Origin: Alphaproteobacteria bacterium
GTDB taxonomy: Bacteria; Pseudomonadota; Alphaproteobacteria; Bin95
Length of the DNA stretch: 64,000 nt
NCBI GenBank assembly: GCA_964291285.2
Contig: OZ219787.1
Coordinates: 384,001 to 448,000 of the forward strand
Direction: 5' to 3'
Below, in pieces: positions 1-64,000 of the stretch; the stretch's first letter is position 1; each line of letters begins with the position of its first letter. The position numbers were made by a program, and so were the translations under genes. The notes under the pieces were generated by a model, which made no database searches, was not told the origin of the DNA, and saw only the letters and a program-made list of their open reading frames with translations.

Positions 1-401
1 AGACCGCGCCGCACCGAATCCTCGCTCGCAACCTTGTCCATACCCAGCAGCGCAGGGTTCACCCCGTCGCCGCGCAGCGACGTGATGTGCGCATAGCGAG
101 ACTGCCCCGCCAGAACCGACAGAAGAACCGTCCCCAGGACATCCCGCTTCGACGGCGCGTTCGGGCTCGTGTAGTGCAGCGGGCAGTCCGCAACCAAAGC
201 GTCAAAGCGACCGCTTACCTTCAGGTATTCCGAGAAAAACGCCAGATGCCCCAGCGGCGTCACCGCCGCATCAGGGTCCCATTCCACATGAACCGCGCCG
301 CCGAAGGTGTCCACCTTCACCGACGCTCGGGCGACATCCCGCACAGCGCCAGGATAATCACCCAAAGGGTGAGCCTCTTCGGCCCCTGAAAAGCCGCTCA
401 T
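1..401 (-). CDS. IS1380-family transposase, N-terminal part (partial; not in the ORF track)
   Basis: Hand translation from ATG at 401: MSGFSGAEEAHPLG...VDTFGGAVHVEWDPDAAVTPLGHLAFFSEYLK...CPLHYTSPNAPSKRDVLGTVLLSVLAGQSRYAHITSLRGDGVNPALLGM, a typical IS1380 N-terminus. Confidence 0.8.
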   Translation of the reverse strand, partial: MSGFSGAEEAHPLGDYPGAVRDVARASVKVDTFGGAVHVEWDPDAAVTPLGHLAFFSEYLKVSGRFDALVADCPLHYTSPNAPSKRDVLGTVLLSVLAGQSRYAHITSLRGDGVNPALLGMDKVASEDSVRRG

Positions 402-459
402 ACCCGCAGACTACAAGGGATTCGGCAAGGCCAAGCCATCCTCAACTGCCGGATTTAGG
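1..459 (-). mobile_element. IS1380-family element, left end (runs off the window)
   Basis: Minus strand begins CCTAAATCC at 459 and is followed by an IS1380-type transposase ORF. It abuts the truncated ATPase gene. Confidence 0.7.
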
Positions 460-467
460 TTGACACC

Positions 468-1883
468 TTGCGCGCCCTGGCCGTATCCGCTCGTGGGTTC
501 GATCGGGCGGCCGCTTCCGCCTGCCCCCGCTTCCTCACCATCAACTCAAGCGAGCGCCGGCAGGAAGGTTTCCGCGTGGAGCGCATCCGAACGTTGCTGG
601 AACCGGATGCCTCTGCCGTCATCGATGCTTGGCTGAAGGCGCTACGCAACCTCGCCCGCGCGCGGGCGACCATTGACGCCACCGCCAGCGCTCTCGCGGC
701 GGAAGTCGAGGGCTACGCGGAGAAACCGGACACTCTGCGCGATCCGCAACCCTTGAGGACTGGCTTTGGGAACGCCGCAACTGCTTACTCCAATTTCGCG
801 ATCCAGCTGGAGCTCTACGCCGATGCGGAAACAGCCCTCCTGGAAAGGCTTACGGTCGTCATCGACGCCGCCAGCGACACCAGCGGCTGGCAGGAGCTCA
901 TCGATCTCGCCGGCGATCAGGGCGCGCTTCGCGCGAGCCTGATCGAGCGCCAGGCCCGGGCTGACATGCATGGGGAGCTGAATTCGGCGCTGCGCCAGAT
1001 CGACAAAGGCAACGAGAAGGTTCTGGAGGACAAATTTGCGAATCTGAGCGGCAGCATCCAACACTGGTGGGACCTGCTCCGCCCCGACGAACCAACATTC
1101 TTCTCCGCTGTCAGACCCCGCAAAGGCGCACGGCGCACCGTCGACTTCAAGGCCGGCCTGTCCCTTGACACCGACCGAACTGCTCCGAAGTTGCGCGACG
1201 TCATCGCCGTATTCAGCCAGTCGCAGCTTCACTGCCTGGGCCTCGCGCTGTTCATCGCCCGCGCACTGCACGAGGGTGCCGGCTTCATGGTGCTGGACGA
1301 CCCGATCTTGGCGAGCGATGAAGATTACCGGGCCTATTTCAAAACTGACGTCTTGGAGGAACTGACCGGCGCCGGAATCCAGACAATCGTCCTCACCCAG
1401 GACCAGAAGACATGGAAGGACCTGGAGCATCGATATCGGCACAAGAACATCGACATGTTCCAGTTGGCCCTTACCGACCGGGCCGACGGCACAGCGGTCA
1501 CCAATACAGGCGATGACCTCATGGCGATGCTTGCCCGTGCCGACGTGCTAGCACGGGGCGATCACATCAAGCTTCGCAAGCAGGCGGGTGAATTGCTGCG
1601 CAATGCCGCCGAGCGTTTCTGCAAGGAAATGCTGGTCAGGGACCGGTGGGCCAAGGGCGACAGCGCCGCCGCGCTTAGCGACCATGATGGCAAGAATCTC
1701 GGGCAACTCGAACCCAAGGTGGAGCCGCTGCTCACGGCCGACCCGTCGCATCCCGGAAAGCTTCGCTCGGTCGGGAGCCAGCTCAACCCCGCCAAGCACG
1801 ACGATGACACGCCGGACCGGGGCACCATCAAGGTCGCCCTCGGCGACTTGAAGTATCTCAAGAAGCAGTACCTGCCCACGTAG
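468..1883 (+). pseudogene. C-terminal part of an SMC/Rad50-like ABC ATPase (AAA_13/RloC-like), 5' end cut by IS1380
   Basis: Coiled coil, then ABC signature-like FSQSQ and Walker B/D-loop MVLDDPILASD. No Walker A. The ORF starts right after the IS end. Confidence 0.7.
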
Positions 1884-2241
1884 ACATGTCCGAGAGAATT
1901 CGGCTCGCCATACTTTCGTGCGCGCGTACGACCACCCGCGTCGGACAAACGGCACTCGGCCGGTGCATCTTGTCCGCCCTCAATCCGCCGAACGCCTTCG
2001 CCATCGCGCGGTCCTATCCCCACTCTGCCTGTTCCGAAGCGTCGGCAGACCCATAAAGTCCAAAAAAATCGAAGATGCGCCACACAGAAAGCGGGCTCCT
2101 GCGGCCGAAACCGTGCTGGCTTCATGTCTCACGACCCATTCGGAAACCACCTATCGACCAGCATCCTGACCCACAGCACCGCGCCCACGCACTTATACCA
2201 GCGGTTGAGGGTTGAGACTCATTGAGGGGATTCGCAAGGTT

Positions 2242-4747
2242 CAGACTTCCTGACCTCGTGACGATGTTTGTTGCGGGCGGCGTTCTGGGAACTTTTTGAG
2301 TTCGGTTCATTTTTCGTCTGTTTCGGCTGATTTTCGCTGGCTGCCGTGTCCAGGTTCGGGTATTTTAATTTGACACTGGATACGAGATTTCAACCATGTC
2401 GATTACCCTTCCCCTGAGCCCTCCGGAGGCGGTTCCGATCGGCAGCAGTTGTTTCGCCATTCTGATTTCGGACGACAGCTTCACCTACTTCTCCAACCTC
2501 GTTCCCTTTGACAGCCACGCCGCCGATGACCGCGCGGCCATGCTGTTGCGGATCGGCCGCCTGGCTGCGATCAGCGCGGTCTCGCGGCAGGATCTGGCCG
2601 ACGCTTTCGGTGTCTCGCGTGCAACGGTCCAGCGCGCACGACGGCGCTACCTGGCCGAGGGCGAAGCGGAGTTTCTGAAGCCCCGGCGCGGTCGGGGACC
2701 TTCGGTGTTCACGCCGGAGCTGGCGGAGAAAGCGACGGCGTTGCTGGAAGGGGGCCTGAGCGGCTCTGCGGTGGCCCGAGTTCTCGGCGTGTCAGCGCCG
2801 TCGGTCAACAAGTGGCGGCGGCAGGGGGTGATCGGCAACGCGGAGGCGTGTCGGGAGCGCGGCAGCGCGGCAGTGGCGGTGCCGCCTGACGCGGGTGGGG
2901 CGCCCGAGGGCAGTGTCGATGACGAGAGTGCCGGTGCCGCCGGGCCGGCGACGGCAGCGGGGCTGGAGGCGCAGACGGATCGCAGCGCGCGCGACCGGCG
3001 GGACCGGCAGGCGCCGATGGGGCGCGCGACTTGCGATGTCCGGGCTCGGGTGTTGGCCAGCTGCGGGCAGGCGGGACCGGTCGAACCGCAGTTCACCGCC
3101 GCCGCCCGCGGCGTGCGCTTTGGCGGCGTTCTCGCCGCCCTGCCGGCCCTGCTGAAGGAAGGCCTGCTCTGCGAGACCGGCCTCCTGCCGTTGCTGTCGA
3201 AGGGCTACTACGGCCTGCCCACGATCCTGCTCTTCCTGGCCTTCATGACCCTGGCGCGGGTGCGCAACCCCGAGAGCCTGCGCTACCAGGCACCGGGCGA
3301 ATGGGGTGCGGTTCTCGGTCTCGACCGCTGCCCCGAGGTCAAGACGCTACGGCGCAAGATCGGGCTCATGGCCAACGACGAAGCCAGCGTGCAGGCGTGG
3401 CAGCTCGCTCTTGCGAGACGCTGGCAGGAGGAGGAGCCCGAGCTCTGGGCGACGCTGGCCGTTGACGGGCACGTCAAGGTCTACGCCGGCCGCAAGGGGC
3501 GCCTGCCCAAACACTTCGTCTCGCGCGAGAAGCTGTGCCTGCCGGCGAGCACCAGCTACTGGATCAACGCCTTGGGCGGCAAGCCCCTGCTGTGCCTGCA
3601 CAAGCCGCTGGACCCGAAGATGGTCGCCGCGATCGAATCCGACGTGGTGCCGGCGTTGCAGGCGCTCGGGATCGTCGACGCCGGGGCAGCGGACCTGACC
3701 GCCGGGCAGCCCGGCCAGCCCGTGCTCACACTGGTCTTCGACCGCGAGGGCTGGAGCCCGGAGCTGTTTCGCCGGCTGGCCAGGCGCGGCATTGCCTGCC
3801 TGACCTGGCACAAGAACTTCAGGGGCGGGGACTGGCCGGCCGAGGACTTCAGTGCGATGATCGTTCCCATTCACGGACCCGCGGCGAACGCCAGCGCCAC
3901 CATGCTGCTGGCCGAGAAGCCGGTGACGTTGAAGAACGGCTTCAGGGTGCGCCAGATCCGCCGCCTGCTCGACAACGGCCGTCAGGTTCCGCTGGTCACC
4001 ACCGATCCGCACAAGCCGGTGGCGGAGGCCGCAGGCGCCTTGTTCTCGCGCTGGTCGCAGGAAAACTTCTTCAAATACATGCGCGACGAGTTCAATCTCG
4101 ACGCCCTGCCGACCCACGAGATCGAGCCTCTCGCTGCCGATACCATGGTCGTCAGCCCGCTGCGGCGGGCCTACGACAAGGCAATCCGCCGCCTCGACCA
4201 CCAGCTTGGCCGCCTGCGCAACCGCATCGCCGACGCCGCCCACAGGAAGCAGCCGACGGGCGAACTCAAGAGGGAACTCAGGGACCTCGAGGGCGGCCGT
4301 GAGATTGTCAGATCCAGCCGCAGGGAGGTGCCCACGCACTGCCGGGCCGGCGACCTCGACGAAGCCGGACAGCTCAATGCCTTGCCCTCACGCGAGCGCC
4401 TCCTACTCGACATCATCCGCATGATCGCCTACCGCGCTGAAACCCGCTTGATGCTTCCCGTCATGCAGGCGCAGGGCCACAAGCCCCACCCCCGGAAACT
4501 GCTTCAGGCACTCTTCACCGCCGATGCCGACATCCTGCCGGACCCTGCCAACGGCGTCCTGCGGGTCCGCATTCTCGGCCTCGCAAATGACGCCTGCGAC
4601 CGCCAGATCAAGCCTCTTCTGGCCGAACTCAACGCCACCGAAACGCACTTCCCCGGCAACCGTATGCGCATGGTCTACGAGGTCGGCATAACCCCAAAAT
4701 CCGCGCGCACCGGTGCCAAACAAAATTAGCAGAGGTCAGGAAGTCTG
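2242..4747 (+). mobile_element. Insertion sequence (unclassified DDE, IS4/IS1634-like superfamily), 2506 bp
   Basis: Perfect 16-bp terminal inverted repeats CAGACTTCCTGACCTC (2242-2257) and GAGGTCAGGAAGTCTG (4732-4747). No target duplication seen. Confidence 0.85.
2396..4729 (+). CDS. Putative transposase with N-terminal HTH domains, 777 aa
   Basis: Two HTH-like segments, DDE-like motifs AVDGHVKVY, VFDREGWS and RWSQENFFKY. Lies between the terminal repeats. Confidence 0.85.
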   Translation: MSITLPLSPPEAVPIGSSCFAILISDDSFTYFSNLVPFDSHAADDRAAMLLRIGRLAAISAVSRQDLADAFGVSRATVQRARRRYLAEGEAEFLKPRRGRGPSVFTPELAEKATALLEGGLSGSAVARVLGVSAPSVNKWRRQGVIGNAEACRERGSAAVAVPPDAGGAPEGSVDDESAGAAGPATAAGLEAQTDRSARDRRDRQAPMGRATCDVRARVLASCGQAGPVEPQFTAAARGVRFGGVLAALPALLKEGLLCETGLLPLLSKGYYGLPTILLFLAFMTLARVRNPESLRYQAPGEWGAVLGLDRCPEVKTLRRKIGLMANDEASVQAWQLALARRWQEEEPELWATLAVDGHVKVYAGRKGRLPKHFVSREKLCLPASTSYWINALGGKPLLCLHKPLDPKMVAAIESDVVPALQALGIVDAGAADLTAGQPGQPVLTLVFDREGWSPELFRRLARRGIACLTWHKNFRGGDWPAEDFSAMIVPIHGPAANASATMLLAEKPVTLKNGFRVRQIRRLLDNGRQVPLVTTDPHKPVAEAAGALFSRWSQENFFKYMRDEFNLDALPTHEIEPLAADTMVVSPLRRAYDKAIRRLDHQLGRLRNRIADAAHRKQPTGELKRELRDLEGGREIVRSSRREVPTHCRAGDLDEAGQLNALPSRERLLLDIIRMIAYRAETRLMLPVMQAQGHKPHPRKLLQALFTADADILPDPANGVLRVRILGLANDACDRQIKPLLAELNATETHFPGNRMRMVYEVGITPKSARTGAKQN

Positions 4748-5602
4748 CGGATAGGGCAGAATAGCTGTCCTCGCCTGGCAAACGCCTTGTCATGCCGTCG
4801 ATACGCCCCGTTAGACTTCCGCCCGTGAAATCCATCGCAAGACGCACATCGCCGCGCAATAGCGTCCTGCCCGTGTTGGTATTCACATCGCCGAGATTGT
4901 TGTCCCAAGACTCGATATATGCCGATCTGCCGGAATATGTCGCCGTTCCGGTCGGCAAGCTTGCGGCGGGCGTTTCGAGTCCATAAACGGCCATAACCCT
5001 GCCGCCGCCATGGAGTGCACTTCCAAGGACTGCAAGCACTCCATCGTCCGTGCTGCCGTAGTTTTTGCCGTTGAACGGGACAGTGGAGTGAGCCCATAGC
5101 CAATAACCCAAGTCCTCCGGGTCGTCGCCCGGTCGGGGCACGGCATAGGAAGTTATTTCCGCGCGGAACGAACTTTGCGGAAAATGGACCCTGACTGGCT
5201 CGTCCGCTTCGGTTCGCCATAGGTGATATGGAAACCGTAGTTTCCGTCCGAGGCAACCGATTGAATCGAATGGCGGCTGCTGACTGTCACCGTATGGTCA
5301 CCAAAATTGCGGATGATGCTGGCCGAATACGCGCGGAAAGTGTTGGAAGGGTCCGCGAGCATAGCGGCGCGGAATACATCCGGGCTTGTAGGATGGAGCG
5401 GGGCAACATCGCCTGCCGTTAGCCCGGTTGCCAAGGCAGGCAACTCGCGCATTTTCGGCGGGTCCATCGGCTCCCCGCCCGCCGGCGCCACCGGCACGCC
5501 TGCCGTCTTGGACGATCCGCCGCCGCCGCAGCCTGCGAGTGCCAGCATGGCCGCAATCGGCAGTGCGGCGGACATCCTGAAGAATGGGGCAGTTTTCATC
5601 AT
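4748..5602 (-). pseudogene. TbpB-like surface lipoprotein, frameshifted (~5215) and 3'-truncated by the IS
   Basis: Lipobox LAGC then GGGGSS. After a frameshift it continues EADEPVRVHFP...LPTGTATYSG...DVRLAMDFTGGSLTGRIDG (TbpB barrel-like) and stops at the IS terminal repeat. Confidence 0.7.
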
Positions 5603-5724
5603 CGGGTCTCCCGGTTTCGAAACAGTGTAAGCCTTCGGCGTAGACCGCCTGTCGCATTTCTCCGGGATCGGTGAGGGTGCGCGCTCGGATGTGGGCGCGC
5701 GTCGTAAGTGCCCACGAAGGATAA

Positions 5725-6147
5725 GTGGACACTATGGGGATGTCGGACACAGCCGAGCATGCGGGTTCCGGGGTCGACGGTCGGGGGCGCCGCCGTCGCC
5801 GTCGGTGGAGCGAGGCGCGCAAGCGCCTGATCGTTGCGGAGAGCTATCAGCCCGGGGTTTCGGTTTCGGTGGTGGCGCGCCGACATGACGTGAACGCGAA
5901 CCTGGTCTTCAGCTGGCGGCGCCAGTATCGGGAGCTGGCGCGCGTGGTGGGCGGCTTCGTTCCGGTGGTTGTCTCTTCGACGGAAGGGGTGGAGCCGGCA
6001 AGGCTGCTGCCGGCGCCGCCGGATATCGAGCCGTCTGCCTCCGGACGGATCGGGATTGCGCTGGCGGACGGCTCGCGGGTGACGGTCGACCGGGACGTGG
6101 ACGCGGCGGCGCTGTCTCGGGTTCTCGAGGTCCTGGAGCGGCGATGA
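5725..6147 (+). CDS. tnpA: IS66 accessory protein TnpA
   Basis: RRRRWSEARKRLIVAES...VARRHDVNANLVFSWRR HTH. Confidence 0.9.
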   Translation: MDTMGMSDTAEHAGSGVDGRGRRRRRRWSEARKRLIVAESYQPGVSVSVVARRHDVNANLVFSWRRQYRELARVVGGFVPVVVSSTEGVEPARLLPAPPDIEPSASGRIGIALADGSRVTVDRDVDAAALSRVLEVLERR

Positions 6148-6491
6148 TCCCGGTTCCGAGCGGGGCGCGGGTCTGGCTTGCGACGGGCGTGATGGACATG
6201 CGTCGCGGGATGAACACGCTGGCGCTGCAGGTGCAGCAGGGGCTGGGCCGCGATCCGCATGCAGGCGACCTCTTCATATTCCGCGGACGCAAAGGCGATC
6301 TTTTGAAGATCCTCTGGCATGACGGGGTCGGGACCTCGCTCTACGCCAAGCGCCTGGAGCGGGGCCGGTTCCAGTGGCCGGTGACGTCGGGCGGTGCGGT
6401 GTCGATCAGCGCGGCGCAGCTGGGCTATTTGCTGGAAGGGATCGATTGGAGGAACCCGGTTCGGACCTGGCGCCCGTCGCGGGCCGGCTGA
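6144..6491 (+). CDS. tnpB: IS66 accessory protein TnpB
   Basis: DMRRGMNTLA...LFIFRGRKGDLLKILWHDG...KRLERGRFQWP. Confidence 0.95.
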   Translation: MIPVPSGARVWLATGVMDMRRGMNTLALQVQQGLGRDPHAGDLFIFRGRKGDLLKILWHDGVGTSLYAKRLERGRFQWPVTSGGAVSISAAQLGYLLEGIDWRNPVRTWRPSRAG

Positions 6492-6562
6492 CAGGCGGCA
6501 AATGGACTCATCCGACAGGATGGCGATGGCGGCGGACCGGTAGTTGTGATTCGCTTCCGGGC

Positions 6563-7882
6563 ATGCCGGACGGATCGGACATCAACGCGCTGAAGGCGGC
6601 GCTGGCTGCGGCGGAAGTCAAGGCGACCGAGGCCGAGGCGCGGGCCGCGAACGCCGAAGCGCAGATCGCCTCCCTGAAGCTGATGATCGAGAAGCTCCGG
6701 CGCGAGCTCTTCGGCCAGCGATCGGAGCGCAAGCAGCGTCTTCTCGACCAGATGGAGCTCCAGCTCGACGAGCTTGAGGCGAACGCGACGGAGGACGAGT
6801 TGGCGGCCGAACAGGCGGCTGCCGGCACGACGCAGGTCAAGGCGTTCACCCGCCGCCGCTCCGGCCGCAAGCCGTTCCCCGAACATCTGCCGCGCGAGCG
6901 TGTCGTAGTGCCCGCGCCGACATCGTGCGAGTGCTGCGGCTCGCAGAAGCTCTCGAAGATCGGCGAGGACGTCACCGAGACGCTGGAGGTCATTCCGCGC
7001 CAGTGGAAGGTGATCCAGACGGTGCGCGAGAAGTTCACATGCCGGGACTGCGAGAAGATCAGCCAGCCGCCGGCACCGTTCCACCCGACACCGCGCGGCT
7101 GGGCGGGCCCCAACCTGCTGGCCATGATCCTGTTCGAGAAGTTCGGGCAGCATCAGCCGCTGAACCGCCAGCGCGACCGCTATGCGCGCGAGGGCGTCGA
7201 CCTCAGCCTGTCGACCCTGGCCGACCAGGTGGGCGCCTGCACGGTGGCGCTGAGGCCGCTGCACGACCTGATCGCAGACCATGTGCTGGCGGCCGAACGC
7301 CTGCATGGCGACGACACCCCGGTGCCGGTGCTGGCCAGGGGCAAGACCGACAAGGGCCGGGCCTGGGTCTATGTGCGTGACGACAGGCCGTTCGGCGGGC
7401 CGGACCCGCCCGCGGCTCTGTTCCGCTACTCGCGGAACCGCTCGGGCGATCATCCGGTCGAGCATCTTCGCGACTTCGCCGGCATCCTCCAGGCCGACAG
7501 TTTCGCCGGCTACAACCGCCTCTATGCGGTCGGGCGAGTGCCGGGGCCTGTTACCGGGATCCCCTGTTGGGCACACGGGCGCCGCAAATTTTTCGAACTC
7601 GCCGACATTGCGGCCAGCAAGGGGCGCGGCAGGAACGCGCCGCCGATCTCGCCGCTCGCGATGGAGGCGGTGAAGCGGATCGACGTGCTGTTCGACATCG
7701 AGCGCTCCATCAACGGCGAGACCGCTGCGCGGCGCCATGCCGTCCGCCAGGAACTGAGCGCGCCGGTCCTGGCCGAACTCGAGACCTGGATGAAGGCCGA
7801 GCGCGCAAAGCTCTCCCGCCATTCCCCCGTGGCCAAGGCCATGGACTACATGCTCAGGCGATGGGACCGCTTCGCCCGCTTC
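6563..7882 (+). pseudogene. tnpC: IS66 transposase TnpC, C-terminally truncated
   Basis: FGQRSE, zinc finger CECCG, LHGDDTPVPVL, CWAHGRRKFF. Homology stops at RWDRFARF where IS21 begins. Confidence 0.9.
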
Positions 7883-7968
7883 TGCGGCGCGACAATCAAC
7901 TTGAGACTTCCGCGTCAATCAGGATGAGACGAGGGAAGGCGGCGGCCCGGAACGGAGGGAGGGCGTAG

Positions 7969-9582
<1,614 letters not shown>

Positions 9583-9993
9583 CCGACAACCAGGACAGGA
9601 TCGCCACCGATCCCAACAAGATCGACGCCATCAAGCTCTCGCTGATGCTTACCGATCTGCGCCTGCCGACGATCAACCAGCTTTGGCAGGGCTTCGCCAA
9701 GAGGGCCGACGCCGAGGGATGGACCGCCGCGCGCTTCCTCGCAACCCTCGTCGAGCACGAGCTCGCCGAGCGCGACCGCAGGCGCATCGAACGCCATCTC
9801 AGGCAGGCCAGGCTGATCCCGGGCAAGACCCTCGACGCCTTCGACTTCAGCGTCGTACCGATGATCTCGAAGGCACAGGTCAATGCCCTGGCCGCCGGCG
9901 ACGCCTGGCTCGACCAGGGCGCCAACTGCCTCATCTTCGGCCCGCCAGGCGTCGGCAAGAGCCATCTGGCGTCCGCCATCGGCCTTGCCCTAG

Positions 9994-12007
9994 CCCGACT
10001 TCCGCAACTCGGGGGTCATGAGGATGCTAACTCATTGAATAGCCTTGATCGTCTCCCCGAGGGTCGGCACTACAAGGCGGCGAACGGAGAGGCGGCGCCG
10101 TGTGCCGTCAGGCGGAGATCCGGGGTGCGGGTTGCTGCGGCCAGGTCATGCCGAGCTGTTGCAGCAGTAGCTCGTGCTCCTTGTTCGGCCGGGTGTGGCG
10201 CGGCAGGACGAGGTGCCGGCCGTCGGTGGTTGGCAGATGGACGTCCACCATCTGGATGGTGGCGAAGGCCTCAAGGATGGCGCGTGGGGTGAGGCCCGGG
10301 GCGCGCGGCCGGGCGAGGTTCTTCAGGGTCACCAGCAGGCAGTAGGCGATGAACGAGACGAAGATATGCGCCTCGATGCGCTCTTGGCGCTGATGGAAGA
10401 TGGGGCGGATCGCGAGGTCGTGCTTGAGTTCCTTGAACGCCTGCTCGATCTCGACGAGCTGCATGTACAGATGCCACAGCGTGGCGGGGTCTTCGGCGAC
10501 CATGTTGGATCGCAGCAGGTAACGGCCCTCGCGGCGGCGGACCTGGCGCAGCCGGTCGCGCTGCAGGCGGAATGAGAAGCCGTTGGCGGCGAGTTCGCTG
10601 TCGGTCCCGGGCACGGTGATGTCGACCAGGCTCCAGGCCCGGCCGGCCTCCTTCCTGGCGGCGCCGAGCTTGAGCAACAACTGATCCCGGCTGTTCGACT
10701 GCCCTTGCAACTCGGCCAATCGACGCCACAGCCTCTTCAGCCGGCGCCGGCGCATGCCGCGTTCCTTCACCTGCCGCCCCTCGCTGCGCACCAGGACGTA
10801 GAGCTCGCCATCCTCGACCAGAAGCTTGACAGTCACGGACTGGCGCACCTCCTGCCAGGGCAGGCCCAGGAACACCTTCTCGAGCCGCGTCAGCCGGCCC
10901 TTGGGCGTGCCCACCAGGTAGCGCACCGGCGCCTCGCCCTCGCGCATCGCGGCCAGCGTCTCCTCGGTGGGGATGCCGCGGTCCATGATCCACACCCGCT
11001 CGGAGCGGCCATACTGATCCTCGATCTTCTTGAGGAACGCCGCCAGCGTGGTGTCGTCGGAGGTGTTGCCCGGCATCACCTCATAGGCCAGCGGAAAGCC
11101 CTGCGGCGTAACGATCAGGGCGATCACCACCTGCACGCAGTCGGGCCGCTTGTCCCGGCTGTAGCCGAAGCGGCGCTTGTCATCGAACGGCGGATCGCTC
11201 TCGAAGTAGGTCGAGGTCAGGTCGTAGAGCAGCACGTCGAAGCGCGCCTCGAACAGCGTCGCCCAGCGGTCGCGCAGAAACGAGAAGAAGCCCTGCTTGT
11301 GCGCCAGCAGCTTGTCGAGACAGCGATAGAGTGTGTCGTCGGCGATCGCCCGCTCGCCACCCAGAAGATCGCGAAGCGCGCTGTGCTCATACCAGTGACG
11401 GTGAAGGCGCCACTCGCTGCCCGGGTCGATCAGCCGGTAGCAGACCTGGATCTTCAGGATGTCCAGCCACCGCGTGCCTTGCCGGCTCGCCGGCAGCCGC
11501 TCTTCCCAGAAGCGGTCCAGGTCCAGGCGGTCCCACAAGGACAGCGCCAGCCAGCACGCCCCCCACTGGCGCGGGTCGTGAAGCGCCACCTGCGAGAGGT
11601 CGATCTTCACCACTTCGCAAGTCAGCGCCGGCGCCTCCCGGTCCTCGGGAAACAGCGCCATCTGCCGTGATCGCGACTTGCCCTCCACCACCTCGATCGA
11701 GCGGCACCACGCCGCTCGCTGGCTGTCGTTGATCTCCCCGAGATAGAGCACCTGACGCTGAACAACCCGACCGCCGTGGACCCGGACGTTCTCCACAACG
11801 CTCCAGTAGCGGTGCTCCTTGCCGTCCTTGAAGCGTCTCTTGCAGCGCACGAACATCAGCGCAGCGTCCGGATCTTCGCCAGCCCGATCAAGGGGGTAGG
11901 TCGGCACTACAAGCCGGTCCCGAGAGGTACTGCACCGAAATCCGACACTTCTCGCGCCGGAAAACCGTCAAATCAGTCGATTCTCAAGCCGAGTTGCGGA
12001 AGTCGGG
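9994..12007 (-). mobile_element. IS1634-family element, copy 1 (2014 bp)
   Basis: Terminal repeats CCCGACTTCCGCAACTCGG. CTAG target duplication at 9990-9993 and 12008-12011. Confidence 0.93.
10108..11907 (-). CDS. IS1634-family transposase
   Basis: LYDLTSTYFE, GYSRDKRPDCVQV, IMDRGI, IEQAFKELK, RIEAHIFVSF motifs. True start may be MFVRCK at 11856. Confidence 0.93.
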   Translation of the reverse strand: MPTYPLDRAGEDPDAALMFVRCKRRFKDGKEHRYWSVVENVRVHGGRVVQRQVLYLGEINDSQRAAWCRSIEVVEGKSRSRQMALFPEDREAPALTCEVVKIDLSQVALHDPRQWGACWLALSLWDRLDLDRFWEERLPASRQGTRWLDILKIQVCYRLIDPGSEWRLHRHWYEHSALRDLLGGERAIADDTLYRCLDKLLAHKQGFFSFLRDRWATLFEARFDVLLYDLTSTYFESDPPFDDKRRFGYSRDKRPDCVQVVIALIVTPQGFPLAYEVMPGNTSDDTTLAAFLKKIEDQYGRSERVWIMDRGIPTEETLAAMREGEAPVRYLVGTPKGRLTRLEKVFLGLPWQEVRQSVTVKLLVEDGELYVLVRSEGRQVKERGMRRRRLKRLWRRLAELQGQSNSRDQLLLKLGAARKEAGRAWSLVDITVPGTDSELAANGFSFRLQRDRLRQVRRREGRYLLRSNMVAEDPATLWHLYMQLVEIEQAFKELKHDLAIRPIFHQRQERIEAHIFVSFIAYCLLVTLKNLARPRAPGLTPRAILEAFATIQMVDVHLPTTDGRHLVLPRHTRPNKEHELLLQQLGMTWPQQPAPRISA

Positions 12008-12582
12008 CTAGTCGAGAACGGATACCGTGTCTTCTTCACCAGAACCACCGATCTGGTGCAGCGCATGCAGGTCGCGCGCCGCGAGCTCGCCCTGGAAGCC
12101 ATGCTGGCCAGGCTCGACCGCTACCACCTGCTGATCCTCGACGACATCGCCTATGTCCAGAAGGACCAGGCCGAGACCAGCGTCCTCTTCGAACTCATCT
12201 CGGCGCGCTACGAGCGGAGATCCCTGCTGATCACCGCAAACCAGCCCTTCGGAGACTGGAACAAGGTGTTCCCGGACGAAACGACGGCGGTGGCCGCCGT
12301 CGACCGCCTCGTCCACCACGCCACCATCCTCGAGATGAACGTCGAGAGCTACAGGCGCCGCGAAGCGCTCGACAGGGGCAAGCGAAAGCGCGGCCGGCCG
12401 GCGAACTACGCCACCGAGAAAAATACCAGGGACTGACCCGAGGCCACCAGCTCGGCCGAACTGCCCTCACACTCACGGCCCGCGGGGATCGCCTCCGCGG
12501 GCCGCTTCATCTCCGGCCCACCGGACCGCCGCGACAATCAAAAATCCTCGGAACCTGTCGCGCCGCGACAATCAAAACCAAA

Positions 12583-13609
12583 CCTGCTTATTCTCAAGGA
12601 TCATCCTGCAATGAGTAGTTGATATGGGATGGGTTGTGTTCTGACGGCGCTGTGAAGGAAGCGTGGGATCATGGAGTTGAGTTGGTATCGTCGGTTGTAT
12701 CGCCATGCGAAGCTGGCGAGGTAGCGTTCGGCATGGTCGGGACCGAGCTTTCGGTAGGTTCCGGCGATGGCGCTCTTGATGTTGCCGAGGGTCGTGTTGA
12801 CCCATTTGAAGGGGGCCATGCGGGCTGCCCGGCGGCCTGAGCCGGTACGGATGGCGCTGTGGCTTGCGGCGATGCCGTCGAGGGCGTTCCAGCAGTGCAG
12901 GGCATCGGTGACGACCTCCGTCCCCGGGGCCAGCCAGCGTTTGGCGCCGCGCGCGATCTCGCGCTTGCGGAAGCCCCTGACCGGGACGAGCTTGACCTTG
13001 CGCGGAGCCCCTTCGGCGCTGGTCGAGACCGCCGCCACGAAGGGCGTCTTGCCCGGCGCGCCCCGGCCGCGCTTGCCGCCGGAGCGCGACCCGCCGAGAT
13101 AGGCGTCGTCCATCTCGACCCGTCCTTCGAGCCGCGTGTCGGCTTCGCGCCGGGCCATCACCGCCATGATCTTCTGCTTCATGCTCCAGGCGGTCGGCTG
13201 CCTGACCCCGAGGCGGCGACCGAGTTCCACCGACGAAATGCCGTTCTTCGCCGTCACCACAAGGTGGATCGCCGCAAACCACAACGTCAGGGGCAGCTTG
13301 GTCGAGTGGAAGATCGTCCCCGACGTCACCGAAACCTGCTTCTTGCAGCGGTTGCACTGGTAAAGCCTGCGCCCGGCAAGAATGCAGTGCCCCCGATGCC
13401 CGCAGGAGCCGCACTCGAAACCGTTCGGCCAGCGCAATCGGGCTAGCACCGCCCGGCACTGATCCTCCGTGCCGAACGACGCTCGGAACGCATCGTCGCT
13501 CAAGCCACGAACACGCGATGCAACCTTGAATGCCATATCCATGACCTCCCGATAACAGAAACCCTTCCAAACCTACAATCTCACAAGATGACTCTCAAGA
13601 ATAAGCAGG
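12583..13609 (-). mobile_element. IS1595-family element, copy 1 (1027 bp)
   Basis: Terminal repeats CCTGCTTATTCT.../...AGAATAAGCAGG and 8-bp target duplication AAACCAAA. Confidence 0.95.
12601..13542 (-). CDS. IS1595-family transposase
   Basis: Zn ribbon RWPNGFECGSC...YQCNRC, VEMDDAYLGG, YLASFAWRYNRR. Confidence 0.95.
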   Translation of the reverse strand: MDMAFKVASRVRGLSDDAFRASFGTEDQCRAVLARLRWPNGFECGSCGHRGHCILAGRRLYQCNRCKKQVSVTSGTIFHSTKLPLTLWFAAIHLVVTAKNGISSVELGRRLGVRQPTAWSMKQKIMAVMARREADTRLEGRVEMDDAYLGGSRSGGKRGRGAPGKTPFVAAVSTSAEGAPRKVKLVPVRGFRKREIARGAKRWLAPGTEVVTDALHCWNALDGIAASHSAIRTGSGRRAARMAPFKWVNTTLGNIKSAIAGTYRKLGPDHAERYLASFAWRYNRRYQLNSMIPRFLHSAVRTQPIPYQLLIAG

Positions 13610-13829
13610 AAACCAAAAACCGCTTGCAATCCCCGCCGCGCGACACAATCCTCTCCCTCGTCGCTGCCGCCGGGAATCTCATCCTGATTGACGCGCGGCT
13701 CTCATCCAGATTGTCGCGCTATAGCCGTCTCCATCGTGCCGTGGTGGAACCCGGCGGCAGCGCCCCGGCCATGGCCACACCGGCACGTTCGGGCTGTAAT
13801 CGGCAAGCGCACACGCGATGCGCTCAACG

Positions 13830-14822
13830 ATGACAGGAAGGACGGCGCGCCCGGGTGGCGGGACGGGAAAGCGCGGCGGGAGCCGGTCGGGCACGCTCGC
13901 CCTGCCCGCCGACCTCGATCGCTCGCTCCGCCATCTCGACGACACGGACCTCGACCGTCCGGTCGAAGCGGCAACAGTCGAGGCCCGCAGGCGCGGGCGG
14001 CAGGCCGGCAAGACGGCTGGAGGAAGGGTGCACGCCAGGCCCACGCCGGTGACGCAGGGGCAGGAAAAGCCGATCCTTGCCGCCTTCGAGGCCGGCCTCA
14101 GGCCGGCGGCGATCGCGCGGGAGGTAAGGAACTGGTTCGCCCGCCTGCGCGCGGTGCCGGTAGCGGCCGACCGCTCCATGCCGGTGCTGTCCGTCATCAT
14201 GAGGGAGGCGGAAGCCATGGGCCTGCGCCCGGAAGGGTCCAACCCCTGCCGGGGGATCAGGCGCTACCGCCGCAAGGGCCGTGAGCGGTTCCTCCCGGAC
14301 GAGGAAATCCGTCGCCTGTCCGGGAGACTCAAGGCGCATGAGGCCCGCTGGCCGCAGCATGTCGCCGTCATCCGCCTGCTGCTGCTGACCGGATGCCGCA
14401 AGGGCGAGATCCTCACCCTGCAATGGTCCGACTACCGGGAAGGCCGCCTGTTCCTCCGCGATTCCAAGACGGAGCCCCGGACAGTCTGGCTGTCGGAGCC
14501 GGCCCGGACGGTGCTTGATCGTCTCGAGCGGAAGGGGCGGTGGATATTCCCGGCATCAAGGGGCGACCGGCCCCGGAGCGGGTGCTGGCTGTTCCACTTC
14601 TGGCGCAGGGTCCGCGCCGAGGCGGACCTGGAGGACGCCCGCCTTCACGACCTGCGCCATACGCATGCGAGCCTTGCCCTCAGGCAGGGCGAGACGGTGC
14701 TCGCCATCGGCCGGCTGCTGGGCCACCGCAGGCCGGAAACCACGCTGAAATATACCCATGTCGCCGACGCCATGGTGCAGGACGCAGCCGAGACCGTCGG
14801 CGCCGTGCTGGAGGCAGGCTGA
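13830..14822 (+). pseudogene. Tyrosine integrase A (left arm); N-terminus replaced by an unrelated small HTH-like ORF through a deletion fusion at ~14120
   Basis: From EVRNWFARL onward it is near-identical to the right-arm integrase (TGCRKGE, HDLRH, LLGH, TLKY). Upstream sequence is unrelated. Confidence 0.8.
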
Positions 14823-15966
14823 TGGCGGGCCGGGAACGCATGAAACTCACCGACGCCGCCGTCGCCCGTCTCCGCCCCCGCGGGCGGGAATATACGGTCC
14901 GGGACACGCGCATCGCCGGCCTTGGCGTCCGGGTGCGGCCCACCGGCGGGCGCAGCTGGGTGCTGCTGCTCGACAGCGGCGGGCGCACCAGGCGCGTCTC
15001 GCTCGGCCCGGTCGGCGTGAAGAGCCTGGAGGAGGTTCGCAGGGAACGCCATGCCCGCAAGGCGAACCCCGAGCCCGGCGCAAGGGCCGTGCGCGCGGGG
15101 CCGGTCCCGCTGTTCCGGGATTTCGTCGCGGGCCCGTGGAAGGAGGCGCATTTCGACCGCTGCAAGCCCTCGACGCAGAGGACCGCCCGCTATCAGCTTG
15201 CGGGCCAGCTCCTGCCGGCATTCGGATCGAAGCCGCTGGACCGCATCGGCGAGGCCGCCATCCGGCGCTGGTTCGAGCGATACAGCCGCACCGCGCCGGG
15301 CAACGCCAATCCCTGCCTTGCCCGTCTGCGGCAGATACTCAACTTCGCCCTCGCCTGCGGCCACATCGAGGTCAATCCCGTCGGGCGCATCGCCCCGAAC
15401 CGTCGCACGGCGCTCACGCGGTTCCTGTCCCGGGAGGAACTCGCACGCCTCCATGCCGCCCTGGACGCGCAGACCCGGAAGAGCGCGCGGCAGCAGGCCG
15501 ACATCGTCCGCCTCCTGCTGCTGACGGCTGCCGCAGAAGCGAGATCACGGGCCTCGGCTGGTCGGAAGTCCGCGAGGACGGGTTGGCGCTCACCGATGCC
15601 AAGACGAGGCCGAGGACGGTCCCGCTCGGCAGCCGGGCCCGGGCCATTCTCGACCGGCAGCCGCGCGCGGGCAGCCCGTTCGTGTTTCCCTCGCCGTGCG
15701 ACCCCGCCCGCCCGCGCAGCCCGGACCTGCCGCTCTGGTACCGCGTCAGACGCGAAGCCGGCATCGGGGATGTCCGCCTTCATGATCTCCGGCATACCAT
15801 GGCGAGCCATGCCGTCATGAACGGCGTGCCCGTCCCGGTGGTCTCCCGCCTGCTCGGGCATTCCAATGTGAGGATGACGCTGCGCTATGCCCATCTCGCC
15901 GACCGCGACATCGAAGCCGCCGCGGAACGCGTCGGGCAGGCCATGAGCGCCGTGCTGGAGGCTTGA
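14822..15966 (+). pseudogene. Tyrosine integrase B (left arm), frameshifted at ~15525
   Basis: One-base deletion (CTGACGGCTGC versus CTGACCGGCTGC in the right arm) inside the catalytic LTGCR motif. Confidence 0.85.
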
Positions 15967-16007
15967 TGCACGACCCGGCCCGATGCTGCCGCTATCGTCG
16001 TGTCCGG

Positions 16008-17258
16008 TCAGAACTGTCGCACGAAGGAGAGTTCGGCGCGGTTGCGGTCGTAGTCGAGGGCCTGGGCGTTGGTATCGCGCTCCTCGCGGATGAGCGAGAG
16101 GCGGGGGCTGAAGCCGAGCACGGTGACGGCGCGGTTGTGCACGGAGAACGAGAGGGTGCGCGTCTCGTCCCGGCGCGGCCTGCGGTCGATGGTGTTGTGG
16201 GCGAAGCCCTGTCCCTGGTATGCGGCGCGCTGCAGGGAGGCGCGCAGGCCAAGGGTGAAGCCGGCCGGCAGCGCGAGCGTCGCGCCGAGGCCGGCCCGGG
16301 GTCCGCGGTTGCGCCAGTGTCCGGCATTGGCGCGGGTCCAGTTGTATCCGGCATGGCCGCCGAGGCGCAGGATCGGCAGGGCGGCCCAGCTTGCGCCGAG
16401 CATCGCATCGCCGACCGGGCCGTCGAGCCAGTTGCAGCCGCGGCAGTTGCGCCGGGTGGCGCTGGCGCGGGCGAACAGGGCGAGGCGAGGCGTCAGGCGG
16501 TGCGCGCCTTCCAGCCGGACGCCGAAGCGGTCGGTCTCGGGCCGCCCGGCGGTCCATTGCCGGTCCACCACCGCCAGCAGGCTCGCCTCCGTGCTTCCGT
16601 CGATCAGCCGGCGCGGGCCGATATGGGCCGAGAGCGAATGGCGGTCGAACGCCCCGCCCTTGTATTCCCGCGCGCTGGCGTCCGCCCCGGCGCGCAGCCG
16701 CAGGGCCGGCGAAAGCGGAACCTGGTATTCGCCGCCGCCCCACAGCGAGACGCCGATGCCCGACTTGCGCGACACGTCGCCGTCGAGGGTGAAGGGCAGG
16801 CGCCCGAACGGCGTGTCGAGGAAGACCGTGCGCTCCCCCGACGCGGCGTTGAGGTTGCTGTCGGGCGCCACCGCCAGGCCGAAATGCGCCTCCCAGCGCC
16901 GCCGCGCGCGCATGATGTCGAGAAAGCGCCGGATGTTGGCGGCCACCGCCGGCGGCGGCGTCCCCGCCAGAACCTGCTCGAAATGCCGCCGCGCCAGGCT
17001 GTCCTCCTCCTTCAGGAAGAAGGCGTGCGCGAGTTCCAGACGCACCCGCACCAGGTCCGGGCGGTCCACCAGGATGGCCCGGAACGCCGCAATCGCCTCG
17101 TCGAGCTTCCCGTCGCGGGCGTCCCGGTCCGCGGCGGCCTGCGCGGCGGCAAGCGCCTCCATGCCCGCCCGGAACCGCTCGCCGGTCGCGTCCTGGCCGT
17201 GGGCCGCGGCGGCGAACAGATACAGCCCGGCCGCAATGACGAGAGCGGGTATGCGCAT
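16008..17258 (-). CDS. Slam/T11SS-type surface lipoprotein exporter (TPR plus DUF560 beta-barrel)
   Basis: Signal peptide, TPR motif RPDLVRVRLELAHAFFL, DSNLNAA and C-terminal LSFVRQF. Adjacent to a TbpB-like lipoprotein. Confidence 0.88.
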   Translation of the reverse strand: MRIPALVIAAGLYLFAAAAHGQDATGERFRAGMEALAAAQAAADRDARDGKLDEAIAAFRAILVDRPDLVRVRLELAHAFFLKEEDSLARRHFEQVLAGTPPPAVAANIRRFLDIMRARRRWEAHFGLAVAPDSNLNAASGERTVFLDTPFGRLPFTLDGDVSRKSGIGVSLWGGGEYQVPLSPALRLRAGADASAREYKGGAFDRHSLSAHIGPRRLIDGSTEASLLAVVDRQWTAGRPETDRFGVRLEGAHRLTPRLALFARASATRRNCRGCNWLDGPVGDAMLGASWAALPILRLGGHAGYNWTRANAGHWRNRGPRAGLGATLALPAGFTLGLRASLQRAAYQGQGFAHNTIDRRPRRDETRTLSFSVHNRAVTVLGFSPRLSLIREERDTNAQALDYDRNRAELSFVRQF

Positions 17259-17310
17259 GAAAACCCCTGTCCGTGCAAAGGGAACCTCCGGCCGCCCGGA
17301 GGGCGCCGGA

Positions 17311-17347
17311 GGAAAGAAGGCCCCGGCCGCGCGAAGCGGCCGGGGCC
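17311..17347 (-). terminator. Intrinsic terminator between lipoprotein and Slam (left arm)
   Basis: Minus strand GGCCCCGGCCGC-TTCGC-GCGGCCGGGGCC followed by TTCTTT. Confidence 0.6.
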
Positions 17348-17374
17348 CGGGAACGCGGATGTTCCGGGAGCAGG

Positions 17375-19078
17375 CTACTCCGCCGTCTCCGTCTTCATCC
17401 TCGTTGCGAAGGCGCCGGCAGCGTGCCCGTTCGAGAAGTGGGCGTTGAAGTCGCCGATCACGCCGACCGGACGCTTCGTGTCGCTATCGCCATAGGGCTT
17501 AGCCTGCCACTCGCCGGCCTGAGGCACTTCGCCGCCGACAGAGTCGGAACCCTGGGCAACGCCCCTGCTGCCCGGGCTGCCGACAATCTCGAGGTTGTCA
17601 TTCTTCTTCTCCGTGAGCGTAACGCTCCAGTCCTCGTCGACGGCATTCCCCATGAAGTTGTCGATCTTTCCTCCCAGTGCTGGTGTTCCCGCCGCCCCGA
17701 ACTTGGCGTTGAGCGTCACATCCGCCGTGAACTGTCCCGACTTTAGCCCCGTGACAGTGGGACCGGTGTAGGTCTTCAGCACCGACAGGCCCAGAGCCTT
17801 GCCCTCGTAGGTGGCGGTCTTGGCAAGCCCGGCGGTCTCGCTGACATCCCCGTCAGAGCCGGCGGGGCTGTGGGCGAAGAGAGTGATCCCGGTGGTGCTG
17901 CCGGTCTCATACAGCCCGTACCCGTAGCGGGCATAGACGCCATACGGCGTGTAGTAGGTGTTGCCCGCCTTCATCTGGTAGTAGCGCGTGCTGCCGGCGA
18001 TATTTTCCCCGGCCTTCTGGAAATACAGCGAACCCATCAGATTGCCGCCGTCAACCTTACAGCTGCCCTGGCAATACAACGTCCCCTTGATCCCCTTGTA
18101 ATACTGGTCGGCGAGTATGCCGGTGGCGGGGATTGGAGGAAACGTCGTCAGGGCCGTTCCATCCGAGCCGGTGAGTACGGAAAGGGGCATCCCGGCAAGG
18201 GGCAGGACATCGACATCCATGATGTTGTTGCCGAAGGCCTTCTTGACCAGGTTCCCCGCTCCGGCGATCTGCTCCCAGGTCATGGCGTCTCCCGGGAGTC
18301 CGCGCAGGTCATACTCGACGTAGGCCTTGGAGCGGCCGGTATCGGTGGCGGTGGTGTCGTCCGATGGGTCAGGGGCGACGGGCTCCGTCAGTAGTATCGC
18401 ATCCAGGAGCGGCCTCCGCAGGAGCCGAGTCTCGACCTTGGCATGGCCTTCGTTGCCGCCATCTCCTCCATAGGGCTGCAGCATGTAGAGAACCCGCCGC
18501 GCGTTGTTGCCGCTCATGGCGGCACTAGCGGGGGTTTCGCCGGCGAGGCCCTTGATCTTCGCCTCGGTATCGACCTTCGCGGCATAGCCGTTGACCGTTG
18601 TCTGGTACCCCTCGATGAGCTTGATCTGCGCTTCCACGTCCTTGATCCGCTGACCGACCACCTCCTTCTGCGACGCGAGGCCGGGCGTGCCGGCCGGCAC
18701 GGCGTTCAGGTCCGTCTGCGCCTTCCTGGCCGCCGTCAGCGCCGCCTTGGCGTCCGCCAGCGCCTTGTCGGCCGCCGCCTTCGCGGCCATCACGGCCGCG
18801 GCGTTGGTCCGGACCACCGAGCTTTCGCCTCCGGTGGTGTAGATGTCATATGCGTTCGCCAACTTGGCCGCGTCAAGCTGCATCTTGGCCGTTTTCACGG
18901 CATCCTCCGCCGCCTTCTTGGCCGCCGTGGCGGCGGCGACGTAAGACTGCGCCTTTTCGACCGGCGTCATCTCCATTTGCTGGTCGCCCATCACAGCCGG
19001 CTTTTTGGACCCGCCGCCTCCGCAGGCTGCGAGCGCCAGGCCCGCAGCGGCCATCGCCGCCAGAGCCACATGTTTCAT
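17375..19078 (-). CDS. TbpB-like surface lipoprotein, allele L (Slam cargo)
   Basis: Lipobox LAAC-GGGGS, Ala/Lys helical stalk, and C-terminal barrel ATYEGKALG...FTADVTLNAKF...LGGKIDNF...GDFNAHFSNGHAAGAF. Confidence 0.85.
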   Translation of the reverse strand: MKHVALAAMAAAGLALAACGGGGSKKPAVMGDQQMEMTPVEKAQSYVAAATAAKKAAEDAVKTAKMQLDAAKLANAYDIYTTGGESSVVRTNAAAVMAAKAAADKALADAKAALTAARKAQTDLNAVPAGTPGLASQKEVVGQRIKDVEAQIKLIEGYQTTVNGYAAKVDTEAKIKGLAGETPASAAMSGNNARRVLYMLQPYGGDGGNEGHAKVETRLLRRPLLDAILLTEPVAPDPSDDTTATDTGRSKAYVEYDLRGLPGDAMTWEQIAGAGNLVKKAFGNNIMDVDVLPLAGMPLSVLTGSDGTALTTFPPIPATGILADQYYKGIKGTLYCQGSCKVDGGNLMGSLYFQKAGENIAGSTRYYQMKAGNTYYTPYGVYARYGYGLYETGSTTGITLFAHSPAGSDGDVSETAGLAKTATYEGKALGLSVLKTYTGPTVTGLKSGQFTADVTLNAKFGAAGTPALGGKIDNFMGNAVDEDWSVTLTEKKNDNLEIVGSPGSRGVAQGSDSVGGEVPQAGEWQAKPYGDSDTKRPVGVIGDFNAHFSNGHAAGAFATRMKTETAE

Positions 19079-19169
19079 GGTTCTCATCGAACCCTTCTCC
19101 TTTTTTCTTTCAAGCCCGGACAGACCGGGCAAACCGTTTGAACCGTTCCTTCGTCGCGCGAACCGCAGG

Positions 19170-20354
19170 TCAGAAGCTCAGCGTGATGCCGGTCACGAAA
19201 CCGGCGCCCTCGACATTGCTGCCGGCGGCATTGCTGCCGGTGCTGGGCGCAGGCTTGCCTCTTTCCGCCGACGGCACGCCGAAATCGTGCTTGCCGGGCA
19301 TCGTGCCACGGTCCCTCTCGGCCATGAACAGCGAGCTTCTCCAGGCAATGCCCGGCGCCAGCATGTAGCTCGCCGAAAACAGGCCGCCCGACTGCTCCGT
19401 GCCGTCGTCGGCCTCGGTCATCGTGCCGCTCAGGCTCACCGCCAGCGCGCCTTCCGAATACATCACACCGGCGGCCACGACCTCGACATCATCCGAGGAG
19501 TCCGTCTTCATCCCGTCGTCCGCCGTGGCATAGGCGACATCGAAGCTGAACGCCCCCATGCCCACCCGCAGGCCGGCATTCGTGAAGGTGTAGTCGTCGT
19601 CGTCCATCTGGCTCTTCTGGTAGTGGCCCGCAGAGAACGCCAGGTTCATGTTGCCGAAATCGCCCTTGTAGTTGCCGGCGACCGACCAGGCGTCCATGTC
19701 GTTGTTCTTCACATTGCCGCCACGGCCTTCCTGCCCGGTGTTCGGGATGTAGCTCACGGCCATCTGCGCGCCGTTCACCCGCGGCGTGAAGTAGCTCACC
19801 AGGTTCTTGTCGCCGAGGCCGTGGCCCGCGGTCCCCAGGCCGGAGGGCCCGCACTCGTTGATGCCGTTGATCCATCTGCCCATGTCGCCGCAGACCATGC
19901 CGAAACCGGCATCCCGCACGCCCATGTGGGTGAGAACCACCGCGCTGTCCTCGGCTCCCAGCGTGATCTGACCGAACTCGCCGCCAACCGTCACCTGCGA
20001 CTCGTCGATCATCGAACCCGACTGACTGTTGCCCTCGAGCTCCACCTTCACCGAGAAGGTCATGCCGTTGTCGGCGTCCAGCTTGCCCTTGAAGAAGATC
20101 TCGCTGTCCGACTGCTGGGCAACGCCGCCCTCTTTCATCGCGTCCGCCTCGTCGTCCACATCGACCATCCCGAACCACTGCTGCATGTAGCCGCCGACGC
20201 CCACGCTCAGCATCTCCGCCGCAGACGCGGGACCCGCCGCAAGCGCAAGACCCGAGGCCGCAAGAAGAACCTTGCCCGTGAAACCCCGCGCACGGCATCC
20301 GCCATGCAGCCTGCCGTCCCCCGGCCATGCCGGGCCATGTCTTGTTGTCGTCAT
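19170..20354 (-). CDS. Alphaproteobacterial porin (left arm)
   Basis: SEIFFKGKLDADNGMTF, IDESQVTVGGEFGQITLG, SYFTPRVNG and terminal F. Confidence 0.9.
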   Translation of the reverse strand: MTTTRHGPAWPGDGRLHGGCRARGFTGKVLLAASGLALAAGPASAAEMLSVGVGGYMQQWFGMVDVDDEADAMKEGGVAQQSDSEIFFKGKLDADNGMTFSVKVELEGNSQSGSMIDESQVTVGGEFGQITLGAEDSAVVLTHMGVRDAGFGMVCGDMGRWINGINECGPSGLGTAGHGLGDKNLVSYFTPRVNGAQMAVSYIPNTGQEGRGGNVKNNDMDAWSVAGNYKGDFGNMNLAFSAGHYQKSQMDDDDYTFTNAGLRVGMGAFSFDVAYATADDGMKTDSSDDVEVVAAGVMYSEGALAVSLSGTMTEADDGTEQSGGLFSASYMLAPGIAWRSSLFMAERDRGTMPGKHDFGVPSAERGKPAPSTGSNAAGSNVEGAGFVTGITLSF

Positions 20355-20705
20355 CGTCTCGTCTCCTTCAGGTGAAAGCCCGTCCGCAGCGCCCGTCGAC
20401 CGCCGCACGCCGGAGAAGGCGCACGACGGGGCGGCAGGTCACCGGGGATGGGAGGTGAAGCCGCGGCCCCGGAAAGGCCGCGGCAGAAAGCGTGCCGGGG
20501 AAAGCCGGGCCGCCCGCAAGGCGGTCATGCCGCAAGCGCGGCGGGACCGCTCCCGCGCGCTGCCCGGCAACGTATCCATCTGCACGCGCCCGGCGCTCCT
20601 CCGCAGAGGACGCACAGGCGGGAAAGACAACAATCAGGCGGGAGCCGCTCTCCCGAAAGCGAACCGGCTGACCGGCGCCAGAAGACGGCATATGAAAGAC
20701 ATGAA

Positions 20706-20831
20706 GAGGCGCGAGGCGCGAGGCGCGAGGCGCGAGGCGCGAGGCGCGAGGCGCGAGGCGCGAGGCGCGAGGCGCGAGGCGCGAGGCGCGAGGCGCGAGG
20801 CGCGAGGCGCGAGGCGCGAGGCGCGAGGCGC
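20706..20831. repeat. Simple sequence repeat (GAGGCGC)x18
   Basis: 126 bp of perfect 7-mer, counted from the sequence. Confidence 0.95.
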
Positions 20832-20832
20832 C

Positions 20833-20864
20833 ATTCTACTCCGTGATAAAGCCTCGGAAGTCAA
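20833..20864 (-). promoter_or_regulatory. Putative promoter TTGACT-N20-TAGAAT reading into the repeat tract and porin operon (left arm)
   Basis: Both hexamers are conserved between arms although the spacer has diverged. The spacer is unusually long. Confidence 0.4.
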
Positions 20865-21439
20865 CCCGAATACACCCGCCGCTGAGATGGCGCGGAACCT
20901 CTAACCCGGCCGACGACACCGCACAAGCTCCCGGACCAACCCCCACGCCGATTTTACCGACCTGTTGCATCCATGCCACAGTCAGCCGCCGACGGGGCCC
21001 CGCAAACCGGGCCCGCGGCACCCATCGACGACCGGCAGGAGCGGCTTTCTCCACCGGCGTGCAATGGAACGCAATGGAGCGTCCGCTGCCGCGTCTTCCC
21101 CACTCCAGGCCCGCCGCCGCCAGCGGCGCATCGACAAATGCGCGCCCATTTCCCGCCGGCGGCGCCATCACCGCGCGCTGGCGCCGCCCTTCTTCTCCGC
21201 CGCTCATGGACGCCGGACGCCCCAAACGTCCATTGCCGGGCGGGTCGGCCACCCCGTATCATGAAAACAGGCGCCGGCCGCGCGGGCGGGACTTCGGGCT
21301 TTTACGGGGTTGCCTACCGGTCACGGTCCGCAAGACGGGCACCGCAGATGGCGAGTATCGGACGCCTCGGGAGCAGTGCTTTGGCGGGGCGGGGTTTTTG
21401 TGCGCCCGATCCCCAACCATTTTCACGGCAAACGACGGT

Positions 21440-21598
21440 CACATTCCGCGAATGGGATAATTGGCATCCTGCAGAGCGTGGCGGATCGCGGTGAGTCTGT
21501 GCCCTTGGGCGATCCACGACAACAATCGTAGCGCCTTCACCAGGTTGTTCTTGCCCGAAGCATTGGCGTCCGCAAGCATGGTGAGCGGCGCGAGCGGC
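21440..21598 (-). pseudogene. AAA ATPase N-terminal fragment
   Basis: LAPLTMLADANASGKNNLVKALRLLSWIAQG, a degenerate Walker A. Confidence 0.5.
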
Positions 21599-21931
21599 GG
21601 GGAGGGATGCGCGGACATGGAGCGTTTCGGTCGGGCGAAGGAAGGGTTTCTGCGCCGTTTCATGGAGTTGAAGCACGGCATCCCGAGCCACGATGCGTTT
21701 TCGGACCTGTTCAACGCCCTCGATCCCGACAGCCTGCAGAAAGTGCTGCTGCGGCTTCTGGAGGACTGGGCGGCGGTTCTGGACGGCGATGTGATCGCGA
21801 TTGACGGCAAGTCGCTGCGGCGTTCCTTCGCCGATGCCGCGGCGCGCTCGCCGGTGCATCTGGTGCAGGCCTTCGCCGCCGGGACCCGCCTGATGCTCGG
21901 CCAGGTGAAGGTCGATGACAAGTCCCCCTGA
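21596..21931 (+). pseudogene. ISAs1-family transposase fragment
   Basis: CADMERFGRAKEGFLRRFMELKHGIPSHD...IAIDGKSLRRS...LGQVKVDDKS. Confidence 0.85.
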
Positions 21932-22043
21932 TCGGCCCTGATCGGCGAGCTGCGGCAGGGGTGGCATGTTGTCCGATGCGTTTCCTACAATGATTTGAGC
22001 GTCCTGGTGGGCGTATTTTGGTTTTCACCGAGCGGGTGAAGGA

Positions 22044-22405
22044 ATGGTGAGGGGTTATCGCTCTGCGGTCAGGGTTACAGTCGAGCGAGGCGGGGCGGCC
22101 TCGACGGCGCGTGGCGGTGTGGTTCTGGTGTTCGAGTTGCTGGCGACGAGGCGGGTTCTTGCGGGTCTTCCGCGTCTGTCCGGGAGTCCGTCACAGGGCT
22201 GGAGCGACGGCCAGATGATCCTTGCGGTTCCGGTTCTGAACATGGCGGGGCTTGACCGTGTGTCGGACATTGAGGTTCTGGAGGCGGACCGGGGGCTTTG
22301 CGCTCTGGTGCGCCGGTTCGAGCCGAAGCTGTTCGGGGTCTCTCGCGGTTCTCTTGCGCGTCGGTTCCGGGGCGGTCGCGAGCGTTGCTTTCCGTCGGCG
22401 CGCTC
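22044..22405 (+). pseudogene. IS1380-like transposase N-terminal fragment
   Basis: QGWSDGQMILA...LNMAGLDRVSDIEVLEAD...RFRGGRERCFPS. Ends exactly where the right arm begins. Confidence 0.65.
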
Positions 22406-22740
22406 GAGAAGAAGGGCGGCGCCAGCGCGCGGTGATGGCGCCGCCGGCGGGAAATGGGCGCGCATTTGTCGATGCGCCGCTGGCGGCGGCGGGCCTGGAG
22501 TGGGGAAGACGCGGCAGCGGACGCTCCATTGCGTTCCATTGCACGCCGGTGGAGAAAGCCGCTCCTGCCGGTCGTCGATGGGTGCCGCGGGCCCGGTTTG
22601 CGGGGGCCCGTCGGCGGCTGACTGTGGCACGGCTGCAACAGGTCGGTAAAATCGGCGTTCGGGTTGGTCCGGGAGGTTGTGCGGTGTCGTGCGGCCGGGT
22701 TAGAGGTTCCGGGCCATCTCAGCGGCGGGTGTATCCGGAC

Positions 22741-22772
22741 TTGACTTCAGCGGCTCGAACACGGTGTAGAAT
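22741..22772 (+). promoter_or_regulatory. Putative promoter TTGACT-N20-TAGAAT (right arm)
   Basis: Immediately upstream of the repeat tract, with hexamers conserved in the other arm. Confidence 0.4.
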
Positions 22773-22926
22773 ACGCCTCGCGCCTCGCGCCTCGCGCCTC
22801 GCGCCTCGCGCCTCGCGCCTCGCGCCTCGCGCCTCGCGCCTCGCGCCTCGCGCCTCGCGCCTCGCGCCTCGCGCCTCGCGCCTCGCGCCTCGCGCCTCGC
22901 GCCTCGCGCCTCGCGCCTCGCGCCTC
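22773..22926. repeat. Simple sequence repeat (GCGCCTC)x21 plus one imperfect unit
   Basis: Counted from the sequence. Reverse complement of the left-arm unit. Confidence 0.95.
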
Positions 22927-23277
22927 TTCATGTCTTTCATTTGCCGTCTTCTGGCGCCGGTCTGCCGGTTCGCCATCGGGAGAGCGGCTCCCGCCTGATT
23001 GTTGTCTTTCCCGCCTGTGCGTCCTCTGCGGAGGAGCGCCGGGCGCGTGCAGATGGACAGGTTGCCGGGCAGCGCGCGGGAGCGCGCCCGCCGCGCTTGC
23101 GGCATGACCGCCTTGCGGGCGGCCCGGCTTTCCCCGTCACGCTTTCTGCCGCGGCCTTTCCGGGGCCGCGGCTTCACCTCCCGTCCCCGGTGACCTGCCG
23201 CCCCGTCGTGCGCCTTCTCCGGCGTGCGGCGGTCGACGGGCGCTGCGGACGGGCTTTCACCTGAAGGAGACGAGACG

Positions 23278-24462
23278 ATGACGACAACAAGACATGGCCC
23301 GGCATGGCCGGGGGACGGCAGGCAGCATGGCGGATGCCGTGCGCGGAGCTTCACGGGCAAGGTTCTTCTTGCGGCCTCGGGTCTTGCGCTTGCGGCGGGT
23401 CCTGCGTCTGCGGCGGAGATGCTGAGCGTGGGCGTCGGCGGCTACATGCAGCAGTGGTTCGGGATGGTCGATGTGGACGACGAGGCGGACGCGATGAAAG
23501 AGGGCGGCGTTGCCCAGCAGTCGGACAGCGAGATCTTCTTCAAGGGCAAGCTGGACGCCGACAACGGCATGACCTTCTCGATGAAGGTGGAGCTCGAGGG
23601 CAACAGTCAGTCGGGTTCGATGATCGACGAGTCGCAGGTGACGGTTGGCGGCGAGTTCGGTCAGATCACGCTGGGAGCCGAGGACAGCGCGGTGGTTCTC
23701 ACCCACATGGGCGTGCGGGATGCCGGTTTCGGCATGCTCTGCGGCGACATGGGCAGATGGATCAACGGCATCAACGAGTGCGGGCCCTCCGGCCTGGGGA
23801 CCGCGGGCCACGGCCTCGGCGACAAGAACCTGGTGAGCTACTTCACGCCGCGGGTGAACGGCGCGCAGATGGCCGTGAGCTACATCCCGAACACCGGGCA
23901 GGAAGGCCGTGGCGGCAATGTGAAGAACAACGACATGGACGCCTGGTCGGTCGCCGGCAACTACAAGGGCGATTTCGGCAACATGAACCTGGCGTTCTCT
24001 GCGGGCCACTACCAGAAGAGCCAGATGGACGACGACGACTACACCTTCTCGAATGCCGGCCTGCGGGTGGGCATGGGGGCGTTCAGCTTCGATGTCGCCT
24101 ATGCCACGGCGGACGACGGGATGAAGACGGACTCCTCGGATGATGTCGAGGTCGTGGCCGCCGGGGTGATGTATTCGGAGGGCGCGCTGGCGGTGAGCCT
24201 GAGCGGCACGATGACCGAGGCCGACGACGGCACGGAGCAGTCGGGCGGCCTGTTTTCGGCGAGCTACATGCTGGCGCCGGGCATTGCCTGGAGAAGCTCG
24301 CTGTTCATGGCCGAGAGGGACCGCGGCACGATGCCCGGCAAGCACGATTTCGGCGTGCCGGCGGCGGAAAGAGGCAAGCCTGCGCCCAGCACCGGCAAAA
24401 ATGCCGCCGGCAGCAACGTCGAGGGCGCCGGGTTCGTGACCGGCATCACGCTGAGCTTCTGA
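23278..24462 (+). CDS. Alphaproteobacterial porin (right arm)
   Basis: About 7 amino-acid differences from the left copy. Confidence 0.9.
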   Translation: MTTTRHGPAWPGDGRQHGGCRARSFTGKVLLAASGLALAAGPASAAEMLSVGVGGYMQQWFGMVDVDDEADAMKEGGVAQQSDSEIFFKGKLDADNGMTFSMKVELEGNSQSGSMIDESQVTVGGEFGQITLGAEDSAVVLTHMGVRDAGFGMLCGDMGRWINGINECGPSGLGTAGHGLGDKNLVSYFTPRVNGAQMAVSYIPNTGQEGRGGNVKNNDMDAWSVAGNYKGDFGNMNLAFSAGHYQKSQMDDDDYTFSNAGLRVGMGAFSFDVAYATADDGMKTDSSDDVEVVAAGVMYSEGALAVSLSGTMTEADDGTEQSGGLFSASYMLAPGIAWRSSLFMAERDRGTMPGKHDFGVPAAERGKPAPSTGKNAAGSNVEGAGFVTGITLSF

Positions 24463-24553
24463 CCTGCGTTTCGCGCGGCGAAGGAACGGTTCAAACGGTT
24501 TGCCCGGTTTGTCCGGGCTTGAGAGAAGGAAGGAGAAGGGTTCGATGGGAACC

Positions 24554-26290
24554 ATGAGACATGTGGCTCTGGCGGCGATGGCCGCTGCGGGCCTGGCGCT
24601 CGCGGGCTGCGGAGGCGGTGGCGGGAAGAAGGCGGCCGCGCCGATGGACGGCGACCAGCAGATGGAGATGACGGACGTCCAGAAGGCGCAGGCGGCCTAC
24701 GACGCCGCCGCGGCAGCCGAGACGGCGGCGATGGCGGCCAGGAAGGAAGCGGAAGCTCAGCTGGCCGCGGTCAAGAAGGCGGTCGAGCCGCCCCAATTCT
24801 CTCGGCAAATGTACATCACCGGAGGCGACAGTTCGGTGGTCCGGACCAACGCCGCGCTCGTGAAAGACGCGAAGGCGGCGGCCGACAAGGCGCTGGCGGA
24901 CGCCAAGGCGGCGCTGAAGGCGGCCGAGAAGGCGCAGACGGACCTGAACGCCCTGTCGGCCGGCACGACCGGCCTTGCGGCGCAGAAGAAGGTGGTCACG
25001 GGTCAGATCGAAACAGTGAAAGCGGAGATCAAGGCCATCGAGAAGACCCTGACCGGGGCCGGCACGATCGGAGACTATTTCTCGAGGGTCGATACCGAGG
25101 CGGAAATCAAGGACCGCGCCGGCGAAACCCTCGCTACAGCTGGCTTCGACAACCTTAATTCGTCAAGGCCCGCGAGGCGGATGCTTGCTGTCTTGTCGCC
25201 TGCGGAAACAGCTCGTACCGGCACCCGCGCCGGCGGTTACGATGGCGTATCCACGAGTATGTGGCTTCACAGGCCGTCAAATCTCTACAAAGACGGTGGG
25301 AACAGTACTCCGCCGACGAAGGTCATCGCCACCGGGACTAACGCCGATCGGAGATCCCTGTTCTATCACAAGTATGACGACGGCGAACTTCCGGCCGGCG
25401 TCATGACCTGGGAGCAGATTGCCGCCAAGGATGGGATGCTCGTGAAGAAGGCTTTCGGCACCGACAACATGGATGTCGATGTCCTGCCCCTTGCCGGGAT
25501 GCCCCTGTCCTCACTCACCGGCTCGGATGGAACGGTCCTGACGGCGTATCCCTCCGACATCTCCGGGGACCAGTATTACAAGGGGGTCAAGGGGACGCTG
25601 TATTGCCAGGGCACCTGCTCTGCCCCTGGCGGCAAGCTGACCGGCAACCTGTTCTTCAAGGCGGCCGACGAATTCGACGATAACTACGCGGGCCACTATC
25701 GCTACTACTGGATAACGCCGAGGAACTCCCACTACACGCAGTGGAATGAATATGCCCGCTACGGGTACTGGCTGTCTGGAGATGGCGATGAAAGGAGCAA
25801 GGTCCATGCCATCGCAGACAGCCCTGCCCCCGAGCGCGGGGAGTTAGGCGTGAACTCCGATCTGCCCGCCACCGCCACCTACAAGGGCGAAGCCTTTGGC
25901 CTGTCGGCGCTGAAGCTCTACACCGCCGGCGAGCACACGGGGCAGAAGTCCGCACGGTTCACGGCGGATGTGACGCTCAACGCCAAGTTCGGGAAGGAAG
26001 GCGCCCGTAAAATGGGAGGCAAGATCGACAACTTCAAGGGGAATGCCGTCAACGAGAACTGGAGCGTCAAGCTCGCGGAGGGCGCGAACAACAACTTCGA
26101 TGTCGAAGGTCTGGCCACGGGTTCCAGCGGCGGCACCGCCTTCGACAAGCCCGGCAGTTGGCAGGCTGGAGCCTTCCACCAGGGCGGCCCGGGGCGCCCG
26201 GCCGGCATGATAGGCACCTTCATCACCCACTTCGTGGACGGGAGCGCCACCGGCGGATTCTCGACGAGGATACAAGCGCCGGCAGAGTAG
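24554..26290 (+). CDS. TbpB-like surface lipoprotein, allele R (Slam cargo)
   Basis: Lipobox LAGC-GGGGG, helical stalk, and barrel ATYKGEAFG...FTADVTLNAKF...GTFITHFVDGSATGGF. Confidence 0.85.
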   Translation: MRHVALAAMAAAGLALAGCGGGGGKKAAAPMDGDQQMEMTDVQKAQAAYDAAAAAETAAMAARKEAEAQLAAVKKAVEPPQFSRQMYITGGDSSVVRTNAALVKDAKAAADKALADAKAALKAAEKAQTDLNALSAGTTGLAAQKKVVTGQIETVKAEIKAIEKTLTGAGTIGDYFSRVDTEAEIKDRAGETLATAGFDNLNSSRPARRMLAVLSPAETARTGTRAGGYDGVSTSMWLHRPSNLYKDGGNSTPPTKVIATGTNADRRSLFYHKYDDGELPAGVMTWEQIAAKDGMLVKKAFGTDNMDVDVLPLAGMPLSSLTGSDGTVLTAYPSDISGDQYYKGVKGTLYCQGTCSAPGGKLTGNLFFKAADEFDDNYAGHYRYYWITPRNSHYTQWNEYARYGYWLSGDGDERSKVHAIADSPAPERGELGVNSDLPATATYKGEAFGLSALKLYTAGEHTGQKSARFTADVTLNAKFGKEGARKMGGKIDNFKGNAVNENWSVKLAEGANNNFDVEGLATGSSGGTAFDKPGSWQAGAFHQGGPGRPAGMIGTFITHFVDGSATGGFSTRIQAPAE

Positions 26291-26316
26291 CCGGCTCCCG
26301 GAGCATCACCTTTTCG

Positions 26317-26351
26317 GGCCCCGGCTGCTTCAGGCGGCCGGGGCCTTCTTT
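26317..26351 (+). terminator. Intrinsic terminator between lipoprotein and Slam (right arm)
   Basis: GGCCCCGGCTGC-TTCAG-GCGGCCGGGGCC followed by TTCTTT. Confidence 0.6.
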
Positions 26352-26405
26352 CCTCCGGCGCCCTCCGGGTTGCCGGAGGTTCCCCTTGCACGGACAATGG
26401 TTTTC

Positions 26406-27656
26406 ATGCGCATACCCGCTCTCGTCATTGCCGCCGGGCTGTGCCTGTTCGCCGCCGCCGCCCACGGCCAGGACGCGACCGGCGAGCGGTTCCGGGCGGG
26501 CATGGAGGCGCTTGCCGCCGCGCAGGCCGCTCCGGACCGGGACGCCCGCGACGGGAAGCTCGACGAGGCGATTGCGGCGTTCCGGGCCATCCTGGTGGAC
26601 CGCCCGGACCTGGTGCGGGTGCGCCTCGAACTCGCGCACGCCTTCTTCCTGAAGGAGGAGGACAGCCTGGCGCGGCGGCATTTCGAACAGGTGCTGGCGG
26701 GGACGCCGCCGCCGGCGGTGGCCGCCAACATCTGGCGCTTCCTCGACATCATGCGCGCGCGGCGGCGCTGGGAGGCGCATTTCGGCCTGGCGGTGGCGCC
26801 CGACAGCAACCTCAACGCCGCGTCGGGGGAGCGCACGGTCTTTCTCGACACGCCGTTCGGGCGCCTGCCCTTCACCCTCGACGGCGACGTGTCGCGCAAG
26901 TCGGGCATCGGCGTCTCGCTGTGGGGCGGCGGCGAATACCAGGTTCCGTTGTCGTCGGCCCTGCGGCTGCGCGCCGGGGCGGACGCCAGCGCGCGGGAAT
27001 ACAAGGGCGGGGCGTTCGACCGCCATTCGCTCTCGGCCCATATCGGCCCGCGCCGGCTGATCGACGGGAGCACGGAGGCGAGCCTGCTGGCGGTGGTGGA
27101 CCGGCAATGGACCGCCGGGCGGCCCGAGACCGACCGCTTCGGCGTCCGGCTGGAAGGCGCGCACCGCCTGACGCCGCGCCTCGCCCTGTTCGCCCACGCC
27201 AGCGCCACCCGGCGCAACTGCCGCGGCTGCAACTGGCTCGACGGCCCGGCGGGCGATGCGATGCTCGGCGCAAGCTGGGCCGCCCTGCCGATCCTGCGCC
27301 TCGGCGGCCATGCCGGATACAACTGGACCCGCGCCAATGCCGGACACTGGCGCAACCGCGGACCCCGGGCCGGCCTCGGCGCGACGCTCGCGCTGCCGGC
27401 CGGCTTCACCCTCGGCCTGCGCGCCTCCCTGCAGCGCGCCGCATACCAGGGACAGGGCTTCGCCCACAATACCATCGACCGCAGGCCGCGCCGGGACGAG
27501 ACGCGCAGCCTCTCGCTCTCCGTGCACAACCGCGCCGTCACCGTGCTCGGCTTCAGCCCCCGCCTCTCGCTCATCCGCGAGGAGCGCGATACCAACGCCC
27601 AGACCCTCGACTACAAACGAAACCGCGCCGAACTCTCCTTCGTGCGACAGTTCTGA
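26406..27656 (+). CDS. Slam/T11SS-type surface lipoprotein exporter (right arm)
   Basis: About 10 amino-acid differences from the left copy in 416 aa. Confidence 0.88.
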   Translation: MRIPALVIAAGLCLFAAAAHGQDATGERFRAGMEALAAAQAAPDRDARDGKLDEAIAAFRAILVDRPDLVRVRLELAHAFFLKEEDSLARRHFEQVLAGTPPPAVAANIWRFLDIMRARRRWEAHFGLAVAPDSNLNAASGERTVFLDTPFGRLPFTLDGDVSRKSGIGVSLWGGGEYQVPLSSALRLRAGADASAREYKGGAFDRHSLSAHIGPRRLIDGSTEASLLAVVDRQWTAGRPETDRFGVRLEGAHRLTPRLALFAHASATRRNCRGCNWLDGPAGDAMLGASWAALPILRLGGHAGYNWTRANAGHWRNRGPRAGLGATLALPAGFTLGLRASLQRAAYQGQGFAHNTIDRRPRRDETRSLSLSVHNRAVTVLGFSPRLSLIREERDTNAQTLDYKRNRAELSFVRQF

Positions 27657-27756
27657 CCGGACACGCCGATAGCGGCAGCATCGGGCCGGGTGCGGCGCAG
27701 GCAGAAGACCGGCGCCATTCGCTCATGAAGGAGCGGGTCTGCCGCGGCCGCCCCGG

Positions 27757-28902
27757 TCATGTCTCCAGCACGGCGCTCATGGCCTGCCCGACGCGTTCCG
27801 CGGCGGCCTCGATGTCGCGGTCGGCGAGATGGGCGTAGCGCAGCGTCATGCGCACACTGGAATGCCCGAGCAGGCGGGAGACCACCGGGACCGGCACGCC
27901 GTTCATCACCGCATGGCTGGCCATGGTATGGCGCAGGTCATGAAGGCGGACATCCCCGATGCCGGCTTCGCGTCTGACGCGGTACCAGAGCGGCAGGTCG
28001 GGGCTGCGCGGGCGGGCGGGGTCGCACGGCGAAGGAAACACGAACGGGCTGCCCGTGCGCGGCTGCCGGTCGAGAATGGCCCGGGCCCCGCTGCCGAGCG
28101 GGACCGTCCTCGGTCCGGTCTTGGCATCGGTGAGCGCCAGCCCGTCCTCGCGGACTTCGGACCAGCGCAGGCCCGTGATCTCGCTTCTGCGGCAGCCGGT
28201 CAGCAGCAGGAGGCGGACGATGTCGGCCTGCTGCCGCGCGCTCTTCCGGGTCTGCGCGTCCAAGGCGGCATGGAGGCGTGCGAGTTCCTCCCGGGACAGG
28301 AACCGCGTGAGCGCCGTGCGGCGGTTCGGGGCGATGCGCCCGACGGGATTGACCTCGATGTGGCCGCAGGCGAGGGCGAAGTTGAGTATCTGCCGCAGAC
28401 GGGCAAGGCAGGGATTGGCGTTGCCCGGCGCGGTGCGGCTGTATCGCTCGAACCAGCGCCGGATGGCGGCCTCGCCGATGCGGTCCAGCGGCTTCGATCC
28501 GAATGCCGGCAGGAGCTGGCCCGCAAGCTGATAGCGGGCGGTCCTCTGCGTCGAGGGCTTGTAGCCGTCGAAATGCGCCTCCTTCCATGGACCGGCGACG
28601 AAATCCCGGAACAGCGGGACCGGCTGCGCCGGCCGGGCCTCTTTTTCCGGCTCGGGGTTCGCCTTGCGGGCATGGCATTCCCTGCGAACCTCCTCCAGGC
28701 TCTTCACGCCGACCGGGCCGAGCGAGACGCGCCTGGTGCGCCCGCCCCTGTCGAGCAGCAGCACCCAGCTGCGCCCGCCGGTGGGCCGCACCCGGACGCC
28801 GAGACCGGCGATGCGCGTGTCCCAGACCGTATATTCCCGCTCGCGGGGGCGGAGACGGGCGACGGCGGCGTCGGTGAGTTTCATCCGTTCCCGGCCCGCC
28901 AT
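27757..28902 (-). CDS. Tyrosine integrase B with arm-binding N-terminal domain (intact)
   Basis: YTVWDTRIAGLGVRVRPTG arm domain, then LTGCRRSE, HDLRH, LLGH and TLRY. Confidence 0.92.
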   Translation of the reverse strand: MAGRERMKLTDAAVARLRPREREYTVWDTRIAGLGVRVRPTGGRSWVLLLDRGGRTRRVSLGPVGVKSLEEVRRECHARKANPEPEKEARPAQPVPLFRDFVAGPWKEAHFDGYKPSTQRTARYQLAGQLLPAFGSKPLDRIGEAAIRRWFERYSRTAPGNANPCLARLRQILNFALACGHIEVNPVGRIAPNRRTALTRFLSREELARLHAALDAQTRKSARQQADIVRLLLLTGCRRSEITGLRWSEVREDGLALTDAKTGPRTVPLGSGARAILDRQPRTGSPFVFPSPCDPARPRSPDLPLWYRVRREAGIGDVRLHDLRHTMASHAVMNGVPVPVVSRLLGHSSVRMTLRYAHLADRDIEAAAERVGQAMSAVLET

Positions 28903-30026
28903 CAGCCTGCCTCCAGCGCCGCGCCGACCGTCTCGGCTGCGTCCTGCACCATGGCGTCGGCGACATGGGTATATTTCAGCGTGGTTTCCGGCCTGCGGTG
29001 GCCCAGCAGCCGGCCGATGGCGAGCACCGTCTCGCCCTGCCGGAGGGCAAGGCTCGCATGCGTATGGCGCAGGTCGTGAAGGCGGGCGTCCTCCAGGTCC
29101 GCCTCGGCGCGGACCCGGTTCCAGAAGTGGAACAGCCAGCTTCCGCTCCGGGGCCGGTCGCCCCTCGATGCCGGGAATATCCACCGCCCCTTCCGCTCGA
29201 GACGATCAAGCACCGCCCGGGCCGGCTCCGACAGCCAGACTGTCCGGGGCCCCGTCTTGGAATCGCGCAGGAACAGGCGGCCTTCGCGGTAGTCGGACCA
29301 TTGCAGGGTGAGGATCTCGCCCTTGCGGCATCCCGTGAGCAGCAGCAGGCGGATGACGGCGACATACTGCGGCCAGCGGGCCTCATGCGCCTTGAGCCTC
29401 CCGGACAGGCGGCGGATTTCCTCGTCCGGGAGGAACCGCTCGCGGCCCTTGCGGCGGTAGCGCCTGATCCCCCGGCAGGGATTGGAGCCCTCCGGGCGCA
29501 GGCCCATGGCCTCCGCCTCCCTCATGATGACGGACAGCACCGGCATCGACCGGTCCGCCGCCGCCGGCACCGCGCGCAGGCGGGCGAACCAGTGCCGCAC
29601 CTCCTGCCGGTCGATCTCCGCAATCGGCCTTCCGGCGAAATGCGGCAGAAGCCGGTTGCGCAGATAGCTTCGGTTCACGATCATCGTTCCGGGCTTCCAG
29701 ACGCCCTCGTGACGGCGGAACGCGATCCCGGCGACGGCTTCGAAGAGCGTCTCGTCCGGCGTGAGCGGCGCCTCCCCGCCGCGCCTGATGGTGGCGAGCA
29801 TCTCCGCAGCCGCGGCCCGCGCTTCGCCGATGCTCATGCTGTCGGCGTCGCCGACAATCTTCCAGATACGCGCGCCGCGATGCTGGCAGTGGATGAAGAA
29901 CTGCTTGCGGCCCGAGGGCGACACACGGACGCCGAACCCCCTGAGCCTGCCGTCGCGGACCTCGCGGACGGACCTGCGGGGCTTGAGCGCCTTCACGCGC
30001 GCCTCGGTGAGGGTAGTCTTCGCCAT
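28902..30026 (-). CDS. Tyrosine integrase A with arm-binding N-terminal domain (intact)
   Basis: VRDGRLRGFGVRVSPSG, LTGCRKGE, HDLRH, LLGH and TLKY. TGATG overlap with integrase B. Confidence 0.92.
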   Translation of the reverse strand: MAKTTLTEARVKALKPRRSVREVRDGRLRGFGVRVSPSGRKQFFIHCQHRGARIWKIVGDADSMSIGEARAAAAEMLATIRRGGEAPLTPDETLFEAVAGIAFRRHEGVWKPGTMIVNRSYLRNRLLPHFAGRPIAEIDRQEVRHWFARLRAVPAAADRSMPVLSVIMREAEAMGLRPEGSNPCRGIRRYRRKGRERFLPDEEIRRLSGRLKAHEARWPQYVAVIRLLLLTGCRKGEILTLQWSDYREGRLFLRDSKTGPRTVWLSEPARAVLDRLERKGRWIFPASRGDRPRSGSWLFHFWNRVRAEADLEDARLHDLRHTHASLALRQGETVLAIGRLLGHRRPETTLKYTHVADAMVQDAAETVGAALEAG

Positions 30027-30145
30027 TGCGTTTCTCCCGGCTCCGGTTGCAGCCGGGGAACGGGCCCTTGCGACCCGCTTCCCCGACCGCTGCATTTCGG
30101 GAGAAAAAACAACGCTATGTCAGATAGTTAGCACCCACAGGTGCG

Positions 30146-31132
30146 CTCACCGGTGTGGAAACATATGAGTATTCGCTGAGCGCCGGGCGCGAGGGCGGCA
30201 TAACGGATATCGACTATCTGAAGCGGGTGGACGCGTTCGTCGAATGGTACCGGGCGCAACCGGAAACCGCGCATGTCTTCGCCATCACCGACATCATGAA
30301 GCGGCTCAACAGGAACCTGCATGGCGACGACCCGGCGTTCAACATTCTTCCCGACGACTCCGATCTCGCCGCGCAATATCTGCTGCTCTACGAATTTTCG
30401 CTGCCCGTCGGCCGCGACCTCAACAATCTCATCGATGTCGGGCGGTCGTCCACGCGCATGACGGTCGTGCTGCGCAGCCTTTCCAGCGACGAGAAGGTCG
30501 CGCTCGACGAACGCGCGCAGGCATGGCTCGGGCAGAACGCTCCCGGCATGGAAACCGGCGCCACCGGAGTTGCGGTCGTCGGCGCCCGGTCGATCCAGAG
30601 AAACATAGAGGGCATGCTGCTCGGCACCTTCATCGCCATGGCCATCGTCTCCGTGCTGCTGCTGCTCGTCTTCAGGAGCGTGCGGCTCGGCGTCATCAGC
30701 CTGATTCCCAATTTCGTCCCGGCCGCCATGGCGATGGGCCTCTGGGGTTATCTGGTGGGCGAGGTCGGCATCGCGGCCTCGGTGGTCACCGCGATCGCGT
30801 TCGGCATCATCGTGGACGACACGATCCATTTCATGACCAAATATGCGGCCGCCCGGAAGAACGGGCTGCTGCCGTCGGAATCCGTGCAGTCCGCCTTCCG
30901 CTCCGTGGGCAAGGCGCTGCTGGCGACGACGGTCGTGTTCGGCCTCGGCTTCATGGTGTTCGGCGCATCGGGCATGGTGACCAACCAGGCGCTCGGCCTG
31001 CTGGCGGGCATGACGGTCATCATCGCCCTCCTGGCGGACTTCCTGTTCCTCCCGCCCCTGCTGATGGTGCTCGACGGGACGAAGGAAACGAGCGAACAGA
31101 TCAGGGAACGGCTGCGGCGGGAGGCCGGATAG
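30146..31132 (+). pseudogene. MMPL/RND-family transporter, C-terminal part only
   Basis: Transmembrane helices with GIIVDDTIHF and LLADFLFLPPLL. The N-terminal part is missing at the integrase-element boundary. Confidence 0.8.
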
Positions 31133-31201
31133 GCGCGCGCGGCGGGCATTGTGCTATCTTCCGCAAAGAGTTTCCGGCAGCAGTGCCGACAGGAGGAAAC
31201 G

Positions 31202-32023
31202 GTGATTCGCGTCTCTCTCCCCCATCCGATGCTCGCCCTGTCCGCGGCCGTGCTTGCCGCGTTCGCCTGGTCGGTTGCGCCTTCCGCCGGCCGCGCCGCC
31301 GACAGCCCCGAGGAGCAGGGGCTCAAGCTCGCGACGGAAGCCCGCGAACGGCAGAAGGGCTTCGGCAATTTCGTCGCGAGCATGACGATGACGCTCCGCA
31401 ACAAGCGGGGCCAGGAGAGCAAGCGCGAAGTCCGCCTGAAGGTCATCGAGGTGGAGGATGACGGCGACCGGACCCTGTTCGTGTTCGACCGGCCGCGCGA
31501 TGTCAGGGGAACGGCGTTTCTCGTCCACGCCCACAAGGAGGAGCCCGACGACCAGTGGCTCTATCTCCCCGCTCTGAAACGGGTCAAGCGCATCAGTTCC
31601 TCCAACCAGTCGGGCTCCTTCATGGGCAGCGAGTTCTCCTACGAGGACCTCGGCACCCCCGAAGTCGAGAAATTCACCCACCGGCTTCTGCGCAGCGAGC
31701 CTTGCGGCGACCTCGAATGCACCGTCTCCGAACGTATCCCCGTCGGCCGGGACTCGGGATACTCGCGCCAGCTGGTCTGGCTGGACCGGGAGGAGTTGCG
31801 CACCATGCAGATCCAGTTCTTCGACCGCAGGGATGCGCATCTCAAGACGATGGTCGTGGAAGGCTACAACAAATATCTCGACCGCTTCTGGCGAAGCAGC
31901 AAGATCACGATGACCAACCACCTCACGGGAAAAAGCACCGTGCTGGACTGGTCGGGCTACGAGTTCGGGACCGACCTCAACCTCGGCGACTTCACCCGCA
32001 CGGCACTGAAACGCGTGCGGTAG
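31202..32023 (+). CDS. Outer-membrane lipoprotein-sorting (LolA-like) protein
   Basis: AGGAGG ribosome-binding site, signal peptide, and DDQWLYLPALKRVKRISSSNQSGSFMGSEFSYED. Typical MMPL partner. Confidence 0.88.
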   Translation: MIRVSLPHPMLALSAAVLAAFAWSVAPSAGRAADSPEEQGLKLATEARERQKGFGNFVASMTMTLRNKRGQESKREVRLKVIEVEDDGDRTLFVFDRPRDVRGTAFLVHAHKEEPDDQWLYLPALKRVKRISSSNQSGSFMGSEFSYEDLGTPEVEKFTHRLLRSEPCGDLECTVSERIPVGRDSGYSRQLVWLDREELRTMQIQFFDRRDAHLKTMVVEGYNKYLDRFWRSSKITMTNHLTGKSTVLDWSGYEFGTDLNLGDFTRTALKRVR

Positions 32024-33831
32024 CGGGTGGGCCGGCCCGGGCCTGTCAGGCAGGCAGCTCGCGCCTCTGCCCGGCGATGTGGAATTTCAGCTTCTTCGTC
32101 GGCTTCATCGACGGAATCGGGTTGAACCGAAGCTCATAGTCGGATGGAGACGCCGATATCGTGAAGTAATGCGCGACCATCATCATGTTGACCGTCATTT
32201 GCAGGAGCGCCTGCCGGATGCCGAGACAGGTATGCGTGCCCAGTCCGTAGGGCGCAAATCCGAAACTGCGATGCGCGCTGATTGGAGGCAGGTAGCGGTC
32301 GATATCGAACGAGAACGGGTCGGGAAACACGTCGTCCATGTAGTGCGAGGCCGTCTGGGCGATATAGACCCGCGACCCGACCGGCAATTCGTGCCCCTCG
32401 ACCACACAGGAGTTCACCACATCGCGCACGGACATCGCGATGACCGGGTACATACGCAGACATTCCTGAAGGAAGCGATGAGTGACATCGGTGGCGGCCA
32501 GGGTAAAGGCCTCGCCGTCCGGATCGCCGTTGTCGAACAGGGCGTCCGCCTCGCTTCGGATTCTTTCGTGGATCTCAGGCTGCGAAATCATGGCGTAAAT
32601 CGCGAAGCTCAGCATATCGCCGAAATACACACTGGTCAGCCCCGTCGCCGTCAGGGCGAATCGCAGATTCGATTCCGGCACCAGTTGCGGATCGCTCACA
32701 TTCAGGCCCAGCACGTCGTCTGCAAGGTTCCGCGGGCAACCGGCGCGCTGGGCGGGCGTGTGAACGCGCCGGACCCGTTCCAGCATCTCGTCAATGGCTT
32801 TCGCCCGGCGTTTCATGCCCGGGGTCTTCAGCGTGAATTCGGGCATGATCTTTATGATATGGACGCTGAGCGCGCGCTCCTTGTAAGTGACCAGATCGTC
32901 GATCAGGTCCTGCGTATCGACCCCGACATGGAGAGACGAAATCTGCTCGTTGACCATGGCCCGGCACAGGGACCTTGCCTGGTAGGTCTCCCCGACCGTC
33001 CAGGTCGCCATGAACTTGCGGACAAGGCGGAATAGCTGGTCAAGCTGGCCGGCGAGCCGTTCGCGCGAATAGGCCGGCGACATGGCCTTGCGAAGCCGGA
33101 AGTGGTCGCCGCCGTCCAGCGAAGGCAATACGCCCGATGCGCCGAAGACGTTCTCGAAGTCGGCAAAATAGCCCCCCGCCCTCAGGTGCATCCGTCCGCT
33201 TTTATGCACCCACCGGTTGACCGACGCCCCGGCAAGGAAGGTCTTGGGTTTGGCGGTCGGCAGCTTTATCTGGAACACTGGGCCATACTCTTTCGCGAGG
33301 TCTGCAAAGAGCGCCGGAAGATGGCCGGTGCGCACATGTGGATTCAACAGCAGGCGATGCAGCGGAACCCGCGGTATGCGCCGGGACAGAGCCGAGGGGC
33401 GGCCCGTCGGGCTGGCGATGTTCTGTTCGACCGCCTCGGCTATGGAGCGGCCGATCAGGTCCATCCTGCAGATGAGTCCGATCCGCGCTTCCGCCTGCTC
33501 GTCGAGTTCGAACATGAAGCGAAAGACGTCGCATGTGTTGACGAGGCAAATGACGATCACGTCCCTCGGATCGGGAATCGTATCGGTGAAGATGGCCTCG
33601 CTGATGCGCGTCCTGATGAACTGGCTTGCGGTGCTCTTTTCCGCGTCGCTGCGCTGGTGCGCAAGCCAGTGAGCCGGTGTCAGCGTCCAGAAATCGCCGG
33701 CGTGATGTTCCAGAATCTTCAACTCCACCAGGCGATCCAGCGTCAAATCGATGACCGTCTCCGCCTGTCCCGCAAACCGTTCGACCCAGTAACGGGCGTT
33801 CCTCTGGTCGGGTTCGTCGGCAATTTCCTTT

Positions 33832-34858
33832 CCTGCTTATTCTCAAGGATCATCCTGCAATGAGTAGTTGATATGGGATGGGTTGTGTTCTGACGGCGCT
33901 GTGAAGGAAGCGTGGGATCATGGAGTTGAGTTGGTATCGTCGGTTGTATCGCCATGCGAAGCTGGCGAGGTAGCGTTCGGCATGGTCGGGACCGAGCTTT
34001 CGGTAGGTTCCGGCGATGGCGCTCTTGATGTTGCCGAGGGTCGTGTTGACCCATTTGAAGGGGGCCATGCGGGCTGCCCGGCGGCCTGAGCCGGTACGGA
34101 TGGCGCTGTGGCTTGCGGCGATGCCGTCGAGGGCGTTCCAGCAGTGCAGGGCATCGGTGACGACCTCCGTCCCCGGGGCCAGCCAGCGTTTGGCGCCGCG
34201 CGCGATCTCGCGCTTGCGGAAGCCCCTGACCGGGACGAGCTTGACCTTGCGCGGAGCCCCTTCGGCGCTGGTCGAGACCGCCGCCACGAAGGGCGTCTTG
34301 CCCGGCGCGCCCCGGCCGCGCTTGCCGCCGGAGCGCGACCCGCCGAGATAGGCGTCGTCCATCTCGACCCGTCCTTCGAGCCGCGTGTCGGCTTCGCGCC
34401 GGGCCATCACCGCCATGATCTTCTGCTTCATGCTCCAGGCGGTCGGCTGCCTGACCCCGAGGCGGCGACCGAGTTCCACCGACGAAATGCCGTTCTTCGC
34501 CGTCACCACAAGGTGGATCGCCGCAAACCACAACGTCAGGGGCAGCTTGGTCGAGTGGAAGATCGTCCCCGACGTCACCGAAACCTGCTTCTTGCAGCGG
34601 TTGCACTGGTAAAGCCTGCGCCCGGCAAGAATGCAGTGCCCCCGATGCCCGCAGGAGCCGCACTCGAAACCGTTCGGCCAGCGCAATCGGGCTAGCACCG
34701 CCCGGCACTGATCCTCCGTGCCGAACGACGCTCGGAACGCATCGTCGCTCAAGCCACGAACACGCGATGCAACCTTGAATGCCATATCCATGACCTCCCG
34801 ATAACAGAAACCCTTCCAAACCTACAATCTCACAAGATGACTCTCAAGAATAAGCAGG
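33832..34858 (-). mobile_element. IS1595-family element, copy 2
   Basis: Same ends and transposase as copy 1, with 8-bp target duplication TTTCCTTT. Confidence 0.95.
33850..34791 (-). CDS. IS1595-family transposase
   Basis: Protein identical to 12601-13542. Confidence 0.95.
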   Translation of the reverse strand: MDMAFKVASRVRGLSDDAFRASFGTEDQCRAVLARLRWPNGFECGSCGHRGHCILAGRRLYQCNRCKKQVSVTSGTIFHSTKLPLTLWFAAIHLVVTAKNGISSVELGRRLGVRQPTAWSMKQKIMAVMARREADTRLEGRVEMDDAYLGGSRSGGKRGRGAPGKTPFVAAVSTSAEGAPRKVKLVPVRGFRKREIARGAKRWLAPGTEVVTDALHCWNALDGIAASHSAIRTGSGRRAARMAPFKWVNTTLGNIKSAIAGTYRKLGPDHAERYLASFAWRYNRRYQLNSMIPRFLHSAVRTQPIPYQLLIAG

Positions 34859-35499
34859 TTTCCTTTAGAAGTGGATCCAGTACGGGATCGCCAGTCTCCG
34901 TTCGGTCCAGGAGAACCAGCGACTCCATGTCCGTGTCGATGCGGGACAGGAGCGAAAGTTCCGCAAGCACCGCGCCGGCGACGGCGCATTGCAATCTCCA
35001 GCCGGGAACCTGGTGGAAGTATCCGGTCTGGTCGTTGAGGAGCATCAGAATGAGCTCGTCGGGCAAACTCAAGGGCTGGATTTTCGTGCATGCGGCGGCA
35101 GCGGTCATCGACCATGGCCTCCTCGCAGCTGGCTCCGCGGCCTGGCATCGGCGCCGTTGCGCCGCGACGCCTTCGCAAGCAGGCGGTGGACAGGGAACAG
35201 GCGAACAACCGGCACCGGCGCGGCTGCGGCGAAAAGGAGGCTGCGGCCGGGTGAAACGACCGAGCGAGACATAAGCCGGGCCTGAAAGTTGCGTTTCATA
35301 GTGACGGGCGGGATGCGGGGAGAGCTGTTGTCGCGATAGGCGGAACCGGAGCCGACACCAATCCGCAATTCAACGTATCTGCGAAGATTGCGGTTGCCTT
35401 CGTCGTCGAACTGCCAACTCCAATATCTATCACCGCTGATATTGGGGATAGAGGCCGCCATCGTCAAGCCCGAGCGGACCTGTCCGCCCGCCGGAGCCG

Positions 35500-36261
35500 T
35501 CAGCCGCCGGACGTCTTCAGGGACTTGAGGCGGTCTTTCGCCAGCCTGTCCAGCAGGCGCTCGAAGGCATCCTTCGCCGGTATCGCGATGGACCGCTTCA
35601 GCAGGCTGCGCGCCTTCTCGCGATGTTCGTCCTCGTCAAGCTCCAGCAGGCCGAGCGCATATTGAAGCGGCACGTCCTTCGCATCGGGCGCAAGCTCCAT
35701 GGCCCGCTCCAGCGAGGCGATTGCGTCCTTTTCGCGGGCGCCGTAGGTCAGGCGCGCCAGGAACGACCCCACCTTGCCGACCACGCCCGTGTGCCACCGG
35801 GCGAGACTGACATGGGCCGAGGCCATATCGGGATCGAGCCGAAGCGCGTCTTCCGTCGCCTCGCGAATCTTCTCCACATATCCCCTGTCCGCCGCCTCGA
35901 AAGAGCCGATGACCTGCGCGAGCCGGCCGGTGGCGCGCGCGAGTTGCAGATGGGCGTCCGCATTGCCGGGACCGGCGCGGACCGCCTTCTGCGCGAGCCC
36001 CAGGGCGCGCTCGAACAGCCCTTCCTTCTTGCCCTTGGCGGCAATGAAGTAGCCGTGGACCGTCAGCGACTGCGCCGCCAGTGCAAATCCCCGGGAGGTT
36101 CCGAGGCTCTCCGCAATCCGGGCCGCATCGGTGAACCGTCCCTCGGCGTAGGCCGCCTGCGCCTCCTCCATGGAGCGCGCATCGGCGGCGCCCGCCAACG
36201 GCAAGGCCGCCGCCACCCAGCAGGACAGTATGAAGCCGACCGCATAACCCCGATTGCGCAT
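35500..36261 (-). CDS. Exported TPR-like protein
   Basis: Signal peptide ending AADA and helical repeats (ALRLDPDMASAHVSLARWH). Confidence 0.75.
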   Translation of the reverse strand: MRNRGYAVGFILSCWVAAALPLAGAADARSMEEAQAAYAEGRFTDAARIAESLGTSRGFALAAQSLTVHGYFIAAKGKKEGLFERALGLAQKAVRAGPGNADAHLQLARATGRLAQVIGSFEAADRGYVEKIREATEDALRLDPDMASAHVSLARWHTGVVGKVGSFLARLTYGAREKDAIASLERAMELAPDAKDVPLQYALGLLELDEDEHREKARSLLKRSIAIPAKDAFERLLDRLAKDRLKSLKTSGG

Positions 36262-36394
36262 GACACCACCATCCGGCTTTTCCGACCCGCCCAGTTTACC
36301 ATGCAATCCTCGGCCGAAGCGGAATGCGGAACGCAAGGCGGGCGCACGGCCCGGATCGCCGCGCGCCCGCTGGTTGCGGGAAGGGCGCCCGCCG

Positions 36395-37738
36395 CTAGAA
36401 GAGCGGCGAGGAACCCCGGCCGAACTCGGGATAGGCTTCCATGCCGAGTTCGCTCTTGTCGAGGCCGTCGTCTTCCGCCTCCTCCGAAGCCCGGATGCCC
36501 AGTGCGAGCTTGAGGACGAACCACGCTGCAAGCGAGACGGCAAAGACGAAGACGCCGATGGCGAGCACGCCGATGAGCTGGGTGACGAAGTCGCCGCCGC
36601 CGAATATGCCGACCGCCAGCGTACCCCAGATGCCGGCGACAAGGTGGGCCGAGATCGCGCCCACCACATCATCGACCTTCAGCCGGTCGAGGGCCGGAAC
36701 CGCATAGACCACCAGCATGCCGCCGATGCCGCCGATGACGAGCGCCAGCACATGGTTCTGGAGGTCCGGGCCGGCGGTGATCGAGACGAGGCCTGCAATC
36801 GCGCCGTTCAGCGCCAGCGTCAGGTCGATCTTGCGATACATCGCGTAGCTCGTCGCCATGGCCGCGATCACGCCGGCCGCCGCCGCGAGGTTCGTGTTCA
36901 CATAGACGATCGAGATCGCCACCGCGTCGAGCGCGGAGCCGAGCGCCAGTTGCGAGCCGCCATTGAAGCCGAACCAGCCGAACCAGAGGATGAAGGTGCC
37001 GAGCGTCGCCAGCGGCAGGTTCGCGCCCGGCATCGGGTTGATGCTGCCGTCCGGGCCGTATTTGCCCTTGCGCGCGCCCAGCACGATGGCGCCTGCGAGC
37101 GCCGCCCAGCCGCCGGTGGAATGCACCAGCGTCGAGCCCGCGAAATCGCTGAAGCCCATCTCCGCGAGCCAGCCGCCGCCCCAGACCCAGGAGGCCTGGA
37201 TCGGGTAGATCAGCGCGGACAGCAGCACCGTGAAGATCAGGAAGGGCAGGATACGGATGCGCTCGGCCAGCGTGCCCGAGACGATGGAGGCGGCCGTCGC
37301 CACGAACACCATCTGGAAGAACCAGTCGGACATGACCGAGTAGCCGCCCTCGACCACCGCGGCGACCTGTTCGCTCGTCGCTTCCTCTGCGTTGAGGAGT
37401 GCGAGCTCGGCCTCGGACGGGTTGTAGAGGAAGTCGAACGTGCCGATCCAGCCGCCGTCAACATCCGTGTACATCACGGCATAGCCGACGATGTAGAACA
37501 TGATGCCGGCGATGGAGTAGAGCGCGATGTTCTTCAGGCAGATCGCCGCGGTGTTCTTGGTCCGCACGAGGCCCGATTCCAGCATGGCGAAGCCGGCCGC
37601 CATCAGCATGACCAGGAAGCCGTGCACCAGGAAGGAGAAGGTGTTGAAGACGAAGGCGATCTCGCCTTCGACCGCCGCGGCGGCGGGCGACGCCGCCAGG
37701 GTGAACAGGGCCGCGAGGCCGGTGATGGTGCGAAGCAT
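36395..37738 (-). CDS. amtB: Ammonium transporter
   Basis: FFQMVFVATAASIVSG, DFAGSTLVH, WFGWFGFNGGS, DDVVGAISAH. Confidence 0.96.
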   Translation of the reverse strand: MLRTITGLAALFTLAASPAAAAVEGEIAFVFNTFSFLVHGFLVMLMAAGFAMLESGLVRTKNTAAICLKNIALYSIAGIMFYIVGYAVMYTDVDGGWIGTFDFLYNPSEAELALLNAEEATSEQVAAVVEGGYSVMSDWFFQMVFVATAASIVSGTLAERIRILPFLIFTVLLSALIYPIQASWVWGGGWLAEMGFSDFAGSTLVHSTGGWAALAGAIVLGARKGKYGPDGSINPMPGANLPLATLGTFILWFGWFGFNGGSQLALGSALDAVAISIVYVNTNLAAAAGVIAAMATSYAMYRKIDLTLALNGAIAGLVSITAGPDLQNHVLALVIGGIGGMLVVYAVPALDRLKVDDVVGAISAHLVAGIWGTLAVGIFGGGDFVTQLIGVLAIGVFVFAVSLAAWFVLKLALGIRASEEAEDDGLDKSELGMEAYPEFGRGSSPLF

Positions 37739-37753
37739 GTCCCTGTCTCCCCG

Positions 37754-38280
<527 letters not shown>

Positions 38281-38381
38281 TCAACACTGTCGCCGGTGTC
38301 CTGTCCTGACCCTCAAGGCCGGGTGAAAGGGGAGTGTTACCGGATGCCGCCGAACACGGCCGTGCATCGCACAACCCGGCG

Positions 38382-39599
38382 TCAGAGCGGCTCGCCGCGC
38401 ACGAGGCGGGGCGGCGTGCCGGCAACGCCCATGGCGTGGCGCATGAAGGCGCGCTTGAGGCCGGGCAGCCGTCCGACGGCCGCGAGGCCCAGTTGCCGGG
38501 CGGCCTGCACGGGCGGAACGGCGTTCGAGAAGAGCCGGTTCAGCCCGTCCGTGACGCCCGCCAGCAGCACGCTGTCGGCGCGCTGGCGGCGCTGGTATTC
38601 CGCCAGCACGGCCGGGCCGCCGATATCGAGCCCGAGGCGGAACGCATCGACCGCGCATTCCGCGAGCCCGGCTACGCCGCGAATGCCGAGATTGAAGCCC
38701 TGCCCGGCGATGGGGTGGATGCCGCAGGCCGCGTCGCCCGCCAGCGCCAGCCTGTCGGCGAAGAAGCGGTCCGCCAGCACGAGCCCGACCGGCCAGCACC
38801 AGCGCGGGCCGATGAGCCGGATCTCCCCCAGGAAATCGCCGAAGCGCCATTCGAGCTCCTGAAGGAAGCGCGCGTCCTCGAGCGCGAACAGCGCGTCGGC
38901 AAGCCCGCTCCGCTCCGACCAGACGATGGAGGAACGGTGTTCGCCGTCCGGGCCGTCGGTCATCGGCAGGATGGCGAACGGCCCGCCCGCGAGGAACCGC
39001 TCATGCGCGACATTGCCGTGCGGCTCCTCATGGCCGACGGTCAGTACCAGCGCCTTCTGCCCGTAGGCCCATTCCACCGTCCCGATTCCCGCTTCGCGGC
39101 GCAGCGGCGAGCCGCGCCCGTCGGCGGCAACGATGAGCGGCGCTTCCAGAACGCGCCCGTCCCCGAGGAACAGCCGGGCGAGACCGCCGCCGCGCTCGCT
39201 CCGCTCCGCCACGGCCGGGGCGAAGACGGCGACATTCGGCGTGTCTTCCAGCAGCGCCGCCGCGGCCGCGCGCATCAGCCGGTTCTCGACGATATAGCCG
39301 AACGGCTCGTCGCCGACCTCGCGGTGGTCGTAATGCAGGAAGAGGGGCGCCGCGCCGTCGGTGATGCGGATATCGGCCATCGGCTCGGCATGCGCCGCGA
39401 TCGAGGGCCAGAGGCCCACGCCCCGCAGCACCTGCACGGAGGCGTGCGAAATGGCGGTGGTGCGTCCGTCGAAAGCGGCGCCCGTCTCCACCGGCGCCCG
39501 GTCCACCAGCGCCGTCTCCAGCCCGGCCGAAGCGAAGGCGCGCGCCGCCGCTGCACCGACCAGCCCGCCGCCAACGACGATGACATCGAGCCGGCTCAC
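38382..39599 (-). CDS. UbiH/UbiF/VisC/COQ6-family ubiquinone biosynthesis hydroxylase
   Basis: DVIVVGGGLVG, VAADGRGS, LAGDAACGIHPIAGQGFNLG. Confidence 0.92.
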   Translation of the reverse strand: MSRLDVIVVGGGLVGAAAARAFASAGLETALVDRAPVETGAAFDGRTTAISHASVQVLRGVGLWPSIAAHAEPMADIRITDGAAPLFLHYDHREVGDEPFGYIVENRLMRAAAAALLEDTPNVAVFAPAVAERSERGGGLARLFLGDGRVLEAPLIVAADGRGSPLRREAGIGTVEWAYGQKALVLTVGHEEPHGNVAHERFLAGGPFAILPMTDGPDGEHRSSIVWSERSGLADALFALEDARFLQELEWRFGDFLGEIRLIGPRWCWPVGLVLADRFFADRLALAGDAACGIHPIAGQGFNLGIRGVAGLAECAVDAFRLGLDIGGPAVLAEYQRRQRADSVLLAGVTDGLNRLFSNAVPPVQAARQLGLAAVGRLPGLKRAFMRHAMGVAGTPPRLVRGEPL

Positions 39600-39874
39600 G
39601 GGGGCGGCCGCTCCGCCGCCTCCCGCCTGAGCTTCTCCCGCTTCAGTTCGAACAGGACGAGCCGGCCTTCGGAATCGACGCCCAGCAGGTCCAAAGGCCC
39701 GTTGGCGGTCCGCAATTGCCGTCCGACCAATTGGACGTCCGGCATCAGCATGGCGGGGTTCCACACCAGAATGTCCTCCAGCAGGGCTTCCGTCCCGGCG
39801 CTCCCGGCCGTCTTCAGCGGATGAGCGGTCTTCCCCGCGTCGTCCACTTCCCAGATTCCGAAATCGTCCGTCAC
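39596..39874 (-). pseudogene. Endonuclease NucS-like PD-(D/E)xK domain, short or truncated
   Basis: TEALLEDILV...VGRQLRT...LDLLGVDSEGRLVLFELKR, then ends after ~92 aa. Confidence 0.65.
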
Positions 39875-40206
39875 TGCCGTCTCCCATCCGCCGGGGCGCC
39901 GACTCTGGCCATGTCCGCGGCCGGCGGCAAGGCGCGCCGATTTCATGCCTCCGTTCGGGACCCATCGCCGGACTCCGACGGATATGGCGCGCAAGCAGGA
40001 GACGAAGCGACCTCCGGACGCCGTCTCTTTCCTTCGTCCCAATATGGTCTATGATTCCAAAATGTCAATGGTATAGTAAGAATTATTACTGCATAATTTC
40101 GAACAAAGCCTATTCCTGTCCCCTTGCCCGGGCGAAAGACATCGAGCCTGCATCCCGCTCGCTGTCCTGCTTCGTCCGGGGCGAGCCGCTGCGGGCCCCG
40201 TCGGCG

Positions 40207-40866
40207 CTACCGTTCGGCGGCAAGGTAGCGGCGGAGCGTCGCCGTCATCTTCTCCGTCCGCGTGTCGTGAGGGAAGAGCGTGCGGAAGCGGCCGTCCGGG
40301 CCCATCAGGAAGGTGAGGGTGGCGTGGTCCACCAGATAGTCGTCGGCATCCGCCCCGGCCTCGGGCGGCACCTTGCGGCGGTGGACGCGCCAGGCCTTCA
40401 GCACGGCGCGGGTCTGGGCGGGCGTGCCCCGGAGCGCGAGGAAGCGCGGGCCGAAATGCGCCATGTAGTCCCGGAGCGCCGGCAGGTCGTCGCGTTCGGG
40501 ATCGACGGTGATGAAGAGCGGCTGCACCCGCTCGCCGTCCGCTCCCAGCGCCTCCAGCGCTTCCGCCATCGTCAGCAGGTTGGTCGGGCAGAGGTCCGGG
40601 CAGAAGGTGTAGCCGAAATAAAGGAGCGCGAAGCGGCCGCGGAAGGTCTCGTCCGTCACCGCCCGGCCGTTATGGTCGGTCAGTTCGAACGGCCCGCCGA
40701 ACAGCGCTTCCAGCGGCGGCGGCGAAGACGGGGGCGGTGACGGAGGCGGCGGCGCGGCGGCGGCGGCAATGCCGCCATTCGTAACGTTCGCCGCGTTGGG
40801 CGCGGCGGCGAGCGCGAGGGCGGCCAGCGCCGCCGCGACCGCCCGGACCGCGCGCCGCGCCGCCAT
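40207..40866 (-). CDS. SCO family copper chaperone
   Basis: GGPFELTDH, FGYTFCPDLCP, ITVDPERD, YLVDH. Confidence 0.95.
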   Translation of the reverse strand: MAARRAVRAVAAALAALALAAAPNAANVTNGGIAAAAAPPPPSPPPSSPPPLEALFGGPFELTDHNGRAVTDETFRGRFALLYFGYTFCPDLCPTNLLTMAEALEALGADGERVQPLFITVDPERDDLPALRDYMAHFGPRFLALRGTPAQTRAVLKAWRVHRRKVPPEAGADADDYLVDHATLTFLMGPDGRFRTLFPHDTRTEKMTATLRRYLAAER

Positions 40867-40871
40867 TGCCG

Positions 40872-42524
40872 TCAGGTCGAGTATTGTGCGAACTGGACCG
40901 TGCCGGCGCGGGCGCGGTAGTCGGTGACGACATTGATGACGGCGACACGGCCCTTGTCCACTTCCGCCTGGCCCCGCTCCAGCGCCGCGCGGATCCCGCC
41001 CGGCTCCTCGACCTGCTCGCCGTAGCAGCCGAGCGCCTCGGCGATCTTGTCGAAGCGGACGTAGCCGAGGTCGCGGCCGATCTTTTCGCGGCCCGGATCG
41101 GCCGTCCAGCCGCCGTTGCAGCTGATCACCACCAGCACCGGGATGCCCTGGCGCTGGGCGGCTTCGAGCTCCATCGCGTTGATGCCCATGGAGCCGTCGC
41201 CATGCACGCAGATCACCTGCTTGTCCGGCTTGGCGACCTTGGCGCCGATGGCGTAGGGCAGGCCGACGCCCATCGTGCCGAAGGGGCCGGAGTTCAGCCG
41301 GTGGCCCGCCGTATAGGTCGGCATGGACTGGCGCCCGTAGTTCAGGATTTCCTGGCCGTCCACCACCAGGATGGAGTCCCGGTCCATGAAGTTCTTGACC
41401 TCCTCACAGAGGCGGAGCGGGTGGATCGGCGTGTCGTCCGAGAGGGCGTTGCCGCCGGGCCGGGCGCGCTTCTCCGCCTCGCCCTCCGCCAGCCGGTCGC
41501 GCCAGGCCTTGAAGCGGTCGGCGTCGAAGCGCCCGTCGATGGCCGCCATCAGCTGCTCCAGCCCGGTGCGCACGTCCGCGACGATGCCGATGTCGATGGG
41601 CCGCGGGCTCTGCGCGATCTCCGTCTGGTCGATGTCGATCCGCACGATGCGGGCATCGGCGTTGAAGCGCGGCGGGGCGGCGTGGCCGACAATGTAGTTG
41701 AGCCGCGTGCCGAGGATCAGGATGCAGTCCGCTTCGCGGAAGGCGGTCGAGCGCATGGTGGCGTAGTGCCAGGGATGGTCCTCCGGCACGACGCCCCGGC
41801 CCTGCGGCGTGGTGTAGAAGGGGATGCCGGAGGCGTCGACGAAGCGGTGCATCGCCTCCGACGCTTCCGACCAGAGGATGCCGGAACCGGAGACCATCAC
41901 CGGGCGCTCGGAGGCAGCGAGGAGCGCGGCGGTCTCCTCGATCAGGTCCTGCTGGCCGGCGGGGCGGCTGCGGAGCAGCGGGCGCCCGGAGGTCGTCCAG
42001 TTGATCTCCTCCTCGGGCACCTTCGTGTAGAGCACGTCGCCCGGCATATCGATGTAGACCGGCCCCGGCTTGCCGGCCATCGCCTGCTGGAAGGCGATAT
42101 CGACGATCTCCGGGATGCGGCGCGGATCGTAAACGCGGGCCGACCACTTCACGCAGCCCTCCATGATCCGCATCTGGTCGATCTCCTGGAAGACGTCCTT
42201 GCCGAACTGGCCGACCGGCGAGCAGCCGCCGACCGCGACCACCGGCGTGCAATCGACCAGCGCGTTGCAGAGGCCGGTGACAAGGTTGGTGACGCCCGGC
42301 CCGGAAGCCGCCATGCAGGCCGCGGGCTTGGTGCGCAGCCGCGCATAGGCGTGTGCCATCATCGCGGCGGCCTGCTCGTGGCGCACATCGACCATGCGGA
42401 TGCCCTCGTTGGCGCATTCGGTCTCCGCCAGCAGCATCGGGCCGCCCATCAGGAAAAACATCTCGTCGCAGCCCTGCCTGCGCAGCGCCTTGGCGAGGAT
42501 CGCCGAACCCGTCAGTTCGCTCAT
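40872..42524 (-). CDS. Thiamine pyrophosphate-binding enzyme (acetolactate synthase/oxalyl-CoA decarboxylase-like)
   Basis: VRHEQAAAMMAHAY, GPGVTN, GTMGVGLP, GDGSMG. Confidence 0.92.
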   Translation of the reverse strand: MSELTGSAILAKALRRQGCDEMFFLMGGPMLLAETECANEGIRMVDVRHEQAAAMMAHAYARLRTKPAACMAASGPGVTNLVTGLCNALVDCTPVVAVGGCSPVGQFGKDVFQEIDQMRIMEGCVKWSARVYDPRRIPEIVDIAFQQAMAGKPGPVYIDMPGDVLYTKVPEEEINWTTSGRPLLRSRPAGQQDLIEETAALLAASERPVMVSGSGILWSEASEAMHRFVDASGIPFYTTPQGRGVVPEDHPWHYATMRSTAFREADCILILGTRLNYIVGHAAPPRFNADARIVRIDIDQTEIAQSPRPIDIGIVADVRTGLEQLMAAIDGRFDADRFKAWRDRLAEGEAEKRARPGGNALSDDTPIHPLRLCEEVKNFMDRDSILVVDGQEILNYGRQSMPTYTAGHRLNSGPFGTMGVGLPYAIGAKVAKPDKQVICVHGDGSMGINAMELEAAQRQGIPVLVVISCNGGWTADPGREKIGRDLGYVRFDKIAEALGCYGEQVEEPGGIRAALERGQAEVDKGRVAVINVVTDYRARAGTVQFAQYST

Positions 42525-42605
42525 CGGGTTTCCCTCTCTTCCGTCTTCGGTTCGTTCGTTCAGTTGCGTCGGAGCATAGGCGGGCGGGCCGCCGGGCGTA
42601 ACCGT

Positions 42606-44221
<1,616 letters not shown>

Positions 44222-44225
<4 letters not shown>

Positions 44226-45214
44226 GCCACGAAGCTCCCGCCGAGCTCGTCCTCGATGAAGATGCGCACGATCTCTTCGAAGTCCGTATCGGTCTCGAAA
44301 CCCAGCGCCTCGCCCCGCGCCGGGTCGAAATGGGTGGCCCAGCCGTTCACGATGTCCTGGATGAAGGGGTCCGGCTCGAAGGCGACGCGCGCCGCCACCC
44401 GCTCGCCGGCGACGGCCGCAAGCGCCGCCAGCATCTCCCGCACGGTGACGGTGAGGCCCGGAAGTGCCAGCATCCGCGCCGGACCCCAGGCTTCCGCAGG
44501 CATGGCCGCGGCCTTCAGCACGGCGTCCACCACCTTGCGCGGCGAGAGCACATACATCGCCTGCTCCGGCTCCACCGGGCAGACTACCTCCTCGCCCTGG
44601 AGCGGCTCGCGGATGATGGAGCTCGCCCAGGTGGAGGCCGCCTTGTTGGGCTTGCCGGGCCTGACCACGACGGTCGGGAAGCGCAGCGCCCGCCCGTCCA
44701 CATAGCCCTTGCGCGCATAGTCCTGCACCAGCAGTTCGCCGACGGCCTTCTGCGTGCCGTAGGAGGTCTGCGGGTTCAGGATCAGCCCGTCGGGGATCGT
44801 CTCCGGCATCGAGCCGCCATAGACCGCGACCGAGCTTGCGAACACCAGGCGCGCCGGCTCTGGCAGGCTCCGGGCGGCGGCCAGCACGTTCATCGTGCCC
44901 TGGAGGTTGACCGTCATGCCGAGGTCGAAATCCTCCTCCGCCCCCGCGCTCACCACGGCGGCCAGGTGGAAGACGGCGCCCGTGTCCGGCGCAATGACGG
45001 CGCGGACCTGCTCCGGGTCGCCGATATCGCCGATGACGGCCTCGACGCGCGGGTCGTGCAGCAGGCGCGGGTCGGGCGCGGCCCTGTCGAACAGGACGAT
45101 CCGCTCGACCGGCTGCTCCCGGCCGGCGGAGTCCGTCAGCGCATTCACCTCAAGCAGCCGGAGCGCGAGCCGCCGGCCGATGAAGCCGGCGCCGCCGGTT
45201 ATCACGACGCGCAT
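44222..45214 (-). CDS. denD: D-erythronate dehydrogenase-like SDR/epimerase
   Basis: ITGGAGFIG, HLAAVVSAGAEEDFDLG, SYGTQK, VRPGKPNKAAS...IIREPL. Confidence 0.8.
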
Positions 45215-45314
45215 GAGCCTTGCATCCTCCCTGAAGGCAGCGGGGTCCCGTGGATGGAGCGAAGTCCCGGACGCTCCGGGAACGGCGGGAAAATAGCCGG
45301 CGGCAACGGGGCTG

Positions 45315-45680
45315 TCACGGCGCGCGCTGCGGCTCCCGCGAGAGGCCGCCGGCCTCGAGCGCCTCCAGATACGCGTCCCAGAGTTCGCCCTGGCGTTCGC
45401 CGAGTTCGCGCAGATAGGTCCAGCTGTAGATGCCGGTGTCGTGCAGGTCGTCGAAAACCAGCCGGACGGCGTAGTTGCCTTCGGGCAGGATTTCGGTGAT
45501 GCCGACATGCGCGCGCCCGGAGACCAGCGTCTTGCGGCCCGGTCCGTGGCCCTGCACCTCGGCCGACGGGCTCTCGACCCGCAGGAACTCCGCCGGCAGC
45601 GCGAACGCAGCCCCGTCGTCGAAGGCGACATGCAGCACGCGCCCGGCCCTGGAATAGCGCAGCTCCGTCGGGCGGCTCAC
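45315..45680 (-). CDS. DUF971 / gamma-butyrobetaine hydroxylase-like N-terminal protein
   Basis: [15 protein letters not shown]...[20 protein letters not shown]. Confidence 0.92.
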
Positions 45681-45871
45681 CGTCCGTCCTCGTCGAGCTC
45701 CCGCGCCTCCTCCACCAGCATGATCGGGATGCCGTCCCGGATCGGATAGGCCAGCCCCGCCGAGCGGCTGACCAGCTCGCCGGCCTCGCGATCGTAGTCC
45801 AGAGGCCCCTTGGTCACCGGACAGACCAGCAGTTGCAGCAGCAGCGGATCGACCTCTCCGGAACCCGTCAT
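45677..45871 (-). CDS. Trm112 family protein
   Basis: [14 protein letters not shown]...[12 protein letters not shown]. Confidence 0.93.
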
Positions 45872-45878
45872 CGCCGCC

Positions 45879-46532
45879 TCAATTCATCCGCGCCGGGTCG
45901 TCGTCGTTCGCCGCCTGGAAGCCCGACATCGCAAACAGCGTTTCCAGCATCCGGGCGCGCTCGCCGGTGTCGCCGCATTCGAGCAGCGCCTGCTTCTCGT
46001 TGGGCGCGAAGGGACAGCCCATGGAGAGCGCGTTGACCAGCATTTCGTCGTCGGCCTTGCCTACGGCGTCCCAGTCGGCGCTGAGCCCCCGCCGCGCCAG
46101 GAAGCCGCGGAGCGCCTCCAGCAGGCCGTCGCGGTCCACCGGGCCGCTGCGGCGCGCGTCGAGATCGTCTCCGAACCCCTCGAAATCCGCATGGACGGTG
46201 CGGTAGCCGTCGGGATGGCGCGCCAGTTCGCGGTCTATGCGGAAGCGGGCGATGCCCTGCAGCGCGATCATGTAGCGCCCGTCGTCGAGCTTTTCCGAGT
46301 TCTGGATCTTGCCGGCGCAACCGATCTCGTAGATCGGCGGGTTCGCCGGATCGGTCCCTTCCGCGCAGGGCTGCACCATGCCGACGATTCCCTCATCGCC
46401 CAGCGCATCGCGGATCATCGCCCGGTAGCGCGGCTCGAAGATATGCAGCGGCAGCATGGCGCGCGGCAGCAGCAGCACGCCGGGCAGCGGGATAACCGGG
46501 ATGACCTCCGGCAGGGACCGCCTGAGGGCCAC
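45879..46532 (-). CDS. LON peptidase substrate-binding domain protein
   Basis: [10 protein letters not shown]...EKQALLE. Confidence 0.93.
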
Positions 46533-46545
46533 GGCCGCCCGCTCC

Positions 46546-47436
46546 CTAGCTGAACATCAGGGTCGAGAGGCGGCGGCGGATATCGACCGTGAGTTCGTGC
46601 ATCGGCCCCCACGCCTCGAAGAATTTGACGAGCTGGCTGCGGGCCGCGCCGTCGTTCCATTCGCGGTCGCGGCGGTAGAGTTCCAGCAACTCCTCCGCCG
46701 CTTCCTTGTGACGTCCGCCGCCGAACAGCGCCATCGCGAGGTCGAAGCGCGCCTGGTGGTCGTCCGGGTCGGCGTCCACCGCGCGGCGCAGATCCGCCGT
46801 GTCGCCCGCATCCGCGCTCTGCTCGGCGAGCTCCACTGCGCTCACGGCCGCGGCCACCGCCGGGTCCTGGCCGGCGCCGTCGGGCAGCCGGTCCAGCATG
46901 GCGCGGGCCTCGGCGACTTCCTCCACGGCGAGGAACACCTGGGCGAGGCCGGCAATGGCGGCGGCGTTTTCCGGCTCCTGCCTCAGCACTTCGTTGAGGA
47001 TCGCGCCGGCGGTCTGCGCGTCGCCGCCCTCCAGCGCCGCCCGGGCCTGCTCGACAGCGGCCTCGACGGCCGATTCGACCGGCCCGCCCACCAGCCGCTC
47101 GACGAAGGCCTTGACCTGGCTCTCCGGCAATGCGCCCATGAAGGCATCGACCGGGCGCCCCTGGTCGAAGGCATAGACGGCCGGGATCGACTGGATGCGC
47201 ATTTGCTGCGCGACCACCGGGCTCTTGTCGATATCGACCTTGACGAGGCTGACCTTGCCGCCGGCATTGGACACGACCTTCTCGAGCACCGGTCCCAATT
47301 GCTTGCAGGGGCCGCACCAGGGCGCCCAGAAATCGACGATCACCGGCGCCGTCATCGAGGCTTCGATGACATCGGCCATGAAGGTCTGGTCGGTGGCGTC
47401 CTTCACGACGCCGGGCGCGCTTGCCGCAATCTCCAT
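46546..47436 (-). CDS. cnoX: Thioredoxin-TPR chaperedoxin (CnoX/YbbN)
   Basis: VDFWAPWCGPCKQL followed by a TPR C-terminus ending RRRLSTLMFS. Confidence 0.88.
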   Translation of the reverse strand: MEIAASAPGVVKDATDQTFMADVIEASMTAPVIVDFWAPWCGPCKQLGPVLEKVVSNAGGKVSLVKVDIDKSPVVAQQMRIQSIPAVYAFDQGRPVDAFMGALPESQVKAFVERLVGGPVESAVEAAVEQARAALEGGDAQTAGAILNEVLRQEPENAAAIAGLAQVFLAVEEVAEARAMLDRLPDGAGQDPAVAAAVSAVELAEQSADAGDTADLRRAVDADPDDHQARFDLAMALFGGGRHKEAAEELLELYRRDREWNDGAARSQLVKFFEAWGPMHELTVDIRRRLSTLMFS

Positions 47437-47798
47437 CTCTCTACCCCGGTTCCGGGACGGCTTCCGCAACATGGCGGCAGAGCGGCCCGGCGGCAACCCC
47501 CGCGCTGGACGGGCGGGGAGCGGTTGCGTCCGGGCGGCGGGAAACTGCCCGACCGCGTGTCATGAGATGTCATGTTCGCGCATTCGAGACAATTAGTGGC
47601 TTTATTGCAATGGGTTAGGGTTGCAACTCTTCACATGTCTTCGCATGGGGATCAGATGTATTCAACCCCGCGCTCCCGCGTGTCCAATTGGCAAGCCGGC
47701 ACGGCGGCGGCGTCCGACCACGCCGGCGGCAGGCGAGGGGACCCGCAACGGCCTTCCCGGCGGTCAAGGTAACAGGGCCCGCGCTTTGTGCGTTGGGG

Positions 47799-48544
47799 TC
47801 ACTCCCCGGCCACGATGCGCGGCACATATTCGCGCCAGCCGCCGTCGGCAAGCGCCTGCGCCTTGGGTATCCAGCGCCGCACCTGCGAGCGCATCCAGCT
47901 TTCGGAGTACCAAACGGCCGCGACGTCCTCCTTGCTCCAGATATCCTCCGCGATCGCACGTGGCTTCTTGCCTGCTCCAAGTCCGGCCAGCACCGTCACG
48001 AGCCTGTCTATCTCCTGAACCCCGCCCCCCGACCGTTCGGAGGGGCCGGACGACCCGCCACGCTCCAGAAGTCGAGAAGGCGGCATACCGACAGCGGTAT
48101 CCGGAGCCCGAAGGTGTGCTTGACCGAGACCCTCCCGTCGTCGGGGAACCGCGGCACGTTTCCGAGACGGATCTGGACCGCCGCGCCGCCATATTCGATC
48201 TTGAGCACCAGATCGCCATTGAGCAGGCGCAGCCCCTCGACCGAGCCGCGGTCTCCGACCAGTCCGACCAGCAGCTCTGCGCCCGGATCCAGCAGGCCCT
48301 CCGGCATCCCGTCCTGGCGCCAGAAGGCCGAGGCGGGGCCGTCTGCCTTCCGGGGGTCTTCCCAGGCGAGCATCTCGAACCGCTCCGCCTCCAGATCGAC
48401 CTCCGTCTGAATGCGGATGCGGAAGGGTCCAGGCTCGGTTGCAACGGACACGCCGGCGGCGGCGTGCCGGTCCCAGGCTTCCCGGTATTCACCGACCTGC
48501 CTGAGAACCGTCCAGGCAAGGACGCCGTCCCCGGTCTCCGTCAC
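47799..48544 (-). pseudogene. DUF6499/DUF2285 (FseA-like) ICE transcription activator split by a frameshift at a G-tract (~48021-48031)
   Basis: ORF 48544-48008 (LAWTVLRQVGEYREAW...LAWEDP) and a -1 frame ORF ending 47799 (RAIAEDIW...W...WMRSQVRRWIPKAQALADGGWR, DUF2285-like HTH). Confidence 0.65.
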
Positions 48545-48789
48545 GGACGTCTCCCCTTGCCGGTCAGGCCGCCCGGTACGCCCGGAGACCGCGCAGCAGC
48601 GCCCACGTGCGCGTGTCGCCGTCCGTCACGGCCGAACCGTCGGACGCCGGCGCGGGAGTCCGCGCCGCGCGCCCCGGCCTTGCCCTTCGCCGGGCCGGGC
48701 CGCCCGGCCGCGCACCGCAGCCGGGACAGCGCCCGCGCCGGGACGGGATCCCCGGCCAAGGGACCGGACCCTGTCCCGGAGTCACTCCG

Positions 48790-51700
48790 CTACCAGCGGA
48801 TCAACGATCGCAGCATCACGCCGTGATCGACGGACCCGTTATCGTTGGCGGCCTCGCGGCGCGTGGCGTCGAGACTGACCTCGAAGCCGGGGTCACCGCG
48901 CACCGCCGAGGTCAGCCGCCAGCCCATGCGGTACTCGCGCGCCGTCTCCGACATCCCGAGCCCGACGTTCGGCGTGCCGGTAAAGCCGCCGCCGAACAAG
49001 GCCATGCCGTAGCCGACCTCGGCGTCGAACCGGCTCGACGGCTCCGCGTCGCCGTTCGCCGTCAGCCCCGACGACGCGGGCAGCGCCCACAGCCGCTGCG
49101 AGCCCGCCGGGTCCACGCCCCAGGACGGCGTGAGCGACATCGACAGGCCACGCCCAGCGCCGCCCGGCACGAGTCGGAGCTGCCCCGACACGCCCCATTC
49201 GTCGTAGCCGTCTTGCGCATGCACCGCGAGGCCGTGCACCTTCAACGCCATGTCGAGGCCCCGCGACGGATCCGCGTAGCCGAGGCCGGCCCCGACCTCC
49301 AGGCCCGTCCCCGTCTCCGCGTCGCCCGCGTCATGGCGCACGCCCAGCTCGACCGAAGGCGTCAGCGCCGCGCCGCTCGCGAACGAGAAGGTGCGCGAGC
49401 CGTCGAGCATCGCCCGCACCCGGCTCGACTCGCCCCGCGCGCCCATCAGGCTGCCGAACTCCGAGGCCGTCACCCGGTCGGACTCCGTGCGCACCCAGAA
49501 CGCGTCCGCCTTCAGCGCCAGCGCGAACCCGCCGGGCTCGGCGGGCGTGAGCAGATCGCCCCGCACCCCCGTCGCCGCGAGCGTCATCGAGAGGTCCGTG
49601 CGGTAGCTCTGCGGCACCGCGCCGTGAAGGTCGAGGCTGAGGCGCCCCGAGCCCGTGCCCGCGAGCCCCCACACCGACACCCGGTCCGAGAGCGCGAGAC
49701 GCGCATAGGGCATCGCCATCGTCGCCGTGCTGCCGAGCGCGTAGCGCCAGCCCGCATCGCTCGCCGTGCCTTCGCCGACGCTGTGCGTCATCGCGAAGCC
49801 CATCAGCAGCCGGCCCCGCTCGTAGTCCATGCCCATCGAGCCCGTCGCCGCCTCGCCGGTGAGGCCCAGCCCCGGCACCGCCGCCGAGAACCGCGACACC
49901 GACGCGCCCTGGCCCCAGCTCGTCCACTGCGACCCGGCGCCCTGGCCGAGCACCGCCCGGAACGACGCGCCCAGCAGCAGCTCGCGCGCCGTCACCCGGC
50001 GTGCGCCGCTGACGGTGGCGGGATCGTTCCAGCCGCTGGTCAGGCCGTGCCGCACGAACGGGTCATCGTGGTCTGCCGCCGGCGCGGAAGGCGCGCCGAA
50101 GGTCTGCGCGAACCCCGTCAGCACCGTCGCCAGCGCCTCGCCGCCCTCGGCCTCGCCGAAGTTCATGCGCTGCCCCGCGACCGTCACGTGCGAGCCGGCG
50201 TCGCGCGGCGTCTCCAGCCGCGCCGTCACCGACGCGACCGCGTCCGAGGCCACCATGCGCCCGAAGCGCGCCAGCCACATCGCCTGCAGCGGGTCGGAAT
50301 TGCGGATCACGCCCTGCGTCTCGCGCTCCCCGGCCGCGAGCGTCGCGCCCTGCGGGTTCGAGAACCGCAGCAGGAAGTACTCCATCCCCTCGTCGATCGC
50401 GTCGTCGAGGATCGGTACCGAGACCGTCTTCCGCGTCTCGCCCGCCGCGAAGGTGAGCGTGCCCGAGGTCGCGGTGTAGTCCGCGCCCGACCGCGCCGGC
50501 GCCGCCCCCGCCCAGGCGTGGCTGGCGTCCGCGGTCGCGTAGTCCACCGTCACCGTCCCTGTGGCAGCTCGGCTCAGGCGTACCTGGAAGACCACCGCAG
50601 CGTCGGTCCCCTCCCGGGCGATGCCCCGCTTGGTCGCGATGTCCGGATTGTCCTCGTCGTTGTCGGCCACCGCCACCGTCGCGCGCGCCGCTGCGCCCAC
50701 CGTGTAGCCGGTGCCGCTCGCGACCGTCGCCACGATGCCGCCGTCCGCCTCGTCCGCGCCGTCGTTCACAGTCGCGACCGAGAAGGATGCCGATGCCGTC
50801 CCGGCCGGGATGGTCACCGTGCGCGTACCCAGCGCGGAGGCGTGCGCGAAGGCGCCCTGCTGGGCGACCGACACGGTGACCGCAAGGTCCGCCGCCGGTG
50901 CGGGCGAGGCCGTCAGCGTGAAGCCCGCCGACGCGCCTTCCGTCACCGGAGCGTTGCCCGCCACTGTGACTACCGGGGTTGACGTGCCGCCGCCCTCGAT
51001 CCCGCGCAGTGCCGCCGCTACCTCCACCCAGCGCGTCCAGCCCCGGTCCGCATAGCCCTGCGCCTCCGCCGCAGTCATCGGCTGGAGCGAGGAGTCGGAG
51101 ACGGACTGGCCGAGCACGAGCAGCACCCGGTCCCAGCGGTCCGTGTGCGCCTTGTTCGAACTGTAGCGCGGATCGTCGCGCCACCCCTGGACCTTCACGA
51201 TCAGCGTACCGTACTTCGCGGGCACCGTCACCACCGGGGTCGATGTGCCGCTGCCTTGCTGCGGGTCGTCGTCGCTGATCGTCACCTGCACCGAGGACGC
51301 CGTGCCCGCGGTCAGGCCCGAGGACAGGGTGCCAAGCGCCACCGTGAACGTCTCGTCGTCCCCGTCGGTGTCATCGCTCGTCGTAATCGTGCCCGAGGTC
51401 GACGTGCCGCCGGCGGGAATCGCGAGCGACGACAGGGTCCCGTGGTCCCCGTCCTCCGACGTGCCCCCGGTCACGGTCAGCGGAATCGTTACATCCTCCG
51501 ACAGCGCCTTCGCCAGCGTCGCCGTCACCGTGACCGACGATCCCTCGCCCACCGGGTTGGGAGTGGCCGAGAGCGTGACGGCGACCGCCGCCTCGCGCGT
51601 CACCGTCACCGTGTAGGTGCGCTTGTAACGCGCGTCCGGGGCCGTCACCACCACCGTGATCGTGTTCTCCCCCACGGCCAGCTGAACCGGCGTCGCCGGG

Positions 51701-51924
51701 TCGCCGCCGTTCACCGTCACCCGCGCCTTCGGGTTCTCGGGGCTCGCGGTCACCGTGACCTCGGTCACGTCGTGGGCCACCGTCGCGCTGTAGGTCTCGC
51801 GCTCCGGGTCGAACGCCTCGTTCAGGCTCACCTGCCCGCTTGTCGTGGCCCCGGCGCCCGTCGCGCCGGCCGCCATGCACAATGCCGCCGACAGCAGCAC
51901 CGCAATCCGTGCAATCCTCTTCAT
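48790..51924 (-). CDS. Large adhesin: cadherin-like beta-sandwich, Calx-beta repeats and autotransporter-like beta-barrel
   Basis: Signal peptide, YSATVAHDVTEVTVTA...LAVGENTITVVVTAPD...TYTVTVTR, DYTATSGTLTFAAGETRKTVSVPILDD, and a barrel ending in W. Confidence 0.88.
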   Translation of the reverse strand: MKRIARIAVLLSAALCMAAGATGAGATTSGQVSLNEAFDPERETYSATVAHDVTEVTVTASPENPKARVTVNGGDPATPVQLAVGENTITVVVTAPDARYKRTYTVTVTREAAVAVTLSATPNPVGEGSSVTVTATLAKALSEDVTIPLTVTGGTSEDGDHGTLSSLAIPAGGTSTSGTITTSDDTDGDDETFTVALGTLSSGLTAGTASSVQVTISDDDPQQGSGTSTPVVTVPAKYGTLIVKVQGWRDDPRYSSNKAHTDRWDRVLLVLGQSVSDSSLQPMTAAEAQGYADRGWTRWVEVAAALRGIEGGGTSTPVVTVAGNAPVTEGASAGFTLTASPAPAADLAVTVSVAQQGAFAHASALGTRTVTIPAGTASASFSVATVNDGADEADGGIVATVASGTGYTVGAAARATVAVADNDEDNPDIATKRGIAREGTDAAVVFQVRLSRAATGTVTVDYATADASHAWAGAAPARSGADYTATSGTLTFAAGETRKTVSVPILDDAIDEGMEYFLLRFSNPQGATLAAGERETQGVIRNSDPLQAMWLARFGRMVASDAVASVTARLETPRDAGSHVTVAGQRMNFGEAEGGEALATVLTGFAQTFGAPSAPAADHDDPFVRHGLTSGWNDPATVSGARRVTARELLLGASFRAVLGQGAGSQWTSWGQGASVSRFSAAVPGLGLTGEAATGSMGMDYERGRLLMGFAMTHSVGEGTASDAGWRYALGSTATMAMPYARLALSDRVSVWGLAGTGSGRLSLDLHGAVPQSYRTDLSMTLAATGVRGDLLTPAEPGGFALALKADAFWVRTESDRVTASEFGSLMGARGESSRVRAMLDGSRTFSFASGAALTPSVELGVRHDAGDAETGTGLEVGAGLGYADPSRGLDMALKVHGLAVHAQDGYDEWGVSGQLRLVPGGAGRGLSMSLTPSWGVDPAGSQRLWALPASSGLTANGDAEPSSRFDAEVGYGMALFGGGFTGTPNVGLGMSETAREYRMGWRLTSAVRGDPGFEVSLDATRREAANDNGSVDHGVMLRSLIRW

Positions 51925-51936
51925 CGGACAGATCCC

Positions 51937-52980
51937 CTAATTTCCGGTATTCATTTGAAGATCGCGCAGCCGGGGGTTCGCGTTGTCGACGATCGTGACC
52001 GTGACCACGGACGATGGGCCCGACACCACGTCGCGAGCCACCGTGGGGTTAAACTCCCCGGGGACCGTGACCATGGACCATGTGCCCACCGCCACGCCCG
52101 ACGGCAGGTTCGCCGTGTCCACCGCCACCGTGAACCGCTCGTCGTCGGGGTCGTCGTCCGGGTACGTTTTGATCGTGCCCGACCCGCTCGTCGAGCCGGC
52201 GTTGATCCTAATGCCCCTGAGGAACCCGCGGTCGCCCGCCTCCGACGTGTCCCACGTCACCACGAGCGGGATCTCCACGGCGTTCGCCAGCGGCTTCGTC
52301 AGAGTCACCTGCAACTGCACCGGCGAACCCTCGGCCACCGTGTTGCGCACCGCCCGCAGCGACACCACCGGGCGGGGGCGGAGGTCCTTGATCGTCACCT
52401 CGACCGAGGTCGTGGCGCCCGCCGTCAACCCCGACGGCAGCGCGCCCAGCGCCACCGTGAAGGTCTCGTTGTCCCCGTCGCTGTCCTGGTGCGTCGGCAA
52501 GGCGACCACGCCGCAGCTGCGCTGAATGGAGCCGTCGATGGGGATGGAGTACCCCGTGCGGATCGGCAGGCGGCCGTTCGTGTGGCCCGATAGCGAGATC
52601 CCCCAGTCGCCGTTCTCCGAGGTGCCGTGGCTCACCACTACCGGAATGCGCACCGTGCCCGTTGGCACCACCGCCCGCAACCCGCTTCCGTCCTTCAGGC
52701 AGGCCGTCACGCCCAACCACTTGCCCTCCGTCACCGGGTTGGGGGAGGCGGAGAGGGTGACGGTCTGCGCCTCCGCTGGCGTGGCCGTGAAAGGCGAGAG
52801 CGCACCGAGCAGCAGTGCGAGAGCGGGAAGGAGGCGGAGTAGGCGGACGCGGGAGCGCCCGGGACGAGGGTCAGGCCGGGCGGGGGCCCGCGGAACCGCC
52901 CTGGCTGACGCCGGGGAACGCGAACGGGTGGAAGAGGCCGATCCGGGCGCGCCCGACTCCTTGCGCGGAGAATCCGCCAT
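51937..52980 (-). CDS. Secreted Calx-beta-like adhesin tip protein without a membrane anchor
   Basis: Extended leader and signal peptide (LLPALALLLGAL...AEAQ), then two Calx-beta-like domains related to those of the downstream gene. Alternative GTG start at 53037. Confidence 0.78.
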   Translation of the reverse strand: MADSPRKESGAPGSASSTRSRSPASARAVPRAPARPDPRPGRSRVRLLRLLPALALLLGALSPFTATPAEAQTVTLSASPNPVTEGKWLGVTACLKDGSGLRAVVPTGTVRIPVVVSHGTSENGDWGISLSGHTNGRLPIRTGYSIPIDGSIQRSCGVVALPTHQDSDGDNETFTVALGALPSGLTAGATTSVEVTIKDLRPRPVVSLRAVRNTVAEGSPVQLQVTLTKPLANAVEIPLVVTWDTSEAGDRGFLRGIRINAGSTSGSGTIKTYPDDDPDDERFTVAVDTANLPSGVAVGTWSMVTVPGEFNPTVARDVVSGPSSVVTVTIVDNANPRLRDLQMNTGN

Positions 52981-53045
52981 GACGCCGAACAGGGGCTTGT
53001 CGGTACATTCAGTAAGGCCGAACACGTTCGCCTCCACTTTCCGCC

Positions 53046-53079
53046 ATTACGCGCGATAACTGTCGCTATCGCGCGTAAT
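53046..53079 (+). other. lox-like recombination site L (13-8-13)
   Basis: ATTACGCGCGATA-ACTGTCGC-TATCGCGCGTAAT with perfect 13-bp inverted arms, 38 bp upstream of the Cre-like gene. Confidence 0.85.
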
Positions 53080-53117
53080 CCGGGGCTCCTGTGTGCGGAC
53101 GGTTTGGAGGCCCCTGA

Positions 53118-54101
53118 ATGTTCCTTGAACCCCCGTTCAACACTTCGGAGGAGCCGGCGGCGGGCCGGGAACCCGCGCTGGAGGAGCAGCTCGAGCACTT
53201 TGTCCGGGCGGCCCGCGGCGCGTTCAGCGGCAGCACCGAGCGGGCCTTGAGGTCCGATCTCGCCATCTACGCCGAGTGGTGCGGGGAGTGCGGGGAACGG
53301 GCGCTGCCGGCCACGCCCGAGACGATCGCCGCCTTCGTCGACGCAAAGGCGGAACTGCGCGCGCCCGCCACGGTGCGCCGCTACGTCACCAGCATCGGCA
53401 TTGCCCACCGGGCGCTGGGGCTGGAGAAGACGGTGAAGAGCGCGCCGGTGCGGCTGGCGCTCAAGCGCATGCACCGGAAGAAGGGACGTCGCCAGGACCA
53501 GGCGACGGGACTGACCTGGCCGCTGCGCCAGCGCCTGCTGGAAGCGGCGGGGGACAGATTGCTCGACGACCGCAACCGCGCGCTGCTCGCCGTCGCCTAC
53601 GACGCGATGCTGCGCCGGGCGGAGCTGGTTGCACTGCAAGTCCCTGACTTGCTTGGGGAAGTGCGGGGCGAGGGCAGCCTGCTGGTGCGCCGCTCCAAGA
53701 CCGATTGCGAAGGCCGGGGCGAGATCGTCTGGGTCGGGCGGGACACCGTCCGGCTGGTCCGGGCGTGGCTCGACTGCGCCGGAATATCCGACGGCATGCT
53801 GTTTCGCGCGGTCCGCAAGGGCGGTCGGGTCGGGGGGCGGCTGAATCCCTGCGAGGTGTCGCGCATCCTCAAGGCGATGGCGCGCGAGGCCGGCCTGCCG
53901 GAGACGGTTGTGGCGGGCCTGTCGGGCCACAGCACCCGGGTTGGCGCGGCCCAGGACATGGTCGCGGCCGGCATCGAGCTGCCGGCGATCCTGCACGCCG
54001 GCCGGTGGAAATCCACGGCCATGGTCAACCGCTACGGCGAGCGGCTGCTCGCGAAGCGCAGCGGGGCGGCCCAGCTCGCCCGGATGCAGGGAAGGGGCTG
54101 A
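53118..54101 (+). CDS. Cre-type tyrosine recombinase
   Basis: SAM-like N-domain without an arm-binding domain. Catalytic R (MLRR), K (SKTD), HSTR, W (GRW, Cre-like) and Y (MVNRY). Confidence 0.92.
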   Translation: MFLEPPFNTSEEPAAGREPALEEQLEHFVRAARGAFSGSTERALRSDLAIYAEWCGECGERALPATPETIAAFVDAKAELRAPATVRRYVTSIGIAHRALGLEKTVKSAPVRLALKRMHRKKGRRQDQATGLTWPLRQRLLEAAGDRLLDDRNRALLAVAYDAMLRRAELVALQVPDLLGEVRGEGSLLVRRSKTDCEGRGEIVWVGRDTVRLVRAWLDCAGISDGMLFRAVRKGGRVGGRLNPCEVSRILKAMAREAGLPETVVAGLSGHSTRVGAAQDMVAAGIELPAILHAGRWKSTAMVNRYGERLLAKRSGAAQLARMQGRG

Positions 54102-54410
54102 GACACGCCGGGGGGTGTACGGAAACGGCCGCCGGGCTATGATGCTCCGGCGGCCGGAACGTGCCGCAATGGCGGATCGGCGGGCAGAATCGGGTCCGCG
54201 AACGCCCGGCAGTTCCAGATCCGGAAAATGCTATCGCGCACAAAAACCGGCGGGTCCGGCGGCCCCGGCAGCCTGCCGACATGTCCCGGACAGGGCCAGA
54301 AAATCCCCGAATAATCGCTGTAATTCAACGGGTTGTCGTCCGAGGGAAGCGGGGTGTCGTGTCCTGCCGCGGATCGGGCGAAGCGCCGGGTACGAAAGCC
54401 GGTTGACAAT

Positions 54411-54444
54411 TTTATGCGCGATAGCGACAGCTATCGCGCATAAA
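54411..54444 (-). other. lox-like recombination site R (13-8-13), inverted relative to site L
   Basis: TTTATGCGCGATA-GCGACAGC-TATCGCGCATAAA. The reverse-complement spacer GCTGTCGC matches the site L spacer at 7 of 8 positions. Confidence 0.85.
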
Positions 54445-55242
54445 ACGGCGCGGCGGAATCCGACCTTGCGCCACCCCCGGGACGGCGCAAGTTATTGTCT
54501 TCGCGTCACTTTCAGGTTCCGAACGCTCGCTCTGCTGCCTGATCGGCGTCGTCCACGCGCCACAGGCTGATATCACGCCGGGAACAGGGGCGCCTGCGGT
54601 GCTTCGGAAACGAAAACGCTGCGCACGGCTGCCCGTGCGCGGCGCTGCTGTCGAGGCCGGGGCTGTGCTCCGGAACCCGCTACCCGGGTCCGGCGGGGGC
54701 GGACCGCAGAACCGGGCGCGGCGTTCCGTTTTTCGGCTGCCTGGGCTTCGTGCGCACATCTCCCGACTATTCCCTGTCTCCGCAGGCGCGCGTCCGCGGA
54801 GGATGCGCTTCAGGTGTCAGGTGGGAACGCGGTAGCTTGCATCCAGTTGCATTTTTCAATGCGATCCATTGGCGATGCTTATCCGCGAGTGCCGCAGCGA
54901 AGCCGGACCGGACTTCGCGTTCTCCCTTCTCCGCTCCCCCTTGTTAGCGAACCCGGGTCCGCATGGATAATGCCGGTCGCCAGAACATTCATGCGCACGC
55001 GGCATGCCGCGAGGCCGGAGTGTATGGCGCCGCCACGGATCGCGCGTCCCCAATCTGGGGGAGACTCCGGAAGAATTTGCGCGGCGTTTCGGCGAATTGC
55101 ACGAAGACGCATGCCCCCGGCGCCGCCTCGCGGCCTCCACTTTGCCGAGGCCCCGGCCCAGCACCCGCAGTAGATGCCGGGCAAGGCATGTCCGGAAACT
55201 CCATACCGCGTGTCAGGAAACGCACCGCCCACTTCGCTATGA

Positions 55243-56694
55243 GGTCGTGTCCCCAGGGGTGGTGTAGGAGCTGAAGCTTCCGGTGGTAGCTGTGGGTAAG
55301 TGGCCCGCCGCCGCGACCGTCTGGAGTCAGGCGGCGGCGGGCCACTTACCCACAGCGGAGGCCATCGCGGTGCCGGTTAGGGTTGGGCTGTCACAGTCCA
55401 CCTGACCGGAGGAGTACCACGATGACCACCACCGACATGATGACCCTGCGGGCGCTGTTGGAGAAGAGTTCCGACGCCGACCTGCTTCGCGAGATGATCG
55501 GGTTCACGGCCGCGCGTCTGATGGCGCTTGAGGTTGAGGGCCTTGCGGGCGCCGCGCACGGCGAGCGCTCGCCGGACCGGATCACGCAGCGCAACGGCTA
55601 CCGGGACCGGGTCTGGGAGACGCGGGCCGGCACGGTCGAACTGAAGATCCCGAAGCTGCGCAAGGGGAGCTACTTCCCGGGCTTCCTTGAACCGCGGCGG
55701 ATGGCGGAGAAGGCGCTGACGGCGGTGATCCAGGAGGCCTACATCAAGGGCGTATCGACCCGCTCGGTGGACGACCTGGTGCAGGCGATGGGCATGTCGG
55801 GCATCTCCAAGAGCCAGGTGTCGCGGCTGTGCGGCGAGATCGACGACAAGATCCGCGACTTCCTCGACCGGCCGCTGGAGGGCGACTGGCCGTATCTCTG
55901 GCTTGACGCGACCTATGTGAAGATGCGCGAGGCCGGGCGCGTCGTCTCGGTCGCGGTCACCATCGCGGTGGCGGTCAACGATCAGGGCCGGCGCGAGGTG
56001 CTCGGCATGGCGATCGGCGCGTCCGAGGCCGAGACCTTCTGGACCGACTTCCTGCGCTCGCTCGCCCGCCGCGGCCTGCGCGGCGTCAAGCTGGTGATCT
56101 CCGACGACCACAAGGGCCTGAAGGCCGCCGCCACCCGCATCTTCGGCGCCACCTGGCAGAGATGCCGCGTCCACTTCATGCGCAACCTGCTCGCCCATGC
56201 CGGCAAGCAGGGCCGGCGCGTCGTCTCCGCCTTCGTCACTACCGCCTTCGCCCAGGAGGATGCAGACAGCGCCTCCGCCCAGTGGCGCCAGGTCGCCGAC
56301 CAGCTCAGGCCCAAGGCGCCAAAGCTCGCCGCCATCATGGACGAGGCCGAGCACGATGTTCTCGCCTACATGACCTTCCCGGCCGCGCACCGCGCCAAGC
56401 TGCACTCGACAAACCCGCTCGAACGCCTCCACGGCGAGATCAAGCGGCGCACAAACACCGTCGGCATCTTCCCCAACGAGGACGCCATCACCCGGCTGAT
56501 CGGCGCAATCCTGCTCGAGCAGAACGATGAATGGGCAGTCCAGAGAGCCAGATACATGACGCTGGAATCCATCGCTCCCGTGAGCGACAATACAACCGTC
56601 AAGTTGCCCGCCGTGGCAGCCTGAGCGTTCCGGCCCTACCCGCCGGACACCGCTACGGACGCCAGGCTCTTACACCACCCGCGGGGGCACGATC
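55243..56694 (+). mobile_element. IS256-family element, copy 1 (1452 bp)
   Basis: Terminal repeats GGTCGTGTCCCC and GGGGGCACGATC, with 8-bp target duplication CGCTATGA. Confidence 0.95.
55422..56624 (+). CDS. IS256-family transposase
   Basis: [41 protein letters not shown]. Confidence 0.95.
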
Positions 56695-57042
56695 CGCTAT
56701 GACCCTACGCCGCGCGCACCGCAGGCGCGCGAGCCCGAGGAGAAAGCCGACATTGCACGCCGTTCCCCTCTCCCGCCGCAGGTCGCGACCTCGTCCGGAG
56801 AGTCACACTTGCCTTCGTTTCGTCAGAAACGCGGCCCGATGCGGCGACGGCGCGCGCAACCCGGCGGAATTCCTCGATTCACCGTTCTATCCACCGGACC
56901 GGGAGCGGGCGCTTGTCATCGTGCCGAAAGCGGTTGCGTTCAACCTCCAGACCCCGGCTGGCCCTTCACGAGGTCTTGCCCCTCGACTTCAAATCCCAGG
57001 GCACGATCACCGTGAGTGAGCGACCGGATCCTCGTCCGCTCC

Positions 57043-58494
57043 GATCGTGCCCCCGCGGGTGGTGTAAGAGCCTGGCGTCCGTAGCGGTGTCCGGCGGGTA
57101 GGGCCGGAACGCTCAGGCTGCCACGGCGGGCAACTTGACGGTTGTATTGTCGCTCACGGGAGCGATGGATTCCAGCGTCATGTATCTGGCTCTCTGGACT
57201 GCCCATTCATCGTTCTGCTCGAGCAGGATTGCGCCGATCAGCCGGGTGATGGCGTCCTCGTTGGGGAAGATGCCGACGGTGTTTGTGCGCCGCTTGATCT
57301 CGCCGTGGAGGCGTTCGAGCGGGTTTGTCGAGTGCAGCTTGGCGCGGTGCGCGGCCGGGAAGGTCATGTAGGCGAGAACATCGTGCTCGGCCTCGTCCAT
57401 GATGGCGGCGAGCTTTGGCGCCTTGGGCCTGAGCTGGTCGGCGACCTGGCGCCACTGGGCGGAGGCGCTGTCTGCATCCTCCTGGGCGAAGGCGGTAGTG
57501 ACGAAGGCGGAGACGACGCGCCGGCCCTGCTTGCCGGCATGGGCGAGCAGGTTGCGCATGAAGTGGACGCGGCATCTCTGCCAGGTGGCGCCGAAGATGC
57601 GGGTGGCGGCGGCCTTCAGGCCCTTGTGGTCGTCGGAGATCACCAGCTTGACGCCGCGCAGGCCGCGGCGGGCGAGCGAGCGCAGGAAGTCGGTCCAGAA
57701 GGTCTCGGCCTCGGACGCGCCGATCGCCATGCCGAGCACCTCGCGCCGGCCCTGATCGTTGACCGCCACCGCGATGGTGACCGCGACCGAGACGACGCGC
57801 CCGGCCTCGCGCATCTTCACATAGGTCGCGTCAAGCCAGAGATACGGCCAGTCGCCCTCCAGCGGCCGGTCGAGGAAGTCGCGGATCTTGTCGTCGATCT
57901 CGCCGCACAGCCGCGACACCTGGCTCTTGGAGATGCCCGACATGCCCATCGCCTGCACCAGGTCGTCCACCGAGCGGGTCGATACGCCCTTGATGTAGGC
58001 CTCCTGGATCACCGCCGTCAGCGCCTTCTCCGCCATCCGCCGCGGTTCAAGGAAGCCCGGGAAGTAGCTCCCCTTGCGCAGCTTCGGGATCTTCAGTTCG
58101 ACCGTGCCGGCCCGCGTCTCCCAGACCCGGTCCCGGTAGCCGTTGCGCTGCGTGATCCGGTCCGGCGAGCGCTCGCCGTGCGCGGCGCCCGCAAGGCCCT
58201 CAACCTCAAGCGCCATCAGACGCGCGGCCGTGAACCCGATCATCTCGCGAAGCAGGTCGGCGTCGGAACTCTTCTCCAACAGCGCCCGCAGGGTCATCAT
58301 GTCGGTGGTGGTCATCGTGGTACTCCTCCGGTCAGGTGGACTGTGACAGCCCAACCCTAACCGGCACCGCGATGGCCTCCGCTGTGGGTAAGTGGCCCGC
58401 CGCCGCCTGACTCCAGACGGTCGCGGCGGCGGGCCACTTACCCACAGCTACCACCGGAAGCTTCAGCTCCTACACCACCCCTGGGGACACGACC
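57043..58494 (-). mobile_element. IS256-family element, copy 2 (inverted)
   Basis: Same element, with 8-bp target duplication TCCGCTCC. Confidence 0.95.
57113..58315 (-). CDS. IS256-family transposase
   Basis: Protein identical to copy 1. Confidence 0.95.
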
Positions 58495-58905
58495 TCCGCT
58501 CCCGCCACCAATACTGATCTCGTTCCGCTGTACAATCTGCGTTTTATTTTCATTATGCAGGATTGCGGCGACTCTTGCCGGGGCGCGAAAAGTCAAGCTT
58601 ATTCCGTATGTTATGGCGCGCGCGCAAGCCGCCGGGCCCATAGCCGGTCTTCATGCCGGAAGGGGCGAAATTCAGCTGCTGACCACGACTGGCCCTTCAT
58701 GACCTTGATGTCGAATTTCTGATCGTGCCCCTCGCGTACTGGGCAAATCAATTCCGCTTCCGCCTGTCCGACCCCAGAGGCCCACTCCATGTGGTGGCGC
58801 AAATATGTACCATGGGCGCGGCCGTAACTTATCCCAGTAGTTCAAGGCAGAGTCTGCGGGCTTGGTCAGCGATGGAACATGCCTTGCTAGGGTTCTGACA
58901 GTTAG

Positions 58906-60919
58906 CCCGACTTCCGCAACTCGGCTTGAGAATCGACTGATTTGACGGTTTTCCGGCGCGAGAAGTGTCGGATTTCGGTGCAGTACCTCTCGGGACCGGC
59001 TTGTAGTGCCGACCTACCCCCTTGATCGGGCTGGCGAAGATCCGGACGCTGCGCTGATGTTCGTGCGCTGCAAGAGACGCTTCAAGGACGGCAAGGAGCA
59101 CCGCTACTGGAGCGTTGTGGAGAACGTCCGGGTCCACGGCGGTCGGGTTGTTCAGCGTCAGGTGCTCTATCTCGGGGAGATCAACGACAGCCAGCGAGCG
59201 GCGTGGTGCCGCTCGATCGAGGTGGTGGAGGGCAAGTCGCGATCACGGCAGATGGCGCTGTTTCCCGAGGACCGGGAGGCGCCGGCGCTGACTTGCGAAG
59301 TGGTGAAGATCGACCTCTCGCAGGTGGCGCTTCACGACCCGCGCCAGTGGGGGGCGTGCTGGCTGGCGCTGTCCTTGTGGGACCGCCTGGACCTGGACCG
59401 CTTCTGGGAAGAGCGGCTGCCGGCGAGCCGGCAAGGCACGCGGTGGCTGGACATCCTGAAGATCCAGGTCTGCTACCGGCTGATCGACCCGGGCAGCGAG
59501 TGGCGCCTTCACCGTCACTGGTATGAGCACAGCGCGCTTCGCGATCTTCTGGGTGGCGAGCGGGCGATCGCCGACGACACACTCTATCGCTGTCTCGACA
59601 AGCTGCTGGCGCACAAGCAGGGCTTCTTCTCGTTTCTGCGCGACCGCTGGGCGACGCTGTTCGAGGCGCGCTTCGACGTGCTGCTCTACGACCTGACCTC
59701 GACCTACTTCGAGAGCGATCCGCCGTTCGATGACAAGCGCCGCTTCGGCTACAGCCGGGACAAGCGGCCCGACTGCGTGCAGGTGGTGATCGCCCTGATC
59801 GTTACGCCGCAGGGCTTTCCGCTGGCCTATGAGGTGATGCCGGGCAACACCTCCGACGACACCACGCTGGCGGCGTTCCTCAAGAAGATCGAGGATCAGT
59901 ATGGCCGCTCCGAGCGGGTGTGGATCATGGACCGCGGCATCCCCACCGAGGAGACGCTGGCCGCGATGCGCGAGGGCGAGGCGCCGGTGCGCTACCTGGT
60001 GGGCACGCCCAAGGGCCGGCTGACGCGGCTCGAGAAGGTGTTCCTGGGCCTGCCCCGGCAGGAGGTGCGCCAGTCCGTGACTGTCAAGCTTCTGGTCGAG
60101 GATGGCGAGCTCTACGTCCTGGTGCGCAGCGAGGGGCGGCAGGTGAAGGAACGCGGCATGCGCCGGCGCCGGCTGAAGAGGCTGTGGCGTCGATTGGCCG
60201 AGTTGCAAGGGCAGTCGAACAGCCGGGATCAGTTGTTGCTCAAGCTCGGCGCCGCCAGGAAGGAGGCCGGCCGGGCCTGGAGCCTGGTCGACATCACCGT
60301 GCCCGGGACCGACAGCGAACTCGCCGCCAACGGCTTCTCATTCCGCCTGCAGCGCGACCGGCTGCGCCAGGTCCGCCGCCGCGAGGGCCGTTACCTGCTG
60401 CGATCCAACATGGTCGCCGAAGACCCCGCCACGCTGTGGCATCTGTACATGCAGCTCGTCGAGATCGAGCAGGCGTTCAAGGAACTCAAGCACGACCTCG
60501 CGATCCGCCCCATCTTCCATCAGCGCCAAGAGCGCATCGAGGCGCATATCTTCGTCTCGTTCATCGCCTACTGCCTGCTGGTGACCCTGAAGAACCTCGC
60601 CCGGCCGCGCGCCCCGGGCCTCACCCCACGCGCCATCCTTGAGGCCTTCGCCACCATCCAGATGGTGGACGTCCATCTGCCAACCACCGACGGCCGGCAC
60701 CTCGTCCTGCCGCGCCACACCCGGCCGAACAAGGAGCACGAGCTACTGCTGCAACAGCTCGGCATGACCTGGCCGCAGCAACCCGCACCCCGGATCTCCG
60801 CCTGACGGCACACGGCGCCGCCTCTCCGTTCGCCGCCTTGTAGTGCCGACCCTCGGGGAGACGATCAAGGCTATTCAATGAGTTAGCATCCTCATGACCC
60901 CCGAGTTGCGGAAGTCGGG
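58906..60919 (+). mobile_element. IS1634-family element, copy 2
   Basis: Same terminal repeats as copy 1. Flanks TTAG and ATAG do not match. Confidence 0.93.
59006..60805 (+). CDS. IS1634-family transposase
   Basis: One amino-acid difference (W to R) from copy 1. Confidence 0.93.
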   Translation: MPTYPLDRAGEDPDAALMFVRCKRRFKDGKEHRYWSVVENVRVHGGRVVQRQVLYLGEINDSQRAAWCRSIEVVEGKSRSRQMALFPEDREAPALTCEVVKIDLSQVALHDPRQWGACWLALSLWDRLDLDRFWEERLPASRQGTRWLDILKIQVCYRLIDPGSEWRLHRHWYEHSALRDLLGGERAIADDTLYRCLDKLLAHKQGFFSFLRDRWATLFEARFDVLLYDLTSTYFESDPPFDDKRRFGYSRDKRPDCVQVVIALIVTPQGFPLAYEVMPGNTSDDTTLAAFLKKIEDQYGRSERVWIMDRGIPTEETLAAMREGEAPVRYLVGTPKGRLTRLEKVFLGLPRQEVRQSVTVKLLVEDGELYVLVRSEGRQVKERGMRRRRLKRLWRRLAELQGQSNSRDQLLLKLGAARKEAGRAWSLVDITVPGTDSELAANGFSFRLQRDRLRQVRRREGRYLLRSNMVAEDPATLWHLYMQLVEIEQAFKELKHDLAIRPIFHQRQERIEAHIFVSFIAYCLLVTLKNLARPRAPGLTPRAILEAFATIQMVDVHLPTTDGRHLVLPRHTRPNKEHELLLQQLGMTWPQQPAPRISA

Positions 60920-60997
60920 ATAGCGCCGGCAGACCGCCTCGGCGCGTGCGGCGAGCGCGGCGGCGATGGCGGCAGCGGGAGACGGGCCGTGGTGCAT
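60920..60997 (-). pseudogene. 5' stub of a toprim/primase-like ICE gene cut by IS1634
   Basis: MHHGPSPAAAIAAALAARAEAVCRRY resembles the AEAVCRHY N-terminus of toprim proteins that accompany strawberry-notch genes. Confidence 0.55.
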
Positions 60998-61123
60998 GAG
61001 GAACCTCCTTCCAGGTCGAGCGGGACGCCCGATACCGGCCGGCCTCCGCCTCCGGACGGCGCCGGAAGGCGAGCGGCCCGCGCCAGGCGCGGCGCCCGGA
61101 CGGACCGCCTCCGGTTCGGCTGC

Positions 61124-61153
61124 AAAAAAAGGCCGGCGCGCGAGGCGCCGGCC
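61124..61153 (-). terminator. Intrinsic terminator downstream of ssb
   Basis: GGCCGGCGC stem followed by T7 on the minus strand. Confidence 0.75.
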
Positions 61154-61179
61154 CTGTGGGGAAGGAAGAGCGGGAAGTT

Positions 61180-61623
61180 CTAGAACGGGATCTCGTCCCC
61201 GTCCATCGGGTCGCCGCCAGCCGGCGCGAAGCCGTCCGCCGAGTCCGGGCCGGGCTGCGCGGCGTTGCCGTTCGGCTTGTCGAGGAACTGGACGCGCCCG
61301 CCGGGGACCAGCAGGATCTCGGTCGAGAAGCGGTCGCCGTCCTCACCCGGCCTGGACCAGCGCCGGGTCTGGAGCTTGCCGTCGACGTAGACCAGCCGGC
61401 CCTTGGTGGCGTGCTTCCCGAGCATGTCGATCAGCCCGTCCTGGAAGGTCACGACCCGGTGCCACTCGGTCCTGTCGACCTTCTCGCCGGTCTGCTTGTT
61501 GATGAACGACTCGTCGGTCGCGATGCTCAGGTTGGCGACGCGGCCGCCGTTCTGCAGGTGGTTGACGGTGACGTCCGCGCCGAGGCGGCCGATGATCTGC
61601 ACCTTGTTCAATCCGAAGCTCAT
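61180..61623 (-). CDS. ssb: Single-stranded DNA-binding protein
   Basis: LNKVQIIGRLGAD, TEWHRVV, VYVDGKLQTRRW and C-terminal DEIPF. Confidence 0.95.
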   Translation of the reverse strand: MSFGLNKVQIIGRLGADVTVNHLQNGGRVANLSIATDESFINKQTGEKVDRTEWHRVVTFQDGLIDMLGKHATKGRLVYVDGKLQTRRWSRPGEDGDRFSTEILLVPGGRVQFLDKPNGNAAQPGPDSADGFAPAGGDPMDGDEIPF

Positions 61624-61714
61624 TGCGATACTCCTTCAGGTTCGTGTTCATGACGATGGGTTGCGAACGACCGGAGGCCGGGACACCCTCCCGACCCCCG
61701 ACCGTTCAATCTCT

Positions 61715-61978
61715 TCAGGCCCTCCTCCCCTCCATGCCGCCGGGGGGGAACGACGACCACGGGTCCAGGGGCTCCGCCGCGTTCTGGAGGGACATCCCGA
61801 AGGCCGGTTCCGGGAAGAGGCTTGCGAAGCCGTGCTCCGGACAGGCCGCGCCCCCGTCGGGGCAGCGGATGGCGCGCTCGTCCTCGGCGATCTCGCGGAC
61901 GGTGCGACGGTCGACGCCGAGTTCGGCGAGCAGGTCGCAGCCGGTCGGAAGGTCGAGGGATGTATCGGGATGAAACAT
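61715..61978 (-). CDS. Hypothetical protein
   Basis: Co-oriented small ORF with a GAG-type ribosome-binding site in the ICE gene run. Confidence 0.4.
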   Translation of the reverse strand: MFHPDTSLDLPTGCDLLAELGVDRRTVREIAEDERAIRCPDGGAACPEHGFASLFPEPAFGMSLQNAAEPLDPWSSFPPGGMEGRRA

Positions 61979-62077
61979 GGCGGGAACTCCTCTGCCGGTG
62001 TCCGGTCCGGCATCGGCGCGGGGAGTTCCTCTCCTCCGCCCTGCCGGACACTCGCCCGGCAGGCGCTTCACTCCTCT

Positions 62078-62614
62078 CTACGACGGGGAGACGGCGCGGC
62101 GGATCGCGGCCAAGCGCTCGCAGACGGCGCGCGGCGGCATCGACCCCAGGTTCAGCACCGGGATGCCGCGGGTCCGGGCGATGCGGATGGCCATGCCCGT
62201 GCCGCCGGTTGACGCGCCGCGTTCGCTCCAGCACACGACCGCATCGACCGGGCGCTCCAGGGTCCCGCCGAGCACCACCGCCGCGTTCCGGGCATGCAGC
62301 TTGCGCACGGCCGGCGAACAGCGCTCCCAGGCCGGATGCAGGGGCGCCGCGATTTCCAGGCTTGCCGCCATCGCCGCCGGAGACAGGGTCCGGCAGTCGG
62401 CGCCGCGATGCCCGTTATAGCCCCGCCACGGCAGCCAGATCGTCCGCTGCTCTGCTGACGCTCCCGCCGCAAACGCCGCATCGGCGCCGCCCGCTCCGCC
62501 GCTCGACAGATGCCAGCCGGTCCGAGCCAGCCATCCCGCCATCGTGGTCATGTCGGCCAGCATCCCCGTCGGCGTCGCCCGCGCCCCGATCCCCGCATAG
62601 GTCAATGTCGTCAT
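62078..62614 (-). CDS. SLOG/DprA-like nucleotide-binding protein
   Basis: YAGIGARATP...LSSGGAGGADAAF...KLHARN...GGTGMAIRIA. Confidence 0.8.
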   Translation of the reverse strand: MTTLTYAGIGARATPTGMLADMTTMAGWLARTGWHLSSGGAGGADAAFAAGASAEQRTIWLPWRGYNGHRGADCRTLSPAAMAASLEIAAPLHPAWERCSPAVRKLHARNAAVVLGGTLERPVDAVVCWSERGASTGGTGMAIRIARTRGIPVLNLGSMPPRAVCERLAAIRRAVSPS

Positions 62615-63024
62615 GGTCCGATCTCCCCGGTTGCGTCCGCCGCGACTCCCTCCCGGTCATCGGCTTCGCTCCCGAACCGCTTTTCTACACCTCTGCGGCG
62701 CGAACGGGTCGGCCTCGCCTGCATTGCCGCCCCGGGGCATCGGTGCGCATGAACGGGCGGGGATCGATGGCGCGGCGCGGCGCGGGTGACGACAGATGGC
62801 GGTGGGCCGGCAGCGGAGCATGGCCGCCATGTGCGAGCCCCCATGGGCCGCCGGACGGCGCAGGGCCGGCTACGCAGTCGTGCGGCGGCCGAAACCGGGC
62901 GGCCCCGGCAAGACGGCGACGGGCCGGCTGCACAGCAGGAAGACGAAAGCGGTCGGGTCGCCCGTTCCGTCGCGCCGGAAAGGAGACGACATGGCGAAAG
63001 GAACGGTCGGAGGGCGATTCTGCC

Positions 63025-63294
63025 TCAGTGCCACGGCTCGCCGTCGGGATCGCCGTCCCCGGCGCGCATGGAGGCGGCAACCATGGCGGTCCAGGCCTCG
63101 CGGTCCAGGCCAAGCCGACGGTTCAGCCTGTCGCAAAGGCCGAGAGCATCGTCGAGATCGAGGGCGATGAGCGCGGTGGGGACATGCCCGGCGAGGCCCT
63201 CGATCACGATGCGGATCTGCTGGGCATCGACTTCGACGTCCCAGGCGGGCGCGAAGCAGAAGTTCGGGCAGTCCGGCAGGGTCTGCGCGGTCAT
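63025..63294 (-). CDS. Hypothetical protein
   Basis: AAGGAG ribosome-binding site, 89-aa ORF in the same run. Confidence 0.6.
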   Translation of the reverse strand: MTAQTLPDCPNFCFAPAWDVEVDAQQIRIVIEGLAGHVPTALIALDLDDALGLCDRLNRRLGLDREAWTAMVAASMRAGDGDPDGEPWH

Positions 63295-63385
63295 GGCGTC
63301 GGTCTCCTTGTCGGGGCGGGTCGGCGGCCGCCCGGCCGGCAATACGTATCCCGGCCGGGCATTGAACGGGGGAATTCTCCGGGAG

Positions 63386-64000
63386 TCACGCGGCGGGCGG
63401 CCAGCGTTCGAGGATGCGCTCCAGCGCGCCGGCATGGGGCGCGAATATCCGGGCGCGGAACGAGACGATCTCGATCGCGCAGCCCATGCGCCGGAGCGCG
63501 GGCAGGTCGGTATCGGCCGGCCCCTCGACCTCGACCCGGTCGGCGCCCATCAGGCGGCGGCGGGCGAGCCGCCAGCCATTGGCGAGGGCGAGCGGGTTGC
63601 CGCGTTCTATCACCGCCGCGAAGGCTTCCGCGCCGGTCATGGCGGGTCCTCCGTCGAGGCCGAAGCCGGCGCGCACGGCGCGGACCTGCTCCGCGTCGAG
63701 CACGCGCCCGATGAGGGCCATGCCGTCGTCCGGGGTAAGCCGGCGGACGCGCATGTTCTCGGCCGGGAGGCGGTCCCAGACGGGCAGCAGCAGGCCGGTG
63801 GCGAGCCAGAAGCGGGACTCGCGGTGGGACGGCAGGCCGGCGGTCTCGGCGTCCCAGAGCATGCGCCAGCGGGCTTCGTCGGCCTGCCCCCAGTTGGAAG
63901 CGGCGAACTCGGCCCGGGCCATGCGGTCCCGAGCGGCGGGGCGGACCAGCTGCACGCGTTCCTGCACCCCGCCGTCGTCGAGCATGCGCGACGGGGCGGG
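63386..64000 (-). CDS. Strawberry-notch family helicase/methylase, C-terminal part (runs off the window)
   Basis: WLATGLLLPVWDRLP...VRRLTPDDG..LIGRV...RRRLMGADRVEVEG, a typical alphaproteobacterial ICE/plasmid gene. Confidence 0.85.
   Translation of the reverse strand, partial: PAPSRMLDDGGVQERVQLVRPAARDRMARAEFAASNWGQADEARWRMLWDAETAGLPSHRESRFWLATGLLLPVWDRLPAENMRVRRLTPDDGMALIGRVLDAEQVRAVRAGFGLDGGPAMTGAEAFAAVIERGNPLALANGWRLARRRLMGADRVEVEGPADTDLPALRRMGCAIEIVSFRARIFAPHAGALERILERWPPAA

Follow-up and report, generated by a model that had tools for sequence, protein, structure and literature searches.

We examined a window of 64,000 nucleotides, the whole stretch of DNA analysed here, from an alphaproteobacterial genome of 6.1 Mb and 68% GC that is assembled as 5 contigs corresponding to 5 replicons. 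Within the window, an intact plus-strand gene of 327 codons (53118-54101) is enclosed by two 34-bp sites, designated L and R. Its product matches the Phage_integrase family, PF00589, with an E value of 1.5e-13. Residues R166, K194, H271, R274, W297 and Y306 are invariant across 10 homologues and, in a profile match to Cre structures, align with the motifs of Cre, whose catalytic residues are given as R173, K201, H289, R292, W315 and Y324 in one report (PMC10250229). A profile of the ten homologues searched against the PDB matched Cre chains at E=1.2e-37 over query residues 31-317, and the next family was XerD at E=7.9e-06. Identity to P1 Cre is ~30%. The enzyme has both the catalytic set and a full-length similarity that takes in both domains, and it is therefore a tyrosine recombinase of the Cre type, as an earlier note on this DNA had proposed from its R-K-H-R-W-Y set.

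Site L (53046-53079) reads ATTACGCGCGATA-ACTGTCGC-TATCGCGCGTAAT and site R (54411-54444) reads TTTATGCGCGATA-GCGACAGC-TATCGCGCATAAA, neither being assigned a strand. In each, two perfectly palindromic 13-bp arms flank an asymmetric 8-bp spacer, giving the 34-bp lox-like 13-8-13 target beside the gene that is expected of a Cre-type system. Between the L and R arms, 2 of 13 positions mismatch. The R spacer, once reverse-complemented (GCTGTCGC), shares 7 of 8 positions with the L spacer, including a central 6-bp core, CTGTCG, that is the same in both sites and oppositely oriented. The inverted pair of loxP geometry reported previously is therefore exact, with arms alike at 11 of 13 positions and a shared core. 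The pattern GCGCGATA-N8-TATCGCGC occurs exactly twice in the window and in none of 100 shuffles; a looser 13-mer search of the window that allowed two mismatches gave 5 matches against 2.2 expected, which is not significant on its own. The locus thus has inverted sites with compatible crossover regions around a segment, which is one requirement of an inversion switch. That segment, of about 1.33-1.4 kb, consists of a single open reading frame (ORF) and 310 bp of non-coding DNA. The description of a recombinase and nothing else between the sites holds for genes; a third half-site within the non-coding DNA had been overlooked.

The surroundings of the two sites differ. L appears to be a simple site without conserved accessory motifs nearby, and only 38 bp separate it from the ATG of the recombinase. 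R is complex, in that the conserved blocks of the 310-bp region and a conserved tail sit beside it. Directly after the recombinase stop codon, and reading toward R, lies a putative promoter block, TGTACG-16-TATGAT (54116-54143, plus strand), that is conserved in a 21-copy alignment and is not among the matches of a promoter consensus scan. The accessory half-site, TATCGCGCACAAA (54232-54244, plus strand), is a conserved block ~180 bp inside R and has the same orientation as the R outer arm. Another conserved block, TTCAACGGGTTG (54324-54335, plus strand), lies ~90 bp inside R and resembles an inverted copy of the tail motif, the tail profile giving weak reverse-strand matches at this position; this and other conserved R-side blocks may be similar to IHF sites. 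The half-site and the conserved blocks around R hint that the natural reaction may involve more than the core sites. Closest to R, 2 bp inside its inner arm, is an outward-facing TTGACA (54403-54408, plus strand) that resembles a -35 element.

Outside R, the tail motif itself (54483-54521, plus strand) begins 38 bp from the site and marks the flank that carries no gene. This flank, here flank B (54445-55121, plus strand), is 82-74% identical to the corresponding DNA of a second copy in the genome and is cut at 55241 by an IS256-family element. Two identical, inverted IS256-family copies start at this point to the right of R, and insertion sequences (IS) crowd the window. No convincing ORF was found in flank B (54445-55240) or in the 310-bp region; no gene was called in either because tblastn similarity was much the same in every frame and there were no Pfam matches. 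A hairpin just outside R (54466-54494) was considered as a terminator and discarded as not significant (z=-1.27), a search for a consensus RNA structure across 18 tails gave none, and the one Rfam match, below threshold and to a miRNA family, was taken as chance.

On the other side, two genes lie to the left of L on the minus strand and are transcribed away from it, as had been described. The one adjoining L (51937-53025) encodes 362-366 amino acids with no family match. A GGAGG at 53030-53034 is followed 5 nt on by a GTG at 53025, which is the likely start, 21 bp outside L, and the product has a signal-peptide-like stretch from ~60 residues in. The second gene (48790-51924, minus strand) encodes a putative surface or adhesion protein of 1044 amino acids with Cadherin-like and Calx-beta domains, and it is from these domains that the label of adhesin is drawn.

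The second copy of the locus is located on another replicon (G000:C4:608228-609626) and has the same layout, with a recombinase that is 85% identical; a truncated third copy is also present in the genome. The spacers of the second copy, GCTTTCAC and GTGAAAGC, are exact reverse complements, and its core in both sites is CTTTCA as opposed to CTGTCG. The two copies become homologous within 1 bp of L and remain so through R for at least 680 bp, up to the IS elements that interrupt the homology. Since homology continues past R, the conserved unit is not simply site, gene and site. That the conserved module reaches beyond R is a feature that the earlier note had missed. On the L side of the second copy are a 58-aa ORF, a LysR-type gene, a porin, a 538-aa ORF and a Slam gene, with no adhesin-like gene adjacent, and on its R side an IS is followed by a TrwC relaxase, upstream of which the copy lies. 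An IS or transposon bounded by terminal inverted repeats was considered as the nature of the element and rejected, given the homology of at least 680 bp past R and the position of the tail outside R; the related left flanks of many copies also speak against it.

Homologues are carried by 7 of 16 other genomes of the same genus, and a scan of public genomes, with one genome per species, identified 397 relatives. We examined 82 loci, comprising 80 fetched from among the 397 relatives and the two copies of this genome. The fetched loci come from Alpha- and Gammaproteobacteria, Acidobacteriota, Gemmatimonadota and Chloroflexota, and many relatives point to sponge metagenomes as their source. Up to seven copies are present in one metagenome-assembled genome (MAG), and many copies are located on multi-megabase chromosomes. 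Using a motif-based site finder that kept the best-matching pair where there were several candidate sites, both sites were found in 63 of the 82 loci, L only in 11, R only in 4 and neither in 4, some of the incomplete loci being truncated where their contig ends. The central 6 bp of L and R are the same, inverted, in all complete loci but L087 and L098 (61 of 63), even though 19 distinct cores occur among them; if L and R are paired at random across loci, cores match in only 10.8%. Within loci, L and the reverse complement of R are 86% identical in the arms and 99.2% identical in the cores, yet it is core positions 5-7 that, of all columns in the site, vary most across loci. L and R therefore co-vary, with different cores matched within each locus, and this is the pattern that would be expected if the two sites must recombine together. 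The locus is a conserved module and not a chance pair of sites, and paired 13-8-13 sites, which the earlier note had suggested looking for in homologous loci, are indeed the rule.

The linkage to surface-protein genes extends to these relatives. We searched the 80 fetched loci by tblastn with the 1044-aa protein. Relatives of it occur in 27 loci at the L side, on the minus strand, and in three (L044, L070 and L089) at the R side, on the plus strand; these links rest partly on repeat domains and may not reflect orthology. No other arrangement was seen among the 80 loci, 50 of which gave no tblastn match. In all 20 loci that have both a tblastn match and a tail assignment, the gene lies opposite the tail. 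Additionally, ORFs of more than 1000 amino acids that start no more than 46 nt outside a site were found at L in 13 loci and at R in one; the count was restricted to this size because long ORFs on flank B are inflated by spurious high-GC ORFs. Five of these large ORFs that were compared with Pfam encode cadherin, FN3, Calx-beta, SWM-repeat, Ig-like or sulfatase domains. In many loci a Shine-Dalgarno-like motif and a start codon are found 10-30 nt outside L, and with translation signals abutting the site in this way a promoter could not fit between the site and the gene. The association with adhesin-like genes anticipated for homologous loci thus takes the form of large, outward-pointing surface-protein genes, conserved across phyla.

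Traces of inversion between the sites are present among the relatives. Two contigs of one MAG, L042 and L044, share the segment in direct orientation at 96.7% identity, with the flanks swapped and reversed (80.9% and 94.6%) and the breakpoints inside the sites. A swap of a single flank, abutting a site, is seen between L079 and L091 (98.8% identity over 2784 bp), and one-sided flank swaps that likewise abut a site distinguish L043 from L034 and L039, and L073 from L077. A flank swap between L078 and L080 was set aside, as it is explained by a second cassette in L080. When the tail profile was applied to the 82 loci, 33 had the tail at R, 6 had it at L and 43 gave no detectable tail; at least four changes between these states are needed on the recombinase tree, which was built with FastTree and omits L091 owing to an internal stop. 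Judged by these comparisons, inversion between the sites, as the earlier note had supposed, has occurred in nature in related loci, with the exact inversion in L042 and L044 and the two tail positions as its record. In the closest clade, all 13 members with a tail assignment, both genomic copies included, have the tail at R, and switching in this clade may be rare, biased or lost. In sequencing runs, Logan contigs of the three runs that hold the locus contain the reference junctions only, although such contigs cannot show minority orientations; small shares of the locus are present in 20 further runs. No joint with a change of strand was observed in the contigs, and no RNA run was listed among those with the locus.

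What inversion would bring before the surface-protein genes is suggested by the TTGACA inside R. With one mismatch allowed and within 12 nt inside the R inner arm, this hexamer is found at 49 of 67 R sites, where it is perfect in 31 and exactly 2 bp from the arm in 45; the control counts are none of 74 inside L and one of 67 outside R. A gap of 17 bp from TTGACA puts the -10 position on spacer positions 3-8, and the common hexamers there are TACAGT, GACAGT and AACAGT. The conserved TTGACA beside R therefore suggests an outward promoter that would be completed by the spacer of the site. In the present orientation, the putative -10 facing the tail is GACAGC (54426-54431). In the inverted state, GACAGT (the complement of 53059-53064) would be the hexamer toward the surface-protein genes, and the order would run from GACAGT through the outer arm to GGAGG and the GTG start, a predicted geometry that is canonical for a promoter followed by a short leader. 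Eleven loci have a putative -10 that is not the same on both sides, and in all of them the gene side has the final T, although these loci are mostly from one clade and are not independent. GACAGT is itself a weak -10, and a consensus promoter scan did not report the TTGACA and spacer combination, returning another weak match at 54287-54315 instead; the same scan found no promoter-like match facing the surface-protein genes in the present orientation.

Taken together, we favor the interpretation that the locus is a self-contained Cre-type inversion switch, in which flipping would place the R-side promoter in front of the surface-protein genes and turn them on, and to this we assign a probability of roughly 0.6. 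The recombinase would bind L and R and exchange strands within the identical, oppositely oriented 6-bp cores, flipping the segment of about 1.33-1.4 kb that has the recombinase gene inside. The end of the segment on the R side would carry the outward promoter element, with TTGACA in the segment and the -10 in the crossover spacer. As the locus is assembled, this end faces the non-coding tail and the surface-protein genes would be OFF; once flipped, this end would point at the ribosome-binding site and start codon found 21 bp outside L, and the genes would be ON. Such a regulatory mechanism is plausible, and we infer the activity of the promoter, the assignment of the two states and flipping in this strain from the arrangement of these elements.

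An alternative interpretation is that the module serves mobility, its sites acting to integrate, exchange or shuffle DNA between replicons, with surface-protein genes carried as cargo and inversion as a by-product. A number of features fit with this, including the copy number of up to seven per MAG, the spread of the 397 relatives over four phyla, a recombinase tree that departs from taxonomy, the onset of homology between the genomic copies within 1 bp of L, the location of the second copy upstream of a TrwC relaxase, and the density of IS elements in the window. Furthermore, L079 and L091 share one flank only, which indicates recombination between different copies. However, inverted sites yield inversion and not excision, the unit is not bounded by its sites given that homology and tail extend past R, and it is hard to explain without regulation why the gene lies opposite the tail, why start codons abut the sites and why TTGACA is found on one side only. 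We therefore consider mobility unlikely to be what the module is for. Resolution of plasmid or chromid multimers in the manner of Cre/loxP, the second site being an incidental duplicate, is suggested by the Cre-like enzyme, by the five replicons of the genome and by plasmid homologues of 43-52% identity, five of six of which have a single site, next to partition, replication or toxin-antitoxin genes. Resolution of this type works with one site per replicon, which becomes a pair of direct repeats in dimers, whereas two inverted sites are present here; it needs no inverted partner, and such a partner would invert monomers. As 63 of 82 loci retain the inverted second site, with cores that co-vary, and as many copies reside on multi-megabase chromosomes, we regard multimer resolution as highly improbable.

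It is also conceivable that inversion takes place chiefly to control the recombinase itself, or transcripts on the tail side such as antisense RNA, and that the orientation seen here is the one in which the surface-protein genes are ON. This would agree with the finding that the present orientation is shared by 33 of 39 classified loci and with the conserved motifs on both sides of R. In addition, the 38-bp gap between L and the ATG means that the promoter of the recombinase must overlap L or lie outside it and so would change on inversion. Against this, a conserved -35-like element inside L is found at none of 74 sites, and toward the surface-protein genes there is no promoter-like match in the present orientation. 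This version we judge decidedly unlikely, and a switch that turns the surface-protein genes on by flipping remains the interpretation that we prefer.

Several described systems, namely Cre/loxP of P1, Vika/vox, Dre/rox, VCre, Nigri/nox and Panto/pox, have in common with this locus the R-K-H-R-W-Y set and a 34-bp 13-8-13 site adjacent to the gene. According to two reports (PMC3553980, PMC10250229), Cre-type systems act in resolution or circularisation and have a single site close to the gene, and the searches that led to their discovery looked for one palindrome no more than 1 kb from it. In contrast, two inverted sites enclose the gene here, one of them with accessory motifs, and the predicted product is inversion. 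The six plasmid homologues, which are from cultured bacteria (plasmids of Methylobacterium, Methylorubrum and Acetobacter) and are annotated just as 'tyrosine-type recombinase/integrase', illustrate the difference. In five of them a single lox-like site is found at -72 or -99, and one has no recognisable site. The site has a GATA-N8-TATC core and lies at the same position upstream of the gene (-72) as in our locus, but a downstream partner is present in none of the six, whereas R is present here, and the adjoining genes are of the ParB, RepA and VapBC types and not giant surface proteins. The plasmid arrangement is the classical Cre/loxP-like layout for resolution.

The closest functional analogue is the H-segment of Salmonella, the Hin/hix system, where the recombinase gene likewise lies inside its own invertible segment and an outward promoter serves a gene for a surface structure. 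Hin belongs to the serine recombinases and depends on an enhancer and Fis, whereas the enzyme described here is a Cre-type tyrosine recombinase. Tyrosine recombinases that invert a short segment and thereby cause phase variation at the surface include FimB and FimE acting on fimS, RecV acting on promoter invertons, and PsrA/CreX acting on hsdS in S. pneumoniae, none of which is, to our knowledge, a close relative of Cre. The fim and RecV switches have their recombinase gene outside the segment, and their repeats are short, at 9-30 bp, and unlike L and R are not lox-like 13-8-13 sites. The main texts covered by our full-text literature searches gave no account of a Cre-type gene lying between inverted lox-like sites, nor of Cre-type inversion switches in sponge symbionts. 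The locus is apparently a real Cre-type inversion switch of a kind that has gone undescribed.

Cre-type recombinases are among the most widely used enzymes in genome engineering, and if our interpretation is correct, phase variation would be a second natural role for them. A broader proposal, which we offer tentatively and hold at clearly less than even odds, is that the loci belong to an undescribed, horizontally spreading family of Cre-type flip cassettes, in which recombination would assemble and dismantle a promoter for giant cadherin, FN3 and Calx-beta proteins, giving phase-variable surfaces to sponge and other host-associated bacteria of at least four phyla, with ~19 mutually distinct spacer specificities and many arm variants that could be used as orthogonal pairs. 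For such orthogonality work, the loci would supply a catalogue of related enzymes and of site arms and spacers, with 19 cores among 63 loci. The distant plasmid homologues with a single site suggest a route by which a resolvase system may have become a switch. If true, the design would be common to many sponge-associated bacteria, and it would offer a first candidate mechanism by which the giant, eukaryote-like adhesion proteins typical of sponge symbionts could be variably expressed.

The window is densely populated by insertion sequences (2396-13542, 33850-34791 and 59006-60805) of the Transposase_29, IS66, IS1595 and DDE_Tnp_1 types, including two copies of IS1595 and two 599-aa copies of a DDE_Tnp_1 element (10108-11907 and 59006-60805), and has the appearance of an island rich in mobile DNA; an SSB gene lies at 61180-61623. 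Two IS256-family (Transposase_mut) copies at 55241-56694 and 57043-58496 are in inverted orientation, 100% identical and separated by 348 bp, and more than 25 additional copies are spread over all five contigs of the genome. At the second cassette of this genome, on contig C4, the DNA outside the R site is also broken by an IS256-family copy, at the equivalent region.

The window also contains a 7-kb inverted duplication, with arms at 14117-21197 and 22406-29607 that are 94-98% identical. Each arm carries a tyrosine integrase, a Slam (SlipAM) gene, an ORF of 585/596 aa and a porin gene. Identity between the arms falls to 81-88% at the 585/596-aa ORF, while the adjoining genes are still 96-98% identical. 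Tracts of a 7-bp tandem repeat are located at 20706-20831 and 22774-22926. At the C4 cassette, a similar cluster (porin/538-aa/Slam) adjoins site L.

The source genome also holds a third, decayed cassette (locus L013, G000:C3:1415190-1415791). What remains of it is a single half-site and a recombinase fragment covering the 94 C-terminal residues (76% identity), neighbored by an IS256 copy and a gene for a TbpB-like lipoprotein.

Among the homologous loci, the paralogous cassettes L042 and L044 have a single R site and, on the L side, two tandem lox-like sites 47 bp apart (L042 at 2692 and 2739; L044 at 5883 and 5930), the outer of which is the one used by their natural inversion. Loci L080 and L089 each contain a second recombinase paralogue less than 5 kb from the first, in direct orientation in L080 and inverted in L089, which suggests cassette arrays around one surface-gene cluster. 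One MAG has seven cassettes (L023, L028-L031, L041 and L053), sharing only four spacer cores (CTATCG twice, CTATTA three times, CTGTTA and CTGTCA), and therefore some of the copies could recombine with each other. Loci L079 and L091, which have one flank only in common, may be the product of such recombination between copies.
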